In this document: in pieces, positions 1-64,000 of the stretch
How the letters are laid out: each line of letters starts with the position of its first letter
Numbering within the stretch: position 1 is the stretch's first letter
DNA from: Eubacteriales bacterium
Lineage (GTDB): Bacteria > Bacillota > Clostridia > Oscillospirales > CAG-272
DNA: 64,000 nucleotides
Direction: 5' to 3'
Assembly: GCA_051868045.1 (NCBI GenBank)
Contig: JBJDZN010000076.1
Location: forward strand, 1,935-65,934
Notes under the pieces: model-generated
Seen by the model: the letters and a program-made list of their open reading frames with translations, nothing else
What the model was told of the DNA's origin: nothing
The model's database searches: none
Made by a program: the position numbers and the translations under genes

Positions 1-136
1 GGGACGAAGGATGCCTTTTACCCTTATGGTGACGATTTTCACGGTTTTCTCAATCCTTTCTCTGCCGACGCCGACCGACGATGAAAAGTCGGTCTGATAC
101 CATTGTATGCAGGGAAAAGGGATGGGTTCAGAAAGT

Positions 137-1042
137 TCAGCGTTTTCGGTCCCAATCGTGCTTGTCCTTCAGGTCGGCATACAGTTCCAGATAGCAGTCG
201 TGACGGGACTTTGCAATTTTGCCGGATCGGACGGCATCAAGGATTGCACAGCCTTCCTCTTTGGTGTGGGAGCATTTGGTATAGCGGCAATGTCCCAGAT
301 AGGGGGCAAATTCCGGGAAGGTGTCCGGCAGCTCCTCCTTGGTGAAAAAGTCGAACCGTTTGAAATCCAGCATGGTAAAGCCGGGCGTGTCGGCAAGATA
401 GCCGCCGACGAAAGGGTACAGCTCCACCTTTCGGGTGGTGTGGCGTCCCCGCTCGGTTTTTTCGCTGACTTTTCCGGTTTCCAACGACAGTTCCGGAAAC
501 AGCGCATTGAGCAGAGTGGACTTTCCCACGCCGGAGGCACCTGCGAAAGCGGAAATCTTTCCCCGACCGTTTTCTTCAAGATCACGTCGGACCGCATCAA
601 CCCCAACGCCGGTGAGACTGTCGGTGACAAAGACAGGCAGGGTTGTTTTCTCATAGATTTCCGCCAGTTCTTCGGCAAAATCCCGTTTCAGCCCCGCCTT
701 GGTAATGACGATTATCGGCTGAATGTCGTTGTGAACGGCGATGGCGGTCAACTTGTCCACCGTATGCAGATCGGGTTCCGGTGCGGTGGTGGGAACGGCG
801 GCGTACAGCCGATCCAGATTGGCAAGAGGCGGGCGGATCAGCAGATTCTTTCGCTCATTGATGGAAAGGATGATATGATCTCCTTCGGGAGAGGTTCCTA
901 TCTCCACCAGATCCCCCACCTGTGGGGAATTGTCGTCGTGTCGGAAAATGCCCCTTGCCCGACAGGACAGGACGCCCTCTCCCGTGTCTACAAAATACAG
1001 TCCGCCGACCCCTTTCAGAATCCGTCCGTGAAGTTTATCCAT
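137..1042 (-). CDS. rsgA: ribosome small-subunit-dependent GTPase A (RsgA/YjeQ)
   Basis: 301-aa ORF with Walker A GASGVGKSTLLNAL. The C-terminal Cys/His cluster HCRYTKCSHTKEEGC is typical of the RsgA zinc finger, and there is an N-terminal OB-like segment. Confidence 0.9.
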   Translation of the reverse strand: MDKLHGRILKGVGGLYFVDTGEGVLSCRARGIFRHDDNSPQVGDLVEIGTSPEGDHIILSINERKNLLIRPPLANLDRLYAAVPTTAPEPDLHTVDKLTAIAVHNDIQPIIVITKAGLKRDFAEELAEIYEKTTLPVFVTDSLTGVGVDAVRRDLEENGRGKISAFAGASGVGKSTLLNALFPELSLETGKVSEKTERGRHTTRKVELYPFVGGYLADTPGFTMLDFKRFDFFTKEELPDTFPEFAPYLGHCRYTKCSHTKEEGCAILDAVRSGKIAKSRHDCYLELYADLKDKHDWDRKR

Positions 1043-1235
1043 GTGTTCGTCGCCTTTCGTTTTTATCCTTTTCCTATTATAAATGATTTTTCAAAAAATC
1101 TCAAGGTTTTTTCCGAAAGTTCTTGAAAAACTTCAAAAAGTGTAGTACAATAAGCCTTGAAAAAAGAACCGATCGGAGCGGCTTCGGAAGAATGTCCGAA
1201 ATGCTCCGGAGAGGGAAAGGCAAGGCAGGGAAAAG

Positions 1236-1892
1236 ATGAAAATTGACCTTCATGTTCATACTTCGGAGGTTTCCATGTGCGGCAGGCTGACCGCCGGGGA
1301 AACGGTGGAAAAATACAAAGCGGCAGGCTATGATGCCATTGCGCTGACCAATCACTACAATCGGGAAACCGCAGACCATTTTGCCCGTCACGGTATCTCC
1401 GATTTCAATGCCCACTACCGTCAGACCTACGAACTGGCAAGAAAAATCGGCGAGGAAGTGGGACTTCTGGTGCTTCCCGGATATGAGCTTCGCTTTGACG
1501 AAAATGTCAATGATTATCTGGTTTTCGGAATGCCGGATGACGTGTGCGACGACTATAAAGCCCTCTTTGCTTCTCATCCCCGGGAGTTCGGCGCACTGGC
1601 AAGGGAGCGGGGCTTTCTGTTCTATCAGGCGCACCCCTTCCGCAACCATATGCAGATCACTCCCCCGTCCTGCCTCTTCGGCATTGAGGTCAAGAACGGC
1701 AATCCCCGTCAAGAAAACCGCAACGATATTGCAGAGCAGTGGGCGGACAAGTTCGGACTCCATAAAATTGCAGGCTCCGACTGCCATCAGAATCCCGACG
1801 TGGGGATCACCGGTATCGAAACTTCCCGTGATGTCCGTACCGTGGACGATTTGATTGCCGTCCTGCGGGAGGATGACTATACCATCCTATGA
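1236..1892 (+). CDS. PHP (polymerase/histidinol-phosphatase) domain metal-dependent phosphoesterase
   Basis: 218-aa ORF with N-terminal MKIDLHVHTSEVS (HxH motif) and further His/Asp motifs (SDCH). RBS-like agggaaaag lies upstream. Confidence 0.7.
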   Translation: MKIDLHVHTSEVSMCGRLTAGETVEKYKAAGYDAIALTNHYNRETADHFARHGISDFNAHYRQTYELARKIGEEVGLLVLPGYELRFDENVNDYLVFGMPDDVCDDYKALFASHPREFGALARERGFLFYQAHPFRNHMQITPPSCLFGIEVKNGNPRQENRNDIAEQWADKFGLHKIAGSDCHQNPDVGITGIETSRDVRTVDDLIAVLREDDYTIL

Positions 1893-3064
1893 GCAGGACG
1901 CAAAATCCCCGTGAAAGGGTGGAAATGCTGATCCGGGAGCAGGGTCAGAAGCTGCGGAAGATCGTGTTCAGCAAGCCGACTGCCCCGGGCATTGAGAAAG
2001 CGACGGTTCGCCCGGTATCGGTGGGCGGGAAGACCGTTTTGCAGATTGAGACCCTAACCGCCGATCATAAGGCGACTCACCAAAATCTGACGCCCATGGA
2101 GGCTCCCGAACGTCTTTCCAAGATGGCGACCGAGGACTATGGGCAGACCAATCTGATTTTTACATCGGGAGAGGTTCAGGTACGCCTATCGACAAAGGGG
2201 AAGATCACGGTGACGGGATCGGTGAAGGCGGATGCGCCCGATGCGGTGCCTCTCTCCCACAATCGGGAAAAGCAGTATCTGATTGACGCCGCCAAATACC
2301 CCGAATTCCTGTCGGCACTGGGGGTCTGCGATGAAAAGGGCATTGTTTTTGATAAAAAACGCTCCAAATACCGTCAGATCAACCGCTTCGTGGAGCTTCT
2401 GGACGATGTGTACGACAAACTCCCGTCAGAGGGACCCCTTACCGTCTGCGATCTTTGCTGCGGGAAGAGCTATCTGACCTTTGCCGTCTATTTTTACCTG
2501 ACCAAGGTCCGGGGCAGGGAGGTTCAGCTTTACGGAGTGGACCTCAAGGCGGATGTCATCGGATACTGCAAAAGCGTGGCAGAGAGACTGGGCTGCAGTG
2601 GAATGCACTTTCTCTGTCAGGACGTGCTGACCTTCGATCCCGGTGTGCCTGTGGATCTGGTAATCTCGCTCCACGCCTGCGATACCGCCACCGACGTGGT
2701 GCTGGCGTATGCCATCCGGAAGCGGGCAAAGCTGATTCTGTCTACGCCCTGCTGCCATCACGAGACCTTTCATCAGCTGGGGCAGAATCCCCTGCATCCC
2801 CTGATGAAGCATTCCATTCTGAAGCAGAAATTCGCCGATGCCCTGACCGACTCCCTTCGTGCGCTTTATCTGGAGGCAGAAGGCTATCATACCGAGGCAC
2901 TGGAGCTGATCGACCCGGAGGAGACCCCAAAAAACGTCATGATCCGGGCATATCGCACGGGCAAGATCAATCTCTTCGCCAGACGGGAATATGAGGAAAC
3001 CGTCAGAATGTTCGGACTGGATCCCGCTCTCCGTCGGCTGATGCAGGAACAGAGGGAAGATTGA
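1889..3064 (+). CDS. class I SAM-dependent methyltransferase (uncharacterised family)
   Basis: 391-aa ORF whose start overlaps the PHP stop (ATGA). Motif I-like VCDLCCGKSYLT and a post-motif ISLHACDTATD are present. Confidence 0.65.
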   Translation: MSRTQNPRERVEMLIREQGQKLRKIVFSKPTAPGIEKATVRPVSVGGKTVLQIETLTADHKATHQNLTPMEAPERLSKMATEDYGQTNLIFTSGEVQVRLSTKGKITVTGSVKADAPDAVPLSHNREKQYLIDAAKYPEFLSALGVCDEKGIVFDKKRSKYRQINRFVELLDDVYDKLPSEGPLTVCDLCCGKSYLTFAVYFYLTKVRGREVQLYGVDLKADVIGYCKSVAERLGCSGMHFLCQDVLTFDPGVPVDLVISLHACDTATDVVLAYAIRKRAKLILSTPCCHHETFHQLGQNPLHPLMKHSILKQKFADALTDSLRALYLEAEGYHTEALELIDPEETPKNVMIRAYRTGKINLFARREYEETVRMFGLDPALRRLMQEQRED

Positions 3065-3167
3065 CCCGGTTTATTTCATTGTGGATGATTGTCAAGGGGA
3101 GTTGAGGACCCCTTGACCGGGGTAGGGCAACGCCCAACCCAATATAAAATCTAGAGAGGTAATGAAT

Positions 3168-4262
3168 ATGGACAAAATCAGAATCGGCATCATCGGATGC
3201 GGCGGCATTGCCAACGGAAAGCATATGCCCTCCCTGAAGAAGATCAACAAGGCGGAAATGGTTGCATTCTGCGATCTTATCCCGGAGAGAGCCGAGAAGG
3301 CGAAGGCGGACTACGGTACGCCCGATGCCAAGGTTTACACCGATTATAAGAAGTTGCTGGAGGACAAGACCATTGATGTGGTTCACGTCTGCACGCCCAA
3401 CCGCTCCCATAGCTTCATTACGGTGGATGCACTGGAGGCAGGAAAGGACGTTATGTGCGAAAAGCCCATGGCGATCAATTCGGCAGAGGCAAAGAAGATG
3501 ATCGATGCCGCCAACCGCACGGGACGGCTCTTGACCATCGGCTATCAGAGCCGCCAGAGAAACGATGCTCAGCTGATGAAGCAGGAATGCCTGGACGGAA
3601 CCTTCGGCGAAATTTACTATGCCAAGGCAACCGCCATCCGCAGAAGAGCGGTTCCCACCTGGGGCGTATTCATGAACGAGTATGAGCAGGGCGGCGGTCC
3701 CCTGATCGACATCGGAACCCATGCCCTCGACCTGACCCTCTGGATGATGGACAACTATAAGCCCAAGATGTGTCTGGGTACTTCCTACCATAAGCTGGGC
3801 AATCTGCCGCCCGAACTTCAGGGCAACGCATGGGGCTCGTGGGACGAAAAGTCCATGACCGTTGAGGACAGTGCCTTCGGCTTTGTCGTTATGGAGAACG
3901 GCGCATCCATCGTGCTGGAGTCCTCCTGGGCACTGAACTATGCCGATCCCCGCGAGGCGATCACCACCATCTGCGGAACGCTGGGCGGTGCCGATATGAT
4001 GGACGGACTGCGTTTCAACGGTGTCCGTCACGGCAGACCTTTCATTACAAGACCGGATCTTTCTGCCGGCGGCGTTGCCTTCTATGACGGCGATGCCGGA
4101 GACGATCCCTCTACCCGTGAGGCAAGACAGTGGATTGATGCGGTTATCAGCCGCAAACAGCCCTGCGTTCTGCCCGAACAGGCGTACACCGTTACCCGCA
4201 TTCTGGAGGGCATCTATGAGTCCGCCAGAACCGGAGAGGCGTTCCTGTTTGATAAGAAGTAA
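3168..4262 (+). CDS. Gfo/Idh/MocA family oxidoreductase
   Basis: N-terminal Rossmann motif IRIGIIGCGGIANGKH plus an EKP motif (MCEKPMA). Start moved to the second ATG for better spacing from the GAGAGG RBS; the ORF-track start is 3162. Confidence 0.85.
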   Translation: MDKIRIGIIGCGGIANGKHMPSLKKINKAEMVAFCDLIPERAEKAKADYGTPDAKVYTDYKKLLEDKTIDVVHVCTPNRSHSFITVDALEAGKDVMCEKPMAINSAEAKKMIDAANRTGRLLTIGYQSRQRNDAQLMKQECLDGTFGEIYYAKATAIRRRAVPTWGVFMNEYEQGGGPLIDIGTHALDLTLWMMDNYKPKMCLGTSYHKLGNLPPELQGNAWGSWDEKSMTVEDSAFGFVVMENGASIVLESSWALNYADPREAITTICGTLGGADMMDGLRFNGVRHGRPFITRPDLSAGGVAFYDGDAGDDPSTREARQWIDAVISRKQPCVLPEQAYTVTRILEGIYESARTGEAFLFDKK

Positions 4263-4342
4263 AAACGAGATTTCGGAAAATATCACCAAAAACCCAGCCT
4301 TGAGTGTCGCTCACGGCTGGGTTTCTTCGGATTTCGGTTGGA

Positions 4343-5305
4343 TCAGGAAGCGGTTTCCCGATCGGTTACGGCTGCAAGCAAATCGGGAAATGCTTCACGG
4401 AAGGCATCGCCGGGGGCATAATAGGTTTCACCGCAGTAGGATATTTCAAGATAGTCCGTCTTTTCACTGCGGGAATACCACCAGTAGATGGGGATCGGGT
4501 TCCGGGATTCCTTGGTGGTGTGAACCCAAAGCGAAAGAATCATGGTTCTGGAAAAATAGTCGTCCGAATAATCCAGATCAGGGTCCACCTCCACCTGCCC
4601 CAGCAGGGATTCCCATTCCTCATCGGAAAGAAGTTCCTGATCCTCATCCCGTAAGAGGTTTCGTTCAACTTGAACCATGTCGGACGGATTGTGAAGCGTT
4701 TGATTCAACTGCGTCCCGAGACTTTCATAGGTGGGGAGAAAGATCAATCGGAGTACGACCGGCAAAGCGATCAGTCCCAGCGCACTGTAACCGATGATTC
4801 GCTCCAGCTTCCGATTGTGAATCAATCGGCGGTAAACGCTTCTCATGGTCAGAATGCACCCCTGAACCCCGATGATTACCGCAAGAGTGATGATTGCTCC
4901 GATTATTTGCGCCGGCAGCTTCCATGGGAGCATCAGTCCCAAGAGTCCTGCGGTATATATATAGCCCCACGAAAACCACTCCTGCCAAAGGGTTGCGGTC
5001 AGAGCATACAGAATCAGGTTGAATGGAATTTGTACGGCAAGCGATGCCAGCCAGTGCTGCTTCGATTTGACCGTCAGCGACGTTACGGTGATGAGAAATA
5101 TAGCCAGCAGTGCATAAAAGATGACATACCCGGTTCGGAAACTGTAGCAAAAATGGCTGTTACTCAGACTGCCCGGGAGTAAATAAAACAGGACAGCCTG
5201 ATTGGATGCTATAGCGGCATAAATCAGCGTAAGCAGAAGGATGCGGAGCTTTTCGGTTATGGATTGATGTTTGAACAATTGGAATGGATTGCATAATTTC
5301 GTCAT
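4343..5305 (-). CDS. polytopic membrane protein with acidic C-terminal soluble domain, function unknown
   Basis: Several hydrophobic helices followed by an Asp/Glu-rich tail. GGAGG lies 7 nt before the ATG at 5305. It is the last gene of the sigma-factor operon. Confidence 0.6.
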   Translation of the reverse strand: MTKLCNPFQLFKHQSITEKLRILLLTLIYAAIASNQAVLFYLLPGSLSNSHFCYSFRTGYVIFYALLAIFLITVTSLTVKSKQHWLASLAVQIPFNLILYALTATLWQEWFSWGYIYTAGLLGLMLPWKLPAQIIGAIITLAVIIGVQGCILTMRSVYRRLIHNRKLERIIGYSALGLIALPVVLRLIFLPTYESLGTQLNQTLHNPSDMVQVERNLLRDEDQELLSDEEWESLLGQVEVDPDLDYSDDYFSRTMILSLWVHTTKESRNPIPIYWWYSRSEKTDYLEISYCGETYYAPGDAFREAFPDLLAAVTDRETAS

Positions 5306-5354
5306 AATGATGCCTCCGTTCATGAATCAGAACCCCGGTTTGACACGCTCGGAT

Positions 5355-6560
5355 TCAGGACTCTTCTGCGTAGCCGTAGAGCGTGAATTCGGACAACTGC
5401 ATGGTCTTGGGGCGTTCTTTTTCTTCTCTGACTATATCACCGTTCTCATCATAAATGTAGTCGCCGTCCGGCGTTAAAACAGGTACCATATATGTTCCAT
5501 CGTACAGCGTCAGATCATCGAAGATAAGCAGGTAATACCGATACGCCTGTGTATTGTCAATTTCATAGTAGGTTGTATAAAAATTCTCATCGGGTAGATC
5601 GGCGTCCTTGACCGAATGCAGGAGAGTCCAGCTACCGTCGGCGGGATCATTGCTGCTAAGCTCGTTGGTGCCGTAAAGGGACCACCCCAGAGGATTTCGT
5701 CCGGGCCAATCTTTATTATCAATCCCGGTAGTAACGCTGTATCGGGTCACAACGACCGCCTTCGTCATCGACCATACGATGGGTTGATGGATGGCATCCG
5801 GAGCTTCACCAGCAAGTTTTGTTTCAGGGTCGCAGTCAAACAGCTTATCCGGTGTTTCTCCGGCTCCTCCGGGGATACCATCCCAAGTGTACCCGAACAT
5901 TGATGAATAATCCTCCTCCACCTTGCAAAAGAAGGACGGCATGAGATTGACCGTTTCCAGAGTGGCGGCAGGTGTCGTGACCGGGGTCGTTGCAGACGTA
6001 GTGGCGGGAGTAGAGACGGGAGTGGTAGCAGGAGTGGTAACGGGCGGAGGTTCCGGAGTCGTTTCCGGCGTTGTTTGAGGCGGGAGCATGGGCGTCGTAT
6101 CCGGTGTGGTGGCAGGTATAGTGGCAGGTGTGGTTTCCGGAACAGCGGGTGTTGTCGTGTCGGGAACGGCAACCGAAGGTGCAAAGGTTGTCGGCTCTCC
6201 CGTTTCAGAGGTCGATGTCGGATTCTCTGTTGTGACCGGAACATCGGTCCGGGAGGTGTCTGGGGTGGAATCGGTATCGTCGGAGGTGCCACCTACCGCC
6301 CATCCGGCGGGATTGGATCCCGGTTCTATGATTGAATTCCGATTGGCGTTTGCGTTCCAAATCAGCAGAATCATGGAAAGAATCCCGATGAAATAGATGG
6401 CAAATGCCGCCGCCGTCAGGAAGGGACTCTTTCTCGGCGGAACAAGAACAACGGCCTCTCCGCTATCGGCAGTTTCCGTAATGGTGGGCAAACGGAGTTT
6501 TCGGGTCGTTCTCCGGTAGTACCTTCTTAACTGCCGTTCAATGGACTTGCTGCTTCTCAT
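5355..6560 (-). CDS. single-pass membrane protein: short cytoplasmic N-terminus, TM helix, Pro/Thr-rich linker, C-terminal discoidin/CBM-like beta-sandwich; candidate anti-sigma factor
   Basis: TM segment FLTAAAFAIYFIGILSMILLIW is followed by a roughly 100-aa linker with repeated TTP/ETTP. The C-terminal pattern (LFDCDPETKL...WSLYGTN...W.LL...AYRYYLLIFDD) is typical of F5/8-type-C / galactose-binding-like domains. The 5' end overlaps the sigma gene 3' end by 23 nt. Confidence 0.6.
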   Translation of the reverse strand: MRSSKSIERQLRRYYRRTTRKLRLPTITETADSGEAVVLVPPRKSPFLTAAAFAIYFIGILSMILLIWNANANRNSIIEPGSNPAGWAVGGTSDDTDSTPDTSRTDVPVTTENPTSTSETGEPTTFAPSVAVPDTTTPAVPETTPATIPATTPDTTPMLPPQTTPETTPEPPPVTTPATTPVSTPATTSATTPVTTPAATLETVNLMPSFFCKVEEDYSSMFGYTWDGIPGGAGETPDKLFDCDPETKLAGEAPDAIHQPIVWSMTKAVVVTRYSVTTGIDNKDWPGRNPLGWSLYGTNELSSNDPADGSWTLLHSVKDADLPDENFYTTYYEIDNTQAYRYYLLIFDDLTLYDGTYMVPVLTPDGDYIYDENGDIVREEKERPKTMQLSEFTLYGYAEES

Positions 6561-7131
6561 TTTTATGAACCTTCCTTTCCCGGTTTTCACCTGTCAGATA
6601 CAGATGTAGCTTGTTCAGTGCGCGCTCGTACCGCTTTTCAATGCCGGAATCGGTCATCTCCATGACGAGGGCAATCTCTTTGTGCGTCAGTCCCGCCTCA
6701 TTTTTCAGACGGACAATCAGCTGATCCTCTTTTGAAAGCATGGAAAGAGCGTCCGCCAGCGTCATGGCGTTCTGGAGCCTCTCGATTCTGTCGTCCGGAT
6801 CCATCTGTTCTCCGAGGGCGTCCAATTCAAGAATGCGCTTGCGGCTTTTGACCTTGTTCAGCGACAGATTCCGTGCGATGGTCAGAACCCATGCCACAGC
6901 ATTGGTGTCCTTTTGATAGCTGCCGGAACTTCCGATGAGCTTCAGCATGACATCCTGAAGCACATCCTCCGCATCGGCGGTATTTTCGGTAATCTGCAGG
7001 GCTACGGCAAGAATCATTTTTCCTATATAACGGTAAACGGTATCCAGTCCGGACGGATCGCCGTCGGCGATTCGGAGGATTGCCGCATTGCATTCTTTTT
7101 GGACATGGGCTTTATGGATATTGTCGAACAT
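6538..7131 (-). CDS. sigma-70 family RNA polymerase sigma factor, ECF-like (regions 2 and 4 only)
   Basis: Region 2 (DAEDVLQDVMLKL...AWVLTIARN) and a region 4 HTH (LTHKEIALVMEMTDSGIEKRYERALNKL). Start chosen at Met7 of the track ORF, which has GGGAG 8 nt upstream. Confidence 0.8.
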   Translation of the reverse strand: MFDNIHKAHVQKECNAAILRIADGDPSGLDTVYRYIGKMILAVALQITENTADAEDVLQDVMLKLIGSSGSYQKDTNAVAWVLTIARNLSLNKVKSRKRILELDALGEQMDPDDRIERLQNAMTLADALSMLSKEDQLIVRLKNEAGLTHKEIALVMEMTDSGIEKRYERALNKLHLYLTGENRERKVHKNEKQQVH

Positions 7132-7219
7132 AACTTCATCTCCCTTCATTCAATATAACAGTTTTCTATGGCGTTTTCCGACATATTAAATGAAAAAAAT
7201 GAAAATTATTTTTCCTTAT

Positions 7220-7261
7220 GAAAAAAGAGGCTGTGAGACGGTCCGGGACTGTCTCACAGCC
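7220..7261 (-). terminator. intrinsic terminator after the 7278..7901 gene
   Basis: 11-bp stem GGCTGTGAGAC/GTCTCACAGCC, followed on the minus strand by CTCTTTTTT. Confidence 0.7.
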
Positions 7262-7277
7262 TGCATTTTGGAGGTGG

Positions 7278-7901
7278 TCAGCGTTGCTTGTGGGCTACAA
7301 GCTCCAGATACTGTTCCAGATTGTAGTCCTTCTCACGGATGGACAGAACCACCGTTTCCTCGCCGCTTTGGCAGATCAGCGATGTTTCATCTTCGCTGAC
7401 CGTCAGACGGGTCTCTGCCAAGGGGAGAGAATAATCCATGACAGATCGCTCGTCTGCGGTCAGACAAAGCCTTTCGGTGCGGATGTACAGATCGTTCTTC
7501 TTGAGATACAGAACCGAAATCTGTATACGGTCGGTGAGAATCTTGCCGGTTTTGGTGACTTTTTGGGTGTTACCCTCACAAAATCCCCACAAAGTCAGCG
7601 ATTCGTCGTCAAAATCCGAGGGCAGCTTCAACTTGTCTGCGGTGTCCTGCCGGAAGGTGGGAATCTGCTCTTCGATCTGTTCCATGAGATACTTTTCCTT
7701 GGGACGCATGGTGATGGAGGCGATGATCATCGCTGCTCCTACGACCATGAGAATTTCCGATACCAGATCGGGAATATACTCCCATAAAAACCACCACACT
7801 ACCGCCATCAGCAGAATGAGGGCGGCACCGCAGACGGCAAGAATCATCAGATTCCGCAAATAGGTCTTTGAAAAAAAGTTTTTGCTCTGCTTGTAGTCCA
7901 T
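7278..7901 (-). CDS. two-TM membrane protein with C-terminal soluble domain, function unknown
   Basis: 207-aa ORF with two adjacent hydrophobic helices near the N-terminus and its own terminator. No recognisable catalytic motif. Confidence 0.55.
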   Translation of the reverse strand: MDYKQSKNFFSKTYLRNLMILAVCGAALILLMAVVWWFLWEYIPDLVSEILMVVGAAMIIASITMRPKEKYLMEQIEEQIPTFRQDTADKLKLPSDFDDESLTLWGFCEGNTQKVTKTGKILTDRIQISVLYLKKNDLYIRTERLCLTADERSVMDYSLPLAETRLTVSEDETSLICQSGEETVVLSIREKDYNLEQYLELVAHKQR

Positions 7902-8137
7902 GATAATCCTTCTTTCTTTATTGAAATGGTTTGGCTTGCTGTAGATATTCTACTATATCCGGTTTCAAAAGTCAACAAACCGTTCGTTGAATTCTTATAA
8001 ACGGTTAGTTGAATCCGCACGGTGGGGCGGAAAAAGAGAGACTGATCAGATCCTTCTGTCTATATAGTGTCAAAAATGTCGATTTGGTTTGGTCTTTTTG
8101 AAAAAATTTTGCATTTTTTATCGGGAGGAATAGAATC

Positions 8138-8437
8138 ATGCTGAACGAGACCATCAGGGTGCTGCGCACAGCCCATAATTGGACGCAGGTAGACCTGGCG
8201 AAGAAGATGAATGTGTCGAAGCAGAGCATCTCCAACTGGGAGAACGATAACATCCAGCCGTCCATAGAGATTCTGCTGAAGCTGTCGGAGGTGTTTTCGG
8301 TCAGCACCGACTATTTACTGGGGCGGGATAACCGTCAGATGCTGGATGTGTCGGGACTGACCGATGAGCAGATCGCCCATGTCCGGCAGATCGTGAACGA
8401 TCTCAGGCAGGGAGGCAGAGGCAGGGCGCAGGGATAA
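8138..8437 (+). CDS. XRE-family helix-turn-helix transcriptional regulator
   Basis: Canonical HTH_3 pattern WTQVDLAKKMNVSKQSISNWENDNIQPSIEILLKLSEVFSVSTDYLLG. RBS GGGAGGAA lies upstream. Confidence 0.85.
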   Translation: MLNETIRVLRTAHNWTQVDLAKKMNVSKQSISNWENDNIQPSIEILLKLSEVFSVSTDYLLGRDNRQMLDVSGLTDEQIAHVRQIVNDLRQGGRGRAQG

Positions 8438-8491
8438 GCAGGCGGATTGACGGGCGCACGATTCCTGCCTTTGCGGGAAGGCAAAACAAAA

Positions 8492-8537
8492 TCTGCCCGC
8501 ACCCGAAAAACATTTCGGGTGCGGGCAGACGGTTTTT
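8492..8537. terminator. bidirectional intrinsic terminator between the XRE gene (+) and the DUF1294 gene (-)
   Basis: Perfect 17-bp stem TCTGCCCGCACCCGAAA/TTTCGGGTGCGGGCAGA with T-runs on both sides. Confidence 0.8.
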
Positions 8538-8585
8538 ATTCTATGTGCAGTTTTTCATCGGGAAGGAGAAGGGACCCTTTGTGCG

Positions 8586-9245
8586 CTATCCCAGCCATAT
8601 GCACAGTACAAACAGAAGCTGCAAAATCAGGCAGAGGGGAACCGTGACGGTGAATTTGACATGGCGTGTCTTGTGGTGAAAGAGCAGCATGGCGGCAAGT
8701 GCGCCCAAGGCACCGCCCAATACCGTAAGTTCCATGAGCCAGATTTCGGGAACCCGCCGCCCCTTGGATTTGGCGGCGATATGCTTGTCGATGCCGAAGA
8801 CGGCAAAGGCGATCAGACTCTGAATCCCGAAAATCACCAGAATCGGGAGTATGGCTCCTTTGAAGGCACCGGCAAGGATGTGGGACAGGCTCTGAATGTC
8901 CGAAACCACCGACTTTCCGCAGTCCACAAGACTTCGGTCGGCGTAGATCAGACACAGGGTCAGCCCGATGACATAGGCAGCCGACAGGAGGGCATAGAGA
9001 ACCCCCCATCCCCTGCGTTTCTTTTTGGGGCGAAAGGTCAGAACCCCCATCAGACCGCCGATGGACCCGCCAAGCAGGGCGAGAAGCAGGGGAATGACGG
9101 CGGGAAAGCGGGATTTTTTGTGGGCAACCCGATTTTCATCCTCCCCACATAGGGCATAGAGGGCGAAATTGGACAGAAACAGCCAGAGCAGAACGATCAG
9201 GGTGTGATCGCAGAGCAGATTTCCCAGATTTCTGAAAAACAGCAC
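8586..9245 (-). CDS. DUF1294-type membrane protein (two repeats)
   Basis: DKxxAxxxxxRVPE...LGGxxGxxxxMxxFxHKTxH pattern (GIDKHIAAKSKGRRVPEIWLMELTVLGGALGALAAMLLFHHKTRH). GTG start with AAGGAG 6 nt upstream. Confidence 0.7.
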   Translation of the reverse strand: MLFFRNLGNLLCDHTLIVLLWLFLSNFALYALCGEDENRVAHKKSRFPAVIPLLLALLGGSIGGLMGVLTFRPKKKRRGWGVLYALLSAAYVIGLTLCLIYADRSLVDCGKSVVSDIQSLSHILAGAFKGAILPILVIFGIQSLIAFAVFGIDKHIAAKSKGRRVPEIWLMELTVLGGALGALAAMLLFHHKTRHVKFTVTVPLCLILQLLFVLCIWLG

Positions 9246-9344
9246 GAATGGCTCCTTTCTGAGTCTCTTTTACTTTTTATAAAAGTTTTTACGCACCAAA
9301 CCCTTTTCAAAAGGGGACATGGTGAGAAAGTCTGACCGGATTTC

Positions 9345-10370
9345 TCACCGAAGCTGTACGAATCCCAGCTTTTTGTAGACCTTGCGCAGGGTTTTGGTTG
9401 CACGGTAGGTTGCCGCTTCGGCACCCGTCTTCATGATGGACTCCAGATAGCCCTTGTCCGCCATGAGACGGCGGAACTCGGACTGAATGGGGGCAAGACA
9501 GTCTGCAACCGTCTCGCCGACTGCCAGTTTGAAGTCACCGTATCCCTTGCCGGCAAATTCGGACTCGATTTCGGCATAGTTCTTGCCGGTGAAGCAGGAG
9601 TAAATGTTCATCAGATTGTTGATGCCGTCCTTGCCCTCGCCGTAGCGTACCACGGTATCGGAGTCGGTGACCGCCTTTTTGAACTTGCGGATAATGTCGT
9701 CCCGGCTGTCCAGAATTGCCACATATCCGGCAGGATTGGGGTCGGATTTGCTCATCTTCTTGGTGGGATCGGTCAGGGAGCCGACTTTTGCGCTGGTCTT
9801 GGGAATGAAGCCGTCGGGGATGGTGAAGGTTTCGCCGTAGACCTGATTGAATCTGCCGGCAATGTCACGGGCAAGCTCGATGTGCTGCTTCTGGTCGATG
9901 CCGACGGGGACTCTGTCTGCCTGATAGAGGAGAATGTCGGCAGCCATCAGAACGGGATAGGTAAACAGACCGGCATTGACGTTGTCGGCGTGTTTCTGGG
10001 ATTTGTCCTTGAACTGGGTCATGCGGGACAGCTCTCCGAACTGGGTGTAGCAGCTCAGCACCCACGAAAGCTCTGCATGACAGGGATTGTGGGACTGAAC
10101 GAACAGGGTGCATTTTTCGGGATCAATGCCCGAAGCAAGATAAATGGCAAGGGTTTCGTAGGTTCTGCGGCGCAGATCGGCGGGAACCTGACGGACGGTG
10201 ATGGCGTGCTGATCCACCACGCAGTAGATGCAGTCGTATTCATCCATCAGCGCAGTCCAGTTGCGGATCGCCCCAAGATAGTTGCCGATGGTCAGCAGAC
10301 CGCTGGGCTGTACGCCCGAAAAAATCACTTTTTTGGGGGCGTTCTCCTGTACATTGTCCTCAGTACTCAT
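9345..10370 (-). CDS. trpS: tryptophan--tRNA ligase
   Basis: Class I aaRS motifs: a HIGH-region variant (GVQPSGLLTIGNYLGA) and KMSKS (KMSKSDPN). Start at Met15 of the track ORF, with GAGGA 9 nt upstream. Confidence 0.92.
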   Translation of the reverse strand: MSTEDNVQENAPKKVIFSGVQPSGLLTIGNYLGAIRNWTALMDEYDCIYCVVDQHAITVRQVPADLRRRTYETLAIYLASGIDPEKCTLFVQSHNPCHAELSWVLSCYTQFGELSRMTQFKDKSQKHADNVNAGLFTYPVLMAADILLYQADRVPVGIDQKQHIELARDIAGRFNQVYGETFTIPDGFIPKTSAKVGSLTDPTKKMSKSDPNPAGYVAILDSRDDIIRKFKKAVTDSDTVVRYGEGKDGINNLMNIYSCFTGKNYAEIESEFAGKGYGDFKLAVGETVADCLAPIQSEFRRLMADKGYLESIMKTGAEAATYRATKTLRKVYKKLGFVQLR

Positions 10371-10441
10371 TGTTGTGTTCCTCATCTTTCCGTTGAGATT
10401 GCTTGCCCCCAAAAAGATGGGGCAGGAAAATACCGACCTTT

Positions 10442-10575
10442 ATTCTACCACAGATTGCCTCTCTTGTCAAGAACCTTCCGGTCGGAATTTTCTTGGGAAA
10501 GCGAAAAAAGTTTACAGAAAAAACCCGAAATCCGTAGAAAAACTCCTTGCATAATCGGGGCATTTGTGGTAGAAT
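10442..10575. promoter_or_regulatory. back-to-back divergent sigma-A promoters for trpS (-) and the 10665 operon (+)
   Basis: Minus strand: TTGACA (10470..10465), 17 nt, TGG-TAGAAT (10447..10442). Plus strand: TTGCAT (10547..10552), 17 nt, TGG-TAGAAT (10570..10575). Confidence 0.7.
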
Positions 10576-10664
10576 ATAAAAAACATCCCGGAGGTGTCGG
10601 GACGTTCGGATTTTGTACCCGGCGAGCCGATGGCATCCGGTTGAGAAAGGCACAGGTGAGTGTC

Positions 10665-11459
10665 ATGGATAACGAGACCATGAGCAATGACTATTATTCC
10701 GACGGGGAGCATAAACCCAAGGGTCCTGTGGGAAAAACGATCAAATGGCTGGGACTGGCACTGGTGGTGCTGGTCTACGGACTGATCCTCTTTCGCATTT
10801 TCATCAAGGGGAACCCCACGGGGGCAAGCGAATTCATCTGGACGGAGGATACCGTCGCCGCCTATCAGGCAGAGGGATCCGGTTTTACGGTAAAAACCCA
10901 GCAGATTCAGTCCTATAATAAGGTTGTCGGCAAGGATGAGAACGGAATTCCCATTACAGAGCGGGTCGTTTATAATGACATCACCTCTGACGGCTGCTTC
11001 AAGATCAGCGATCTTGTCTATGTCCCCTCCTCCGGGGAACTTCAGGTGACCCTGAGATTCAACCGTCAGGCACTGAATAAGCTCAAGGAGCGGTACGGTC
11101 TTTCCGAAAATCCCACGGGCGATATTTTCTTCTTCGCCCTGGAGGGCGTCGGCGGGGATTACCTGACCGATTACAGCTATACGGTCACCAAGCGTTTCAC
11201 TTATGAATACCGCAGACTGGTGTTCCGGAACGTGGATTTGTCCTCTGCCGATCTGGTTTATTTGAACATATACTACATTGAGGATGTGCAGCTGAATAGT
11301 CCGCTGACCTTTGATCCCGGTAAGGACTACGCTGTCACGGCGTCGCTGCCCATCTACGACAGTTATCTGGGGTGGGAGGACAGTGAGGTAGAGAAACTCC
11401 TGCCTGCAGAGGTCAATGAAAATCTGCAAAATCCGCCCTATGTGAAGCTGGATGGCTAA
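10665..11459 (+). CDS. N-terminally membrane-anchored protein, function unknown
   Basis: Only the 3' part of track ORF 9882..11459 can be real, because its 5' part is antisense to trpS. It has a TM helix WLGLALVVLVYGLILFRIFI. The ATG at 10665 lies downstream of a promoter and an AGGTGAG RBS. Confidence 0.65.
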   Translation: MDNETMSNDYYSDGEHKPKGPVGKTIKWLGLALVVLVYGLILFRIFIKGNPTGASEFIWTEDTVAAYQAEGSGFTVKTQQIQSYNKVVGKDENGIPITERVVYNDITSDGCFKISDLVYVPSSGELQVTLRFNRQALNKLKERYGLSENPTGDIFFFALEGVGGDYLTDYSYTVTKRFTYEYRRLVFRNVDLSSADLVYLNIYYIEDVQLNSPLTFDPGKDYAVTASLPIYDSYLGWEDSEVEKLLPAEVNENLQNPPYVKLDG

Positions 11460-11505
11460 TTGAATTCATCTTTTGTCTGAAAGTATCTGAAAGGAATTTA
11501 ACCGT

Positions 11506-12159
11506 ATGCTTTTACCTGCAAAGGAAACAACCATTGCCTATCGCTGCCCCTCCTGCGGAGCGGGAATTCTCAGTATGGTAGGCGTTTTCGCCCTGTCGGG
11601 GGACCTGCTCAAGCTGAAATGCTCCTGCGGGCAGTCGGAGCTGACCATGACCTATACTTCCGACCGCTCCTTAAGGCTTACCGTCCCCTGCCTGGTGTGC
11701 AATAAGCCCCATCACTTCAAGCTGGGGCAGAACACCTTCTTCCGCTCCGATGAGGAGGTTTTCCGCCTGCCCTGTACCTATACGGGACTGGACCTCTGCT
11801 TTATCGGCAGGAAGGAGCGGGTTCAGAAGGCACTGGAGGACGCCAATGAAGAGCTGGTCAAACTGATGGAGGAGGCGGGACTTCAGGATTTGTCCGACCT
11901 TCACGAGCAGGATGACGAAATGAAGGAAATCGACCCCGAGGTTGACGACATCGTCCGCTATATGCTTGCCGAACTGAAGGAAGAGGACAAAATCCACTGC
12001 CGGTGTAAGAAGAAATCGCTGTCGTCCTACGATTTTTCCATTCAGGACGGATACGTCCGGGTTTATTGTGCGGGATGCGGTGCCATTGCCGATCTGCCTC
12101 TGACCGGAGTCGGTACGGCGACGGAGTTCCTTCATACCGACGAATTATTTCTCGAATAG
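11506..12159 (+). CDS. multi-CxxC (zinc-ribbon-like) cytoplasmic protein, function unknown
   Basis: 217-aa ORF with five Cys pairs (CPSCG, CSCG, CLVCNKPH, HCRC, CAGCG) and an acidic central coil. Confidence 0.6.
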   Translation: MLLPAKETTIAYRCPSCGAGILSMVGVFALSGDLLKLKCSCGQSELTMTYTSDRSLRLTVPCLVCNKPHHFKLGQNTFFRSDEEVFRLPCTYTGLDLCFIGRKERVQKALEDANEELVKLMEEAGLQDLSDLHEQDDEMKEIDPEVDDIVRYMLAELKEEDKIHCRCKKKSLSSYDFSIQDGYVRVYCAGCGAIADLPLTGVGTATEFLHTDELFLE

Positions 12160-12265
12160 GAGTCACCAATCCTTTCTTTTCTCATATGATGGTAAAGAAG
12201 AGCGGCAACGCTCTGAAAACAATCAGGAGGTCGGGTTTCCCGACAAGAAAGGAAAGGTAATTTAA

Positions 12266-12424
12266 ATGAGTTGTTTCTGTAATCTGTTTAACGATCCCAT
12301 CGTATGGCTGATCATCATCGCCCTCATTCTTCTGTTCATGAACTGCAACGGCTGCGGCTGCAACAGATGCGACCGTGACGATAATCACTGCCGTGGATTC
12401 GAAGGCTGCGGTTGCGCAGGCTGA
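12266..12424 (+). CDS. 52-aa Cys-rich small membrane peptide (not in ORF track)
   Basis: My own translation is MSCFCNLFNDPIVWLIIIALILLFMNCNGCGCNRCDRDDNHCRGFEGCGCAG. AAAGGAAAGG RBS lies 6-8 nt upstream. It has one central TM helix and 9 Cys, is last in the operon, and is followed by a hairpin. Confidence 0.55.
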   Translation: MSCFCNLFNDPIVWLIIIALILLFMNCNGCGCNRCDRDDNHCRGFEGCGCAG

Positions 12425-12510
12425 TAAGTCCGCCGACCCGGAATGAACCGAAAATCCTCACGGGCGACTGATCCTGCCTCACCCTGACGCAGGACGGTGT
12501 CCCTGACCTG

Positions 12511-12538
12511 CGGGTGCCGCATTTTGGTGCGGCACCCG
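12511..12538 (+). terminator. GC-rich hairpin ending the 10665..12424 operon
   Basis: 10-bp stem CGGGTGCCGC/GCGGCACCCG. The T-rich tract (tatttgaatcttttttt) is a few nt further on and not immediately adjacent. Confidence 0.5.
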
Positions 12539-12871
12539 TACGGTATTTGAATCTTTTTTTGCTGTTTTGTATCGTCATAAGAACCTCCTTATGAACTCCG
12601 ATTCTGCAAAGTTAAGGGCAAATAGTGAATTCTGACCGCTTCTGAACCGAAAAATTGAACAAATTTTACGATCAATAAAGCTTTTTCTTGTGCAACCTGA
12701 TAAATTCTAAAAAATGGAAGAAAAAGTGTTGATTTTTTCACAAATTTGTATTACAATATAAAATAAGATCGGGTACCGGGGGAATTCACCCGGACAGTCT
12801 GTTGGCATCTCGACAGAAAACCAGTAATTGAGATAGCTATGAGATATATGAGATAAAGGAAGGTTAATGAT

Positions 12872-13954
12872 ATGCCAAATTTCAGAAGAATCGGTGTTCT
12901 TACATCCGGCGGCGATGCTCCCGGAATGAATGCTGCCGTTCGTGCGGTAACACGGTATGCAGCGACTCACGGTGTTGAGGTTGTAGGAATCTACGAGGGT
13001 TACAAGGGACTGATTGATGGCAACATGAAGGTATTCGACACCCGTGATGTTGCGAACATCATCCATCAGGGCGGTACCATTCTGTACACAGCCCGTTGTC
13101 CCGAGTTCAAGACCGAAGAGGGAATGCAGAAGGCAATTGTCAACTGTGAGAAGTTCCAGATTGACGGTATCGTAGCCATCGGCGGAGACGGAACCTTCCG
13201 TGGAGCCACCGACATTTCCCTGCGTGGCGTTCCCACCATCGGACTTCCCGGAACCATCGACAACGACATTACCGCAACCGATATGACCATCGGTTACGAC
13301 ACGGCAATGAACACTGCCGTTGAGATGATCGACCGTCTGAGAGACACCTGCGAATCCCATGCCCGTTGCGACGTCATCGAGGTTATGGGCAGAAATGCCG
13401 GCTATCTGGCATTGAATGTTGGCATCGCAGTAGGCGCAACCTCCATCTGCACCGTTGAGATTCCCTTCGATGAAGCGGATATTATCGAGAAGATCAGAGT
13501 TTGCCGCAAGAACGGCAAGCGGAATTTCCTGGTCGTAGTGTCCGAGGGTCTGGTCGGCTATGCCGAAGGGCTGACCAAGCGCATTGAGGAGCAGACCGGT
13601 GTCGAGTCGAGATTTGCCCGCCTTGCTCATGTGGTCAGAGGCGGAAGACCCACACTGATGGACCGTACTATGGCGTCCCAGATGGGCGTTGAAGCGGTGA
13701 AGCTGCTTCTGGACGGCAAGTCCGATCTGGTTGTCTGCCACAGAGACGGAAAAATCGTCACCACCGAGATCAGTTATGCTCTGAAGCTGGACAAACTCTT
13801 CAAGAGTGCCTATGCCGGCTATAAGAAGGTGGACGAAGAGGCTCTTCTGGAAGGCTATTCTGAGGAGCAGAAGGCGCAAATGCACGCATTCTGTAAGAAA
13901 AAGCTGGACAGCTTCCGTGAACTCTATGAGATGGCGGACGCCATTTCCAAGTAA
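12872..13954 (+). CDS. pfkA: ATP-dependent 6-phosphofructokinase
   Basis: RIGVLTSGGDAPGMNAAVRAV, GGDGT and PGTIDND motifs. AAGGAAGG RBS. Promoter TTGATT-17-TACAAT at 12729..12757. Confidence 0.93.
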   Translation: MPNFRRIGVLTSGGDAPGMNAAVRAVTRYAATHGVEVVGIYEGYKGLIDGNMKVFDTRDVANIIHQGGTILYTARCPEFKTEEGMQKAIVNCEKFQIDGIVAIGGDGTFRGATDISLRGVPTIGLPGTIDNDITATDMTIGYDTAMNTAVEMIDRLRDTCESHARCDVIEVMGRNAGYLALNVGIAVGATSICTVEIPFDEADIIEKIRVCRKNGKRNFLVVVSEGLVGYAEGLTKRIEEQTGVESRFARLAHVVRGGRPTLMDRTMASQMGVEAVKLLLDGKSDLVVCHRDGKIVTTEISYALKLDKLFKSAYAGYKKVDEEALLEGYSEEQKAQMHAFCKKKLDSFRELYEMADAISK

Positions 13955-13971
13955 GACCAATCAAATATTCC

Positions 13972-14008
13972 AACGGGTTGGACCTTTTGCGGCTCCAACC
14001 CGTTTTTT
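13972..14008 (+). terminator. intrinsic terminator of pfkA
   Basis: Stem AACGGGTTGGA/TCCAACCCGTT followed by TTTTTT. Confidence 0.8.
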
Positions 14009-14143
14009 CTGCCGATTTTGCGGAAAATCTTGACATTTACCGCTCCCTGTGGTAAAATAAATCAGATAAGCCCTTCGGACCCCCTTTTTGTCGGAGGAAG
14101 GGAAGGGCGATGAAGATGAAAATCCTTTCGGAGGTGACAGGAA

Positions 14144-15679
14144 ATGCTGTCCAGACTGTACGGAGCCGCACTGTTCGGAGTTGACGGATACCCGATTACG
14201 GTGGAGTGCGAGATTGCCGATAAGCTACCCGAGTTTGAGATCGTCGGACTGCCGGATAACGCCGTCAAGGAGGCAAAGGAGCGGATTCGGGCGGCGGTGG
14301 AGAACAGCGGAATCGAGTTTCCGGATGCTTCTATCATCGTCAATCTGGCACCTGCCGATCTGAAAAAGACGGGTACGGCACTGGATCTGCCCATACTTAC
14401 CGGAATCTTGGCGGCATCCGGCGTTGTCCGTGCGGATCTCACAAAGACCTGCCTTGTGGGGGAACTGTCGCTGTCGGGCGAGATCCGTGCCGTCCGGGGC
14501 GTGCTGTGTATGTGCCTTGCGGCAAGGGAGGCGGGAGCCGTCGAGATTTATGTCCCTGCCGAAAATGCCCCCGAGGCAAGCGTTGTGGAGGGATTGAAGG
14601 TCTATCCCGTGTCCGATGTCCGCACTCTGGTCCATATCCTTTGCGGCAGGGAAAAGGCAGAGCCGGTTCACTATAATAAGGCAGATTTTCGCACCGAACT
14701 GGCGAAAACGCCCATGCCCGATTTCGCCGATGTAAAGGGGCAGGAGCAGGCAAGACGGGCACTGGAAATTGCCTGTGCGGGAGGGCATAACATTCTGATG
14801 ATCGGACCGCCCGGAACGGGCAAAAGTATGCTTGCCAAGCGGATCCCCTCCATTCTGCCCGAGATGACCTACGAAGAATCGGTGGAGACCACCAAAATCC
14901 ATTCCATTGCGGGAATTCTGGACAGCGAAGATGCCCTTGTCACCCGCCGTCCCTTCCGCGCACCCCACCATACCATGTCTGCGGTATCGCTGGCGGGAGG
15001 CGGAACGATTCCCATGCCGGGGGAGATTTCCCTTGCCAATAACGGGGTACTGTTTCTGGACGAACTGCCCGAATTTAATAAACAGGTCACGGAAGCCCTT
15101 CGTCAGCCGCTGGAGGACGGGGAGATCACCATCACCCGTGCCTCGGGCAGATGTCGGTTTCCCTGCCGCTTCATGCTGGTCTGCGCCATGAATCCCTGTA
15201 AATGCGGCAACTACGGCAACCCCTATCGGACCTGTACCTGCCGAAAGCAGGATATACAGAAATATATGTCCAAAATCAGCGGACCCCTGCTGGATCGGAT
15301 TGATATTCAGATTGAGGTTCCGCCTCTGAGCTTTGAGGAGATTTCCTCCGACCGTCCTTCTGAGTCGTCGGCGGAAATCCGTAAACGGGTCAATGGGGCA
15401 AGAAGGTTTGCCGCCGCCCGATTCCAAAAGGAGAATATCCCCCTTTATTCCAACAGTGAGATGACCCCTGCCATGGTTCAGAAGTACTGCCGCATGGAGG
15501 AGGACGCAAAGGCTCTGCTGAAGGAGGCGTATAACCGTCTGGGACTGTCGGCAAGGGGACATGACCGGATTCTTCGGGTCGCCCGCACCATCGCCGATCT
15601 GGCGGGATCGGAGCTGATCGCCGCCGAGCATATCGCCGAGGCGATTCAACTGCGGAGTCTGGATCGGAAGTACTGGTAG
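14144..15679 (+). CDS. YifB/ComM-family Mg-chelatase-like AAA+ ATPase
   Basis: N-terminal Lon-like domain, Walker A GPPGTGKSM, Walker B VLFLDELPEF, and a C-terminal ChlI-like helical domain. Promoter TTGACA with TGTGGTAAAAT upstream. Confidence 0.9.
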   Translation: MLSRLYGAALFGVDGYPITVECEIADKLPEFEIVGLPDNAVKEAKERIRAAVENSGIEFPDASIIVNLAPADLKKTGTALDLPILTGILAASGVVRADLTKTCLVGELSLSGEIRAVRGVLCMCLAAREAGAVEIYVPAENAPEASVVEGLKVYPVSDVRTLVHILCGREKAEPVHYNKADFRTELAKTPMPDFADVKGQEQARRALEIACAGGHNILMIGPPGTGKSMLAKRIPSILPEMTYEESVETTKIHSIAGILDSEDALVTRRPFRAPHHTMSAVSLAGGGTIPMPGEISLANNGVLFLDELPEFNKQVTEALRQPLEDGEITITRASGRCRFPCRFMLVCAMNPCKCGNYGNPYRTCTCRKQDIQKYMSKISGPLLDRIDIQIEVPPLSFEEISSDRPSESSAEIRKRVNGARRFAAARFQKENIPLYSNSEMTPAMVQKYCRMEEDAKALLKEAYNRLGLSARGHDRILRVARTIADLAGSELIAAEHIAEAIQLRSLDRKYW

Positions 15680-15821
15680 GCGAGAGGATGGCTTGACGGC
15701 AGGATGCTTCCGACGGTCCGTCAGCATTCGTTGAGAAACGGGAGGTCAGCCTGTCCGTCCCGAAATCATGAAGCATTGCAGATAAGGCAAATAATGCCTG
15801 TAAAAAGGAGAGATCGGTATT

Positions 15822-16382
15822 ATGATTAGCGCAAATGAAGCATTGGAAAAACTGAAGGCGGGCAACGCCCGCTATCTGGACAGCGAACGACCGATGGGCG
15901 ATGTGTCGCCGCTGATTCGCAGGCGAACCTCAGCCGAGGGACAGCAGCCCTATGCCATCGTCATCTGCTGTTCGGACTCCCGTGTGATCCCCGAGGCGAT
16001 CTTCTCGGCGGGTATCGGCGACCTGTTCGTCATCCGTGTGGCGGGGAATGTCATCGACAATCATCAACTGGGCTCCATCGAATATGCGGCAGATCATCTG
16101 GGAAGCAAATTGATTGTGGTGCTGGGACACGATCATTGCGGAGCGGTGGATGCGGCACTGAATCACTGCCCCGACGGCTATATCAAATCTATTACCGATG
16201 AGATTCTGCTGGCAGTGGGCGATGAGCGGGACGCCGACAGGGCCTGCCGCCTGAACGCCCTTCACAGCGTCAGACAGATCGAGGACAATCTGGATATTCG
16301 GAAGATGGAAACAGAGCGGGGACTTCGTGCGGTTGCCGCCATCTATCACATCAAAACGGGCGAAGTGGAGTTTTTGTCATGA
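15822..16382 (+). CDS. beta-class carbonic anhydrase
   Basis: Zinc ligand motifs CSDSRV and HDHCGA. 186 aa. Confidence 0.88.
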   Translation: MISANEALEKLKAGNARYLDSERPMGDVSPLIRRRTSAEGQQPYAIVICCSDSRVIPEAIFSAGIGDLFVIRVAGNVIDNHQLGSIEYAADHLGSKLIVVLGHDHCGAVDAALNHCPDGYIKSITDEILLAVGDERDADRACRLNALHSVRQIEDNLDIRKMETERGLRAVAAIYHIKTGEVEFLS

Positions 16383-17785
16383 AATCCCTTCGGCTGATGT
16401 CCTGCGCTCTGGCATTTCTTCTGATTCTCGGCGGATGTACGAACGTCAGGGAAATCCCCACGGCAAGCGAAATGACAACCGACGGGTCTGCACAGTCCGA
16501 ATCGACCGGAATTTGTGGGGAAAGCCGACCGTCCACTCCATCAGATGCCGAAAAATCCCTGCCGGTCCTGTCCCTGACCACCGAAACCGGCGAGGACGTG
16601 GACCCCTACGACGGAAATGAGTACTACATTTCAGGGACCCTTTCCCTGTCCCAATGCGAGGAGAAATATCTTCGAACCGATCTTTCCATGCAGATCAGGG
16701 GGCGGGGCAACTACTCCTGGACCAGCTGTCCCAAGAAATCCTATCGGATCAAGCTGGATCAATCCGACTCTTTGCTGGGGCTGGGGGAAGGAAAGTCGAA
16801 GAGCTGGTGCCTGCTTGCCAACTATGTGGATCAGTCGCTGATGCGGAATCTGCTGACCTTCCGTCTGGCAAGGGGACTGTCGGGAATCGACTGGTCGCCC
16901 GATGCCACATCGGTTGTTTTGTACCTCAACGGCGAGTATTGGGGAATCTACCTTCTCACCGAGGCGATCAAGGTGGATGAACATCGGGTGAATGTCACCG
17001 TGGATGAGACCGAAGAAACCGGCTTTTTGCTGCAAATGACCCATAACAGCGACGAAATCTATCATTTTGATGTTTACGGCATCAATTTTGACGTCAAAAG
17101 TGACCTGTCTGCCGATCCGGAAACGGCAAAACGGCAGAAAAATGCCATTCAGTCCGTGGTTGAGGACTGTTTTGAGGCAGTTTTGTCAGAGGATGAGGGG
17201 TTGATACGGGAGAAAATTGACCTTGACAGCCTGATCGACTGCTATCTTCTGGAGGAGTTCAACAAAAATCTGGACGTGGGGTGGGACAGCTTCTATCTGT
17301 ACCGGGATGTGGGCGGAAAGCTGACCTTCGGTCCCGTCTGGGACTTTGATCTTGCCTTCGGAAATGCCCGCAGTAACGGTGCATCCCTTCCCTATGACCT
17401 GTATGCCGGGGTGGATTTCGGAAACGACATCCATACCAATTACTGGTTTACCCTTCTGATGGAGCAGGATTGGTTCCGTCATGCCGTCGCCGAGAGATGG
17501 AACGAGGAAGAGGTTCAGACCCTCTTTTCCTCTGCCTCTGATATTGTCCGTGCCGAGACTTTGGCGTACGGGGATCAGTATGCGGAAAATTTTGAGATCT
17601 GGGCATTAAGCCAGGATCGGGGACCCGATGCCCTGCGTGCGCTGACCTCCTTTGAGGAGCACGCCGCCTATCTGGCAAACTGGGTGGATGCCCGCTACCG
17701 TTGGCTGTGCGGTTTTATCGGAAGCGATGCCTACTTCGCCGGGGAAATGTCCGATGGAGCAGAGGATACGGTGGAGACCCGATGA
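16379..17785 (+). CDS. CotH kinase family lipoprotein (short paralog)
   Basis: Lipobox LILGGC. CotH core motifs YRIKL, KSWCLLANYVDQSLMRN, YLNGEYWGIYLL and GPVWDFDLAFGN. The start overlaps the carbonic anhydrase stop (ATGA). Confidence 0.85.
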   Translation: MKSLRLMSCALAFLLILGGCTNVREIPTASEMTTDGSAQSESTGICGESRPSTPSDAEKSLPVLSLTTETGEDVDPYDGNEYYISGTLSLSQCEEKYLRTDLSMQIRGRGNYSWTSCPKKSYRIKLDQSDSLLGLGEGKSKSWCLLANYVDQSLMRNLLTFRLARGLSGIDWSPDATSVVLYLNGEYWGIYLLTEAIKVDEHRVNVTVDETEETGFLLQMTHNSDEIYHFDVYGINFDVKSDLSADPETAKRQKNAIQSVVEDCFEAVLSEDEGLIREKIDLDSLIDCYLLEEFNKNLDVGWDSFYLYRDVGGKLTFGPVWDFDLAFGNARSNGASLPYDLYAGVDFGNDIHTNYWFTLLMEQDWFRHAVAERWNEEEVQTLFSSASDIVRAETLAYGDQYAENFEIWALSQDRGPDALRALTSFEEHAAYLANWVDARYRWLCGFIGSDAYFAGEMSDGAEDTVETR

Positions 17786-17883
17786 TGGAAAAAGAAAAAA
17801 TCACCCGGAGCCGATGTTCGGCTCCGGCTCCCTTTTTCCTTAAAAAAGTCTTTGAAAAAAGTGAAAAAAATTCTGAAAACCCC

Positions 17884-17912
17884 TTGACAAACGAAAACAA
17901 GTGTGCTATAAT
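17884..17912 (+). promoter_or_regulatory. strong sigma-A promoter of the tRNA-Thr/Tyr cluster
   Basis: A-rich upstream region, TTGACA, 17 nt, TGC-TATAAT. Confidence 0.75.
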
Positions 17913-17941
17913 TATGACCGTCGCAAGTGCGACATCAAAAT

Positions 17942-18016
17942 GCTGGTGTGGCTCAATGGCAGAGCAGCTGATTTGTAATCAGCAGGTTGATGGTTCGACT
18001 CCGTTCACCAGCTCCA
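17942..18016 (+). tRNA. tRNA-Thr (anticodon TGT)
   Basis: Cloverleaf folded by hand: acceptor GCTGGTG/CACCAGC, anticodon arm GCTGA-TTTGTAA-TCAGC, T-loop TTCGACT, encoded CCA. Confidence 0.85.
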
Positions 18017-18056
18017 AGCAGGTGGATAAAGTCAAATCTGAGTCCACCGAATATAT

Positions 18057-18141
18057 GGGAGCGTTCCCGAGTGGCCAAAGGGGACAGACTGTAAATCTGC
18101 TGCATCTTGCTTCGGTGGTCCGAATCCACCCGCTCCCACCA
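18057..18141 (+). tRNA. tRNA-Tyr (anticodon GTA), long variable arm
   Basis: Acceptor GGGAGCG/CGCTCCC, anticodon loop CTGTAAA, long variable arm, T-arm GGTGG-TCCGAAT-CCACC, encoded CCA. Confidence 0.85.
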
Positions 18142-18171
18142 GAAAACGACTTGCGTAAGCAAGTCGTTTTC
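18142..18171 (+). terminator. intrinsic terminator after the tRNA-Thr/Tyr cluster
   Basis: Perfect 13-bp stem GAAAACGACTTGC/GCAAGTCGTTTTC with a GTAA loop. Confidence 0.8.
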
Positions 18172-18401
18172 AGTTTTGACAGGGCTTCGCACGGGAAGAC
18201 TTCTGCGCACTGCTGGGCGAATTCGTTGACGGGGGACTTTGTGCCGACATTCAGATGATCGCATACGGTTCCTGTACGGCGGACGCCCTGCCCGAAATCC
18301 GGATAGATCGGGAAAAAGCCCGGACGGTCTGCGCCGAGTGCAAATGGAAACTGTAACACCCGATCGTAGTTCATATTCTCACCCCAAAAGGAGGAACCGT
18401 T

Positions 18402-19361
18402 ATGTCCAAATCCTGTACCCGAAAAATCGGATCATGGCTGTATGCCGTTCTTGTGACCCTGTTTTCCGTTTCGATTCTGGTTCTGCTGATGGGCAGATTT
18501 CTCTGCATCCGCAATACGAAAAATCCTGCCGAAAAGCAGGATGAGCTTTTCCTTTTTGACGAAATAACCACCGTTATCTCTGACGAGGACGGCGACCGTC
18601 TCTATGTCTGCTATAATGATGCGTCCTGGGTCAATGTCTATGACTTGCAGGGGACCTTTCTGTGGGCGGTATCCACCCCTTATCTTCGAAATTCCTATTT
18701 TGAGATTCAGAACGGTTTCCTGATGATCTACGGTACGGCGAAGGATAATGCCTATCTCTACGACGCCCAAACCGGCGATTTTGCGGGGGAAATCCCGTTG
18801 GACCAATTGGACCTTGGCTATCAATGGATCAATGAAGCCGCCCCAATGGAGCCGGGGACGATCTGTTTCGATGCCTATCAGGTCTATCGGGTTGCCTCGG
18901 ACGGCAGTCTTGTCACCCTTGTAGACCGCCCGGGCTGGTATCTTCTTTTTCAGCCTTCCGTTGATTTATCGGTTGCCTTCGTTTGCGCCATACTGATCGG
19001 AATCGGGGTTCTGATCGGTAAAATCGGAGAGTCCCTCAGAGTACGAAAGCTCTATCCCGATGCCAAACCGTCGAAAAAAACAGAGAGGATCCTGACCTAT
19101 TTCCGGGTCACCTCTGCCGTTCAGATCATATACGCCGTCGCCAATATTGTCTGCGGATTTTACGGCGGCTTCCTGATTATCGGTATTTTTCCGGTCATGC
19201 TTCACTTTATCATCTCCAACATCATTCTGTATCATAAAACGGATGCCGTTTCCGTGAGCGAACTTGAAAAAGCCCTTATTGATCGGTGGAAAGCCCTGGA
19301 ATTTGCAACGGCGGTTATCGACTTTCTGTCTGTCATCGTTGCCACCGGACTGGCAGCCTGA
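18402..19361 (+). CDS. membrane protein (N-terminal TM, extracytoplasmic domain, C-terminal multi-TM block), function unknown
   Basis: 319-aa ORF with strong RBS AAAGGAGGAA. A 14-bp hairpin lies downstream at 19375..19406. Confidence 0.6.
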   Translation: MSKSCTRKIGSWLYAVLVTLFSVSILVLLMGRFLCIRNTKNPAEKQDELFLFDEITTVISDEDGDRLYVCYNDASWVNVYDLQGTFLWAVSTPYLRNSYFEIQNGFLMIYGTAKDNAYLYDAQTGDFAGEIPLDQLDLGYQWINEAAPMEPGTICFDAYQVYRVASDGSLVTLVDRPGWYLLFQPSVDLSVAFVCAILIGIGVLIGKIGESLRVRKLYPDAKPSKKTERILTYFRVTSAVQIIYAVANIVCGFYGGFLIIGIFPVMLHFIISNIILYHKTDAVSVSELEKALIDRWKALEFATAVIDFLSVIVATGLAA

Positions 19362-19434
19362 TTCATACGATGAAATGTGCCGCAACCGGTCACGGTTGCG
19401 GCACATGAGTTTCAGTAGTACCCGGACTGTCGGT

Positions 19435-20670
19435 TTATGCGGCCGTCCGGTCTGCTGTCAGGAAGAAGAGGAATCCCAGCAGGAACATGATTGCAAGGGT
19501 TCCGACGCCTGCATTCACATTGCCGCTGATCTGACTGACTGCGGCAACAAGGGTTGTACCCATGAAGGACGCTCCTTTTCCGCAGATGTCGTAGATGCCG
19601 AAATATTCCCCCGATTGCTCTGTCGGAATGATTTTGGCAAAATAGGAGCGGGACATCGACTGAATCGCTCCCTGAAACATGCCTACGCATACGGCGAGGA
19701 TCCAGAATTGATAAAGCCTGACCAGAAACAGCCCGTAGACGGCAATGAAGAAATAGGCGCCGATGCAGACCAGAATCAACTTTGCCGCCGAGACCTTTCT
19801 GGACAGCCGACCGAAAATCAGTGCAGAGGGAAACGCCACAATCTGCGTGACCAGAAGGGCGAGAAGCAGTCCCGTGGTATCCAGTCCCAACGCCGTTCCG
19901 TAGGCGGTTGCCATGTCGATGATGGTATAGACACCGTCGATAAAGAAGAAAAAGGCGATGAGAAACAGCAGAATCTTCTTTTTCTGTTTCAGCTCGACCA
20001 TAACATGACCCAGTCGCTTGAAGCTGGAGCGGACCGGATGACGGTCGGCCTCTATGTAATGAACCTGACGGTAGCTGATCAGCAGGGGAACGGTCATGAT
20101 GATCCACCAGGCGGATACGATCAGAAAGGAGAGCGCCATGGCGGACTCCAGTGTCAGTCCCAGCTTGTCATAGAAAAGCACCATTGCCAGACAAACGAGA
20201 AAGGGAAGACAGCTTCCGATGTAGCCCCAGGCGTAACCGTGAGCGGAAACCTCGTCCATGCGTTTTTCGTCTGTGATGTCGGTCAGCATGGAATCATAAA
20301 GGACAAGACTTAAGGAATAGGCGGATTTCGCCAGAATAAAGGCGCCGAGAAACCAGATCCACGATTTCAGAATGCCCAGCAGAATACAGCAGGCGGCGCC
20401 GACGATCAAAAAACAGGCGAAGAGTTTCTTTTTCCAGTTCTTCAGATCGGACATGGTGCCAAGGGTTGGACCCAGCACGGCGGTAACGACGGTGGAAACG
20501 GAAAGCGCATATCCCCAGTATGCCATGTAATTGACATCGGACACGCCGGCGCTTCCGGCCAGATAGTTAAAGTAAATGGGAATGACGGTCGAAACCAGCA
20601 GGGTAAAGGCTGAATTTCCCACATCGTACAGGATCCACTTTTTTTCCAGATGAGTCAGCTTGAATTTCAT
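19435..20670 (-). CDS. MFS transporter (UMF1/Atg22-like)
   Basis: About 12 predicted TM helices. The N-terminus KKWILYDVGNSAFTLLVSTVIPIYF is typical of the UMF1 family. Start at Met17 of the track ORF. Confidence 0.75.
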   Translation of the reverse strand: MKFKLTHLEKKWILYDVGNSAFTLLVSTVIPIYFNYLAGSAGVSDVNYMAYWGYALSVSTVVTAVLGPTLGTMSDLKNWKKKLFACFLIVGAACCILLGILKSWIWFLGAFILAKSAYSLSLVLYDSMLTDITDEKRMDEVSAHGYAWGYIGSCLPFLVCLAMVLFYDKLGLTLESAMALSFLIVSAWWIIMTVPLLISYRQVHYIEADRHPVRSSFKRLGHVMVELKQKKKILLFLIAFFFFIDGVYTIIDMATAYGTALGLDTTGLLLALLVTQIVAFPSALIFGRLSRKVSAAKLILVCIGAYFFIAVYGLFLVRLYQFWILAVCVGMFQGAIQSMSRSYFAKIIPTEQSGEYFGIYDICGKGASFMGTTLVAAVSQISGNVNAGVGTLAIMFLLGFLFFLTADRTAA

Positions 20671-20686
20671 GTTTGTCCGCCTTTTC

Positions 20687-21544
20687 TTACAGTATAATGT
20701 CCTGCCAGCCTTCTTCAAAAGAGAAGGTCCGTTGAAAGCGTGGATCCGGAGGCTGATTATCGCATACGACCCTTTGCAGATTGTCGGTCAGCTCAAGACA
20801 GAAAGAAACGGCGTCTTCCATCCTTTTCAGCAGACCCGCATTGCTGTCCATGCAATCGGGATTCGGCTCCCGATTCATCATCAGCCCGTGCATCTCCTTG
20901 TAGTTTCCGGTCAGGCGAAGCATGGCGCAGATCAGATGTTTCTTTATTGGATTGGAAACGAGCAGAAGATTATTGTGCGAAATCATGGATTTCATGGATT
21001 TTTCCACATTTTTCGCCGTCAAAGTTGGAAAAAAGGGAGCAATCAGCTCTGCATTCTCACGGGAAGGAAGGATATGATCGGTCAGACGCTTTCGGATCGG
21101 GTCCTCGCCGTCCCGAACCAGAAGAAAACGGTCAAACTCCACCTCGATTTCAGTGTGAGTAATTCCGCTGACCGCAATCTTTTTCTCCACATAGCTGTGG
21201 CAGGAGGCGTCCAGGGCAAAATGACAGAGAAAGCCGCAGACATAGGCCAGCCGCCGATCGTACAACGAAGGGTTTTCGACGGCCTCCTTCAGCAGTTCGG
21301 CCGCTCTCTGAAAGAAGGTCCAAGCCGGTTCGGAATGCAGGGAATATCCCACATGATTCACCGGATTGTTGAATAAGGCTCCGTAATAGAACAGGATGTC
21401 CGGCCCGTGCAGACCGATCCTGAACAGGGGCAGATAGGGCGATATTTTTTCTTTTAACGCATCAGGGTATTTCTGATAGATTTCCTGACCGAAAACATAG
21501 TGCGCATAGGTTGAAGGCACGATGGCTCCCCCATTTCTCATCAA
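20687..21544 (-). CDS. zinc-dependent phospholipase C-like family protein
   Basis: N-terminal THxxxG-type motif (YAHYVFGQ), HGPDILFYY, and His-rich motifs further on. The true start is probably the GTG at 21520, which has GGGGGAG 5 nt upstream. Confidence 0.6.
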   Translation of the reverse strand: MMRNGGAIVPSTYAHYVFGQEIYQKYPDALKEKISPYLPLFRIGLHGPDILFYYGALFNNPVNHVGYSLHSEPAWTFFQRAAELLKEAVENPSLYDRRLAYVCGFLCHFALDASCHSYVEKKIAVSGITHTEIEVEFDRFLLVRDGEDPIRKRLTDHILPSRENAELIAPFFPTLTAKNVEKSMKSMISHNNLLLVSNPIKKHLICAMLRLTGNYKEMHGLMMNREPNPDCMDSNAGLLKRMEDAVSFCLELTDNLQRVVCDNQPPDPRFQRTFSFEEGWQDIIL

Positions 21545-21567
21545 ATTTCACTTGTCACAATCCTATC

Positions 21568-21888
21568 ATGTCCAATGAAAATGTGCTATCTTATCTGTGC
21601 AAAAAGTATGTAAAATGTAAGAAAAATTTCGAGTACCCGCAGGAAGCTGCCCTTTGTATGGCCGCTCAGCCTGAGGTGGATTTTACAGAGTATACCACGG
21701 TTTCACCGGAGTATGTGTATGTCAATAGCTTGTTTGTTCCGTTTTATGCCATTTATAAGGATCTCGGCAAAAACAAATCCGGAATGAATGTATATGCCAA
21801 GATCTATGTTCCGGCAGTGGAGCCGGAAGGGCTGGAGGAATACTTCAATATGCGGACCGCGATGCACCCTTTGAACCCGAAAAGTTGA
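21568..21888 (+). CDS. small hypothetical protein (weak call)
   Basis: 106-aa ORF with lower GC than its neighbours and no convincing RBS. A GC-rich hairpin (21919..21956) follows it. Confidence 0.3.
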   Translation: MSNENVLSYLCKKYVKCKKNFEYPQEAALCMAAQPEVDFTEYTTVSPEYVYVNSLFVPFYAIYKDLGKNKSGMNVYAKIYVPAVEPEGLEEYFNMRTAMHPLNPKS

Positions 21889-22105
21889 CGCAGAAAGCAA
21901 AGGATCGCCGACGGGCAACAAAGGCGGCTCCCCCCAAAATGGGGGAGCCGCCTTTGCATCCGAAGAGAAAACCTGCCAATCCGGCTGTCGGACTTTTCCC
22001 AAAAGAGGCGTTTGGTCATCGAAAAGTCCTTTTTTGCAATAAAAATATCATACATTTTTTCAAAAAGCCCTTCCCAAAAACGGTCAACGGTGTTATAATC
22101 AGTAT

Positions 22106-22120
22106 TGACCGATTCGGTCA
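22106..22120. promoter_or_regulatory. candidate TetR operator
   Basis: Perfect palindrome TGACCGA-T-TCGGTCA between the TGT-TATAAT -10 box (22091..22099) and the tetR-family start codon. Confidence 0.55.
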
Positions 22121-22131
22121 GCGAGGTGTCT

Positions 22132-22770
22132 ATGAACGAAAAGTTTTACCATCTTCCGCCGGAGAAGCAACAGAGAATTCTGAATGCGGGCTATCGGGTA
22201 TTTGCGCAGAACAGCTATAAGAAAAGCCCCATGAGCGAAATCGCCGATGCCGCAGGGATCAGCAAGTCACTGCTGTTCCATTATTTCCGGAACAAAAAGG
22301 AGCTTTATCTGTATTTGTGGGATACGGGTGCCCGTATTACCATAAAGTATCTGAATGCCTACAAGTGCTATGAGCCTGCCGATCTGTTTGAAATGATGGA
22401 GCGGGGAATGCGTGCCAAACTGCGGATCATGAAGCAGTATCCTCATATGGCTGCCTTCGTTGTCAAAGCCTTTTACGAAAAGGATACGGAAATCAGCAGG
22501 GAAATACAGAGCAGTTATCGGAAGTATTTTGACCAAAAAGCCGCAAATGCGCTGGCGTCGCTGAATCCCGACGATTTTGTCCCGGGACTGGATCTTCAGA
22601 TGATGTATCGGGAGATGTACTGGGCGTCGGAGGGCTATCTGTGGGAGATGCTGGGGCAGGGCGGACTGGATGCCGATCGGATGGAGAAAGATTTCGAGCG
22701 TCTGCTTCGGTTCTGGAAATCGGTCTATAAACGAAAGGAGAAGCAGGATGAAAGCGATCACAACGACTGA
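22132..22770 (+). CDS. TetR/AcrR family transcriptional regulator
   Basis: N-terminal HTH FAQNSYKKSPMSEIADAAGISKSLLFHYFRNKKELY. GAGGTG RBS. Confidence 0.85.
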   Translation: MNEKFYHLPPEKQQRILNAGYRVFAQNSYKKSPMSEIADAAGISKSLLFHYFRNKKELYLYLWDTGARITIKYLNAYKCYEPADLFEMMERGMRAKLRIMKQYPHMAAFVVKAFYEKDTEISREIQSSYRKYFDQKAANALASLNPDDFVPGLDLQMMYREMYWASEGYLWEMLGQGGLDADRMEKDFERLLRFWKSVYKRKEKQDESDHND

Positions 22771-23638
22771 TCTGACCAAGTATTACGGAAAATCCCGCGG
22801 CATTGAGGGTGTCAGCCTTTCCGTTGAGGAGGGGGATTTCTTCGGGTTCATCGGACCCAACGGCGCAGGAAAAAGCACCACTATCCGCATTCTGCTGGGG
22901 CTGATCACGGCAAGCAGCGGGTCTGCTGAAATCTTCGGGAAGGATGTGACGAAACACAAATGCGCCATTCTGGAAAATGTGGGCTATCTTCCCTCGGAGA
23001 CGATGTTCTATAACGGAATGCGGGTGAAGGACATCCTTCGTCTGTCCGCCGATCTTCGAAAAAAGGACTGCACCGCCGAGGCAAAACGGCTGTGCGATCG
23101 GCTGGAACTGGACCCCTCCCGGAAGATTGAGGAACTGTCCCTTGGCAACCGGAAAAAGGTGGGCATCGTCTGCGCCATGCAACATAGTCCCAAACTCTAC
23201 CTTCTCGATGAGCCCACAAGCGGACTGGACCCATTGATGCAAAGAGAGTTCTTCTCTCTTTTGAAGGAGCGAAATGAGGATGGTGCCACGGTGTTCCTGT
23301 CCTCCCATATCCTGTCGGAGGTACAACGTTACTGCAAACACGCCGCCGTGATCCGGGAGGGAAGAATTCCGGTGTGCGACAGCGTGGAAAATCTCGGTCA
23401 TACCGGCGCAAAGCGGGTGACTCTCCGGGGCGTAAACGAACTGCCCGATCTGCCGGGAGTCAGGGATGCGGAGATCACGGCAGATTCGGTTACTTTCCTG
23501 TACAGTGGGAAACCAAATTTGCTTCTGAAAGCCCTGTCTGATCTGCCACTGACCGACGTCAACATTGCCGAGCCGGATCTGGAAGAGGTTTTCATGCACT
23601 TCTATGCAAAGGAGGAGGACGTTCATGACCATTCTTAA
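22748..23638 (+). CDS. ABC transporter ATP-binding protein
   Basis: Walker A GPNGAGKST, signature LSLGNRKK, Walker B LYLLDEPTSGLD. AAGGAG RBS. Overlaps the tetR-family 3' end. Confidence 0.9.
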   Translation: MKAITTTDLTKYYGKSRGIEGVSLSVEEGDFFGFIGPNGAGKSTTIRILLGLITASSGSAEIFGKDVTKHKCAILENVGYLPSETMFYNGMRVKDILRLSADLRKKDCTAEAKRLCDRLELDPSRKIEELSLGNRKKVGIVCAMQHSPKLYLLDEPTSGLDPLMQREFFSLLKERNEDGATVFLSSHILSEVQRYCKHAAVIREGRIPVCDSVENLGHTGAKRVTLRGVNELPDLPGVRDAEITADSVTFLYSGKPNLLLKALSDLPLTDVNIAEPDLEEVFMHFYAKEEDVHDHS

Positions 23639-24410
23639 ACACGAACTCAAACGGGGCAGAAACGCTCTTTTGATTTGGACAGCAGCCGTCGCCTTCATGC
23701 TGGGACTTTGCGTGCTGATCTACCCGGAGATGTCCGCCCAGATGGGGGATGTCAGTGACTTGTTTGCCAATATGGGCAATTTTTCCGCCGCCTTTGGCAT
23801 GGATCGGATCAATTTCGGGGAATTTGTCGGCTTCTTCGAGGTGGAATGCGGCAATGTGATGGGTCTGGGCGGCGCATTCTTTGCGGCACTTCTGGGGATT
23901 TCTGCGCTGGCAAAGGAAGAAAGGGAGCATACCGCCGAATTCCTGTTGACACACCCGATTTCAAGAACCCGGGTTCTTGTCGACAAGCTCCTGACCATTC
24001 TCCTTCAGATCGTGATCTTCAACGGAATTATCATCGCCGTCACCGCAGTCTGCGTATGGATCATCGGGGAAGATGCGCCTGTGAAACCCCTTGCCCTGAT
24101 GTTTCTCGCCTATTTTCTGATGCAGCTTGAGATTGCCGCCGTCACTTTCGGCATTTCCGCCTTTCTGCACCGTAGCAGTCTGGGTATCGGTCTCGGACTT
24201 GCCGCCCTGTTCTATTTTCTGAATATTATCGCCAACCTGACCGAAAGCGCAAAATTTCTCAAATACCTGACTCCCTTCGGCTACACGGACGGTGCCGATA
24301 TCATCGCCAACGGTTCCATCAATGGGGGCTGTCTGGCAGTTGGGATCGCCTTCGCAACCGTCGGTATTTTACTGGCATTTTGGAAATATCGGGGAAAGGA
24401 CATTGCCTGA
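23625..24410 (+). CDS. ABC-2 type transporter permease
   Basis: Six hydrophobic segments. AAGGAGGAGG RBS. The start overlaps the ATPase gene by 14 nt. Confidence 0.75.
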   Translation: MTILKHELKRGRNALLIWTAAVAFMLGLCVLIYPEMSAQMGDVSDLFANMGNFSAAFGMDRINFGEFVGFFEVECGNVMGLGGAFFAALLGISALAKEEREHTAEFLLTHPISRTRVLVDKLLTILLQIVIFNGIIIAVTAVCVWIIGEDAPVKPLALMFLAYFLMQLEIAAVTFGISAFLHRSSLGIGLGLAALFYFLNIIANLTESAKFLKYLTPFGYTDGADIIANGSINGGCLAVGIAFATVGILLAFWKYRGKDIA

Positions 24411-24564
24411 TGCCGATTCTTCTCATTATTTTTTGAACTCGTCCACTTTTTGCACAAATATGTCCGATTTTCATCTTGCAACTTTATGGAATTTGTATTA
24501 TAATAATAAAAAAACCGCCGATTAACGGGCTAACAAGAAAATCGGCAAGGAAAGGTTGAATCAA

Positions 24565-27057
24565 ATGAAAAGAATCCTGTCAATTCTCGTTGCACTTGCG
24601 ACGCTTGTCACCTTTGCGTCCTGCAACAGAACACCGCCTTCTCCCTCTTCATCGGTAGAGTCCGGGACAACCGGAACCACCGAACTGGTTCCGTCGGGAA
24701 ATGCACCGACGATCACGCCTATCGAGCAGACAGAGATCCAAAAGGAGTCCATTATGAATGTATCGGGAAATTCCTTTACTCAGACCTATGAAAATCCTCT
24801 GATTACTTTGACGACTCCGAATGTCTGGCCGAATTATGGCGTCGGAGATCCCTTTGTCATGCGCTGGAACGGAAGATACTATCTTTACTGCTCCACCAAG
24901 GACGGCAGTCTCGGTATCCAGTGCTGGACCTCGGATGATCTGATTACATGGAAGTATACGGGTCTGTGTGCAAGGGAAGTGGAAACGGTGACAGCCTACG
25001 CTCCCGAGGTTGTCTACTATAACGGTTATTTCTATATGTATACCTCTCCTGCCGGAAACGGTCACTATGTGCTGAGAAGCGAGTCGCCCACCGGTCCCTT
25101 CAAGGTAATAACCGGGAACTTCGGTCACTCCATAGACGGCAGTGTCTTCATCGACGACGACGGCAAATGGTATTTCTACTGCGCAAGCGGCAGCGGAATC
25201 ATGGTTTATCCCATGACGGCTCCCGATCAGATTTCGGATACGGGATCCAATACCGGTGCCAATATGAACGGCTGGACCGAAGGACCTATGGTTATCAAGG
25301 TCAACGGTGTTTATTATCTGACCTATACCGGTAACCACGTCTGGTGTAACGGTTATCGAATCAACTATGCGACCTCTACCCGTTCCCCTACCTATTTTAC
25401 GGCGGCAGATAACAACCCGATTCTGGTAAATACCCTCGACCTGCCTCAGGGAATCGGACATAGCTCTACCGTAATGGGTCCGAATATGGACAGCTATTAC
25501 ATCGTCTACCATTCCTCTCTCGGTGCGCCCAAGAGAGAAATGCGTATTGACAGACTGGTGTTCAACGGCTCCACAATGGAGGTGCTGGGTCCCACTACCA
25601 GTGATCAGCAGGCTCCCGAAATGCCCGATTTGTACTCTTATTTCACCGACAGTGCCGATCTTGACACCTGGTATTCCGACGGTGCAGCGATCTCCAACAG
25701 TGTGATGACCCTCAGCGACGGCGGATGGGTATTGGCAAAGTATTCGTACGGTGAAAATTATACCGCTGAGTGCAATGTGGCATCCATAAACGGCGGCAAG
25801 GCGGGTATGGTATTCAGCTTTACCAATGAGTACAACTACGGAACCGCCCTCTTTGATCCCGACGGACAGAAGCTGATCATCACCTTTATGGTCAACGGTG
25901 TTCCTACCGTCTATGAGCAGGCACTGAAAAACTCCTTCAAGGAGAATACCGATTTCACCAAGCTTCAGCTTCTGACGGTCCGTAAGGATGGCGGCAGCTT
26001 CACCTTCCTTGTCAACAACCGCACCCTTTGCACGCTTGCATCCGATCTCGGAACCGGTGCCTTCGGTGCCACTGCTGAGGGAGGAACCGCTACCATCGGC
26101 TTCATGGGCATTACCGGGGATGCCAACCAGTCCTCGATCAAGAGTTACTTCAAGCCGGTGTCCGGATCCCTTCAGGCAATCACCTGTGTTGAGGATGACG
26201 TGACGACTACCGCATATCAGAAGAAGTATCTGGTCAGCCTTGGAACGGACGGACATCTGAACTATCTGGTCAATGTGGCAGCAACTGCGGGCTACGATCT
26301 GGGAATCAGCTACCGAAGCTCGACAGAAACCAAACTGAAGTTCTATCAGAATCAAACCGAAATCGGGGAACTGACCCTTCCGTCCACCGACGGCAAGATG
26401 ACTACCGTTGTCTTCCGGAATCTTCCCATGACGGCGGGAATGTGTGCCATCACCTTTGTGGCAGCTTCCGGCTCCTGTGAGATCGAATCCTTTACCTTCC
26501 TTGAGTATGAAGCCGTCACTGCCATTGATCTGAATTACTCCAACCTTGCGGATAAGAATAAATATTCCGACGGAACATGGACGGTTGCAAACGGTGTGCT
26601 GAGTCTGGGCGGCGATACGCCTCTCGGAAAGCGTCTGTATGGCAGCGAGAGCTGGGGCGATTACACCGCCGAGGCGGATATTACCCTGAACAGCAGCACC
26701 ATCAACTTCGGTATGCTGGTTCGTGCCACCAATCCTTCGGTAGGCGGAGCAGGCAATGATGTTGTCGCCGGTACCGACTTTGTCCAGGGATACTTCATCG
26801 GACTGACCGGAAGTACCGTTGTGCTGGGTAAGCAGAACTACGGATGGGAGGTTCTGACCACGGCAGCCGTTACGACCAAGAACGGCGGAACCTATCATAT
26901 GAAGGTTGAGGCAATCGGCGCAACGCTGAGAGTATGGATTGACGGCAATCTGTTGATCGAGTATACGGATCCGGAGCCCTACCTCCAGGGACTGGTCGGC
27001 TTCAGAGGACATTACAGTGCCGCATCCGTTGATAACTTTACGGTAACTGCAAACTAA
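24565..27057 (+). CDS. GH43 glycoside hydrolase lipoprotein with two C-terminal LamG/DUF1080-like beta-sandwich modules
   Basis: Lipobox LVTFASC. GH43 five-bladed propeller motifs GDPFVMRWNGRYYLY, YAPEVVYYNGYFYMY, IDGSVFIDDDGKWYFY and TEGPMVIKVNGVYYLTY. The C-terminus WGDYTAEADI...GYFIGL...VDNFTV is typical of DUF1080/LamG. Confidence 0.85.
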   Translation: MKRILSILVALATLVTFASCNRTPPSPSSSVESGTTGTTELVPSGNAPTITPIEQTEIQKESIMNVSGNSFTQTYENPLITLTTPNVWPNYGVGDPFVMRWNGRYYLYCSTKDGSLGIQCWTSDDLITWKYTGLCAREVETVTAYAPEVVYYNGYFYMYTSPAGNGHYVLRSESPTGPFKVITGNFGHSIDGSVFIDDDGKWYFYCASGSGIMVYPMTAPDQISDTGSNTGANMNGWTEGPMVIKVNGVYYLTYTGNHVWCNGYRINYATSTRSPTYFTAADNNPILVNTLDLPQGIGHSSTVMGPNMDSYYIVYHSSLGAPKREMRIDRLVFNGSTMEVLGPTTSDQQAPEMPDLYSYFTDSADLDTWYSDGAAISNSVMTLSDGGWVLAKYSYGENYTAECNVASINGGKAGMVFSFTNEYNYGTALFDPDGQKLIITFMVNGVPTVYEQALKNSFKENTDFTKLQLLTVRKDGGSFTFLVNNRTLCTLASDLGTGAFGATAEGGTATIGFMGITGDANQSSIKSYFKPVSGSLQAITCVEDDVTTTAYQKKYLVSLGTDGHLNYLVNVAATAGYDLGISYRSSTETKLKFYQNQTEIGELTLPSTDGKMTTVVFRNLPMTAGMCAITFVAASGSCEIESFTFLEYEAVTAIDLNYSNLADKNKYSDGTWTVANGVLSLGGDTPLGKRLYGSESWGDYTAEADITLNSSTINFGMLVRATNPSVGGAGNDVVAGTDFVQGYFIGLTGSTVVLGKQNYGWEVLTTAAVTTKNGGTYHMKVEAIGATLRVWIDGNLLIEYTDPEPYLQGLVGFRGHYSAASVDNFTVTAN

Positions 27058-27077
27058 ACAGAGACCAAAGCCAAAAT

Positions 27078-27120
27078 ACGGGAGTGTTTCATCGGCATCA
27101 TGCCGATGAAACACTCCCGT
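27078..27120. terminator. bidirectional terminator between GH43 (+) and trmO (-)
   Basis: Perfect 21-bp-arm palindrome ACGGGAGTGTTTCATCGGCAT-C-ATGCCGATGAAACACTCCCGT. Confidence 0.75.
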
Positions 27121-27155
27121 TTGATCTTCTATGCGGCAGCCTTCGCCGCCGCCTT

Positions 27156-27857
27156 TTACGGTTTTTTCAAAACCTCACAGACCTCACAGACATGGAGGAC
27201 CCTGCCGTCTACCCGGAATCTGACCTCGTACTCCCCGTAGAACATACCGTAGATTCGCTCGGGGTCGTTTTGATAGGAGGGTCTGGGATCGCCGGCAAGA
27301 ACGCCGATCAGTCCGGCTCGCCTGTCCTCGGGAATGAGGCTTATCAGATCGGAAGGAAAGTCCACTTCCAGATGATAGTCCCGATAGGCGTCGGCAAAGC
27401 CGCCGATGGCGTCCGGAATGGCATCCACATGAGGAAGATAGGGCTTGATGTCCAGGATCGGCGTTCCGTCCATGAGATCGGCACCCGATACATGAATCAG
27501 AATTCCTTCAGTGGGGGAGACCTCCACCGACTCCAGTTTCACCACCGACAGTCCGATGGGATTGGGACGGTAGGGCGATCGGGTGGCGAAGACGCCCATG
27601 CGGCGGTTTCCGCCCAGCCTCGGCGGGCGGACGGTCGGCGACCAGTCCTGCCGGACGGCTTCGGAAAACAGCCATATCAGCCAGATGTGGGAGTAATCGG
27701 AAAGTCCCCGCAGAGCATCGGGATTCTGATATTCCTTTTCCGGTCGAATGATGCCCTGAAGTTCAGGAACCAGCCCCGATTGACGGGGAATTCCGAACTT
27801 CGTCGGAAAATCGGTGGAAATATGTCCAATGATCTTCATTGAAATTGCTTCTTGCAT
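27156..27857 (-). CDS. trmO: tRNA (N6-threonylcarbamoyladenosine(37)-N6)-methyltransferase TrmO (TsaA family)
   Basis: IGHISTDFPTKFGIPRQSG and FATRSPYRPNPIGLSVVKL motifs. Start at the Met with GGAGA 7 nt upstream. Confidence 0.8.
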   Translation of the reverse strand: MQEAISMKIIGHISTDFPTKFGIPRQSGLVPELQGIIRPEKEYQNPDALRGLSDYSHIWLIWLFSEAVRQDWSPTVRPPRLGGNRRMGVFATRSPYRPNPIGLSVVKLESVEVSPTEGILIHVSGADLMDGTPILDIKPYLPHVDAIPDAIGGFADAYRDYHLEVDFPSDLISLIPEDRRAGLIGVLAGDPRPSYQNDPERIYGMFYGEYEVRFRVDGRVLHVCEVCEVLKKP

Positions 27858-27923
27858 ACGGTTTTCTCCAATCAAAAAACTGCCGCAGATGCGGCAGTTT
27901 TTGGTAACTGTTAAGCCAACGGA

Positions 27924-28778
27924 TTAGTGATAGAATGCGTCGGGAGTTGCGCCAAGCTCGAAGCAGCACTCACGTCCGCCCCATGCGTCCTTCATGATGA
28001 TGACGACATTGTTCTCGCCCTCAACCAGCAGGGACAGCATATCCTGAGAAGCAGGTTTCAGCCATTCTTCCTCGACGTAGGGATCAACATCCTTGAAGGT
28101 GTCGCCGGGAGTCCAGTCCTGAGGATCGCCGGTCAGATTGGTGTTCTTGTAGAATACCAGAGTGCCGTTGATGTAAACGGAAGGAGTGTTGTCATACCAC
28201 ATAATCATGTAGAGGTCTTCATAGTTTTCCTTGAACTCTTCAAGATTGTCAATGGTAAAGGTGGTGTAAAGCATCAGACCGTGATACTGATCGGTCCAGC
28301 CGATATCAGCATTGGCGTAACCGAAACCGGTAACGCTGCAATCACCGAAGGGTCCTACAGCAGTGTCGGTCCAGCTCTGGATGTCTTCCATAGCAGCATC
28401 AGGGATGGTTTCTGCGCCCATTTCCCAAGCGAAACCGGACATGTAATCGAGAAGCTCATCCTGAGCCTCGTCGTAGGTACCGTTAGGTCCGGATGCGGAG
28501 TAAGGGCAGTAGAATACCTTGTAGGCATAAACGCTGTCAGCCTCTACCAGAGGGAAGTCGGTGTAGAAAATGTCGAGACCGCCGTCATCAGAGTCGGGAG
28601 TCGAAGGCTCAGCATCAACCTTAGTGGTGGTAGTTGCCGAAGTCGTGGTAGCTGCCGAAGTTGTGGTAGCATCACCGTTGGTGGTGGTGTCGGGTTCGTT
28701 ACCGCCACAGGATGCAAGTGCTGCAGTCATGCTGACAATCATCAGAGCGGCAAGTAAAAGAGATACTTTTCTTTTCAT
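27924..28778 (-). CDS. lipoprotein with Thr-rich linker, function unknown
   Basis: Signal peptide plus lipobox LLAALMIVSMTAALASCGG and a TTTSATTT linker. AAAGGA RBS. Confidence 0.6.
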   Translation of the reverse strand: MKRKVSLLLAALMIVSMTAALASCGGNEPDTTTNGDATTTSAATTTSATTTTKVDAEPSTPDSDDGGLDIFYTDFPLVEADSVYAYKVFYCPYSASGPNGTYDEAQDELLDYMSGFAWEMGAETIPDAAMEDIQSWTDTAVGPFGDCSVTGFGYANADIGWTDQYHGLMLYTTFTIDNLEEFKENYEDLYMIMWYDNTPSVYINGTLVFYKNTNLTGDPQDWTPGDTFKDVDPYVEEEWLKPASQDMLSLLVEGENNVVIIMKDAWGGRECCFELGATPDAFYH

Positions 28779-29057
28779 ATGATTATCCTTTCTTTGGGAA
28801 GCGAAATTTGGTATTCTTCCCATATGCACATCCATTATACACCAATTCATAAAAAAAATCAAGTACAATTCGTGAATTTTATAAATTTTTTTTGAAATTT
28901 TGAAGTCAAAAACCCCGAAAAAACAAAATTTGGTGAGATTTCACAAAAGAAACGGTTCGTTTTTGTTCGTTTGGATGAAAACATGAGACGTAATATGCGT
29001 CGGATAACCCAACAAATCCGGAAAATCCTCTTGCAAAAATGACGGAAGTGTGATAAA

Positions 29058-29636
29058 ATGAGTTTGGAAAGCATTTTTTCAGAAGGCGAGGCAATCTTTG
29101 TGCATCTGTTGGGACATTTCAAGACGGTAGTCAGACACCGTCATAAGGTTTTCATTCACTGTGTCAAGGCGGGCATTCCGATCCGTGGACTGCTCCATGA
29201 TCTGTCCAAATTTTCTCCTACAGAGTTTATTCCCGGGGCAAAGTACTATCAGGGAAACCGCTCTCCCAATGAGCGGGAGCGGGAAGTTTACGGTTACAGT
29301 GCCGCCTGGATGCACCACAAGGGACGGAATCGCCATCATTATGAATACTGGACCGATTACAATCCGACGACCCGAAAAATCGAGGCTGTGAAGATGCCCC
29401 GGAAATTCGTTGCGGAGATGTTCTGCGACAGAGTGGCGGCAAGCAAGATCTACCGTGGGAAGGATTATGCCGACGGGGACGCCCTTGCCTATTTTCTGAA
29501 GGGAAGAGCACCCGTCACCATGCACCCCGAAACGGCGGCAGAGCTTCGGGAGATGCTGACCGTTCTGGCAGAGCAGGGCGAGGACGCAGCGTTTGCCTAT
29601 GTGAAGGCGTATTTGAAGGAAGAGAATAAAAAATAA
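29058..29636 (+). CDS. DUF5662-family protein (often mis-annotated as catalase)
   Basis: HDLSKFSPTEF...YYQGNRSPNEREREVYGYSAAWMHHKGRNRHHYEYW signature. The ATG at 29058 sits immediately after a TGTGATAAAAT -10-like box, so the true start may be the GTG at 29100. Confidence 0.6.
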   Translation: MSLESIFSEGEAIFVHLLGHFKTVVRHRHKVFIHCVKAGIPIRGLLHDLSKFSPTEFIPGAKYYQGNRSPNEREREVYGYSAAWMHHKGRNRHHYEYWTDYNPTTRKIEAVKMPRKFVAEMFCDRVAASKIYRGKDYADGDALAYFLKGRAPVTMHPETAAELREMLTVLAEQGEDAAFAYVKAYLKEENKK

Positions 29637-29840
29637 GATCAAGGGGCTTTTCGTGAAAAGCCCCTTGAACCCCAAAAGCTTTTATAAAAGAAAGGATGGA
29701 ACCCCAATGGGTTTCGTCTGCCGAATAAAAGATCGGTGATTGAAAGCGGCGTCTCTTGTTTTATCAATGCTTTTGAGGGGGTTCGGGGGACTTTTTCGAG
29801 AAAAAGTCCCCCGAACTTTTGGATGGAGCTTGTTTGAAAA

Positions 29841-30080
29841 TCAAACGACTCCGACATATTTTAAGATGCAGAGTACAATTCCGATAAGGCTGTAGAGTTC
29901 CAGAAGACTGCCAATGATGCCAAAAATGACGCCAAGAATCGGGATTTTACTGAGAACTCCGATGAGAATTCCGATAACGGCGGTGACAACGATGAAAATA
30001 ATCAACTGGACGACAAACGATGTCAGATTTCCCTTTTCAATTTTAAAGGGCGTGGGCCAAAATTTCTTTAAGTATTCCAT
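29841..30080 (-). CDS. 79-aa two-TM small membrane protein
   Basis: AGGGAGG RBS and TTGAAA-17-TGC-TATAAT promoter. Two hydrophobic helices. Confidence 0.55.
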   Translation of the reverse strand: MEYLKKFWPTPFKIEKGNLTSFVVQLIIFIVVTAVIGILIGVLSKIPILGVIFGIIGSLLELYSLIGIVLCILKYVGVV

Positions 30081-30296
30081 ATGTACATCCTCCCTTCGTA
30101 TTGCAATTATAGCACATTCGACGTTGGATTTCAAGAGATTTCGGAAAAATCTCTTGATTTTTCGCTTTTGATAAAAAACTGCCGCCACCCCCTTGAAAAA
30201 AGCTTTTCGATGTGCTAGAATAGAACCGTAAAGGCATCTGCCCGATAAGGCAGCCGAAATATCAGCAAGAAAATATTATGAAGCGAGGAGATTAAT

Positions 30297-31025
30297 ATGA
30301 AGTACGGATTGCAGCTTTTCAGTGTTCGGGACGTTACCCCTACCGATCTGAGGGGAACCCTGAAGAAGGTCGCCGAAATCGGCTATCAAACCGTGGAATT
30401 TGCAGGATTTTTCGGTCATCCTGCCGAGGAGGTCCGCACATGGCTGGACGAGTATGGACTTGAGTGCAGCGGAACTCACACCGGTGTGGAGGAGATTGCC
30501 GATCATTTTGAGGAAACGGTGCGCTACCACAAGATCATCGGAAATCGGAATATCATCATTCCGGGTGCCGACCTGTCCACCGAGGAGAAACTGGATCGGT
30601 TCATCGAAACCGTAAACCGCCTGATTCCCGCCCTTGCGGCAGAGGGAATCACTCTCGGCTATCACAATCATTCCCACGAGTTCATCCCCACTTCCTACGG
30701 AAAGATCATTCACCATGAACTGGAGACCCGAACCCCTGTGGAGTTTGAGATCGACACCTACTGGGCATACCACGCAGGTGAGGATCCCTTGGCTCTCCTT
30801 GATCGGCTGAAGGACCGCATCCGGGTAATCCACATAAAGGACGGACTGAAAGACGGCAGCGCAAAGCCCCTTGGAATGGGAACGGCTCCCGTGAAAGAGG
30901 TCCATGCCAAGGCAAAAGAAATGGGTCTTTTGCAGGTTGTGGAGTCCGAGTCGCTGACCCCCAACGGACTGACCGAAGCGCAGATTTGCTTTGATTGCCT
31001 GAAGAGGTTGGATGGCGTACAGTGA
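30297..31025 (+). CDS. sugar phosphate isomerase/epimerase (xylose isomerase-like TIM barrel)
   Basis: The N-terminus MKYGLQLFSVRD and the overall pattern are typical of the AP endonuclease 2/TIM-barrel family. GAGGAG RBS. Confidence 0.8.
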   Translation: MKYGLQLFSVRDVTPTDLRGTLKKVAEIGYQTVEFAGFFGHPAEEVRTWLDEYGLECSGTHTGVEEIADHFEETVRYHKIIGNRNIIIPGADLSTEEKLDRFIETVNRLIPALAAEGITLGYHNHSHEFIPTSYGKIIHHELETRTPVEFEIDTYWAYHAGEDPLALLDRLKDRIRVIHIKDGLKDGSAKPLGMGTAPVKEVHAKAKEMGLLQVVESESLTPNGLTEAQICFDCLKRLDGVQ

Positions 31026-31492
31026 AAAACACCACTCTCTGTTATCTGGAGCGGGAAGGCTGTTATCTCATGCTCCATCGGGTCAAAAAGGTGAACGACG
31101 AAAACCACGATAAGTGGATCGGCGTGGGCGGGAAATTCGAGGATGGAGAATCCCCCGAGGACTGCGCCTGTCGGGAAGTGCTGGAGGAGACCGGGCTGAC
31201 CCTGACCGATTACCGTTACCGGGGAATTGTCACCTTCGTGTCCGATGTCTATCCCACCGAATATATGCACCTGTTCACGGCAACGGGCTTTGACGGGGAA
31301 CGGATCGACTGCCCGGAAGGGGTTCTGGAGTGGGTTCCCAAGGATCGGGTCACCGACCTGCCCATCTGGGAGGGAGATCGGATTTTTCTCTCCCTTCTGG
31401 CATCGGATCACCCCTTTTTCTCCCTGAAGCTGTGCTACACAGGCGAGCGACTGACGAATGCCGTGCTGGATGGGAAACCGATCCTGCGCTGA
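30995..31492 (+). CDS. NUDIX hydrolase (MutT/8-oxo-dGTPase-like)
   Basis: Nudix box [24 protein letters not shown]. The start may instead be the GTG at 31022, which overlaps the upstream stop codon. Confidence 0.8.
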
Positions 31493-31538
31493 AAAGCAGG
31501 GAAAATCAATAGAAAATCGAGAAAGGAAACAAAAATTT

Positions 31539-32528
31539 ATGGCAAAAATCATCGGAAATTCTCTTCCGAATATTCCTTGGGAGGATAAGCCCACGGGTTG
31601 CAAGGAGCCGGTATGGCGGTACAGCGGCAATCCCATCATCGAGAGGCATCAGAATTTCAAAACCAACAGTATCTTCAACAGTGCGGTGGTTCCCTACAAA
31701 GACGGCTTTGCCGGCGTGTTCCGTTGTGACGACAAGGCAGTCCGGATGAATCTGTTTGCCGGATTCTCATCCGACGGCATCCACTGGCAGATTGATGAGG
31801 AACCGATTCATCCGGTGGGCGACGATCCTGAGGTGACGCGGTTCGAATATCGCTACGATCCCCGTGTCTGCTATCTGGAAGGGCATTATTATGTGACCTG
31901 GTGCAACGGCTATCACGGTCCCACCATCGGTATTGCCTATACCGACGATTTCAAGACCTTCCATCAGTTGGAGAACGCCTTCCTGCCCTATAACCGCAAC
32001 GGCGTCCTGTTCCCGAGAAAGATCGGCGGACTTTATACCATGCTGTCCCGCCCCTCCGATACCGGTCATACCCCCTTTGGGGATATTTACCTGTCCCAAT
32101 CTCCCGATCTGACCTTCTGGGGCAAACACCGTCATGTGTTTGGTCCGGCTCCCTTTGATCAGTCGGCATGGCAGTGTACAAAAACCGGTGCAGGTCCCTG
32201 TCCCATCGAGACAGACGAGGGATGGCTGCTGATCTATCATGGAGTTATCACCACCTGCAACGGGTATGTCTACCGCATGGGCTGTGCGATTCTCGATCTT
32301 GACAACCCCTCGGTCGTCAAGTACCGCACTCAGTTCTACATTCTTGGACCCGAAATGCCCTATGAGCAGTGCGGAGACGTGCCCAACGTCACCTTTCCCT
32401 GCGCCGCTTTGACCGACAGCGATACCGGCAGGATCGCCATCTACTACGGCTGTGCAGACACCGTCACCGGGCTGGCATTCACCACGGTGGATGAACTGGT
32501 GAACTATACGAAGAAGTATTCCATGTAA
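31539..32528 (+). CDS. GH130 family glycoside phosphorylase/hydrolase (beta-mannoside-acting family)
   Basis: No signal peptide. The pattern NPIIERHQ...[23 protein letters not shown]...YDPRV...GWLLIYHGV is typical of GH130. Confidence 0.8.
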
Positions 32529-33016
32529 GGACAAAAGATCATGAATTTTCCCGAATCAAAACGGTGATTCGGGAAGATTTTTTTGCCCGATTTCGAATAA
32601 ATCGGAAAAATAAGGCAATCCTTTGTCCGACGGCGGATATTGTGCAGTTTGCCGATCCCGAATTTTGCTCTTAACAGGATCCGCTCCGAAAAGTCGGCAT
32701 TATTGGGGCAAATCGTGTATTGTTGTGCAATTTGTCAAAAGCGGGTCTGGCTTCAAAATCGTTATTTACGCCGATATTTGGTCGATTCACACAAAAACAG
32801 TCTTGTATAATTGTGCTAGTTGCACAATGGAATGACAAATTACCGATCAAAACTCGAGCAATACAGAGAATCGGAAAAATTTGTAAAAAACCTATTGACT
32901 TTTCAAAAAGGAGGTGCTATACTATGGGCGCAAACGAAAAGAGTCGGTCGGGTACGGTCGGCAGAAAAAATGAAATCCATCGTTTGACATAAAGATGAAA
33001 AGGAGATTTGAACAGT

Positions 33017-33253
33017 ATGATTTGCAACGGAAAGTATCTTTACAAGATCAATCTTGTAACGGGAAGCGATGTAGCTGAGTTTGTCAAGATTGCTTCGCAC
33101 ATTGACGGAAAGGTATGGCTGGTCTGCGGCGACAAGAGACTGTCTGCGAAGAGTATTCTGGGCGTACACCTGGCGCGCATGGCTTGGAACGAGATCTATG
33201 TAGAATCCGAAAATGACTGCTTCTTTGAACTCCGGAAGTTCATTGAGGACTAA
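33017..33253 (+). CDS. HPr-fold protein lacking the His15 phospho-site
   Basis: 78 aa. LSAKSILGV aligns with the HPr Ser46 region (LKSIMGV), but the region equivalent to GIHARPA has no His. GGAGA RBS and TTGACT-17-TATACT promoter at 32896..32924. Confidence 0.6.
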   Translation: MICNGKYLYKINLVTGSDVAEFVKIASHIDGKVWLVCGDKRLSAKSILGVHLARMAWNEIYVESENDCFFELRKFIED

Positions 33254-33459
33254 GACGGTTCTCAGGATCTGAAAATCACGGACAAATAGTCCGAATGGAA
33301 TAGGAACGCACCCATCACGGCAGTGATGGGTGCGTTCGTTGCAATGTGGGACGGTCAGTATGGCGTCCTGTGGAGCGGCTGCGCCGTCGGCTCCCCGGAA
33401 GAGGGGAGCCTTTGCATTTGTTTTCTTCTGTCGATGGGGGTCCTTCAGCCTGAATCGGT

Positions 33460-34803
33460 TCAGTCCGCCAGCGATCCCATGGGGTCCCAGGGAAGCAGAA
33501 CGGTGGGCTTTTCATCGAGAATCTTTGCCTTTTCCCCGAGATATTTTTTGTGAACGACCGCCTGGAAGACATATCGGTCGAACCAGGAGTCGGATGCCAT
33601 GTGGTAGCCGCCGTTGGCACCGTCGGATCCCCAACTGTTCTCGATCTTCCAGCGGTTGGGCTTGCCGTCCTCCACGTTGACGCCGGTCAGAACCATGGCG
33701 TGATTCATCTGGGAAACGTGATAGTCCAGCGACTCCTCCTTGGTCATGGTAAAGTCAAAGCCCACGAGGGAAGGGTAGTCATAGGACTTGTCGTCCCATG
33801 CCTTCTTTTCTCCGTCACCGCACTTGCCGCAGTCAGAACCGAACCAGACAATCTCGCCGTCCTCCAACTGCTTCTGTACCATTGCCTTGAACTCGTTCAT
33901 CTCAAGATTCAGATAGCGGATTTCCTTGGCTCCGGCGATGTTGCCGAGATAAGCCACGGTGTAGACCTTGTCAAAGGGCTTGTCTTTGGTGGGCGCATTG
34001 ATGATGGACACATAGTCCTCCAGCATCTCGCCGATCATTTCCTTCCGGAAGGAATCGGGGGTGTAGCCCTTTTCCAGATGGTAGTTTCCGTCCTTGTCCA
34101 CGTATTCAAAATCGAATTCCTTGGGCGGCAGAGTGTAGCACTGGCACAGGAAGGAGAAGGTCTTGTCCAGGACTTCTTTCCGCTTGTTCTCAACTTCGGC
34201 GGTATCGGCACCCGATGCGATCAGACGGCGCAGATCGCAGGCAACACGCTTTAAGTAGAAATTCAGGAACTGATTCAGTTTTCCCGTATTGGAAGACTGA
34301 TAGGTTTCGGGCATGGCATCCTTTGGGACAATGCCGTATTTACGGACGATGTTCACGAACATATCCCACTGTCCGCCGTCATGAACCCCGGTCTGGAGGA
34401 TGTAGTCCACCGTTCGGTCGCCGTCGGGCAGGGAGGCGGTGTCGATGATGGAGTCAAGGAAGTAGTTGATCCGCTCGAATTTGTCCCAGAATGCCAGATA
34501 GGACTGGGAAAGTTCGAATTTATCCAGATTCTTTTTCTTGGCGACGATTTCGCGCAGAACGTTGGTGGCGGCGAACAGCCAGCAGCGTCCGGAGGATTTC
34601 TGGTTGGTGGCGGACATGGTCTTGTTGTCTACCGAGAAGCGGAACTGCATTTTTTTCGCCTCAGTGGGATTGAATGCCAGCTCGGAAAGGTTGGTTTTGG
34701 AGAAAACATGGGTCATCGCCTGTTTGTGGGGGCAGGAGGTGTAGGACTCCTCGAAACCGGCTAGGGCATCGGGAGTAATCGGTCTTTGATTTTTCATCTT
34801 CAC
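33460..34803 (-). CDS. pepC: aminopeptidase C (bleomycin hydrolase family, C1-like cysteine peptidase)
   Basis: Active-site QKSSGRCWLFAATN and a conserved C-terminal HAMVLTG...WKIENSWG. Confidence 0.9.
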   Translation of the reverse strand: MKMKNQRPITPDALAGFEESYTSCPHKQAMTHVFSKTNLSELAFNPTEAKKMQFRFSVDNKTMSATNQKSSGRCWLFAATNVLREIVAKKKNLDKFELSQSYLAFWDKFERINYFLDSIIDTASLPDGDRTVDYILQTGVHDGGQWDMFVNIVRKYGIVPKDAMPETYQSSNTGKLNQFLNFYLKRVACDLRRLIASGADTAEVENKRKEVLDKTFSFLCQCYTLPPKEFDFEYVDKDGNYHLEKGYTPDSFRKEMIGEMLEDYVSIINAPTKDKPFDKVYTVAYLGNIAGAKEIRYLNLEMNEFKAMVQKQLEDGEIVWFGSDCGKCGDGEKKAWDDKSYDYPSLVGFDFTMTKEESLDYHVSQMNHAMVLTGVNVEDGKPNRWKIENSWGSDGANGGYHMASDSWFDRYVFQAVVHKKYLGEKAKILDEKPTVLLPWDPMGSLAD

Positions 34804-35004
34804 GGACTCCTTTCAAGTGCAAAACTGATGGCTCTATTATAGATCATTTTTTTCCATCTGTAAAGCACCTTTTCCAAAATTATCGACAAATTTTTCAGAA
34901 TACTTTGAGAATAGCGAAAAATACGGCTTGACAAACCGAAAAATCCGATATACAATAGATTTACAGTACCTGCCGCAAATGGGCAGGAAACAGGAGGAAA
35001 TGAT

Positions 35005-35973
35005 ATGATCAACGTTGCACTGATCAGCGCATGGCACGTTCATGCCGGCGAATATTTCAATCGAATCAACAATCATCCCGAGGCGAAAATCACCGCAGTC
35101 TGGGATGAGAACCCCAAACGGGGCAGAGAGTGGGCGGCAAAGGGAAATGCCACCTTCTATGAGGACTACGACGCCCTGCTTGCCGATCCGTCCATCGACG
35201 CAGTGGTCATCACCTCGCCCACCAATCTTCATTGCGAACTGATGGTCAAGGCTGCAAAAGCAGGCAAGCATATCTTCACCGAAAAGGTGGTTGCCATTAC
35301 CCCTGAGGAGGCAAGAAAAATCCGGAAAGCGGTCAATGAATCCTGCGTTCACTTTACCATCTGCTTTCCCCATGAGGCGGAGCGGCAGTTCCTGGCAATC
35401 CGGCAGATCATCGACTCCGGATGTTTGGGCAAGATTACCTATGCCAAATTCCGCAAGGCGCACACCGGTTCCATTGACAACTGGCTGCCTCCTCATTTCT
35501 ACGATAAAGAAATGTGCGGCGGCGGTGCCATGATGGATCTGGGAGCCCATCCCATGTACCTGCTGCCCTGGATTCTGGGCAAGCCCCTGAGCGTTTCTTC
35601 CATCTTTACCGACATGACCAACCGCGGGGTTGAGGACAATGCCGTGTCGGTGATTGAGTTCGAGGGCGGTGCAATCGGCGTCTCCGAGACGGGATTCGTA
35701 TCCTGGGGCAATCCTCTGGTCTTCGAGATCAGCGGAACCGACGGCTGGCTCCTCATGACCGACGGAGATGTCAAGTATCACACCCGCACCTCGGGTGACT
35801 GGATCATCCCCGAGCTTCCGGCTCCCGGAAAACATCCCATCGACTACTTCGTGGACAGTGTGGTAAATAACACGCCCAATACCCTCTATACCATCGACGA
35901 GGCAGTGGCTCTGACCGATCTTATGGATGCGGCATATCGGTCCGCCGAAAAGGGAACAAGAGAGAACGTATAA
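35005..35973 (+). CDS. Gfo/Idh/MocA family oxidoreductase
   Basis: The N-terminal Rossmann region and an EKV/EKP-type motif (FTEKVVA) support the family. 322 aa. Confidence 0.8.
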   Translation: MINVALISAWHVHAGEYFNRINNHPEAKITAVWDENPKRGREWAAKGNATFYEDYDALLADPSIDAVVITSPTNLHCELMVKAAKAGKHIFTEKVVAITPEEARKIRKAVNESCVHFTICFPHEAERQFLAIRQIIDSGCLGKITYAKFRKAHTGSIDNWLPPHFYDKEMCGGGAMMDLGAHPMYLLPWILGKPLSVSSIFTDMTNRGVEDNAVSVIEFEGGAIGVSETGFVSWGNPLVFEISGTDGWLLMTDGDVKYHTRTSGDWIIPELPAPGKHPIDYFVDSVVNNTPNTLYTIDEAVALTDLMDAAYRSAEKGTRENV

Positions 35974-36084
35974 CCCTTGATTGTGAAAAATGCACAAAAA
36001 TGAAGGCTGTATTTTGTACGCTGATCAGACAAAAAGTTCAAAAAAACTCTTGACTTTCCGAAAAAGTTGAGTTATAATAAAAGC

Positions 36085-36199
36085 GTAAGAAGGTTCAATC
36101 GAACCGACGGCGGGAGTTTTTTTCATTTTCCTCCCCCGCTCCTTTCATTTTCTTTCCTTTCCGGACATCCCCCTGCGGTAACCCGCAGGGGGATGTTTG
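36085..36199 (+). ncRNA. candidate small RNA (promoter-to-terminator unit, CU-rich core)
   Basis: A-rich UP-like tract, TTGACT (36050..36055), 17 nt, TATAAT (36073..36078). About 110 nt downstream is a 14-bp GC-rich hairpin (36065..36096 in last-five-digit notation, i.e. 36165..36196). No ATG or RBS lies in between, and no downstream plus-strand gene exists. Confidence 0.4.
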
Positions 36200-36302
36200 G
36201 AGTTGTTGGAGCAGAGCCGTGCGGTCAAAATGCCCGCTTATGAAGTCCCGATAATAAAAAATCGGAGGTGGTTTCCCATCCTCCGATTTTTTGCGTTAAG
36301 TT

Positions 36303-38885
36303 TTATTTTGCAATCAGCATGGGCTGATCGTTGACGACCGTCCACCCACACAGATCAGATGCCGACAGTCCTGCCTCGGATGCCACGCTGCTCAGACTTC
36401 CGTTCAGCGCATTGACCGCCGTCTGCGCACCGCTTCTGCTGCGGTCAACAGAGGTTTCCTCCCGATCCAGCCGGACATCGGCAGTGCCGTTGTCAATGTC
36501 GTTGGCATAGAAATTGGCGGAAAACGTGCCGTTACGGTCGGCATACCAGACATTGATGGGACCGGTCAGACTGGGTGACGAGAGGCTGCCTCCGAAGTAG
36601 CATCCCGAAATCACGGCAGATGCCTGATTGGATGCGGTGATGCCACCGGCATTTCCGCCGGTGGAAACTACCTCTACAAAGGAAATGCAGTTGACCAGAA
36701 CTCCGCCGGTACGGACACTTCGGCAGAGTCCGGCGGTAATGCCGCTGTTCTGAACCCTGCCCTTTGCCACCACATTGAAGACCTTTCCCGTCAGGTAGGG
36801 GAAGATACTGCTGTCGGTGCCGGTGATGTCAACCGTGATGCTGTGTCCGGCTCCGTTATAGGTTCCGGCAAAGGTGCAGCCGGAACCCATTCCCGTATAC
36901 CCCTTGACGCCGGTCATGTCGATGTCGGCGGTCTGGATAAAGGTTTTCCCACTGAAGGTCTGACCGGAAAGGACGCAGGCGGTGAAATTCAGAAAATCTG
37001 CGGCAGAGGTGACCTTGTAGGGATCCTGTGCGGTGCCGCTGCCTGTAAGGGTCAGTTCACCGGTGAAAGAAAAGGTCGGGGCATTCCAGTATTCATCCAG
37101 CCAGTCGATGCGGTTCGCCATCCAGTTTGCATAGTATTCGTAATGCTCCTTGTAGGAACTCAGGGCACGGATGACGGCGGTCTCACGGTTGATCTTCTGA
37201 CCGAAGATGGGCCAACGCTCGAAATTGCGGCAGTAGGAGTTGTAGCCCGCTTCTGCCTGGGCACGGATCATATCGGGGATCGTGTCGATCTGCCCCTTCA
37301 GCTCGTTCCAACGGGCGGTGATTTTTGCCTTGAACCATCCGTACTGTAATAAGGTTTTGAACCACGTGTTGGTGATGCCGGCACGGAGATCGTAATAGTT
37401 TTCGCAGCCCTCGTCGGCATTTCCGCCCGATTGGTCAAAGTCCCAGATGGGACCGAAGGTCAGCTTGCCGTCCTTGTCCTTGTACATGTAGAAGGAATCC
37501 CATCCGGCATCCAGATTCTTGAAAAGCTCCTCCACCAGATAGGTGTCAACCACCGAATCCATGTCGATGAGCTGCTCGATCGTCGCCTGATCGCCGCTTT
37601 GGACGGCATACCAGCATTGCCATAGATAATCCTCGATGTATGCACACTGACGGTTGAACAGATTGGCGTCGGTGGACAGATCGGAAATGATCTGATACTT
37701 GGTTCCGTTGACAACGAAGTAGGGGTCCTCCGCATAGCCTGACAACTCGATCAGGTAGCCTCTCTGATCGGGTTCTGCCTCAATATCGTCGTTGATGTTG
37801 ACCCGATACTCGTTGACCTGATTCTGCTCGCAGAGCAGGAAAACGCCCCGGTATTCGCCGTTCAGGTAGACTTCCACGCTCCTTGCGGCGGAATTCCATG
37901 CGATGCCCGACAGACTTCTGGCAAAATTCAGGGTGGTGTAGTTGCGCAGCAATGCCTGATCGCAGTGATCGGCAAGCAGGGTCCATACCTTGCACTTTCC
38001 GTTGCCCTCACCCAGAAGATTAACCTTTTGGGACAGCTTGATCTTGTAGGGGACCTTACCGTTCGGTGCCTGGGAACTCCAGGTGTAGTTACCCCGTCCC
38101 CGGATCTCCATGGCGAGGTTGTCGATCAGATACTGGTCCTCGGTGTTCAGAACCGAGATCGTTCCTTCAATGTAGACTTCCTTGGAGGTGATGGCGGCAC
38201 CGTTTTTAGTGGTCAGATAGAGGATAGGCAGTTCCAGGGCGTCGATTTCGAAATTGGCAACCAGATTCTGATTTTCGGTAAAACTCTCCCCACTGCGGGT
38301 GGCGGACTGTACGCCGTCGCTCCAGCCGGTGAACTTATAGCCCAGCTTGGGGGTGGCGGTTACCGAGGAGGTTGTGGACTGTCCGTATCGGATGGTCTGG
38401 TTTACCGTGCCCGACAGCGTTCCCCAAAGGGAATTGTTGACGCTGTATTTCACCGTGACTGCCGTTCCGACGGCAGGCTCCTGTACGGTTGGCTTCTCCG
38501 ATGTGGTGGTGACGGGAGTCGTGACGGTCACTTTCTGCGTGGTTGCCGCAGGTGAGGTTGCCGCAGATGAAGTTCCTTCGGGCGTGGTTCCTTCGGGCGC
38601 GGTGGTGATCGCAGGAGTTGTCGTAATGGACGGAACGGGAGTCGTCTGTGTGGAGGCTTTCGTCGGAACCGTTGACTCTGCCGTTTGACTTTCCCTTGTG
38701 GAGGGCTGGGACGTGGAATCCGTCGTGCTGCTTATTGTGGGATTCTGACTGTCCGTAAGGACGGTTGACTGTGCGGTCTGATTGTCCTCTGTGCCTGCCG
38801 TCTCTTTAGGTGAGCATCCGAAGAGGGTGAGCGACAGAAGGAGTCCCAGACCGAGAAAAAACAGGGGTTGGAATCGTTTCATCAT
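36303..38885 (-). CDS. CotH kinase family lipoprotein with InlB-B-type repeat and C-terminal Gly-rich adhesin-like module
   Basis: Lipobox LTLFGCS, a Thr/Ser/Pro-rich linker, and a B-repeat (...PKLGYKFTGWSDGV). The CotH core has YKIKL, KVWTLLADHCDQALLRN, YLNGEYRGVFLL and GPIWDFDQSGGN. The C-terminus has TFAGTYNGAGHSITV...STGGNAGGITASNQ. Confidence 0.85.
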   Translation of the reverse strand: MMKRFQPLFFLGLGLLLSLTLFGCSPKETAGTEDNQTAQSTVLTDSQNPTISSTTDSTSQPSTRESQTAESTVPTKASTQTTPVPSITTTPAITTAPEGTTPEGTSSAATSPAATTQKVTVTTPVTTTSEKPTVQEPAVGTAVTVKYSVNNSLWGTLSGTVNQTIRYGQSTTSSVTATPKLGYKFTGWSDGVQSATRSGESFTENQNLVANFEIDALELPILYLTTKNGAAITSKEVYIEGTISVLNTEDQYLIDNLAMEIRGRGNYTWSSQAPNGKVPYKIKLSQKVNLLGEGNGKCKVWTLLADHCDQALLRNYTTLNFARSLSGIAWNSAARSVEVYLNGEYRGVFLLCEQNQVNEYRVNINDDIEAEPDQRGYLIELSGYAEDPYFVVNGTKYQIISDLSTDANLFNRQCAYIEDYLWQCWYAVQSGDQATIEQLIDMDSVVDTYLVEELFKNLDAGWDSFYMYKDKDGKLTFGPIWDFDQSGGNADEGCENYYDLRAGITNTWFKTLLQYGWFKAKITARWNELKGQIDTIPDMIRAQAEAGYNSYCRNFERWPIFGQKINRETAVIRALSSYKEHYEYYANWMANRIDWLDEYWNAPTFSFTGELTLTGSGTAQDPYKVTSAADFLNFTACVLSGQTFSGKTFIQTADIDMTGVKGYTGMGSGCTFAGTYNGAGHSITVDITGTDSSIFPYLTGKVFNVVAKGRVQNSGITAGLCRSVRTGGVLVNCISFVEVVSTGGNAGGITASNQASAVISGCYFGGSLSSPSLTGPINVWYADRNGTFSANFYANDIDNGTADVRLDREETSVDRSRSGAQTAVNALNGSLSSVASEAGLSASDLCGWTVVNDQPMLIAK

Positions 38886-39031
38886 GTGACTGTGCCTTTC
38901 TGCGTAAAAAATGGAGTTAACCTATTGCTAACTCCATTTTAACATATTGATATGAACATTTTATGAATGATCGGCGGGATTTGGAAAAAACTGTTCTTTT
39001 TGCGCCGGTTTATTACCGAAGATAATGCCCT

Positions 39032-40360
39032 TTATTCCTGTTCGGGGGCGTATTTCTTCAGATAATTGCTGACGGTGGTGTTTTCCGTAAAACGAACGGT
39101 GCGAAGGGAGGTACTCCAGTACTTGAGGATGTTTTCATAGGAGTCGTTTGCAAGATCGGGAGCCTTGGCATTTGCACTGTAAAGTCCCCAGTTTCCGAGA
39201 TTTCCACGTCCGACCTTATAGGTCCACATGGTCCGTGAGATGCCTGCCTCGCAGTATGCCTCGTAGGCGTATTTCTGATTCTCGTCCCCGTTGTTGAACT
39301 CACCCACATAGATTGCAACGCCGTACTTTTCTTGTACGGCTTTCAGCTCTGCAACCCGGTAATCAATCATATCTTTGGAGGTATCGTACAGATGGAGCTG
39401 ATAAAGCATATTCTCCCAGCCGTAGTCGGCGGGATTTGGCAGACAGGCGGTGGACCAGATTCCCTCCACTGAGATGACGTGGACGGGATCCACCTGTCGG
39501 ATCGCCTTGTAAAGCAGGTCGTAGATTTCATTCGTCAGTCGGATTGCCTCGGCGGAGCCGGCGGAGGGTGCCTCATTTCCGTCGTTGTTCATGGGTTCGT
39601 TGAGCAGATCGTATGCGGCGACCGCACTGCTGTCCTTGTATCGCTCGGCGATGGCGGTCCAGAGCCTGACTGTGGCAGCTTTGGCATCCTCATCGGTGTA
39701 AAGCCCGCATCTGCCGATGGAGCCGCAGCAGTGATTGGTGGACTGACCGCCGGGCGCACCGTGAAGATCAAGAATGACGTAGATGCCGTACGTCTCGCAC
39801 CATGAAAGCAGTCGGTCAATGACCTGAAATCCCAATATTTCATCGGGATTTTCCGATAAAAAGCTGCCGTCCTCGTTCATGAAATTGCGGTACCAGAAGG
39901 GAAGGCGGACACAGTTGCAGCCCAGAGCGGCGATTTTTTTAATGTCATCCTCGCAGATGTAATTTTCGGCGTAGCTTTCAAAGAGTGCCGCCGCCTTTTC
40001 CGCCCCGAATCGGGATTCCAGAAGGGTCCATGAGTCCAGATTGCACTCCGAACCGTCCACCGGACACATCCAGCTTTCCTGAATCAGCCAGCCGCCCAGA
40101 TTGACCCCGTGGAGAACAACGGTTTTGCCGTTGGCATCGGTCAACTGACCGTTTTCAACCCGCAGCAGAGAAAGGGAACCCTCTCCGGACTTTGTCGGAA
40201 GGGGATTTTCTGCTGCACTGCTGCTGATACTGCTGCCGGTATCTGACGTTTCCTGCCGATTCTCGGTTTGATTTGCACCTGTGCCGCCCGAACAGCCTGC
40301 CAGGAGCAGGGGAAAAGTCAGAAGAAGGGATAAAATTTTGCCTGTTTTTTGGCGTTTCAT
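39032..40360 (-). CDS. GH5 glycoside hydrolase lipoprotein
   Basis: Lipobox LLLAGCSG, VVLHGVNLGGWLIQESW, catalytic acid/base region LLNEPMN, and nucleophile region YVGEFNN. Confidence 0.85.
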   Translation of the reverse strand: MKRQKTGKILSLLLTFPLLLAGCSGGTGANQTENRQETSDTGSSISSSAAENPLPTKSGEGSLSLLRVENGQLTDANGKTVVLHGVNLGGWLIQESWMCPVDGSECNLDSWTLLESRFGAEKAAALFESYAENYICEDDIKKIAALGCNCVRLPFWYRNFMNEDGSFLSENPDEILGFQVIDRLLSWCETYGIYVILDLHGAPGGQSTNHCCGSIGRCGLYTDEDAKAATVRLWTAIAERYKDSSAVAAYDLLNEPMNNDGNEAPSAGSAEAIRLTNEIYDLLYKAIRQVDPVHVISVEGIWSTACLPNPADYGWENMLYQLHLYDTSKDMIDYRVAELKAVQEKYGVAIYVGEFNNGDENQKYAYEAYCEAGISRTMWTYKVGRGNLGNWGLYSANAKAPDLANDSYENILKYWSTSLRTVRFTENTTVSNYLKKYAPEQE

Positions 40361-40565
40361 GATAAATCCTCCCGTTACGGTAAAATGGTAATTTTATATC
40401 TGTATTTTACCATGGATTCCGTTTTCTGTCAAGACCTGACTCTGCTTTTGGTCTAAGTTTACAAATTTCATGTTAAAATATTGTTAAATCTGACCAGCCC
40501 GAATGCTGGAAAAATTCATAAATTTATGGTAAAATATCCTTATCCTATCTATTGGAGATTGAGCC

Positions 40566-43046
40566 ATGCGAACGATTGAAAAAAATGTTTTGATTCTCAT
40601 GTTGGCGATCTGTCTGATTTTGCCGATCCTGTCCTCCTGCCGGACGGGGGAAAGTGCTTCTTCCGACGGTACCGGGCAAACGGATACCGATGTGTCCTTT
40701 ACCCGGGATCCGGACAATGTGACCCCTGAGGTGACGGTACCTCCCGTGTCGGAGCAGACCTCTCCCGACGGCAAGGCGAAGGTGATTTATGCGGTCAGCG
40801 GTCCCGGCGGATCACTGGACGGCAAGACCGAGCAGACCCCCGGCTCTTCCGGAACCACGGAGGTTAAGGCGGTTGCCGATGTGGGCTACTGCTTCAAAAG
40901 CTGGTCGGACGGTCTGACCGAAACCACCCGTAAGGGAGATACATCTTCGGACGGAGTGATGACGACCATCTATGCCGTCTTTGAACCCGAATATCTGGAG
41001 ATGCCCGTAATCAACATCACCACCGAAACCGGTGAGGACGTGGACCCCAGAATAGGCAATCAGGTTTACATCGGTGCCACCCTGTCTTTGACCAACTGTC
41101 CGGCGGATTATGCCCTGACCGACGTGACCATGCAGATGAGAGGACGAGGCAACTTCTCCTGGTATGACGTGCCCAAAAAGTCCTATAAACTCAAGCTCAC
41201 CGAGTCTCAGAATCTGCTGGGACTGGGCGAGGGCAAATCCAAAAGCTGGTGCCTGATTGCCAATCACTGCGATCAGTCCCTGCTGCGAAACTATCTGACC
41301 TATCAGCTTTGCAGAGGGCTGTCGGGACTGGACTGGGCACCCGACTGCACCAATGTGGAGGTCTATCTCAACGGCGAGTATCGGGGCGTCTATCTGCTGG
41401 TGGAGTCCATTAAGGTGGATGAACATCGTGTCGCCATCAGCGAGGATGTGGAGGCGGGAACCGACATCGGCTACCTGCTCCAGATGACCAATAACAGCGA
41501 TGAGACCTACCATTTCAATTCAAACGGCTTCAATTTTGACGTCAAGAGCGATCTGTCTGCCAGCTCCTCACTGGCTGATCAACAGTTGAGTTATATCCGT
41601 TCCTATGTGAATAACTGCTGGACGGCAGTCATGGGCGGTGATCAGGAGGAAATCGAAGCACTGATGGATCTTGATTCGGTAATCGACAGCTATCTGGTAG
41701 AGGAATTCAACAAGAATCTGGATGTCGGCTATGACAGCTTCTATCTGTATAAAGACAGCGGCGGAAAGCTGACCTTCGGTCCTGTCTGGGACTTCGATCT
41801 TGCCTTCGGAAACTCCAATGAACATGGCTGTGAGCTTGCCGAAGGGCTGTATACCGGTATCGACTACTGCAATCATTACCATTCCAATGAATGGTATACC
41901 TACCTCATGAGCTATGACTGGTTCCGTGAAAGGGTGGCAGAGCGTTGGAACAGCCAAGAGGTTCAGACGGTGTTCGGCGGAATTTCCGCACTTGCCACCG
42001 AAACGGCGCAGAAATACTACAACTCCTTCTGCCGCAATTTCAAGCAGTGGGAAATCTTTGGTCAGCAGATCAACCGTGAGACCTGGCGGATCACTTCGTT
42101 GATGAGCTATACCGAGCATTATCAGTATCTGGCACAATGGATTTCCGATCGCTTCGACTGGTTGAACGGATTTATCGGTTCCAATGACTACAATAAAGGC
42201 AATCTGTACGGCAGTGGCGAATTGCAACTCCCGGATCCCCCAAAAAATCCCGTGATCTCCATACCGGCGTTTTCGGGAGGCAGCGGAACGGTTGACAGCC
42301 CCTATCTGATCGCAAATGCGCAGGATTTCGTATCCTTTACGCAAATGCTGTATGCGACCGACTTTGACGGAACCTATTTCCTCCAGACTGCCGATTTGGA
42401 CCTTTCCTCCGTCAACGGCTACAAGGGCATCGGCTCCTCTGCCACGTTTGCAGGGGTTTATGACGGTGGCGGATACGCCATTACCGCACACATAGACTCA
42501 TCCGATGGCTGCATCTTTCCCTATGTCAGCGGACTTTTGATAAATGTCATTACCAAGGGTTCGGTGAAAAATACCAATCAGGCGGCAGGAATCTGCCGCT
42601 CTGTCCGTCAGGGAGGCGCACTGATCAACTGTGCTTCCTTTATGGATGTTACCTCCACGGGCGGTAACGCCGGCGGTCTGTCGCCCTCCACCCAGGGAGG
42701 AGACAGCAGTCCTGCCATCCTGAACTGCTTCTTTTTCGGAACGGTCAACGGCTTTGAGCAGTCCAGCCCCATCAACTGTTGGCTTGCGGGACGGTTCGGT
42801 CATTTTGCCTACATCTATTATAGTGAAACCCTCGATAACGGGTTTCTGACGGTCAGTGAGGATGACATCTGTCTGACGGCGGATCAGATGAAGAATGAGC
42901 TTGCCGACCTGCTCAACGGGAATATCGCCTCCCTGTCCGATGCACTGACACCCTACGGTCTGGGAACCGATGCTCTCTGTCGCTGGCAGAAGAACGGCGA
43001 CTGCCCCGTCATGCAGACCAAGGGAAATGTTGTCTTTGCCCGGTGA
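40566..43046 (+). CDS. CotH kinase family lipoprotein with InlB-B-type repeat and C-terminal Gly-rich adhesin-like module
   Basis: Lipobox PILSSC and a B-repeat (VGYCFKSWSDGL). The CotH core has YKLKL, KSWCLIANHCDQSLLRN, YLNGEYRGVYLL and GPVWDFDLAFGN. The C-terminus has TFAGVYDGGGYAITA...STGGNAGGLSPSTQ. Confidence 0.85.
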   Translation: MRTIEKNVLILMLAICLILPILSSCRTGESASSDGTGQTDTDVSFTRDPDNVTPEVTVPPVSEQTSPDGKAKVIYAVSGPGGSLDGKTEQTPGSSGTTEVKAVADVGYCFKSWSDGLTETTRKGDTSSDGVMTTIYAVFEPEYLEMPVINITTETGEDVDPRIGNQVYIGATLSLTNCPADYALTDVTMQMRGRGNFSWYDVPKKSYKLKLTESQNLLGLGEGKSKSWCLIANHCDQSLLRNYLTYQLCRGLSGLDWAPDCTNVEVYLNGEYRGVYLLVESIKVDEHRVAISEDVEAGTDIGYLLQMTNNSDETYHFNSNGFNFDVKSDLSASSSLADQQLSYIRSYVNNCWTAVMGGDQEEIEALMDLDSVIDSYLVEEFNKNLDVGYDSFYLYKDSGGKLTFGPVWDFDLAFGNSNEHGCELAEGLYTGIDYCNHYHSNEWYTYLMSYDWFRERVAERWNSQEVQTVFGGISALATETAQKYYNSFCRNFKQWEIFGQQINRETWRITSLMSYTEHYQYLAQWISDRFDWLNGFIGSNDYNKGNLYGSGELQLPDPPKNPVISIPAFSGGSGTVDSPYLIANAQDFVSFTQMLYATDFDGTYFLQTADLDLSSVNGYKGIGSSATFAGVYDGGGYAITAHIDSSDGCIFPYVSGLLINVITKGSVKNTNQAAGICRSVRQGGALINCASFMDVTSTGGNAGGLSPSTQGGDSSPAILNCFFFGTVNGFEQSSPINCWLAGRFGHFAYIYYSETLDNGFLTVSEDDICLTADQMKNELADLLNGNIASLSDALTPYGLGTDALCRWQKNGDCPVMQTKGNVVFAR

Positions 43047-43214
43047 GACCGCCAAAAGCGGAAACAGCAGGATGATCGGGTAATCTTTGATCGGACAGGA
43101 TAATCGGAACGAAAAAAACAATGCCCACGGCAGAAAGCTTGCCGTGGGCATTTGAGATTTTATCGGGAAGGGGCTTTTACGGAACCGGAATTTTTTTCAA
43201 AAGCCCGCCGTGCC

Positions 43215-43757
43215 TCAGATCTTGATTTCAAAGAGATTGCCGCATTTGGGGCATCGAACCTGATGCTCTCCCTTCTTTTTGGGAAGGCGTATGTTGGCAA
43301 GGCACATGGGACAGGTGCGGTAGACGTGATCCTTGTCGCGGGGTAGCTTGACCTTCTTCTTTTTCGGGGGATTTTTGGGAGTGTTGGTGTAGTCCTGATA
43401 GTCGTCCGGACGGTAGCTCTGACCGTATCCCTGATTGTATCCCTGATTGTAGCTGCCGTAGGAGCCGAAGCGGGAAGCTTTCTTCTTTCCGAAGGGCGTC
43501 TTGCTCATGACTTTGCCCCACCAGAGATTTTCTCTTGCTCTTGCGGGAATGTTTCGGGAAAACATCCGGAAGATCATATAGAAGAAGAGAACCCAGAGAA
43601 GAACCGACAGAATCATTCCCGCAGTATAGGAGAAGAAACCGACGATGATCTCAGCCAGAAACAGGATCAAATAGATCCACCACAGGCAGTAGCCGAAATA
43701 ATCCATCCCGTTTCTGCCTGCCATAAAGCGGGAAATTGCCATCATAATACGTCTCAT
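43215..43757 (-). CDS. membrane protein with C-terminal zinc ribbon
   Basis: Two TM helices, a Gly/Tyr/Gln-rich spacer, and a terminal CPMC...CPKC ribbon. The start is uncertain; the track ORF begins at 43793. Confidence 0.55.
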   Translation of the reverse strand: MRRIMMAISRFMAGRNGMDYFGYCLWWIYLILFLAEIIVGFFSYTAGMILSVLLWVLFFYMIFRMFSRNIPARARENLWWGKVMSKTPFGKKKASRFGSYGSYNQGYNQGYGQSYRPDDYQDYTNTPKNPPKKKKVKLPRDKDHVYRTCPMCLANIRLPKKKGEHQVRCPKCGNLFEIKI

Positions 43758-43814
43758 TGTCAAAACCTTGCCTTTATTGAAATATCTATCCAACGAATAC
43801 TGTCTTTGCTGACG

Positions 43815-44504
43815 TTACGGGTGGGGAAGTCCTGCCCGATACCTTGCCATGATGTCCTTGAAGATTTCGCCGTTTGTCGGGGGAGTCCAGGTGATGGCGT
43901 TTGCACCCGCTTCAATGGTGCGGCGGATGGAATCGTCGTCGGGTCCGCCGGTGGCGATGATGGACATGTCGGGATAGCGATCCCGGATCATTTTAACCAC
44001 CTCCGGGGTTTTGGTTGCGGCGGAAACGTTGAAAATAGAGGTTCCTGCCGCCACTCTTCCCTCAAAGTCGGTCTGCTCACTGACAACGGTGACAATCACC
44101 GGAATGTCGATCACCGAGACCGTCTCTGCGATGGTCGCATTGTCCACCGGCGCATTGAGAACCACGCCCAATGCTCCGCTTGCCTCGGCGGAAATCGCCA
44201 GATGCACCGATCTCTTGCCGCTGGTCAGTCCGCCGCCCACGCCTGCGAAAACGGGAATGTCGGATGCGGCGATCAACGACTGTGCGATGACCGGCTGCGG
44301 GGTAAAGGGATAGACCGCAATGACGGCGTCGGCATTGACATTCTTGATGATTGCCAGATCGGTGGAGAAAACCAGTGATTTGATCCGCTTTCCGAAGATT
44401 CGGATGCCGGTACAGGCTCGGATCGCATCGGGAACACGGAGGGAAAACTTCCGTAGGGTTCCGTCTATGGGCTCGGGATATTTTTTCGATGTTTCGTTTG
44501 CCAT
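43815..44504 (-). CDS. conserved hypothetical protein, predicted phosphate-binding (beta/alpha)8-barrel-like fold
   Basis: 229-aa ORF with alternating beta/alpha-like hydrophobic pattern and Gly-rich loops (FAGVGGGLTSG, IIATGGPDD). The function call is weak. Confidence 0.5.
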   Translation of the reverse strand: MANETSKKYPEPIDGTLRKFSLRVPDAIRACTGIRIFGKRIKSLVFSTDLAIIKNVNADAVIAVYPFTPQPVIAQSLIAASDIPVFAGVGGGLTSGKRSVHLAISAEASGALGVVLNAPVDNATIAETVSVIDIPVIVTVVSEQTDFEGRVAAGTSIFNVSAATKTPEVVKMIRDRYPDMSIIATGGPDDDSIRRTIEAGANAITWTPPTNGEIFKDIMARYRAGLPHP

Positions 44505-44625
44505 TGCAATCCGCTCCTTTGAACTTTATTTTCGAAAATAGACAGTTGTGGAAATTTGGTGCTTTGATTCTATCAGGAAATTATAGCCAATCTGTTTCGA
44601 AACCAAATCCGAATTGAAAATTCTT

Positions 44626-44666
44626 TCGCCTTTGTCGGAAACTTTGCGACAAAGGCGACCTTTTTT
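44626..44666 (+). terminator. orphan terminator-like hairpin in a 440-bp intergenic region
   Basis: Perfect 12-bp stem TCGCCTTTGTCG/CGACAAAGGCGA followed by CCTTTTTT. There is no annotated plus-strand gene upstream. Confidence 0.45.
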
Positions 44667-44947
44667 AGTCGTTCTCTCCCGAACGCCCTCCCATTGATCC
44701 GATCGTCAATGAAAATCCGAGGTTGCCTTTTGTCAAAATCCGTTTTTGTCAGATCCCTTGATTTTACGGTAATATTATGTTGCAGCATCCATAAAACAGT
44801 CGGAATGAATTCCGGAAGTTTTCGGATAAAGACAGGTTTACAAGAAAAAATTTCGATTGAAGCCCATCTATTTTTGAAAAAACCTTGCTTTTTTCGCAGT
44901 TGTGTGCTATACTTATCTTTGATATGAAGATTCAAAGGAGATTGTTT

Positions 44948-46627
44948 ATGTGCAGAACCTTTACTAATCCGGTAAATCCCGGAGGGGACGATCCCTTCGT
45001 CACCAAATATAACGGAATTTATTACTATTGCTATGCCGTTCCCGGAGGAGTCAACGTGACTTCTGCGACCTCGCCTCACCTGATTCACAAAAATCATGGA
45101 GAAGCCGTCTACCGTGCCCCGGAGGGAACGGAATGGTCTCACGAATACTGGGCACCCGAACTGCATCGGGTGGACGGTCGGTGGATCATCTATGTCGCCG
45201 CCGATAACGGGGACAATTTCCACCATCGGATGTATGCCTTGGGTGCCGTCACCGATGATCCCTGCGGTCCTTATGAGATGCTGGGAAAGGTCGCCGTGGC
45301 AGAGCCTTACGATAAATGGGCGATTGATGCCACCGTGCTGAATGTCGGCGGCAGACATTACTTCATCTGGTCGGGATGGGCAGGGGATGTGAATGTCCAG
45401 CAGAACCTCTACATTGCCCGCATGAAGGATGCCGTAACGCTGGACAGTCCCCGTTCCCTGATCTCCTGCCCCGAATTTGCCTGGGAAACCGGCTCCTGCG
45501 GAGTGGATGGTCTGCCTGCCATCAATGAGGGTCCCGCCGTTCTGCAAAGAGGCGGACGGACCTTCGTGATTTACAGTGCATCGGGCAGCTGGTCGGACGA
45601 CTACTGTCTGGGACTCCTGGAGCTTGTGGGCGACGATCCGCTGGATCCCAGAGCCTGGGTAAAATATCCCGAGCCGGTCTTCAAGGCGGCGGAAGGCTCC
45701 TACGGTCCCGGTCACTGCTCCTTTACCACCTCTCCCGATGGGGAAGAGGATTATATCGTCTATCATGCCAATGCAGAGCCCAACAAATCCTGGGGCGGCA
45801 GATCGCTGAGAATGCAGAAATTCACCTGGAAGGACGGTTTTCCGGTCTTCGGGGAACCCGCAGCACCCGGCGTGGAGCTGCCGGTACCTTCCGATGGGAA
45901 AAAGCGGATTGACACGGTTCTGTTTGATCTGGACGGAACCCTTCTGCCCATGGATCAGAACCTTTTCGTCAAGACGTATATGAAGGCGATCTGCAAGAAG
46001 ATGGCGGAGTACGGCAAGAAGCCCGAAGACGTGGTAAATGCCCTGTGGAAGGGAACCTACGCCATGGTGGGCAACGACGGCAGACAGTCCAATCACGATG
46101 TGTTCTGGAAGGTCTTCGCCGATCTTCTGGGGCAGGATGTGATGGATGCCTACGATCCCCTGCTGAAGTTTTACGAAAACGAGTTCGATGGGGTAAAATC
46201 GGTGGTGGACCCCTGTTTTGCCCGTGGGGAATACCCTGCAAGGGAACTGATCGACTGGCTGAAAGGAAAGGGCTACCGTCTGATTCTTGCCACCAATCCT
46301 GTCTTCCCTGAGACGGCTGTCCGGACACGGCTCGGCTGGATCGGGCTGACCCCGGAGGATTTTGCGCTGGTCACTACCTACGAGAACAGCCGATTCTGCA
46401 AGCCCAACGTCCGCTATTTTGAGGACATCCTCTTCAAAGCAGGCGGGGATCCCGATCACTGTCTGATGGTGGGCAACAGCGTCAATGAAGACCTGGCTGC
46501 CGAAAAATACGGTATGGACAGCTACCTGATCACCGATTTCATTGAAAATCCGGAGAATCTGGACTATTCTGCCTATAAAAAAGGCTCCTTTGCCGATTTT
46601 ATCCGTTATGCAAAGGAAAATCTGTAA
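44948..46627 (+). CDS. cytoplasmic GH43 glycoside hydrolase fused to a C-terminal HAD-superfamily hydrolase
   Basis: GH43 motifs: GGDDPFVTKYNGIYYYCY, YWAPELHRVDGRWIIYVA, INEGPAVLQRGGRTFVIYSAS. The HAD part follows with motif I DTVLFDLDGTLL, LATNP, and GNSVNEDL. AAGGAG RBS 7 nt before the ATG, and no signal peptide. Confidence 0.8.
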   Translation: MCRTFTNPVNPGGDDPFVTKYNGIYYYCYAVPGGVNVTSATSPHLIHKNHGEAVYRAPEGTEWSHEYWAPELHRVDGRWIIYVAADNGDNFHHRMYALGAVTDDPCGPYEMLGKVAVAEPYDKWAIDATVLNVGGRHYFIWSGWAGDVNVQQNLYIARMKDAVTLDSPRSLISCPEFAWETGSCGVDGLPAINEGPAVLQRGGRTFVIYSASGSWSDDYCLGLLELVGDDPLDPRAWVKYPEPVFKAAEGSYGPGHCSFTTSPDGEEDYIVYHANAEPNKSWGGRSLRMQKFTWKDGFPVFGEPAAPGVELPVPSDGKKRIDTVLFDLDGTLLPMDQNLFVKTYMKAICKKMAEYGKKPEDVVNALWKGTYAMVGNDGRQSNHDVFWKVFADLLGQDVMDAYDPLLKFYENEFDGVKSVVDPCFARGEYPARELIDWLKGKGYRLILATNPVFPETAVRTRLGWIGLTPEDFALVTTYENSRFCKPNVRYFEDILFKAGGDPDHCLMVGNSVNEDLAAEKYGMDSYLITDFIENPENLDYSAYKKGSFADFIRYAKENL

Positions 46628-46660
46628 TCTCTTCCTGATGAAGAAAGGAATTTCAATATT

Positions 46661-47866
46661 ATGGTAACCATTGATAAAGTCTATCATGCGTCAAATGTTT
46701 TAAAACAGGTGGTTCGTCACACCGAACTGGTTCCTTCGCCGGGACTTCGTCCCGATTGCGAGGTCTATCTGAAGCCCGAAAATCTCCAGCTGACCGGCTC
46801 CTTCAAGGTCAGAGGTGCGGCATACAAGATTTCCCAGCTGACCGATGAGGAAAAATCCCACGGCGTGATTGCCTGCAGTGCAGGCAATCACGCTCAGGGT
46901 GTCGCCCTGTCGGCAACCCGATTCGGCATCAAATCGCTGATCTGCCTGCCCGAAGGTGCGCCTATTCTGAAGGTTGAAGCGACCAAGGGCTACGGAGCCG
47001 ACATCTGCATGGTTCCCGGCGTTTACGACGATGCCTACAAAAAGGCACTGGAACTGCGGGATCAGTACGGCTACACTTTTGTTCATCCCTTTGATGATGA
47101 GAATGTCATTGCCGGACAGGGAACCATCGGTCTGGAGATTCTGACCGAGCTGTCGGATGCCGACGTTATCGTTGCTGCGATCGGCGGAGGCGGACTGTGT
47201 TCGGGTATTGCCGTTGCCGCAAAATCCCTGAACCCTAAGGTTCAGGTATGGGGGGTTCAGGCAGAGGGCGCACCCTCCATGGTGGAATCTATAAAGGCAG
47301 GTAAAATTCTCCGTCTGGACAGCGTCAAGACCATCGCCGACGGCATTGCCGTCAAGGAGCCGGGTGTCAACACCTTTGAATATTGCTCCAAATATCTGGA
47401 TGGCATTGTGACCGTGTCCGAAGACGAGATCTCGTCTGCCATCCTTGCGCTGATCGAGAAGCACAAGATGATCGCCGAAGGTGCCGGTGCCGCTCCCGTC
47501 GCTGCTGTCATGTTCGGTAAAATTCCCGTGGCGGGCAAGAAGGTCGTCTGCGTCATTTCCGGCGGCAACATTGACGTAACCATTCTGTCCCGTGTGATCA
47601 AGAGAGGTCTGCTCAAGTCGGGACGCTCCTATTCGCTGGCAATCGAGCTGATGGATAAGCCCGGTCAGCTGGTTGCGGTTTCCAAGATCATTGCCGATAA
47701 CGGCGGAAATGTGATCTCGGTTCACCACGAGAGAGCAGGCGAGGCAATGGACATCAACGGCTGTGTTCTGCGTCTGGTGCTGGAAACCAAGAATTTTGAG
47801 CATATCGCCACCATCCAAAGTGCCCTTCGCTCTGCCGGCTACCACATTTGGGACGGTACATATTAA
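46661..47866 (+). CDS. ilvA: threonine ammonia-lyase (PLP-dependent, with C-terminal ACT-like regulatory domain)
   Basis: PLP lysine motif LQLTGSFKVRGA and a Gly loop GGGGL. 401 aa. Confidence 0.88.
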   Translation: MVTIDKVYHASNVLKQVVRHTELVPSPGLRPDCEVYLKPENLQLTGSFKVRGAAYKISQLTDEEKSHGVIACSAGNHAQGVALSATRFGIKSLICLPEGAPILKVEATKGYGADICMVPGVYDDAYKKALELRDQYGYTFVHPFDDENVIAGQGTIGLEILTELSDADVIVAAIGGGGLCSGIAVAAKSLNPKVQVWGVQAEGAPSMVESIKAGKILRLDSVKTIADGIAVKEPGVNTFEYCSKYLDGIVTVSEDEISSAILALIEKHKMIAEGAGAAPVAAVMFGKIPVAGKKVVCVISGGNIDVTILSRVIKRGLLKSGRSYSLAIELMDKPGQLVAVSKIIADNGGNVISVHHERAGEAMDINGCVLRLVLETKNFEHIATIQSALRSAGYHIWDGTY

Positions 47867-47937
47867 GGAATGACCCCAACGAAACCCTCATATCAATAAA
47901 AACGGAACTTACTTATTTGAAAGGTTGGTATATTAAA

Positions 47938-48309
47938 ATGGAAAAAATCTACACGCCCGACGCTCCTGCGGCGATCGGACCCTACTCACAGGCAATTAAA
48001 GTCGGCTCTCTCGTGTTCACTTCGGGGCAGATTGCCATCAATCCCGCTACCGGAAACGTTGAGGCAACGACCATCGAGGGACAGACCGAGCAGATCTGCA
48101 AGAATCTTGCCGCCGTTCTCAAAGAGGCGGGAAGCTCCCTTGAGAAGGTTGTCAAGACCACCTGCTTCCTTGCCGATATGGGCGATTTTGCCGCATTCAA
48201 TGCGGTTTACGGCAGCTATTTCACCGAAAAGCCTGCCCGTTCCTGCGTAGCCGTCAAGACTCTGCCCAAGAACGTTCTGGCTGAGGTCGAGGTTATCGCT
48301 GAACTGTGA
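47938..48309 (+). CDS. ridA: RidA family reactive enamine/imine deaminase
   Basis: APAAIGPYSQAIKVGSLVFTSGQI...PARSCVAVKTLPKNVLAEVEVIA, the canonical YjgF/RidA pattern. It lies immediately downstream of ilvA. Confidence 0.9.
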   Translation: MEKIYTPDAPAAIGPYSQAIKVGSLVFTSGQIAINPATGNVEATTIEGQTEQICKNLAAVLKEAGSSLEKVVKTTCFLADMGDFAAFNAVYGSYFTEKPARSCVAVKTLPKNVLAEVEVIAEL

Positions 48310-48360
48310 TTTTGCCCCGCTCTTCGGCAATTTTGACAAATCGAAGGCTTTTCAGACGAA

Positions 48361-48402
48361 AACAATTGTCAACCTATTTTCGAAAATAGGTTGACAATTG
48401 TT
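48361..48402. promoter_or_regulatory. BirA operator-type palindrome overlapping the bioY -35 box; also the ridA terminator hairpin
   Basis: Perfect 42-nt palindrome AACAATTGTCAACCTATTTTC|GAAAATAGGTTGACAATTGTT with TTGTCAACC half-sites 14 nt apart. The right arm contains TTGACA (48391..48396), then 17 nt, then TATAAT (48414..48419). A T-run follows. Confidence 0.75.
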
Positions 48403-48461
48403 TTTTTCTGTGCTATAATAGGGACCGTAAAAATCCTGTCAAGGAAAGAAGAGGAAAAAAT

Positions 48462-49004
48462 ATGAATCTGAAAAAGCACAAATCCATTTTAAATCTGGTG
48501 TACATTGCCCTGTTTGCGGCACTGATTGCCGTATGCAGTTGGATTTCCATCCCCATCAACCTGGTACCCATCACCCTGCAAACCATGGCGGTCTGCATTG
48601 CCGCAGGAATGCTGGGCTGGAAGCGGGGCGTTTGCGCTATTGCCGTCTATCTGGCACTGGGTGCAGTGGGACTGCCCGTGTTTGCGGGCTTCAAAGGCGG
48701 CATCGGCAGTCTGACCGGTGCCACAGGAGGTTATCTGGTGGGATTTCTGCTGACTGCCCTGATTGTCGGGCTGGCAGTGGACCTGTTCGGACGGAAATGG
48801 TTCGTTCTGGCAATTTCCATGGTTCTGGGAATTGCGGTCTGCTACGCTTTGGGAACGGTCTGGTTTGTGATCCTCATGAAGGGCAAGTACACCCTGATTG
48901 CGGCACTGTGGGCGTGCGTGATCCCCTATATCATTCCCGATCTGGTCAAGATTGCCATTGCCACCCTCCTTTGCAACCGTGTTTATAAGATTGTGAAGAT
49001 TTGA
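48462..49004 (+). CDS. bioY: biotin transporter BioY (ECF S-component)
   Basis: ITLQTMAVCIAAGMLG...GLPVFAGFKGGIGSLTGATGGYLVGF signature with six TM segments. Confidence 0.9.
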   Translation: MNLKKHKSILNLVYIALFAALIAVCSWISIPINLVPITLQTMAVCIAAGMLGWKRGVCAIAVYLALGAVGLPVFAGFKGGIGSLTGATGGYLVGFLLTALIVGLAVDLFGRKWFVLAISMVLGIAVCYALGTVWFVILMKGKYTLIAALWACVIPYIIPDLVKIAIATLLCNRVYKIVKI

Positions 49005-49264
49005 TTTGTCAAAAACGGATCCATTATCTGCCGGAGGCTTCTCCGGCAGTTTTTTTGCCATTTGTGAACAAATGGCAAATATTTTAACAAATTGCTTGAC
49101 AATCACAAACAAATATGCTATGCTGATAATGCGATAAGGGGACAGGTTCTGTTCATCGGTGGAACGGTTTCCTGATTCTTTGTCCGAATATTTGTCGATC
49201 CGGCGGTGCTTGCCGGGGATTGGATCGTCAGTGCATTTCGCTTCGGGATCCGGAAAGGTTTGGA

Positions 49265-49462
49265 ATGATTATGATCGGGAAAAAAGAAAAAATGGGACGA
49301 ATTCTCTGTCTGATGTTTTGCACCCTTGCAGTACTGCTTCTTGTTTCCTGCCAGCCAAATGCTGAAGAGGAAGACGAAAGCGAGGCGACCACTTCGGAAT
49401 CGTCGATTTCGTTTGTGGACGATACCGGTGATCTGGAAGAGATTCCGTGGGGAGACAATTGA
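49265..49462 (+). CDS. 65-aa acidic small lipoprotein
   Basis: Lipobox LLLVSCQ and an acidic mature part. GGAAAGG RBS. Alternative starts at 49271 and 49292. Confidence 0.5.
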   Translation: MIMIGKKEKMGRILCLMFCTLAVLLLVSCQPNAEEEDESEATTSESSISFVDDTGDLEEIPWGDN

Positions 49463-49527
49463 CCGAAAGAGACTGACAAAAATTTGATTCATTTTAGAAA
49501 GAAAGAGTTACAGAAAGGATGATTAAA

Positions 49528-50844
49528 ATGAAGAATACCTTGAAAACACTGCTTATTTGCACTTTGGCAACAGCACTTTTGGTGTCCTGCAACCGTCAAA
49601 CGGGTGAAGAGGAAACCACCACTTCTGCAACGACTCAGAATGCCGACACAACCGCTCCTTCTTCCAATCCCACGACCCCTGACTCCACCGAAGTCAAGAC
49701 CCCGGAGGAAATCTATGCCGAAATTCTGGCATCCCAGAACAATCTGAAATATGAAATTACCAACGTGGCTGAGGGAATCACGGTCAGTATTCTCACCAGT
49801 ATTGATGGGAATAAGGCATATATGGTAACTTCCTATGATTTTCTTGGTATGAGCCAGACCGAAGAGACCTATTTTGTCGAAGAAGAGGGCGATGCAAACC
49901 GTTACTCTTACTATTACCAGGAAGACGGCAGTTGGTATAAGTACTCGTATGAAGAGAGTGAGGATACCGAAGGTAATACGAGTATGTTTACTTCCGATTT
50001 TGAAGATCTGGAGGACTTCTTCAAATCAGAGAACTTCGGAGAATTCGACAGCACAACCAACCGCTATCTCATCAATGAGGGTGTTGTGGTTGAAGAAACC
50101 GCTATCTTGAGCGGCTATCTTGAAATTGCCGATGACAGCTACACAATAGAGTTTGTGATCAGCGAAGAGGGCTACGAAATGACCACCAAAACGGTCTTCT
50201 CCGATTTCGGAAAGGTTTCGATCACGCTTCCCGAGGCAGAGGAGATAGACCCCGGGGAAGGATTTATTCCTGTTGAGTATCCCGAGACGGCTCCCTCCCC
50301 TGAGGAGATTTCCGCTCAGATCGAGACCGCCGAGAATGTCAGCATTGATCTTTATTCGGCTGTTGGTGAAGATAGTGTGTCGATGTATCTGGAACAGGAC
50401 AGAAACCTGATTTGGGTGATAACCGGCGTTTACTCCGGTAATGTTGGCTTTACGGATGAGTTTTATCTTGAAAAGGATGGAGATGCCGTCTATCTCTATC
50501 GTGTAGATGAAAACGGCAACTGGTGCAAGGAAGAGGTAACGGATGAGGATTTTGAGTATTACAGTGCGGACAACTCGGTGATTTCCGAACTGCTGAAGAC
50601 TGAAAACTTTGAGGAATATGATCCTGAAACGGGCGAATACCTTCTCAAAGACGGCAAGACGGTTCCCATTGAAGACTTTGGTACGGTTACCTTCGCATCC
50701 ATTGATGTTGGCTTTGACGGCAGCTACTTCATTTATCTGACTGTCGAAAGCGAAGACAGCGTCATGGAGGAAGAGTATTATTTCTCCTACTACGATTTCG
50801 GTTCCACCGATATTTACATTCCCTTTGAGAATGCGGTAGGATAA
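49528..50844 (+). CDS. acidic lipoprotein with an internally duplicated domain, function unknown
   Basis: Lipobox ALLVSCN. Two roughly 190-aa modules share the pattern Y(F/L)xE(E/K)xGDAxxxY...(E/D)(D/N)G(S/N)W(Y/C)K...ENF(G/E)E(F/Y)D. Confidence 0.65.
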   Translation: MKNTLKTLLICTLATALLVSCNRQTGEEETTTSATTQNADTTAPSSNPTTPDSTEVKTPEEIYAEILASQNNLKYEITNVAEGITVSILTSIDGNKAYMVTSYDFLGMSQTEETYFVEEEGDANRYSYYYQEDGSWYKYSYEESEDTEGNTSMFTSDFEDLEDFFKSENFGEFDSTTNRYLINEGVVVEETAILSGYLEIADDSYTIEFVISEEGYEMTTKTVFSDFGKVSITLPEAEEIDPGEGFIPVEYPETAPSPEEISAQIETAENVSIDLYSAVGEDSVSMYLEQDRNLIWVITGVYSGNVGFTDEFYLEKDGDAVYLYRVDENGNWCKEEVTDEDFEYYSADNSVISELLKTENFEEYDPETGEYLLKDGKTVPIEDFGTVTFASIDVGFDGSYFIYLTVESEDSVMEEEYYFSYYDFGSTDIYIPFENAVG

Positions 50845-50911
50845 ATTCCCATAAAAGAAAATGACGGTGGCTTTTTCAAATGTCGGCATTTGAAAAAGCC
50901 ACCTTTTTTTG

Positions 50912-51292
50912 CTATTTTCGGCTGTCGGACCGTCTTTTTCGGCGGGCACTGTGAGAGGAGTCGTCCTCTGCCTGTCTGGCAGTCAGGGAAATGAGGAGTT
51001 TTCGATCGTCCGGGATATTTCCTTCCAGAGCCGCCTTGTTCCGGCGAAGCTCGCCGCATTTCTGACAGCGATGAAGGATGATGTATCCTTTTTTGGCATC
51101 GGGTAAAACCGAAATCGGCTCCAGCAGTCCTCCGCAATCGTTGGCACGGTCGCCGGGAAGAATATCCACATGGAGCGACCAGAGACAATAGGGACAGTGA
51201 TTCCTTGAGGTTTTCACCAGCGGAGGAACCTCCCTGCCGCAGTGCAGGCAGACAAAACCGTTGTCGTTTTTGGAAAATCGTTTGGTTTCCAT
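50912..51292 (-). CDS. RNHCP domain-containing protein
   Basis: The literal RNHCPYCLWSLHVD motif plus CLHCG and CQKCG Cys pairs. Confidence 0.8.
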   Translation of the reverse strand: METKRFSKNDNGFVCLHCGREVPPLVKTSRNHCPYCLWSLHVDILPGDRANDCGGLLEPISVLPDAKKGYIILHRCQKCGELRRNKAALEGNIPDDRKLLISLTARQAEDDSSHSARRKRRSDSRK

Positions 51293-51475
51293 GTGCGGGA
51301 TTTCCTTTCTGAGATCGGTTAAAATTGCCGATCTTTGGCAAATTTTCGGTCATATGGATGGGATTTTAATGGAAACAGGGTTCATCGGGCATAAGAAACT
51401 TCATTGTCGTACAAACTATCGCCGAAGGCAGAAATTCTGTCTTTGAGATCAAAAGAAAGGAAATTGATCGAAGCA

Positions 51476-52225
51476 ATGCGAAACAGAGTAGCTTGTAAAC
51501 TGCCTGTCCTTTTGGCGATGGTATTTGTTCTGGCGATCTTCTGCACTGCCGCACTCAGCGTCTCTGCCGATGTCGGAGCTTTTGGTGCGGAACCGATCCG
51601 TTCTACCCTGAACGATCGTGACGGTGACGGTGTGCTGGAAGACGGATCCTTCAGAAACGGGATGCAGGACGGAGTCGGTGGAAATACCGGATCGGAAGCG
51701 GGCAATGCGATAGATGATGTCGGAGACGGTGTTGGCGATGCGATTGACGGCGTTGGTAACGGTGCAAACGATATTATCGACGGTATCGGCGACGGTGCCA
51801 ACGACATCATAGACGGCGTCGGCGACGGCATCAACGATGCCACCGGCGGCACAAACGGCAATGGCAACGGTACCGCAAACGGTACCACAAACGGTACGAC
51901 AAACGGTAACGGAACGACCAACGGAACGACCAACGGAACGACCAACGGAACGACCAACGGGGTAACCACCCCCGGGGGGACCAATGTGCCTGGCGGAACC
52001 GTCACAACCCCCGGTGTAACCGATGGCACCACCGCAGGTGCAACGACCTCGGATGCTCTGGGCTCCGGTAATACCACCACGGATAACGGAACTGCGGACG
52101 ATAAGGATAACGGCGGCTTTAACTGGACCGGACTGATTATCGGTCTGATCGTGGTTGCGGCAGTGATTCTTGTGATCGTTCTTCTGATTCCCAAAAATGC
52201 CGGATCGGACGACAAGAAGAAATAA
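51476..52225 (+). CDS. secreted, C-terminally TM-anchored Asp/Gly/Asn/Thr repeat protein
   Basis: Signal peptide KLPVLLAMVFVLAIFCTAALSVSA, then about 11-aa GDGxNDIIDG(I/V) repeats, a (TNGT)n tract, and a C-terminal TM LIIGLIVVAAVILVIVLLI with a KKK tail. Confidence 0.65.
   Translation: MRNRVACKLPVLLAMVFVLAIFCTAALSVSADVGAFGAEPIRSTLNDRDGDGVLEDGSFRNGMQDGVGGNTGSEAGNAIDDVGDGVGDAIDGVGNGANDIIDGIGDGANDIIDGVGDGINDATGGTNGNGNGTANGTTNGTTNGNGTTNGTTNGTTNGTTNGVTTPGGTNVPGGTVTTPGVTDGTTAGATTSDALGSGNTTTDNGTADDKDNGGFNWTGLIIGLIVVAAVILVIVLLIPKNAGSDDKKK
51911..51960 (+). repeat. perfect 12-bp tandem repeat (GGAACGACCAAC) x4 inside the repeat-protein gene
   Basis: Read directly from the sequence. It encodes GTTN x4. 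Confidence 0.9.
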
Positions 52226-52283
52226 ACCTCAAACCAACCAATCGCAGAATATGCGGTTGGTTGGTTTTTCGGCGATTTCAGGG

Positions 52284-53717
52284 TTATTTCTTTAAATCGG
52301 ATGACGTCAGCGTGATGGAAGCGGCAAACTGATAGTTGGGATCGCCCCGTTCGGCGGTGGTAGAGCGGAGCAGTTCCAGCGAGATTTCGGGAGTGTACTC
52401 CAGAACCGTTCCGCTGGTCAGAACGACTTTGACAGGGGAGAACAGATCAACCATGTCTTCGTTTAAATAGAGGGTGATCTCACCGCTCCGAAGTCTGGAG
52501 GTGTTCATGGTGATGGTATTGGTCGCCTTGTCGTAGCTGACGTCGATGGTACTGCCTGCGGCTGTGGAGGAAATCCAGTAGAAGGACTCGATTCCGCGCT
52601 GATCTGCCTTGCTGACGGTCGTGTTCCAGATCACCCGGGTCGGCAGCGGATCTCTCGTGTGGGCGGTCATCAGGGTGGCGGCATCGGTGTTGGCTTTGGT
52701 GGTGTTGCCGGTGGCAGATGCCAGTGTGCCGTTTGCCGTGTAGGCGGCGTACCAGGCTGCGAGATCCTTGACAACGGTCTGATCGGTGGTGGCATTGTCT
52801 CCTACTACGCCGTGCTCCTTGCCTACATGAACGAAGCATTGATGGAAATATCCGCCGCCGTATTTTTCAGCCAGTGCATCCAGTTTTTCAGAGTACTCCA
52901 CCGTGACGGTGTTTCGGCTGTAAGCACTGTCCAACTCGCCGACATTGAGATAGAAGGGAAGATTGTACAGATTGGTCAGATCAATGCCTTCGGGATGCCC
53001 TGCGGTCATGGTGGCAGATGCCAGCCGATCGGCAAGGACGGGGGCAATCTGATAGACTCCGTTTCCTCCCGCACTGTAGCCTACGATGTAAACCTTGTTT
53101 GGATCGGCATTCATATAGAGGATGCAGTCCTCGATGATCCGATCATAGAACGCCCAGCTGATGTCGGTGGAGAAAATCTGACCGCTGGACTCGTTGTCCG
53201 ATACCGAGCGGATGGAAATGTAGATGGCTGAGACACGGGTCTGGGTGTAGCGGTCTGCCATACCTGCCCACTGGCTTTCGTTGGTGGTTCCGGAGGGATC
53301 GTATCCGCCTCCGTGATACACCAGAAAAACGGGATAACCGTCGGCGGGTTGTTTGCCCACGACCTTGGTTTGCACCTTCATGGTGGTGCGTCCGATTTTG
53401 ATGTTGGTGATCTTGTTTTTCTGAATTTCGGTGGCACGTTCGGGGGATTCTTCGGCAACCTGCTCGGCGTACTCCTGCCAGATCAGCTCCCGCAGGGCAG
53501 TTACCGAGGCATTGTCGGTCAGGTTTGCCGCAAGGGCTTCGATCCGATCAGCCAAAGGAGCATCATCGGGAAGTGAGGAGTCGGCGGTTGCGGCAACGCT
53601 GTCCGTTCCGGTGTCGCTGCTTTGCGTCGGATCGCCCGATCCGCAGGAGGCGAAGGGGATCAGCAGACTTCCGATCAGAAGGGAACAGATGATAAACTTT
53701 AAAACGTGTTTTGTCAT
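52284..53717 (-). CDS. alpha/beta-hydrolase (esterase) lipoprotein
   Basis: Lipobox LIPFASCGS, HGGG-type oxyanion region FLVYHGGGYD, and nucleophile elbow GYSAGG. AGGAGAA RBS. The start overlaps the thyX stop (ATGA). Confidence 0.65.
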   Translation of the reverse strand: MTKHVLKFIICSLLIGSLLIPFASCGSGDPTQSSDTGTDSVAATADSSLPDDAPLADRIEALAANLTDNASVTALRELIWQEYAEQVAEESPERATEIQKNKITNIKIGRTTMKVQTKVVGKQPADGYPVFLVYHGGGYDPSGTTNESQWAGMADRYTQTRVSAIYISIRSVSDNESSGQIFSTDISWAFYDRIIEDCILYMNADPNKVYIVGYSAGGNGVYQIAPVLADRLASATMTAGHPEGIDLTNLYNLPFYLNVGELDSAYSRNTVTVEYSEKLDALAEKYGGGYFHQCFVHVGKEHGVVGDNATTDQTVVKDLAAWYAAYTANGTLASATGNTTKANTDAATLMTAHTRDPLPTRVIWNTTVSKADQRGIESFYWISSTAAGSTIDVSYDKATNTITMNTSRLRSGEITLYLNEDMVDLFSPVKVVLTSGTVLEYTPEISLELLRSTTAERGDPNYQFAASITLTSSDLKK

Positions 53718-54502
53718 GAGTTGTTCTCCTTTTTCTTGTTTTGAGTCAGGTTTCTGAATTTTTCCCGGACTTCCGCAGCCTTTCCGCAGGTCATGGAGCC
53801 TTCCGAGCAGCCGCCTCGGACACAGGAGGGTCCCGCACCGGAGAAGAGCAGGGGCGCAGCTTCCAGACAGAGGGTCAGCATCCGGGTCGCCAGTTCTCGG
53901 ATCTCCCACTGGGCACGGTTGCAACAGCGGAGCTTGAAGAAATTGTAGAGGGAGCGGGTGTTCATGGTCATGATAATGCGGGTGTCACAGGAATTGGGCA
54001 GAACGAAACGGGCATCCTCATTCGCCATCTTTCCTGCCGTTTTTGCGGCATCTGCGGGGGTACGCCCCTGTTCGATCAGGGTCTTCTCGTGCTTCTCCAT
54101 CAGGATTTGCCTCAGCTTGTCATAGGCTTCGGCATCCTTTTTCATCATATCGTCGTAGATTTCCTTTGCCTCGGGAATGGCGGCAATTTCGGGGGGCGTA
54201 ATGTATTCAAATCCCGATTTTTCCACATATCGCTGGCTTTGCACCGAGAAGGAAGCGATTCTGTGACGGGTCAGCTGGGCGAGCAGGGTTCGGGAAACGC
54301 CCTCAATACCGAAGGTAAAGGAGGCGTGTTCAATGGGGGATTCGTGTCCCAGATCGCCCAGCAGCTTGAGGAAGCTCTCCACCTTGTCGGGGGTCAACTT
54401 CTCCATCAGAGAGTCGATGTTGCATTTGGCATAGCAGAGCTTGGCGGCGGCGGCAACCAGTTTGTCGGCGTCGGGGGTATAGGTGATCAGTTCCACTTTC
54501 AT
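53714..54502 (-). CDS. thyX: FAD-dependent thymidylate synthase ThyX
   Basis: ThyX motif RHRIASFSVQSQRY. Start MKVELITYTP with a GAAAGGAAG RBS. Confidence 0.9.
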   Translation of the reverse strand: MKVELITYTPDADKLVAAAAKLCYAKCNIDSLMEKLTPDKVESFLKLLGDLGHESPIEHASFTFGIEGVSRTLLAQLTRHRIASFSVQSQRYVEKSGFEYITPPEIAAIPEAKEIYDDMMKKDAEAYDKLRQILMEKHEKTLIEQGRTPADAAKTAGKMANEDARFVLPNSCDTRIIMTMNTRSLYNFFKLRCCNRAQWEIRELATRMLTLCLEAAPLLFSGAGPSCVRGGCSEGSMTCGKAAEVREKFRNLTQNKKKENNS

Positions 54503-54652
54503 GGGATTTCTTCCTTTCAATTCAATTCGATTCGATTTCAATGGGTCATTTGGGGTTCTGCGGAAATGATGACGGATGGTTTGAAAATGTGAAAACGGGG
54601 GATATGTCTTTATTCTAGCATAGAAAAACCGTCTTGTCAAGGGAGTTTGCCG

Positions 54653-55231
54653 TCAGTGCTGCATCTCGTCCAGCGTCAGATTGAAGGTGGGGAGATACTC
54701 TTCCATAAAAATGGCAAGCTCCGGGCAGTCCATCTTCTCAAGAGCGGCGTAGGTGGTCTTGGCGGCGTCGGAAAATTCACTGTTTCCGCACTTCAGCTCT
54801 TCAATGCACTTGATGTAGGCACACAACTTGTCTGCTGCCTTGACCAGCAGATGAATGTCGGGATCGGGAATTTCCAGAATGGTCCGGTAGGAATCCTCCA
54901 TTTCCTTCGGAAGGTGGGAAACCAGCGCATTTACGGCGTAATCTTCGATTTTTTGATAGTTTTCCCGCATTTCGGGGGTATGATATTTGATGGGGGTTGG
55001 CATATCGCCGGTATAGACCTCGGTGGCATCGTGATAGAGGGCGTGTACGCAGACAGCACCGGCATCATAGGCTTTGTTCAGACGTTCGTTGCCGATCAGG
55101 GCAAGACAGTGGGCGATCATGGCGACCTGAGCCGAATGCTCCGCCAGATTTTCGTCGGCGGTGTTGCGCATAAGACCCCAGCGTTTGATGTAACGCTGAC
55201 GGAAAATCAGCGCAAAGAAGCTGTTGTTCAT
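54653..55231 (-). CDS. yfbR: HD-domain 5'-deoxynucleotidase (YfbR family)
   Basis: The N-terminus RQRYIKRWGLMRNTADENLAEHSAQVAMIAH closely parallels E. coli YfbR. HD motif (YHDATEVYTGD). Confidence 0.85.
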   Translation of the reverse strand: MNNSFFALIFRQRYIKRWGLMRNTADENLAEHSAQVAMIAHCLALIGNERLNKAYDAGAVCVHALYHDATEVYTGDMPTPIKYHTPEMRENYQKIEDYAVNALVSHLPKEMEDSYRTILEIPDPDIHLLVKAADKLCAYIKCIEELKCGNSEFSDAAKTTYAALEKMDCPELAIFMEEYLPTFNLTLDEMQH

Positions 55232-55359
55232 ATAAAATCCTCTTTTTCGGTTGATGATATATTATTGAAAGTTTTTGAAGGTTTTCAGGGGACTTTTTTC
55301 AAAAAGTCCCCTGAATGGGGGTCGGGGCAACGCCCCGGAAGGGATGGCTTGCCATAAAA

Positions 55360-55581
55360 TCAGTTCTGCTTCTGAACGCTCTTGTATTCGTCGTAGTAGC
55401 GGAAATAGGGGCAATCACTGCCGTTGATATAGCCGGCAAGATCGTCCTCATCCAGAGCGACGGTGCAGATTTTGTCCCCCGAATCCCCGTCCCAGTCGTA
55501 GAATTCACAGATGTCGCAGGAGGGCTTGATTTTTCCCCGCTTGATCTTTTGGGAAGCCCCACGGTTCTGTTGATCGTTCAT
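55360..55581 (-). CDS. 73-aa acidic Cys-containing protein of unknown function, translationally coupled to birA
   Basis: Its ATG overlaps the birA stop (ATGA). Cys pattern CDIC...C...DC. Confidence 0.55.
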   Translation of the reverse strand: MNDQQNRGASQKIKRGKIKPSCDICEFYDWDGDSGDKICTVALDEDDLAGYINGSDCPYFRYYDEYKSVQKQN

Positions 55582-56537
55582 AGAGTCTCTCCCTTCAGTC
55601 TGATGCTGATCTCTCCGGTGGACAGAACCTGCGTTCTGCCGTCACATTCCACAAGCAGTCCTCCGTCATCGTCGATGCCGACCGCTTTGCCGACGTGCTT
55701 TTCGCTCCCCAGGTAAAAATCAATTTCCTTGCCGATGACCAGAGAACGGCTGCGGTAGTCCTCCATCAGGGAGGGGGCGGATAGCATTTCCCATAGATCC
55801 AGCAGTCTGTCGCAGACGGTCGCCGCCAGCAACGGACGGGAAATTGCCATTCCGATGGAGGCTGCCCGTCCGGAAATGTCATCCGGAAAATCGGATGTGG
55901 TAATGTTGATGCCGATACCTACCACCACCGATTGGACGGTTCCGCTTTCAATATCGGTCACTGCCTCGGACAGGATGCCGCAAATCTTCCGGTCCCCCAG
56001 ATAGACATCGTTCACCCATTTGATCATCGGATGCAGACCGGATAACTCCTCGATAGCCATGCAGACCGCCAGTGCGGCGGCGGCAGTGATCCTCATGACC
56101 TTGGAGATGTTGTCCCCGGGCTGAAGAATCAGCGACAGATAGATTCCCGTATCGGCGGGCGAGTAGAAGGCACGTCCCAGTCTGCCCCGTCCGCCGGTCT
56201 GCTCCCCTGCTACCACAAGAGCGCATCCGCTGTATCCGGAGGAGACCATCCGCTTTGCCTCGTTGTTGGTGGAATCTATGGTATCGAAGACGTACAGATC
56301 AATCCCGTGGTGCAGACGAGCCCGGACCGACTCTGCCGACAGACGGTCACAGGCGGTTGCCAATCGGTATCCCCGGTTCTGCGCCGCTTCGATTTCGTAT
56401 CCCTCCTGCTTCAGGGCGGAGATCGCCTTCCATACGGCATTCCGGGATACCCCGAAATGCTCTGCCAGTGCCTGCCCCGACAGATCCGCGCCTCTGTTTT
56501 CCTCCAGCAGTGCCAGAATGTCGTTTTTCAGTGCCAT
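55578..56537 (-). CDS. birA: bifunctional biotin--[acetyl-CoA-carboxylase] ligase / biotin operon repressor
   Basis: N-terminal winged HTH (LSGQALAEHFGVSRNAVWKAISALKQEGYEI) and the biotin-binding loop GRGRLGRAF. Confidence 0.92.
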   Translation of the reverse strand: MALKNDILALLEENRGADLSGQALAEHFGVSRNAVWKAISALKQEGYEIEAAQNRGYRLATACDRLSAESVRARLHHGIDLYVFDTIDSTNNEAKRMVSSGYSGCALVVAGEQTGGRGRLGRAFYSPADTGIYLSLILQPGDNISKVMRITAAAALAVCMAIEELSGLHPMIKWVNDVYLGDRKICGILSEAVTDIESGTVQSVVVGIGINITTSDFPDDISGRAASIGMAISRPLLAATVCDRLLDLWEMLSAPSLMEDYRSRSLVIGKEIDFYLGSEKHVGKAVGIDDDGGLLVECDGRTQVLSTGEISIRLKGETL

Positions 56538-56704
56538 TTTCTTCCATGCCTTTCCAAATGCTTATCTTTTTTATAAGTGTACCACATTTTGCCGAAATTT
56601 TCAAGATATTTCCATGAAAATGCTTGCATTTCCAAAAAAATTATTGTATAATAAATTCAATATGACCCTTATATGTGACCAATGGAAAGGATGACTCTGC
56701 AGAT

Positions 56705-57625
56705 ATGAATATCCTGCATCTGAAATATGCCGTAGAAGTGGAGAAAACCCGCTCCATCAGTAAGGCGGCGGAGAATCTTTTTATGGGTCAGCCAAATCTG
56801 TCACGTGCCATCCGTGAGTTGGAGTCGTCGCTGGGAATCACCATCTTCAAGCGTACTTCCAAGGGAATCACCATCACCCCCCAAGGCGAGGATTTTCTCT
56901 CCCGTGCCAAGAACATTCTTTCCCAGATTGACGAGATGGAAAACTACTATAAAACAGGGCAGGGAGGCATCCGGAAATTTTCCCTGTCAGCCCCCCGTGC
57001 CAGCTTTGTCTGCTCTGCCTTCGCCGAGTTTGCCGCATCGCTGGACAGAGAGTCCCCCACAGAGATTTACTACAAGGAAACCAACTCCATCCGAGCCATC
57101 GACAATCTGCTTCAGGCGGACTATAAACTGGGCATAATCCGTTTCCAGACCCTCTTCGAATCCTACTATAAGGCTCTTTTTCACGAAAAGGGGATTGCCA
57201 GCCAGACCATCGTCGAATATTCCTGCGTGGCATTGATGTCTGTGAAGAATCCGCTTGCCTGGAAGGAATCCATCACCCAAAGCGATCTTGCGGGTTATGT
57301 GGAAATCGCCAATCCTGACCACTATGTTCCTTCACTGCCCTTCGCCGATGCCATCAAGGCGGAAATGTCCGACTTCACCGACCATCACATCTATGTTTAC
57401 GAGCGGGCATCCCAGTTTGAACTGCTGGACAAGGTGGAAAATTCCTTCATGTGGGTGTCCGCCATTCCACAGGACATCCTCGACAAGTACGGATTGATTC
57501 AGAAAAAGTGTCCCGATAACGAAAAACGCTATAAGGATGTCCTGATTTACCGTAAAGGCTATCATTTAACCGATTTGGATCGTAAATTTTTGGATATTTT
57601 GGATAAATATAAGACCCAAATTTAA
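56705..57625 (+). CDS. LysR family transcriptional regulator
   Basis: N-terminal HTH LHLKYAVEVEKTRSISKAAENLFMGQPNLSRAIRELE with a C-terminal substrate-binding domain. It lies upstream of adhE. Confidence 0.85.
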   Translation: MNILHLKYAVEVEKTRSISKAAENLFMGQPNLSRAIRELESSLGITIFKRTSKGITITPQGEDFLSRAKNILSQIDEMENYYKTGQGGIRKFSLSAPRASFVCSAFAEFAASLDRESPTEIYYKETNSIRAIDNLLQADYKLGIIRFQTLFESYYKALFHEKGIASQTIVEYSCVALMSVKNPLAWKESITQSDLAGYVEIANPDHYVPSLPFADAIKAEMSDFTDHHIYVYERASQFELLDKVENSFMWVSAIPQDILDKYGLIQKKCPDNEKRYKDVLIYRKGYHLTDLDRKFLDILDKYKTQI

Positions 57626-57809
57626 GCTGATCTGTACAAAAAAGCATATCAAAAAAGATATAATGATATGCTTTTTTGGTACTTTACAAACGTTCAAATG
57701 TGTGTTAAAATATTAACAGACAAGAGAATATAAGCAAATACAGACGGACAGAAGCGTGCCCAAGCGGGCATATGTCCGCCGAATTCAAGTAAACGGAGGA
57801 GAAAGAGTT

Positions 57810-60425
57810 ATGGAGAATAAGTACACGATCGTCGATAGCGTGGAGTCTTTTGAGATTGCCCTTGCAAAGGTCAGAGAGGCACAGAAGATTTATGCTACCT
57901 ATACACAGGAGCAGGTCGATAAGATTTTCTATGCGGCAAGCGTAGCGGCCAATCAGGCAAGAATTCCCCTTGCTAAGATGGCAGTTGCCGAAACCGGCAT
58001 GGGCGTTGCAGAGGATAAGGTGATCAAGAATCACTTTGCATCCGAGTATATCTACAACTACTATAAGGATATGAAGACCTGCGGCGTTATCGAAGAGGAT
58101 AAGGCATTCGGCATCACCAAGATTGCAGAGCCTATCGGTGTTGTTGCCGCCGTCATTCCCACCACCAACCCCACCTCTACTGCCATCTTCAAGACCCTGA
58201 TCTCCCTGAAGACCCGTAACGGCATTCTGATTTCCCCCCATCCCCGTGCTAAGAAGTGCACCATTGAGGCGGCTAAGATCGTTCTCGAGGCAGCCGTAAA
58301 GGCAGGCGCACCTGAGGGACTGATCAGTTGGATTGATGTGCCTTCCCTTGAGCTGACCAACCTTCTTATGAAGGAAGCAGACATTATCCTGGCAACCGGC
58401 GGTCCCGGAATGGTCAAGGCGGCATATTCTTCCGGAACCCCTGCTCTGGGTGTCGGCGCAGGTAATACCCCTGCAATCATCGACAATTCTGCAAACGTCA
58501 AGGTTGCCGTCAACTCGGTGATTCACTCCAAGACCTTTGATAACGGTATGATCTGTGCTTCCGAGCAGTCGGTTATCGTGCTTCCCGAGGTATATGACGC
58601 TGTCAAGGCAGAGTTTGCTGCAAGAGGTTGCTACTTCCTGAACCCCGAGGAGACCGAGAAGGTCCGCAAGACCATCATCATCAACGGTGCCGTCAATGCG
58701 AAGATCGTGGGTCAGACCGCATACACCATCGCTAAGATCGCAGGCATTGAGGTTCCTGAAAGAACCAAGATTCTGATCGGCGAGGTTGAATCGGTTGACA
58801 TTTCCGAGGAGTTTGCTCATGAGAAGCTGTCTCCCGTTCTGGCAATGTATCACGCAAACGATTTTGAAGACGCTCTTTCCAAGGCTGAGCATCTGGTACA
58901 CGACGGCGGTATGGGTCACACTGCCTGCCTCTACTGCGATGCCGTTGCTGAGCGTGCCAAGATTGACGAGTTCGCACTCCGTATGCCCAACTGCCGTATG
59001 CTGATCAATACCCCTGCATCTCAGGGCGCAATCGGCGACATCTATAACTTCAAGTTTGCTCCCTCCCTGACACTGGGATGCGGATCTTACGGTGGAAACA
59101 GCGTTTCCGAAAATGTGGGCTGCAAGCACCTTCTGAACATCAAGACGCTTGCCGAGAGGAGAGAGAATATGCTTTGGTTCCGTGCACCTGAAAAGGTTTA
59201 TATCAAGAAGGGCTGTCTGCCCGTTGCCCTTGACGAGCTGAAGGCCGTAATGGGCAAGAAGAGAGCTTTCATCGTCACCGACTCTTTCCTGTACAACAAC
59301 GGCTATACCAAGCCCATCGAGTCGAAGCTGGATGATATGGGCATTATGCACACCACCTTCTCCAACGTGGCTCCCGATCCCTCCCTTGCTTGCGCAAAGG
59401 AAGGTGCAGCTCTCATGAGCGCATTCAAGCCCGATACCATCATCGCCATCGGCGGCGGTTCTGCAATGGACGCTGCAAAGATCATGTGGGTTCTCTATGA
59501 GCATCCCGAGGTTGACTTCTTCGATATGGCAATGCGCTTTATGGACATCCGCAAGCGTGTCTACACCTTCCCCAAGATGGGTGAGAAGGCTTACTTCATC
59601 GCCATCCCCACCTCCGCAGGTACAGGCTCCGAGGTCACTCCTTTTGCGGTGATTACCGATCAGGACACCGGTGTGAAGTATCCTTTGGCTGACTATCAGC
59701 TGATGCCCAATATGGCGATTGTGGACGCCGACATGATGATGTCTGCTCCCAAGGGTCTGACCAGCGCATCGGGTATCGACGCTGTTTCCCACGATCTGGA
59801 GGCAATCGCATCGGTTATGGCAACCGACTATACCGACGGTCTGGCAAAGCAGTCGCTGAAGATGATCTTCGACTATCTGCCCAGAGCCTACAATGACGGA
59901 CCTCATGATCCCGCTGCCCGTGAAAAGATGGCAAATGCCGCAACCATGGCAGGTATGGCGTTTGCGAATGCCTTCCTGGGTGTCTGCCACTCCATGGCGC
60001 ACAAGCTGGGTGCCTTCCATCATCTGCCCCACGGCGTTGCCAATGCGCTGATGCTGGATGAGGTGATCCGCTTCAACTCTGCCGAAATTCCCACCAAGAT
60101 GGGCACCTTCCCCCAGTACGAGTATCCTCACACCAAGGCGAAGTATGCTGAGGTTGCAACCTACCTGGGACTTGCCGGCAATACCGACGACGAGAAGGTT
60201 GAGAGCCTGATTGCCGCTATCGACGAGCTGAAGGTTAAGATCGGTATCAAGCCCACCATCAAGGATTATGTTCCCGACGAGGCAGACTTCCTGGCACGTC
60301 TGGACGCCATGGTTGAGCAGGCGTTCGACGATCAGTGCACAGGCGCCAACCCCCGTTATCCCCTGATGAGCGAAATCAAGCAGATGTACTTGAACGCTTA
60401 CTACGGCAAGCATGAGGAAGTATAA
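57810..60425 (+). CDS. adhE: bifunctional acetaldehyde-CoA/alcohol dehydrogenase
   Basis: 871 aa with an N-terminal ALDH domain (catalytic FDNGMICASEQ) and a C-terminal Fe-ADH domain (GGGSAMDAAK, His cluster HSMAHKLG). GGAGGAG RBS and TTTACA/TGT-TAAAAT promoter. Confidence 0.95.
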   Translation: MENKYTIVDSVESFEIALAKVREAQKIYATYTQEQVDKIFYAASVAANQARIPLAKMAVAETGMGVAEDKVIKNHFASEYIYNYYKDMKTCGVIEEDKAFGITKIAEPIGVVAAVIPTTNPTSTAIFKTLISLKTRNGILISPHPRAKKCTIEAAKIVLEAAVKAGAPEGLISWIDVPSLELTNLLMKEADIILATGGPGMVKAAYSSGTPALGVGAGNTPAIIDNSANVKVAVNSVIHSKTFDNGMICASEQSVIVLPEVYDAVKAEFAARGCYFLNPEETEKVRKTIIINGAVNAKIVGQTAYTIAKIAGIEVPERTKILIGEVESVDISEEFAHEKLSPVLAMYHANDFEDALSKAEHLVHDGGMGHTACLYCDAVAERAKIDEFALRMPNCRMLINTPASQGAIGDIYNFKFAPSLTLGCGSYGGNSVSENVGCKHLLNIKTLAERRENMLWFRAPEKVYIKKGCLPVALDELKAVMGKKRAFIVTDSFLYNNGYTKPIESKLDDMGIMHTTFSNVAPDPSLACAKEGAALMSAFKPDTIIAIGGGSAMDAAKIMWVLYEHPEVDFFDMAMRFMDIRKRVYTFPKMGEKAYFIAIPTSAGTGSEVTPFAVITDQDTGVKYPLADYQLMPNMAIVDADMMMSAPKGLTSASGIDAVSHDLEAIASVMATDYTDGLAKQSLKMIFDYLPRAYNDGPHDPAAREKMANAATMAGMAFANAFLGVCHSMAHKLGAFHHLPHGVANALMLDEVIRFNSAEIPTKMGTFPQYEYPHTKAKYAEVATYLGLAGNTDDEKVESLIAAIDELKVKIGIKPTIKDYVPDEADFLARLDAMVEQAFDDQCTGANPRYPLMSEIKQMYLNAYYGKHEEV

Positions 60426-60436
60426 AGAATATCTCC

Positions 60437-60466
60437 AAAAACAGCGGTCGCAAGACCGCTGTTTTT
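60437..60466 (+). terminator. intrinsic terminator of adhE
   Basis: Stem AAAAACAGCGGTC/GACCGCTGTTTTT with a GCAA loop. Confidence 0.85.
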
Positions 60467-60491
60467 GCTGAAAAAGGAAAGGGGTTGCGCC

Positions 60492-60572
60492 GCGCCAACC
60501 CCCGTTATCCCCTGATGAGCGAAATCAAGCAGATGTATTTGAACGCTTACTATGGCAAGCATGAGGAAGTAT
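60492..60572 (+). repeat. 81-bp direct duplicate of the adhE 3' end (copy 1 = 60343..60423)
   Basis: 79 of 81 positions are identical by direct comparison. The two differences are C-to-T at third codon positions (TAC to TAT). The stop codon is not duplicated. Confidence 0.9.
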
Positions 60573-60705
60573 CACGAATTCCCCTGCCGGTGATGCCGGT
60601 GCTGATTGCAGTCCGAACGGTTGGGGCAATCATCCCATTTAAGCGTAAGAAAACTGCGGTAGATAAAAAATCTTGAAAAATTTCAAAAAAAATTTGATTA
60701 ACCCC

Positions 60706-60734
60706 TTGACAAACCCGATTCTTTGTGCTATTAT
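60706..60734 (+). promoter_or_regulatory. strong sigma-A promoter of the tRNA-Gly/Arg/His cluster
   Basis: A-rich upstream tract, AACCCC-TTGACA, 17 nt, TGC-TATTAT. The architecture closely matches the promoter at 17884. Confidence 0.7.
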
Positions 60735-60750
60735 AGACAGGCAATGAAAT

Positions 60751-60824
<74 letters not shown>

Positions 60825-60873
60825 CAAAAGAACTCTCATTGCTGTGCGGTGAGAGTTCTTTTAACTGTCCTTT

Positions 60874-60950
60874 GCTTCCGTAGCTCAGTTGGATAGAGCA
60901 CCTGCCTTCTAAGCAGGTGGTCGAGGGTTCGAGTCCCCCCGGGGGCGCCA
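60874..60950 (+). tRNA. tRNA-Arg (anticodon TCT)
   Basis: Acceptor GCTTCCG/CGGGGGC (two G-U pairs), D-arm TAGCTCAGTTGGATAGAGCA, anticodon arm CCTGC-CTTCTAA-GCAGG, encoded CCA. Confidence 0.8.
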
Positions 60951-60982
60951 TTGCAATCAGGCATAATTTGCTTCAAATATAT

Positions 60983-61060
60983 GGTGGGATTAGCTCAGTT
61001 GGTTAGAGCGCCAGGTTGTGGCCCTGGAGGTCATGGGTTCGACCCCCACATCTCACCCCA
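60983..61060 (+). tRNA. tRNA-His (anticodon GTG) with encoded G-1
   Basis: An extra 5' G opposite discriminator C, acceptor GTGGGAT/ATCTCAC, anticodon arm CCAGG-TTGTGGC-CCTGG, encoded CCA. Confidence 0.85.
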
Positions 61061-61255
61061 ACGGCAAATTATGCTGTAATTATAAAGCCTTCCCAATAGG
61101 GAGGGCAATTTTTTTGCATTTATGGTCATTTCATCTTGACATTTCGGCGAAATAATGGTAAACTACAGAAAATATCATCTGCTTCCATCGGACGGTGGTC
61201 TGCCGCAAGAACCCCCGATCCGATGCGGATCAATCAGAGAGGACGGTTGTTTTGG

Positions 61256-62269
61256 ATGAATACCTGTTCGGACGAACTTTTGAAAAGAGCCTATGAGTGC
61301 ATGGAAAAGCACAAGGCGGTCTACTATGACAAGGGAAATTATGTGAAGGCGGATTTCTGGGATTTTGCCGAGATTTTCGAGATCATCGAGGATCTCTACG
61401 AGGTTTCGGGAGATCAGTCCCTCTTTGCTATGTTTGAGGAAATGTACACCCACGCCATTTCGGCGTATGGGGAGACTTGGGAGAAAAATCCCTTCAACGA
61501 CGACATCATGTGGCTGTGCATAGCCTGCACCAGAGCCTACCTGTACACAGGGGAGAAGAAGTATCTGGACTCTGCCGTCCGGAATTTCGATCTGACCTGG
61601 AAGAGGGCATTTTCTCCCGACCTGGGCGGCGGAATGTTCTGGCGGGTGGAGAATCATTCCAAGAACACTTGCGTCAACTGCCCCGCTTCGGTAGCGGCGT
61701 CCCTGATTGCAAAGGCGACCGGCGACCAGACCTATTATGTCCGTGCGGCACTGACGCTGGATTGGGCGGAGCGCATGATGTTCGAGCCGGATACCGGCAA
61801 GGTCTATGACTGTGTCGGTCTGGACGGAAGGGTCAGCAAGTGGTCTTCTACCTATAATCAGGGCACCTTTATCGGCGCATCCCTTCTGATGTACGGTTAT
61901 ACCGGAGAGGAACGCTATCTGAAGAATGCCACGGCAGCCGCAAACTACGTCAAGGATGAGATGTACCACGGCGGCGTCATGAACAATGAGGAACCCGGCA
62001 ACGATCTGCCCGGTTTTAAGGGAATTCTCGCCCGCTATATCCGTCACTATGTGGATCTGACCGGCAATCAGGAGTTTAACGACTGGATGACTCTGAATGC
62101 CGATACTGCCTATGCCAACCGCAATGCACAGGGACTCATGCGTACGCAGCTTGCCGAAAAGACCGAGGACGGCACCGATTACGATGTCTTTGCCATGTCT
62201 GCTGCTGTGTCTGTGGTGGTCAATGCCCTGAAGACCAGGGTATCGGAATTTCCGTCAAGCCCCAAATAA
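61256..62269 (+). CDS. GH76 family glycoside hydrolase (alpha-1,6-mannanase family), no signal peptide
   Basis: FWDFAEIFE, the NDDIMWLCIA (NDD..W) motif, GGGMFW, and an (alpha/alpha)6-like pattern. Start uncertain between 61223 and 61256. Confidence 0.65.
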   Translation: MNTCSDELLKRAYECMEKHKAVYYDKGNYVKADFWDFAEIFEIIEDLYEVSGDQSLFAMFEEMYTHAISAYGETWEKNPFNDDIMWLCIACTRAYLYTGEKKYLDSAVRNFDLTWKRAFSPDLGGGMFWRVENHSKNTCVNCPASVAASLIAKATGDQTYYVRAALTLDWAERMMFEPDTGKVYDCVGLDGRVSKWSSTYNQGTFIGASLLMYGYTGEERYLKNATAAANYVKDEMYHGGVMNNEEPGNDLPGFKGILARYIRHYVDLTGNQEFNDWMTLNADTAYANRNAQGLMRTQLAEKTEDGTDYDVFAMSAAVSVVVNALKTRVSEFPSSPK

Positions 62270-62377
62270 GGAAAACATCCCCGGAAGTCTGATTCCGGGG
62301 GCTTCTTCCTGAAATAAAGGAAGATTGGCAGTTTCGGTATTCCAAATCGGTATCCCAAAAAGGAAAGAAAACAAAAA

Positions 62378-63721
62378 ATGAAAATGAGAGAATGGTTAAA
62401 TAAATTTTTGGCATGGGGAAAACTGCAAAGTTCCTACTTCTGGACCATTACCCGTTGGCTGATCTATGCCGTTGTGACCGGCGTGATCTGCGGGTTCATC
62501 GGCATCGGCTTTGACTATTATCTGGAGTTCGCCTCCGAGAGCTTCAGCACACATCCCTGGCTGATTTTCGGACTGCCTCTTTGCGGTCTTGTTATCGTAT
62601 GGCTGTATAAACGCTGTCGGGTGAAGAAGGATAACGGATTTGAGATGATCCTGGAGTCGGTGCGGGAGAATACCAAGGTTCCCTATCTGTGCGCTCCTCT
62701 GGTTTTTCTGTGTACCGGACTGACCCATCTGTTCGGCGGATCGTCGGGCAGAGAGGGAGCGGCACTGCAGATCGGCGGTACGGTGGGAACCCTGATCGGA
62801 CGAAGTTTTCACTTCCACGAGAAGGAGACCAACATCCTTGCCCTGTGCGGAATGTCCGCCCTGTTTTCGGCGGTATTCGGTACGCCCGTGACCGCCGCCA
62901 TTCTGGCAATCGAGATCGTCAGCACCGACGGTATCTATTATATGGCATTCTTCCCCTGCCTGATTGCCGCCATGATTGCCTATCTGCTGGCGGGATTTTG
63001 CGGCGTGATTGCCACCGCCGACCGTTTTTCAACCGTTGAAATACCTGCGCTGACCGGAAATACCTTTCTTCGGGTTCTGCTGGCGGCAGTCCTCTTCTCG
63101 GCGGTCACTATCCTGTTCGTCACGACGGTAAAGCTGATCAAAGCCCTCTTTCGAAAACTGTTCAAGCACCACTATCCCAGGATTTTCGTCGGCGGTATCC
63201 TTTTGCTGGTGATGACCGGTGCGGTCTTCTTGGCTACGGGAACCTTTGACTACAACGGAGCCGGAATGGCACTGGTGGTCAAAGCGGTCTCCGGTGAGGC
63301 ACGACCGGAAGCCTTCCTTCTGAAAATACTGTTTACCGCCGTCACTTTGGGATGCGGGTTCAAGGGCGGTAAAATCGTTCCCGCCTTCTGTATCGGCGCC
63401 ACCTTCGGATGCGTCATCGCTCCTCTGATCGGACTGGATCCCGGATTCTGTGCCACCCTTGGCATGATCGCACTGTTTTCCGGAATGGATAACTGCCCCC
63501 TGGCGGCAATCATGCTGGCGGCAGAGCTGTTCGGCTCCAACTATGGTGCCGATGGATTTGTCTTCTTCACCACGGTCTGCGCCGCCGCCTATATGCTGAC
63601 CGGCTATTTCTGCCTGTATTCCGGGCGTGAAAATATTTACAGCAGTCTGCTGATGGAATATGTTCATAAGCCCAAGAGCGAGTTGGATGAGGACGATTCC
63701 GACGAGGGTGTGCAAAAATGA
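62378..63721 (+). CDS. ClC-family voltage-gated chloride channel/antiporter homolog
   Basis: GSSGREGAALQIG and GFKGGKIVPAFCIGA selectivity-filter-like motifs, with at least 10 TM segments. Confidence 0.85.
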   Translation: MKMREWLNKFLAWGKLQSSYFWTITRWLIYAVVTGVICGFIGIGFDYYLEFASESFSTHPWLIFGLPLCGLVIVWLYKRCRVKKDNGFEMILESVRENTKVPYLCAPLVFLCTGLTHLFGGSSGREGAALQIGGTVGTLIGRSFHFHEKETNILALCGMSALFSAVFGTPVTAAILAIEIVSTDGIYYMAFFPCLIAAMIAYLLAGFCGVIATADRFSTVEIPALTGNTFLRVLLAAVLFSAVTILFVTTVKLIKALFRKLFKHHYPRIFVGGILLLVMTGAVFLATGTFDYNGAGMALVVKAVSGEARPEAFLLKILFTAVTLGCGFKGGKIVPAFCIGATFGCVIAPLIGLDPGFCATLGMIALFSGMDNCPLAAIMLAAELFGSNYGADGFVFFTTVCAAAYMLTGYFCLYSGRENIYSSLLMEYVHKPKSELDEDDSDEGVQK

Positions 63722-64000
63722 GCAGGGAAGAAGGGACTCCGGTGATGCCTGACTTTGATCCGACCTGCTGCACCCTCTGCCCCAGGCAATGCGGGGCAGA
63801 TCGGCGCACGGGTGCGGGACTTTGCGGCGGAGATCTGTCCATACGGATTGCCCGAGCCGCACCTCATTTCTGGGAGGAGCCCTGCATTTCGGGAACGAGG
63901 GGGTCTGGGGCGATCTTCTTTTCGGGATGCGCTCTGGGCTGCCTCTTCTGCCAGAACCGTCCCATCAGCCACGGAAACTTCGGAAAGGTGATCCCCCCTG
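63718..64000 (+). CDS. radical SAM protein, 5' part only (runs off the window)
   Basis: My own translation is MSREEGTPVMPDFDPTCCTLCPRQCGADRRTG...FFSGCALGCLFCQN, with a CxxxCxxC cluster. The ATG overlaps the ClC stop (ATGA). It is not in the ORF track because it is open-ended. Confidence 0.7.
   Translation, partial: MSREEGTPVMPDFDPTCCTLCPRQCGADRRTGAGLCGGDLSIRIARAAPHFWEEPCISGTRGSGAIFFSGCALGCLFCQNRPISHGNFGKVIPP

Follow-up and report, generated by a model that had tools for sequence, protein, structure and literature searches.

Predicted membrane-tethered CotH-family kinases of an uncultured Eubacteriales bacterium carry a beta-helix related to that of secreted phosphatases

Three CotH-family proteins, A, B and C, are encoded in a 64,000-nucleotide stretch of DNA (the window) from an uncultured Eubacteriales bacterium, a gut-type member of the Clostridia. 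All three keep the catalytic residues of a kinase; A and B also carry a beta-helix found on secreted phosphatases and are therefore probably cell-surface kinases. With a probability of roughly 0.6, the three proteins are exported, membrane-tethered CotH-family (Fam20-like, atypical) kinases of a Gram-positive-type cell, A and B docking through a B-repeat and the beta-helix and C acting as a bare catalytic unit. Among bacterial families of Fam20-like atypical kinases, CotH is, to our knowledge, the only one whose activity has been proven, and that activity is known only from inside sporulating Bacillus. Export signals are present on many CotH homologs.

Results

Three CotH lipoproteins in one window

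The positions of A, B and C given in a preliminary description of this DNA agree exactly with the ORF list. The proteins and their parts are as follows.

36303..38885, minus strand: protein A, 860 aa, long "A-type" CotH-family lipoprotein, predicted exported (NCBI MGM9637740.1)
38814..38885, minus strand: A residues 1-24, lipoprotein signal peptide with lipobox L-F-G-C24 (read by eye)
38436..38813, minus strand: A residues 25-150, Ser/Thr/Pro-rich low-complexity linker (52% S/T/P by composition)
38241..38414, minus strand: A residues 158-215, InlB B-repeat-like domain (Flg_new_2, Pfam PF18998)
37083..38240, minus strand: A residues 216-601, CotH kinase-like core (Pfam residues 261-596; profile alignment to 5JD9)
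36306..37082, minus strand: A residues 602-860, capped right-handed beta-helix, GLUG superfamily (CRSVR at 721-725; homologous to the modelled B module)
40566..43046, plus strand: protein B, 826 aa, long "B-type" CotH-family lipoprotein, predicted exported (NCBI MGM9637742.1)
40566..40640, plus strand: B residues 1-25, lipoprotein signal peptide with lipobox L-S-S-C25 (read by eye)
40641..40793, plus strand: B residues 26-76, Ser/Thr/Pro/Asp-rich linker (37% S/T/P by composition)
40794..40985, plus strand: B residues 77-140, InlB B-repeat-like domain (borderline PF18998; aligns with the clear copy in A)
40986..42245, plus strand: B residues 141-560, CotH kinase-like core (AF2 model, Foldseek, profile against 5JD9)
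42246..43043, plus strand: B residues 561-826, capped right-handed beta-helix, GLUG superfamily (CRSVR at 677-681; AF2 and Foldseek)
16379..17785, plus strand: protein C, 468 aa, short CotH lipoprotein (NCBI MGM9637722.1), with lipobox L-G-G-C20 (by inspection) followed by the CotH core (Pfam CotH) and nothing else

NCBI already names all three "CotH kinase family protein", and NCBIfam models gave no useful match for them or for the neighbouring GH5 protein. Full-length homologs of these CotH proteins number in the hundreds in the homolog search, which rules out chance or an ORF artefact. A and B are paralogs with 41.5% identity across 802 aa in a full-length alignment, and their common layout of lipobox, Ser/Thr/Pro linker, single InlB-B repeat, CotH core and C-terminal module, first proposed by eye, is borne out by Pfam, alignment and composition. 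Pfam and the sequence likewise agree with the view of C as lipobox plus core. C is 55.8% identical to the B core, rather than the two-thirds or so estimated earlier, and 43% identical to A. The motifs read by eye recur at YK(I/L)KL (A280, B207), K.W.L.A.HCDQ.LLRN (A299, B226), YLNGEYRGV.LL (A340, B267), GP.WDFD (A478, B405, C318), TFAG.Y.G.G..IT (A671, B627) and STGGNAGG (A741, B697). The repeat pattern GY.F.GWSDG had to be relaxed to GY.F..WSDG (A182, B107), as B reads KSWSDG in place of G-WSDG. The C-terminal modules are Gly-rich as described, with 12-13% Gly against 7-9% in the cores.

We took as a lipoprotein N-terminus one with a positive N-region and a hydrophobic core, and with a lipobox [LVI][ASTVI][GAS]C in the first 35 or so residues. 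B, C and the GH5 protein fit the canonical lipobox, whereas A deviates with Phe at position -2; a lipobox-like N-terminus is present in 76 of 120 homologs. A, B and C are thus predicted to be exported and lipidated. The B-repeat (Flg_new) ascribed to both long proteins is clear in A, which scores 36.2 bits with PF18998 (E 5.9e-9) and exceeds the cut-off of 23.6, but borderline in B, which falls just under it with 23.4 bits (E 6e-5).

CotH fold and active site

Pfam CotH (PF08757, gathering cut-off 23.8) matches A at 6e-32 (111.9 bits), B at 2.5e-42 (146 bits) and C at 3.6e-44 (152 bits), in each case across all 322 profile positions. With an AF2 model of B residues 141-560 (pLDDT 81.9, pTM 0.86) as query, Foldseek retrieved B. 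cereus CotH with AMP/Mg (5JDA; E 9.2e-14, TM 0.58 by query and 0.67 by target) and 5JD9 (E 3e-13), with PI3K and HipA kinase folds next in the ranking. The CotH fold is therefore supported by Pfam for all three proteins and by the model for the B core, the fold of the A and C cores being taken from 43-56% identity. A PDB sequence search with B alone gave a marginal CotH match (E 0.02), and a profile of the core alignment (A2) was needed to go further, reaching 5JD9 at E 5e-9.

Mutants of B. subtilis (Bs) CotH in D228 (catalytic) and D251 (metal-binding) are each described as inactive in PMC7821199. In the profile alignment, D224 of B. cereus (Bc) CotH pairs with the invariant Asp in KNLD, and D247 with the leading Asp of WDFD, which is likewise invariant. 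These two residues are 23 positions apart, the same as Bs D228-D251, and the Bs-to-Bc numbering used here derives from that spacing. The key residues placed by profile alignment are as follows.

A core: Lys277, Asp459 (equivalent to Bs D228), Asp482 (equivalent to Bs D251)
B core: Lys204, Asp386 (equivalent to Bs D228), Asp409 (equivalent to Bs D251)
C core: Lys119, Asp299, Asp322

Bc CotH further has the KKSY Lys and the D..L.RN motif in common with A, B and C. The Lys, both Asp and D..L.RN are invariant in 14 sequences, namely A, B, C and 11 homologs with 41-57% identity to the B core. Such invariance across 14 divergent sequences and three paralogs is what selection for catalysis would be expected to produce. 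Retention of the catalytic Asp, which the preliminary description had left to be checked, extends to A, where WDFDQSGGN does stand in place of the WDFDLAFGN of B and C. The three cores thus keep the catalytic residues of a kinase, and phosphotransfer is predicted. Bc CotH N229, five residues past the catalytic Asp, aligns to Ser here (DSFY); therefore, one metal ligand may differ from that of Bc CotH.

The C-terminal capped beta-helix

The AF2 model of the B C-terminal module (residues 561-826; pLDDT 93.6, pTM 0.92) is a right-handed parallel beta-helix with a C-terminal helical cap. Its best Foldseek match is BACOVA_03286 (3N6Z; E 3.6e-7, TM 0.58), followed by the IgA1-protease beta-helices 7UVL, 7UVK and 6XJB at E of about 0.1-0.2. 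A pectate-lyase- or tailspike-like enzyme was considered and rejected (Foldseek E>0.4, TM 0.13-0.29). The A module matches the HMM of this module (A1) at 3e-101. The isolated A and B modules match no Pfam family, GLUG included, even at E<=10. The A1 profile, however, matches four proteins (P0168, P0223, P0234, P0258; E 1e-59 to 1e-83) that each score 43-110 bits with Pfam GLUG, as well as P0285 and P0286, both of which carry precomputed PF07581. By model and profile, the modules are assigned to the GLUG/IgA1-protease beta-helix superfamily. The GLUG resemblance first noticed by eye is thus one of fold and profile homology, because the Pfam GLUG model (PF07581) misses both isolated modules.

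The module shares the right-handed parallel beta-helix with 3N6Z and with the N-terminal domains of streptococcal and Gemella IgA1 proteases (6XJB, 7UVK, 7UVL), and shares with GLUG-type helices the start G.GT..PY...F.G.fDGnG..I and repeated GG...N..G.I.NC turns. It differs from GLUG-type helices in having Arg for the GLUG glycine (AGICRSVR) and its own helical cap ending LC.W. In addition, the IgA1-protease helix is joined to an M26 protease, whereas the partners of the A/B-type module are kinases and phosphatases.

Word-indexed homolog searches with the module returned 4 matches from a single sequence and 20 from a profile, mostly short fragments. An exhaustive profile search, the informative one, matched 25,535 representative proteins, and the whole capped module was present in 39 of the best 164 of these matches. 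Thirteen of the 33 full-module proteins scanned with Pfam from this ranked list are secreted phosphatases or phosphoesterases (7 alkaline phosphatase, 3 Y_phosphatase3, 3 Metallophos), compared to 0 of 7 control proteins that carry only partial repeats. Eight of the 33 are CotH proteins, two of these being short fragments assigned from sequence rather than by a Pfam match, and three are GT87 membrane glycosyltransferases. Eight proteins that carry the full module have no recognisable enzyme domain. The phosphatase-linked modules are as near to the CotH-linked modules (mean 34%, up to 44%) as to each other. Arg678 (B numbering) replaces the GLUG glycine in 100% of CotH-linked, 81% of phosphatase-linked and 18% of other full modules. 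Judged by sequence, the closest relatives of the capped beta-helix are modules of secreted alkaline phosphatases, PTP-like phosphatases and metallophosphoesterases. The association may instead reflect shared ancestry of a generic wall-binding module, and not a common phospho-substrate.

Gene neighbourhood

A glycoside hydrolase gene lies between those of A and B.

39032..40360, minus strand: GH5 lipoprotein, 442 aa, lipobox LAG-C (by inspection), Pfam Cellulase PF00150 1.7e-27

The closest solved relatives of this protein are the putative beta-xylosidase GE32 (9KU5, 8.6e-35) and exo-beta-1,3-glucanases. Its gene is upstream of A on the same strand and is preceded by a promoter-like site, and no terminator-like site was seen between the two on the minus strand (consensus matches only); GH5 and A may be co-transcribed. 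The preliminary description placed the CotH genes among GH5, GH43, GH130 and GH76 genes. GH5 is indeed adjacent to the A/B locus, but the others are farther off (GH43-HAD 2 kb, GH130 4 kb, a second GH43 9 kb, GH76 18 kb), with housekeeping genes in between. C is surrounded by housekeeping genes, and its start shares 4 bp with the end of a beta-carbonic anhydrase gene.

The A-GH5-B arrangement was found solely in one 83%-identical relative, the only one that a related-locus search of GTDB genomes with protein B returned, and the GH5 linkage is absent at five loci (L001, L002, L007, L009, L010) of relatives that are about 50% identical. The latter have a tight cluster of 2-4 CotH paralogs without GH5, in which B-type, short and A-type genes are adjacent or overlap by 4 bp. 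The conserved unit in relatives is this cluster of 2-4 paralogs, not the GH5 link. Synteny with GH5, suggested earlier for survey, is thus confined to the 83%-identical relative, and a conserved CotH-GH5 functional operon was rejected on the same synteny.

A GH78 rhamnosidase gene is found next to the CotH cluster in L001 and L007; in L009 it is located upstream, at a distance of a few genes. One ORF reads GH106-CotH-beta-helix, a putative fusion carried by a metagenome scaffold of 4.5 kb. Upstream of the CotH locus, GH130 and a GFO-type oxidoreductase are seen repeatedly. In the window, no transporter or regulator is coupled to the CotH cluster, and the conserved GH/transporter/regulator linkage of a polysaccharide-utilisation-type cluster was not found. 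Nor were sporulation genes recognised beside A, B and C or at the relatives' loci. The function at a glycan or host interface, previously drawn from the expansion of CotH among GH genes, is weakened by loss of the GH5 link in the ~50%-identical relatives; the nearby GH78 genes and the GH106-CotH ORF keep a glycan link in consideration.

Discussion

The nearest characterised relatives of A, B and C are Bacillus CotH proteins (B. subtilis and B. cereus; 5JD9, 5JDA), which belong to the same PF08757 family and fold and share the catalytic Asp, the metal-binding Asp, the KKSY Lys and D..L.RN, yet are only about 16% identical to them and have Asn rather than Ser at D+5. Bacillus CotH has a single domain and a length of about 360 aa, and is a protein of the mother-cell cytoplasm that becomes part of the coat; A, B and C, by contrast, carry lipoprotein signal peptides as well as stalks, and A and B also a B-repeat and beta-helix. 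Secreted CotH proteins are already known. The cellulosomal CotH proteins of C. thermocellum, CseP (Cthe_0044) and Cthe_0239, and the anaerobic-fungal dockerin-CotH proteins are described as being of unknown function (PMC12484212, PMC6083626). Compared by description, the cellulosomal proteins resemble A and B in being extracellular, in occurring in anaerobic plant-fibre or gut Firmicutes and in combining CotH with targeting modules, but are attached by dockerin to scaffoldin rather than by a lipid anchor and have LTD, Fn3 and dockerin as partner modules rather than an InlB-B-repeat and GLUG beta-helix. SIR_1594 of S. intermedius, a secreted CotH-FN3 protein of the pel operon, is reported to retain catalytic residues and was hypothesised to be a repurposed kinase (bioRxiv 10.1101/2024.04.20.589940). 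It is likewise a secreted CotH homolog of a Gram-positive bacterium, but differs from A and B in its FN3 accessory domain and exopolysaccharide operon, and is reported neither as a lipoprotein nor in a paralog cluster. No characterised exported-CotH ortholog was found in the literature. The earlier statement that the function of exported CotH is not established is therefore correct but not new, CseP and the pel-operon CotH having already been so described. The animal secretory-pathway kinases Fam20C, Fam20B and POMK offer a functional analogy, as enzymes of atypical kinase fold that modify secreted proteins or glycans outside the cytosol; PMC7821199 describes CotH as a distant relative of Fam20C, and no sequence match of these kinases to A, B or C was detectable.

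If A, B and C are exported kinases, lipidation of the lipobox Cys would fix each protein to the outside of the cytoplasmic membrane, and the disordered Ser/Thr/Pro stalk would project its folded part into the wall zone. The InlB-B-repeat and the C-terminal capped GLUG-type beta-helix of A and B would serve as docking modules for a surface-associated or extracellular ligand. The CotH core would then move phosphate from a nucleotide donor to the docked substrate, candidates for which are surface proteins rich in Ser/Thr and glycopolymers of the wall or the diet. Long and short paralogs, C being the bare catalytic unit among them, are encoded side by side in relatives and therefore probably work together. 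We infer the kinase activity outside the cell, and with it the phosphate donor and substrate. Fam20-type Golgi enzymes have a lumenal ATP supply, whereas A, B and C would face the cell exterior. The need for a nucleotide donor outside a Gram-positive-type cell counts against an extracellular kinase.

Fam20B and POMK phosphorylate carbohydrate, and parallel beta-helices commonly bind polysaccharide. The CotH domains might similarly phosphorylate a glycopolymer of the wall or a glycan from diet or host alongside the neighbouring glycoside hydrolases, with the beta-helix as glycan-binding module. This appears unlikely. The distant relationship of CotH to Fam20 kinases (PMC7821199) is compatible with it, as are the GH5 gene between A and B, possibly co-transcribed with A and kept in that order in the 83%-identical relative, the GH78 genes at L001, L007 and L009, the recurrent GH130 and GFO-type oxidoreductase and the fusions of the capped beta-helix to GT87. 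The only characterised CotH enzymes, however, act on protein Ser/Thr. The GH5 adjacency is gone in ~50%-identical relatives, C is located among housekeeping genes, and the cluster has no coupled transporter or regulator, unlike a polysaccharide-utilisation locus. The GH106-CotH-beta-helix ORF also favours a carbohydrate substrate, but as a putative fusion from a 4.5-kb scaffold, and the weak pectate-lyase and tailspike matches are non-significant (E>0.4, TM<0.3).

In the Mucorales CotH3 invasins, the CotH fold is proposed as a binding surface. That A, B and C are non-enzymatic adhesins or scaffolds using the fold in this way only would suit their adhesin-like architecture (stalk, B-repeat, GLUG beta-helix), the structural role discussed for cellulosomal CotH proteins (PMC12484212) and the problematic supply of donor nucleotide outside the cell. 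It is very doubtful, given the invariant Lys, catalytic Asp and metal-binding Asp in 14 sequences, including three paralogs of one genome, and the absence of any adhesin-like module from C. The founding CotH members are spore-coat kinases, and the host is an Eubacteriales MAG from a group with many spore formers, so a lipoprotein version of the Bacillus role could be imagined, in which the mother cell or forespore produces the proteins and exports them into the intermembrane/cortex space or onto the spore surface to phosphorylate spore-envelope components. A spore-coat role, however, defines the Bacillus CotH orthologs and not Pfam family PF08757, and neither that role nor that localisation is indicated for A, B and C, whose signal peptides predict export and which have no sporulation genes as neighbours. 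Bacillus CotH itself has no signal peptide, secreted CotH homologs occur in non-sporulating streptococci and in cellulosomes, and the sole promoter-like matches here are sigma-70-type (consensus matches, which are weak evidence). A sporulation role is highly improbable.

What is new at this locus is a clean and widely conserved architecture, in which a lipid anchor, a stalk and a B-repeat precede an intact CotH core and a beta-helix, together with evidence for the inheritance of long and short CotH paralogs as a clustered set. It also provides a concrete handle, a beta-helix subfamily common to secreted phosphatases and GT87 wall glycosyltransferases. A bolder extension, itself quite unlikely, is that the Arg-bearing capped GLUG beta-helix is a dedicated module targeting opposed extracellular enzymes, CotH kinases against alkaline phosphatases, PTP-like phosphatases and metallophosphoesterases, to one surface or wall substrate, the long and short CotH paralogs forming a writer complex; gut and rumen Clostridia would then run reversible extracellular phosphorylation as a bacterial counterpart of the Fam20 system. 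If the module is a generic wall anchor only, these proteins are an ordinary domain-shuffling variant. If its target is an envelope polymer or surface protein that is, or can be, phosphorylated, identifying this ligand would reveal the substrate for an entire class of bacterial ecto-kinases and ecto-phosphatases.

CotH-family lipoproteins and their active site

The window belongs to a contig of 135 kb in an NCBI MAG that bears the label 'Eubacteriales bacterium'. Its ORF listing contains three CotH-family proteins, and a GH5 gene stands between the two long ones:

36303..38885 (-), protein A, long CotH-family lipoprotein, 860 aa
39032..40360 (-), GH5 lipoprotein (Pfam GH5), 442 aa
40566..43046 (+), protein B, long CotH-family lipoprotein, 826 aa
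16379..17785 (+), protein C, short CotH paralog, 468 aa

By BLASTP, A and B are 41.5% identical over 802 aa, B and C 55.8% over 407 aa, and A and C 43.4%; the preliminary description had placed C at about two-thirds identity with the B core, a somewhat high estimate. All three match Pfam CotH (PF08757, E 6e-32 to 3.6e-44). Read from the sequence, these proteins and the GH5 protein begin with lipoprotein-type signal peptides (lipoboxes LFG-C24 in A, LSS-C25 in B, LGG-C20 in C and LAG-C in GH5), in agreement with the lipoboxes first predicted for A, B and C. The linkers are rich in Ser, Thr and Pro, which make up 52% of A residues 25-150. A divergent InlB B-repeat (Pfam Flg_new_2) is clear in A (36.2 bits) and at threshold in B (23.4 bits against a cut-off of 23.6). 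Every motif originally quoted is found in A and B at matching positions, and the CotH-core motifs are present in C, except that YK(I/L)KL reads YRIKL there. The loci are real and had been accurately described.

Residues 141-560 of B were modelled by AlphaFold2 on 14 homologs (pLDDT 81.9, pTM 0.86). The best PDB matches of the model in Foldseek were Bacillus cereus CotH structures 5JDA and 5JD9 (E 9e-14 and 3e-13; TM 0.58 by query, 0.67 by target), followed by PI3K and HipA kinase-like folds. Together with the Pfam matches, the predicted structure bears out the proposed CotH fold. A profile from the 14-homolog core alignment matched 5JD9 at E 5e-9, aligning B. cereus D224 with the invariant Asp of KNLD and D247 with the first Asp of the invariant WDFD. 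Mutation of D228 and D251 inactivates B. subtilis CotH (PMC7821199). Both pairs are 23 residues apart, and because the same spacing recurs, D459/D482 of A, D386/D409 of B and D299/D322 of C are equated with D228/D251. Catalytic Asp equivalents, in question when the loci were first described, are retained in all three paralogs in the profile alignment to 5JD9. The KKSY lysine and a D..L.RN motif are common to B. cereus CotH and invariant in the aligned homologs. In contrast, B. cereus CotH has Asn five positions past its catalytic Asp, where the A/B/C family aligns Ser (DSFY). The WDFDQSGGN variant of A comes after the metal-binding Asp and is also seen in other homologs resembling A; as read from the alignment, it is no mark of inactivation. 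A literature search found no characterised ortholog of A, B or C.

The C-terminal beta-helix module

The isolated C-terminal modules of A and B have no Pfam match, even at E<=10; Pfam lacks a model for them. A model from an alignment of 29 modules (AF2; pLDDT 93.6, pTM 0.92) folds as a right-handed parallel beta-helix with a short helical cap after it. The sole significant PDB match in Foldseek was BACOVA_03286 (3N6Z, 'putative IgA1 protease', E 3.6e-7); N-terminal beta-helix domains of IgA1 proteases came next (7UVL, 7UVK and 6XJB, E 0.1-0.2). A likeness to pectate lyases or tailspikes was rejected, the Foldseek matches not being significant. Against 1.84 billion representative proteins, the module profile gave 25,535 matches at E<=1e-3, of which 1,213 reached E<=1e-30. 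Many are giant proteins in which the helix core is matched as many as 24 times. Pfam GLUG motifs occur in four of seven scanned repeat proteins, and also in P0285 and P0286. Since matched repeat proteins carry GLUG motifs, the initial guess of a GLUG/beta-helix module was right at the superfamily level. The motif itself has diverged, from the generic GGLVG to AGICR in A and B.

Of the best 164 representative matches, 39 held the module complete with its cap, and 33 of the 39 were scanned with Pfam. An alkaline phosphatase domain was found in seven (P0127, P0140, P0145, P0152, P0206, P0232 and P0240), Y_phosphatase3 in three (P0128, P0133 and P0181) and a calcineurin-like metallophosphoesterase (Metallophos) in three (P0129, P0172 and P0217). 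CotH proteins accounted for eight, six by Pfam match and two, short fragments without one, by assignment from sequence. Three were GT87 membrane glycosyltransferases, one had Big_3 alone, and in eight no domain was recognised. The phosphatase-bearing proteins carry signal peptides and the module in 2-3 tandem copies, with a dockerin at the C-terminus of two of them. As a control, seven proteins whose module matches were only partial or multi-copy were scanned, and none had a phosphatase domain. Fusion of the beta-helix module to GT87-family glycosyltransferases (P0260, P0261, P0266 and P0178) hints at an envelope glycopolymer as its possible ligand.

Between phosphatase-linked and CotH-linked modules, identity averages 34% (maximum 44%), the same mean as within the phosphatase-linked group, whereas the value for GT87-linked or other full modules is 27%. 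The B module shares 43% identity with the one in alkaline phosphatase P0240 and 41% with the A module. Arg replaces the GLUG glycine at R678 in B and R722 in A, as it does in 100% of CotH-linked, 81% of phosphatase-linked and 18% of other full modules; Gly prevails at this position in generic repeats. These sequence patterns suggest, but do not prove, that what the capped-module subfamily binds has to do with phosphoryl transfer. A duller explanation is a generic wall-binding module, shared by kinases and phosphatases through common ancestry.

Gene neighbourhood and paralog clusters

The order in the window is GH130, PepC-like peptidase, GFO-type oxidoreductase, A, GH5, B, two small unassigned genes, a GH43-HAD fusion and threonine dehydratase, with GH76 18 kb past B. 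GH5 and A are on the same strand with a 146-bp gap. Consensus matching alone gave no terminator-like site between them and a strong sigma-70-like match upstream of GH5. The neighbours of C include ComM-like, PFK, MFS and phospholipase C genes. Its start overlaps the stop of a carbonic anhydrase gene by 4 bp, which suggests that translation of these two genes, unrelated in function, is coupled. Other genes and ORFs of the window are:

15822..16382 (+), beta-class carbonic anhydrase
24556..27057 (+), 833 aa, GH43-like with a C-terminal 3-keto-disaccharide hydrolase / DUF6250-like domain
43215..43793 (-) and 43815..44504 (-), two genes directly downstream of B
44885..46627 (+), 2 kb from B, GH43 domain fused to a C-terminal HAD-family hydrolase (phosphatase-like) domain
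18402..19361 (+), 22493..23698 (-), 49519..50844 (+) and 52284..53924 (-), long candidate ORFs without a Pfam match at E<=1e-3, either real genes or shadow ORFs opposite real genes

One of the genes downstream of B encodes a small membrane protein with a zinc-ribbon-like CxxC...CxxC C-terminal tail, and the other a 229-aa protein without a Pfam match. Beside B in relatives' loci L003 and L011, the gene for the 229-aa protein is retained, as is a small one (179-180 aa) in the same position. The GH43-HAD fusion, an unusual pairing, is kept in an 83%-identical relative (L003 14675-16354).

The A-GH5-B arrangement is retained in the 83% relative, with a YccF gene inserted, and absent from relatives about 50% identical (L001, L002, L007, L009 and L010).

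CotH genes in loci of the more distant relatives (B-type, short and A-type resemble B, C and A)
L001 9455-17900, B-type, two short and A-type, adjoining
L002 655-10017, B-type, one short and two A-type
L007 10001-14028, B-type and short, 4-bp overlap
L009 10001-18646, four same-strand genes: B-type, short, 865-aa gene, short
L010 2074-10719, the same four-gene arrangement

The 865-aa gene, with no Pfam on record, is probably A-type. The clusters hold 2-4 paralogs in the order long B-type, short, long A-type, short. Because these relatives keep adjoining paralogs and not A-GH5-B, the paralog cluster is the conserved unit; it is split in the genome of the window, where 19 kb separate C from A and 23 kb separate it from B.

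Function and significance

It is very likely that these proteins are exported CotH-family enzymes, with a GLUG-type beta-helix in A and B. That they are active ecto-kinases acting on a docked surface substrate is a putative role with about an even chance of being correct. In the proposed mechanism (probability roughly 0.6), the protein would be anchored through its lipidated Cys, the S/T/P stalk would span the wall zone, the B-repeat and beta-helix would dock a ligand, and the intact CotH site would phosphorylate it, with short paralogs assisting the long ones.

The structural part of the preliminary description, its fold and modules, was sound, but the glycoside hydrolase neighbourhood was over-read, as the GH5 linkage is gone in the distant relatives and the CotH cluster is conserved instead. 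A glycan-directed kinase tied to adjoining GH genes is unlikely, although in L001, L007 and L009 the cluster has a GH78 rhamnosidase nearby, and a possible glycan connection is also indicated by a candidate single ORF of 1059 aa (P0143, L008 1296-4475) that runs from a GH106 alpha-L-rhamnosidase (C-terminal part) through CotH to the beta-helix. This ORF is on a 4.5-kb metagenome scaffold and could be a genuine fusion or the product of misassembly or a frameshift. The chief weakness of every catalytic model, docked surface kinases included, is the need for an extracellular phosphate donor. A non-catalytic adhesin or scaffold would have no such need; with the active-site residues in place, this reading is doubtful. 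A role in a sporulation compartment is improbable.

Exported CotH proteins are already known as an uncharacterised class, and the NCBI deposits of A, B and C are already named 'CotH kinase family protein'. Cellulosomal CseP (Cthe_0044) and Cthe_0239 of Clostridium thermocellum are exported and uncharacterised, and anaerobic fungi have dockerin-CotH proteins (PMC12484212, PMC6083626). The pel operon of S. intermedius encodes a secreted CotH-FN3 protein with retained catalytic residues (bioRxiv 10.1101/2024.04.20.589940), and an SH3-CotH protein is reported from Zetaproteobacteria. The literature searched held no description of a lipobox-B-repeat-CotH-GLUG architecture, nor any link of the capped beta-helix to phosphatases. 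The class is known, but the architecture of A and B is new. What is worth following is the conserved paralog cluster and a beta-helix subfamily common to kinases and phosphatases.
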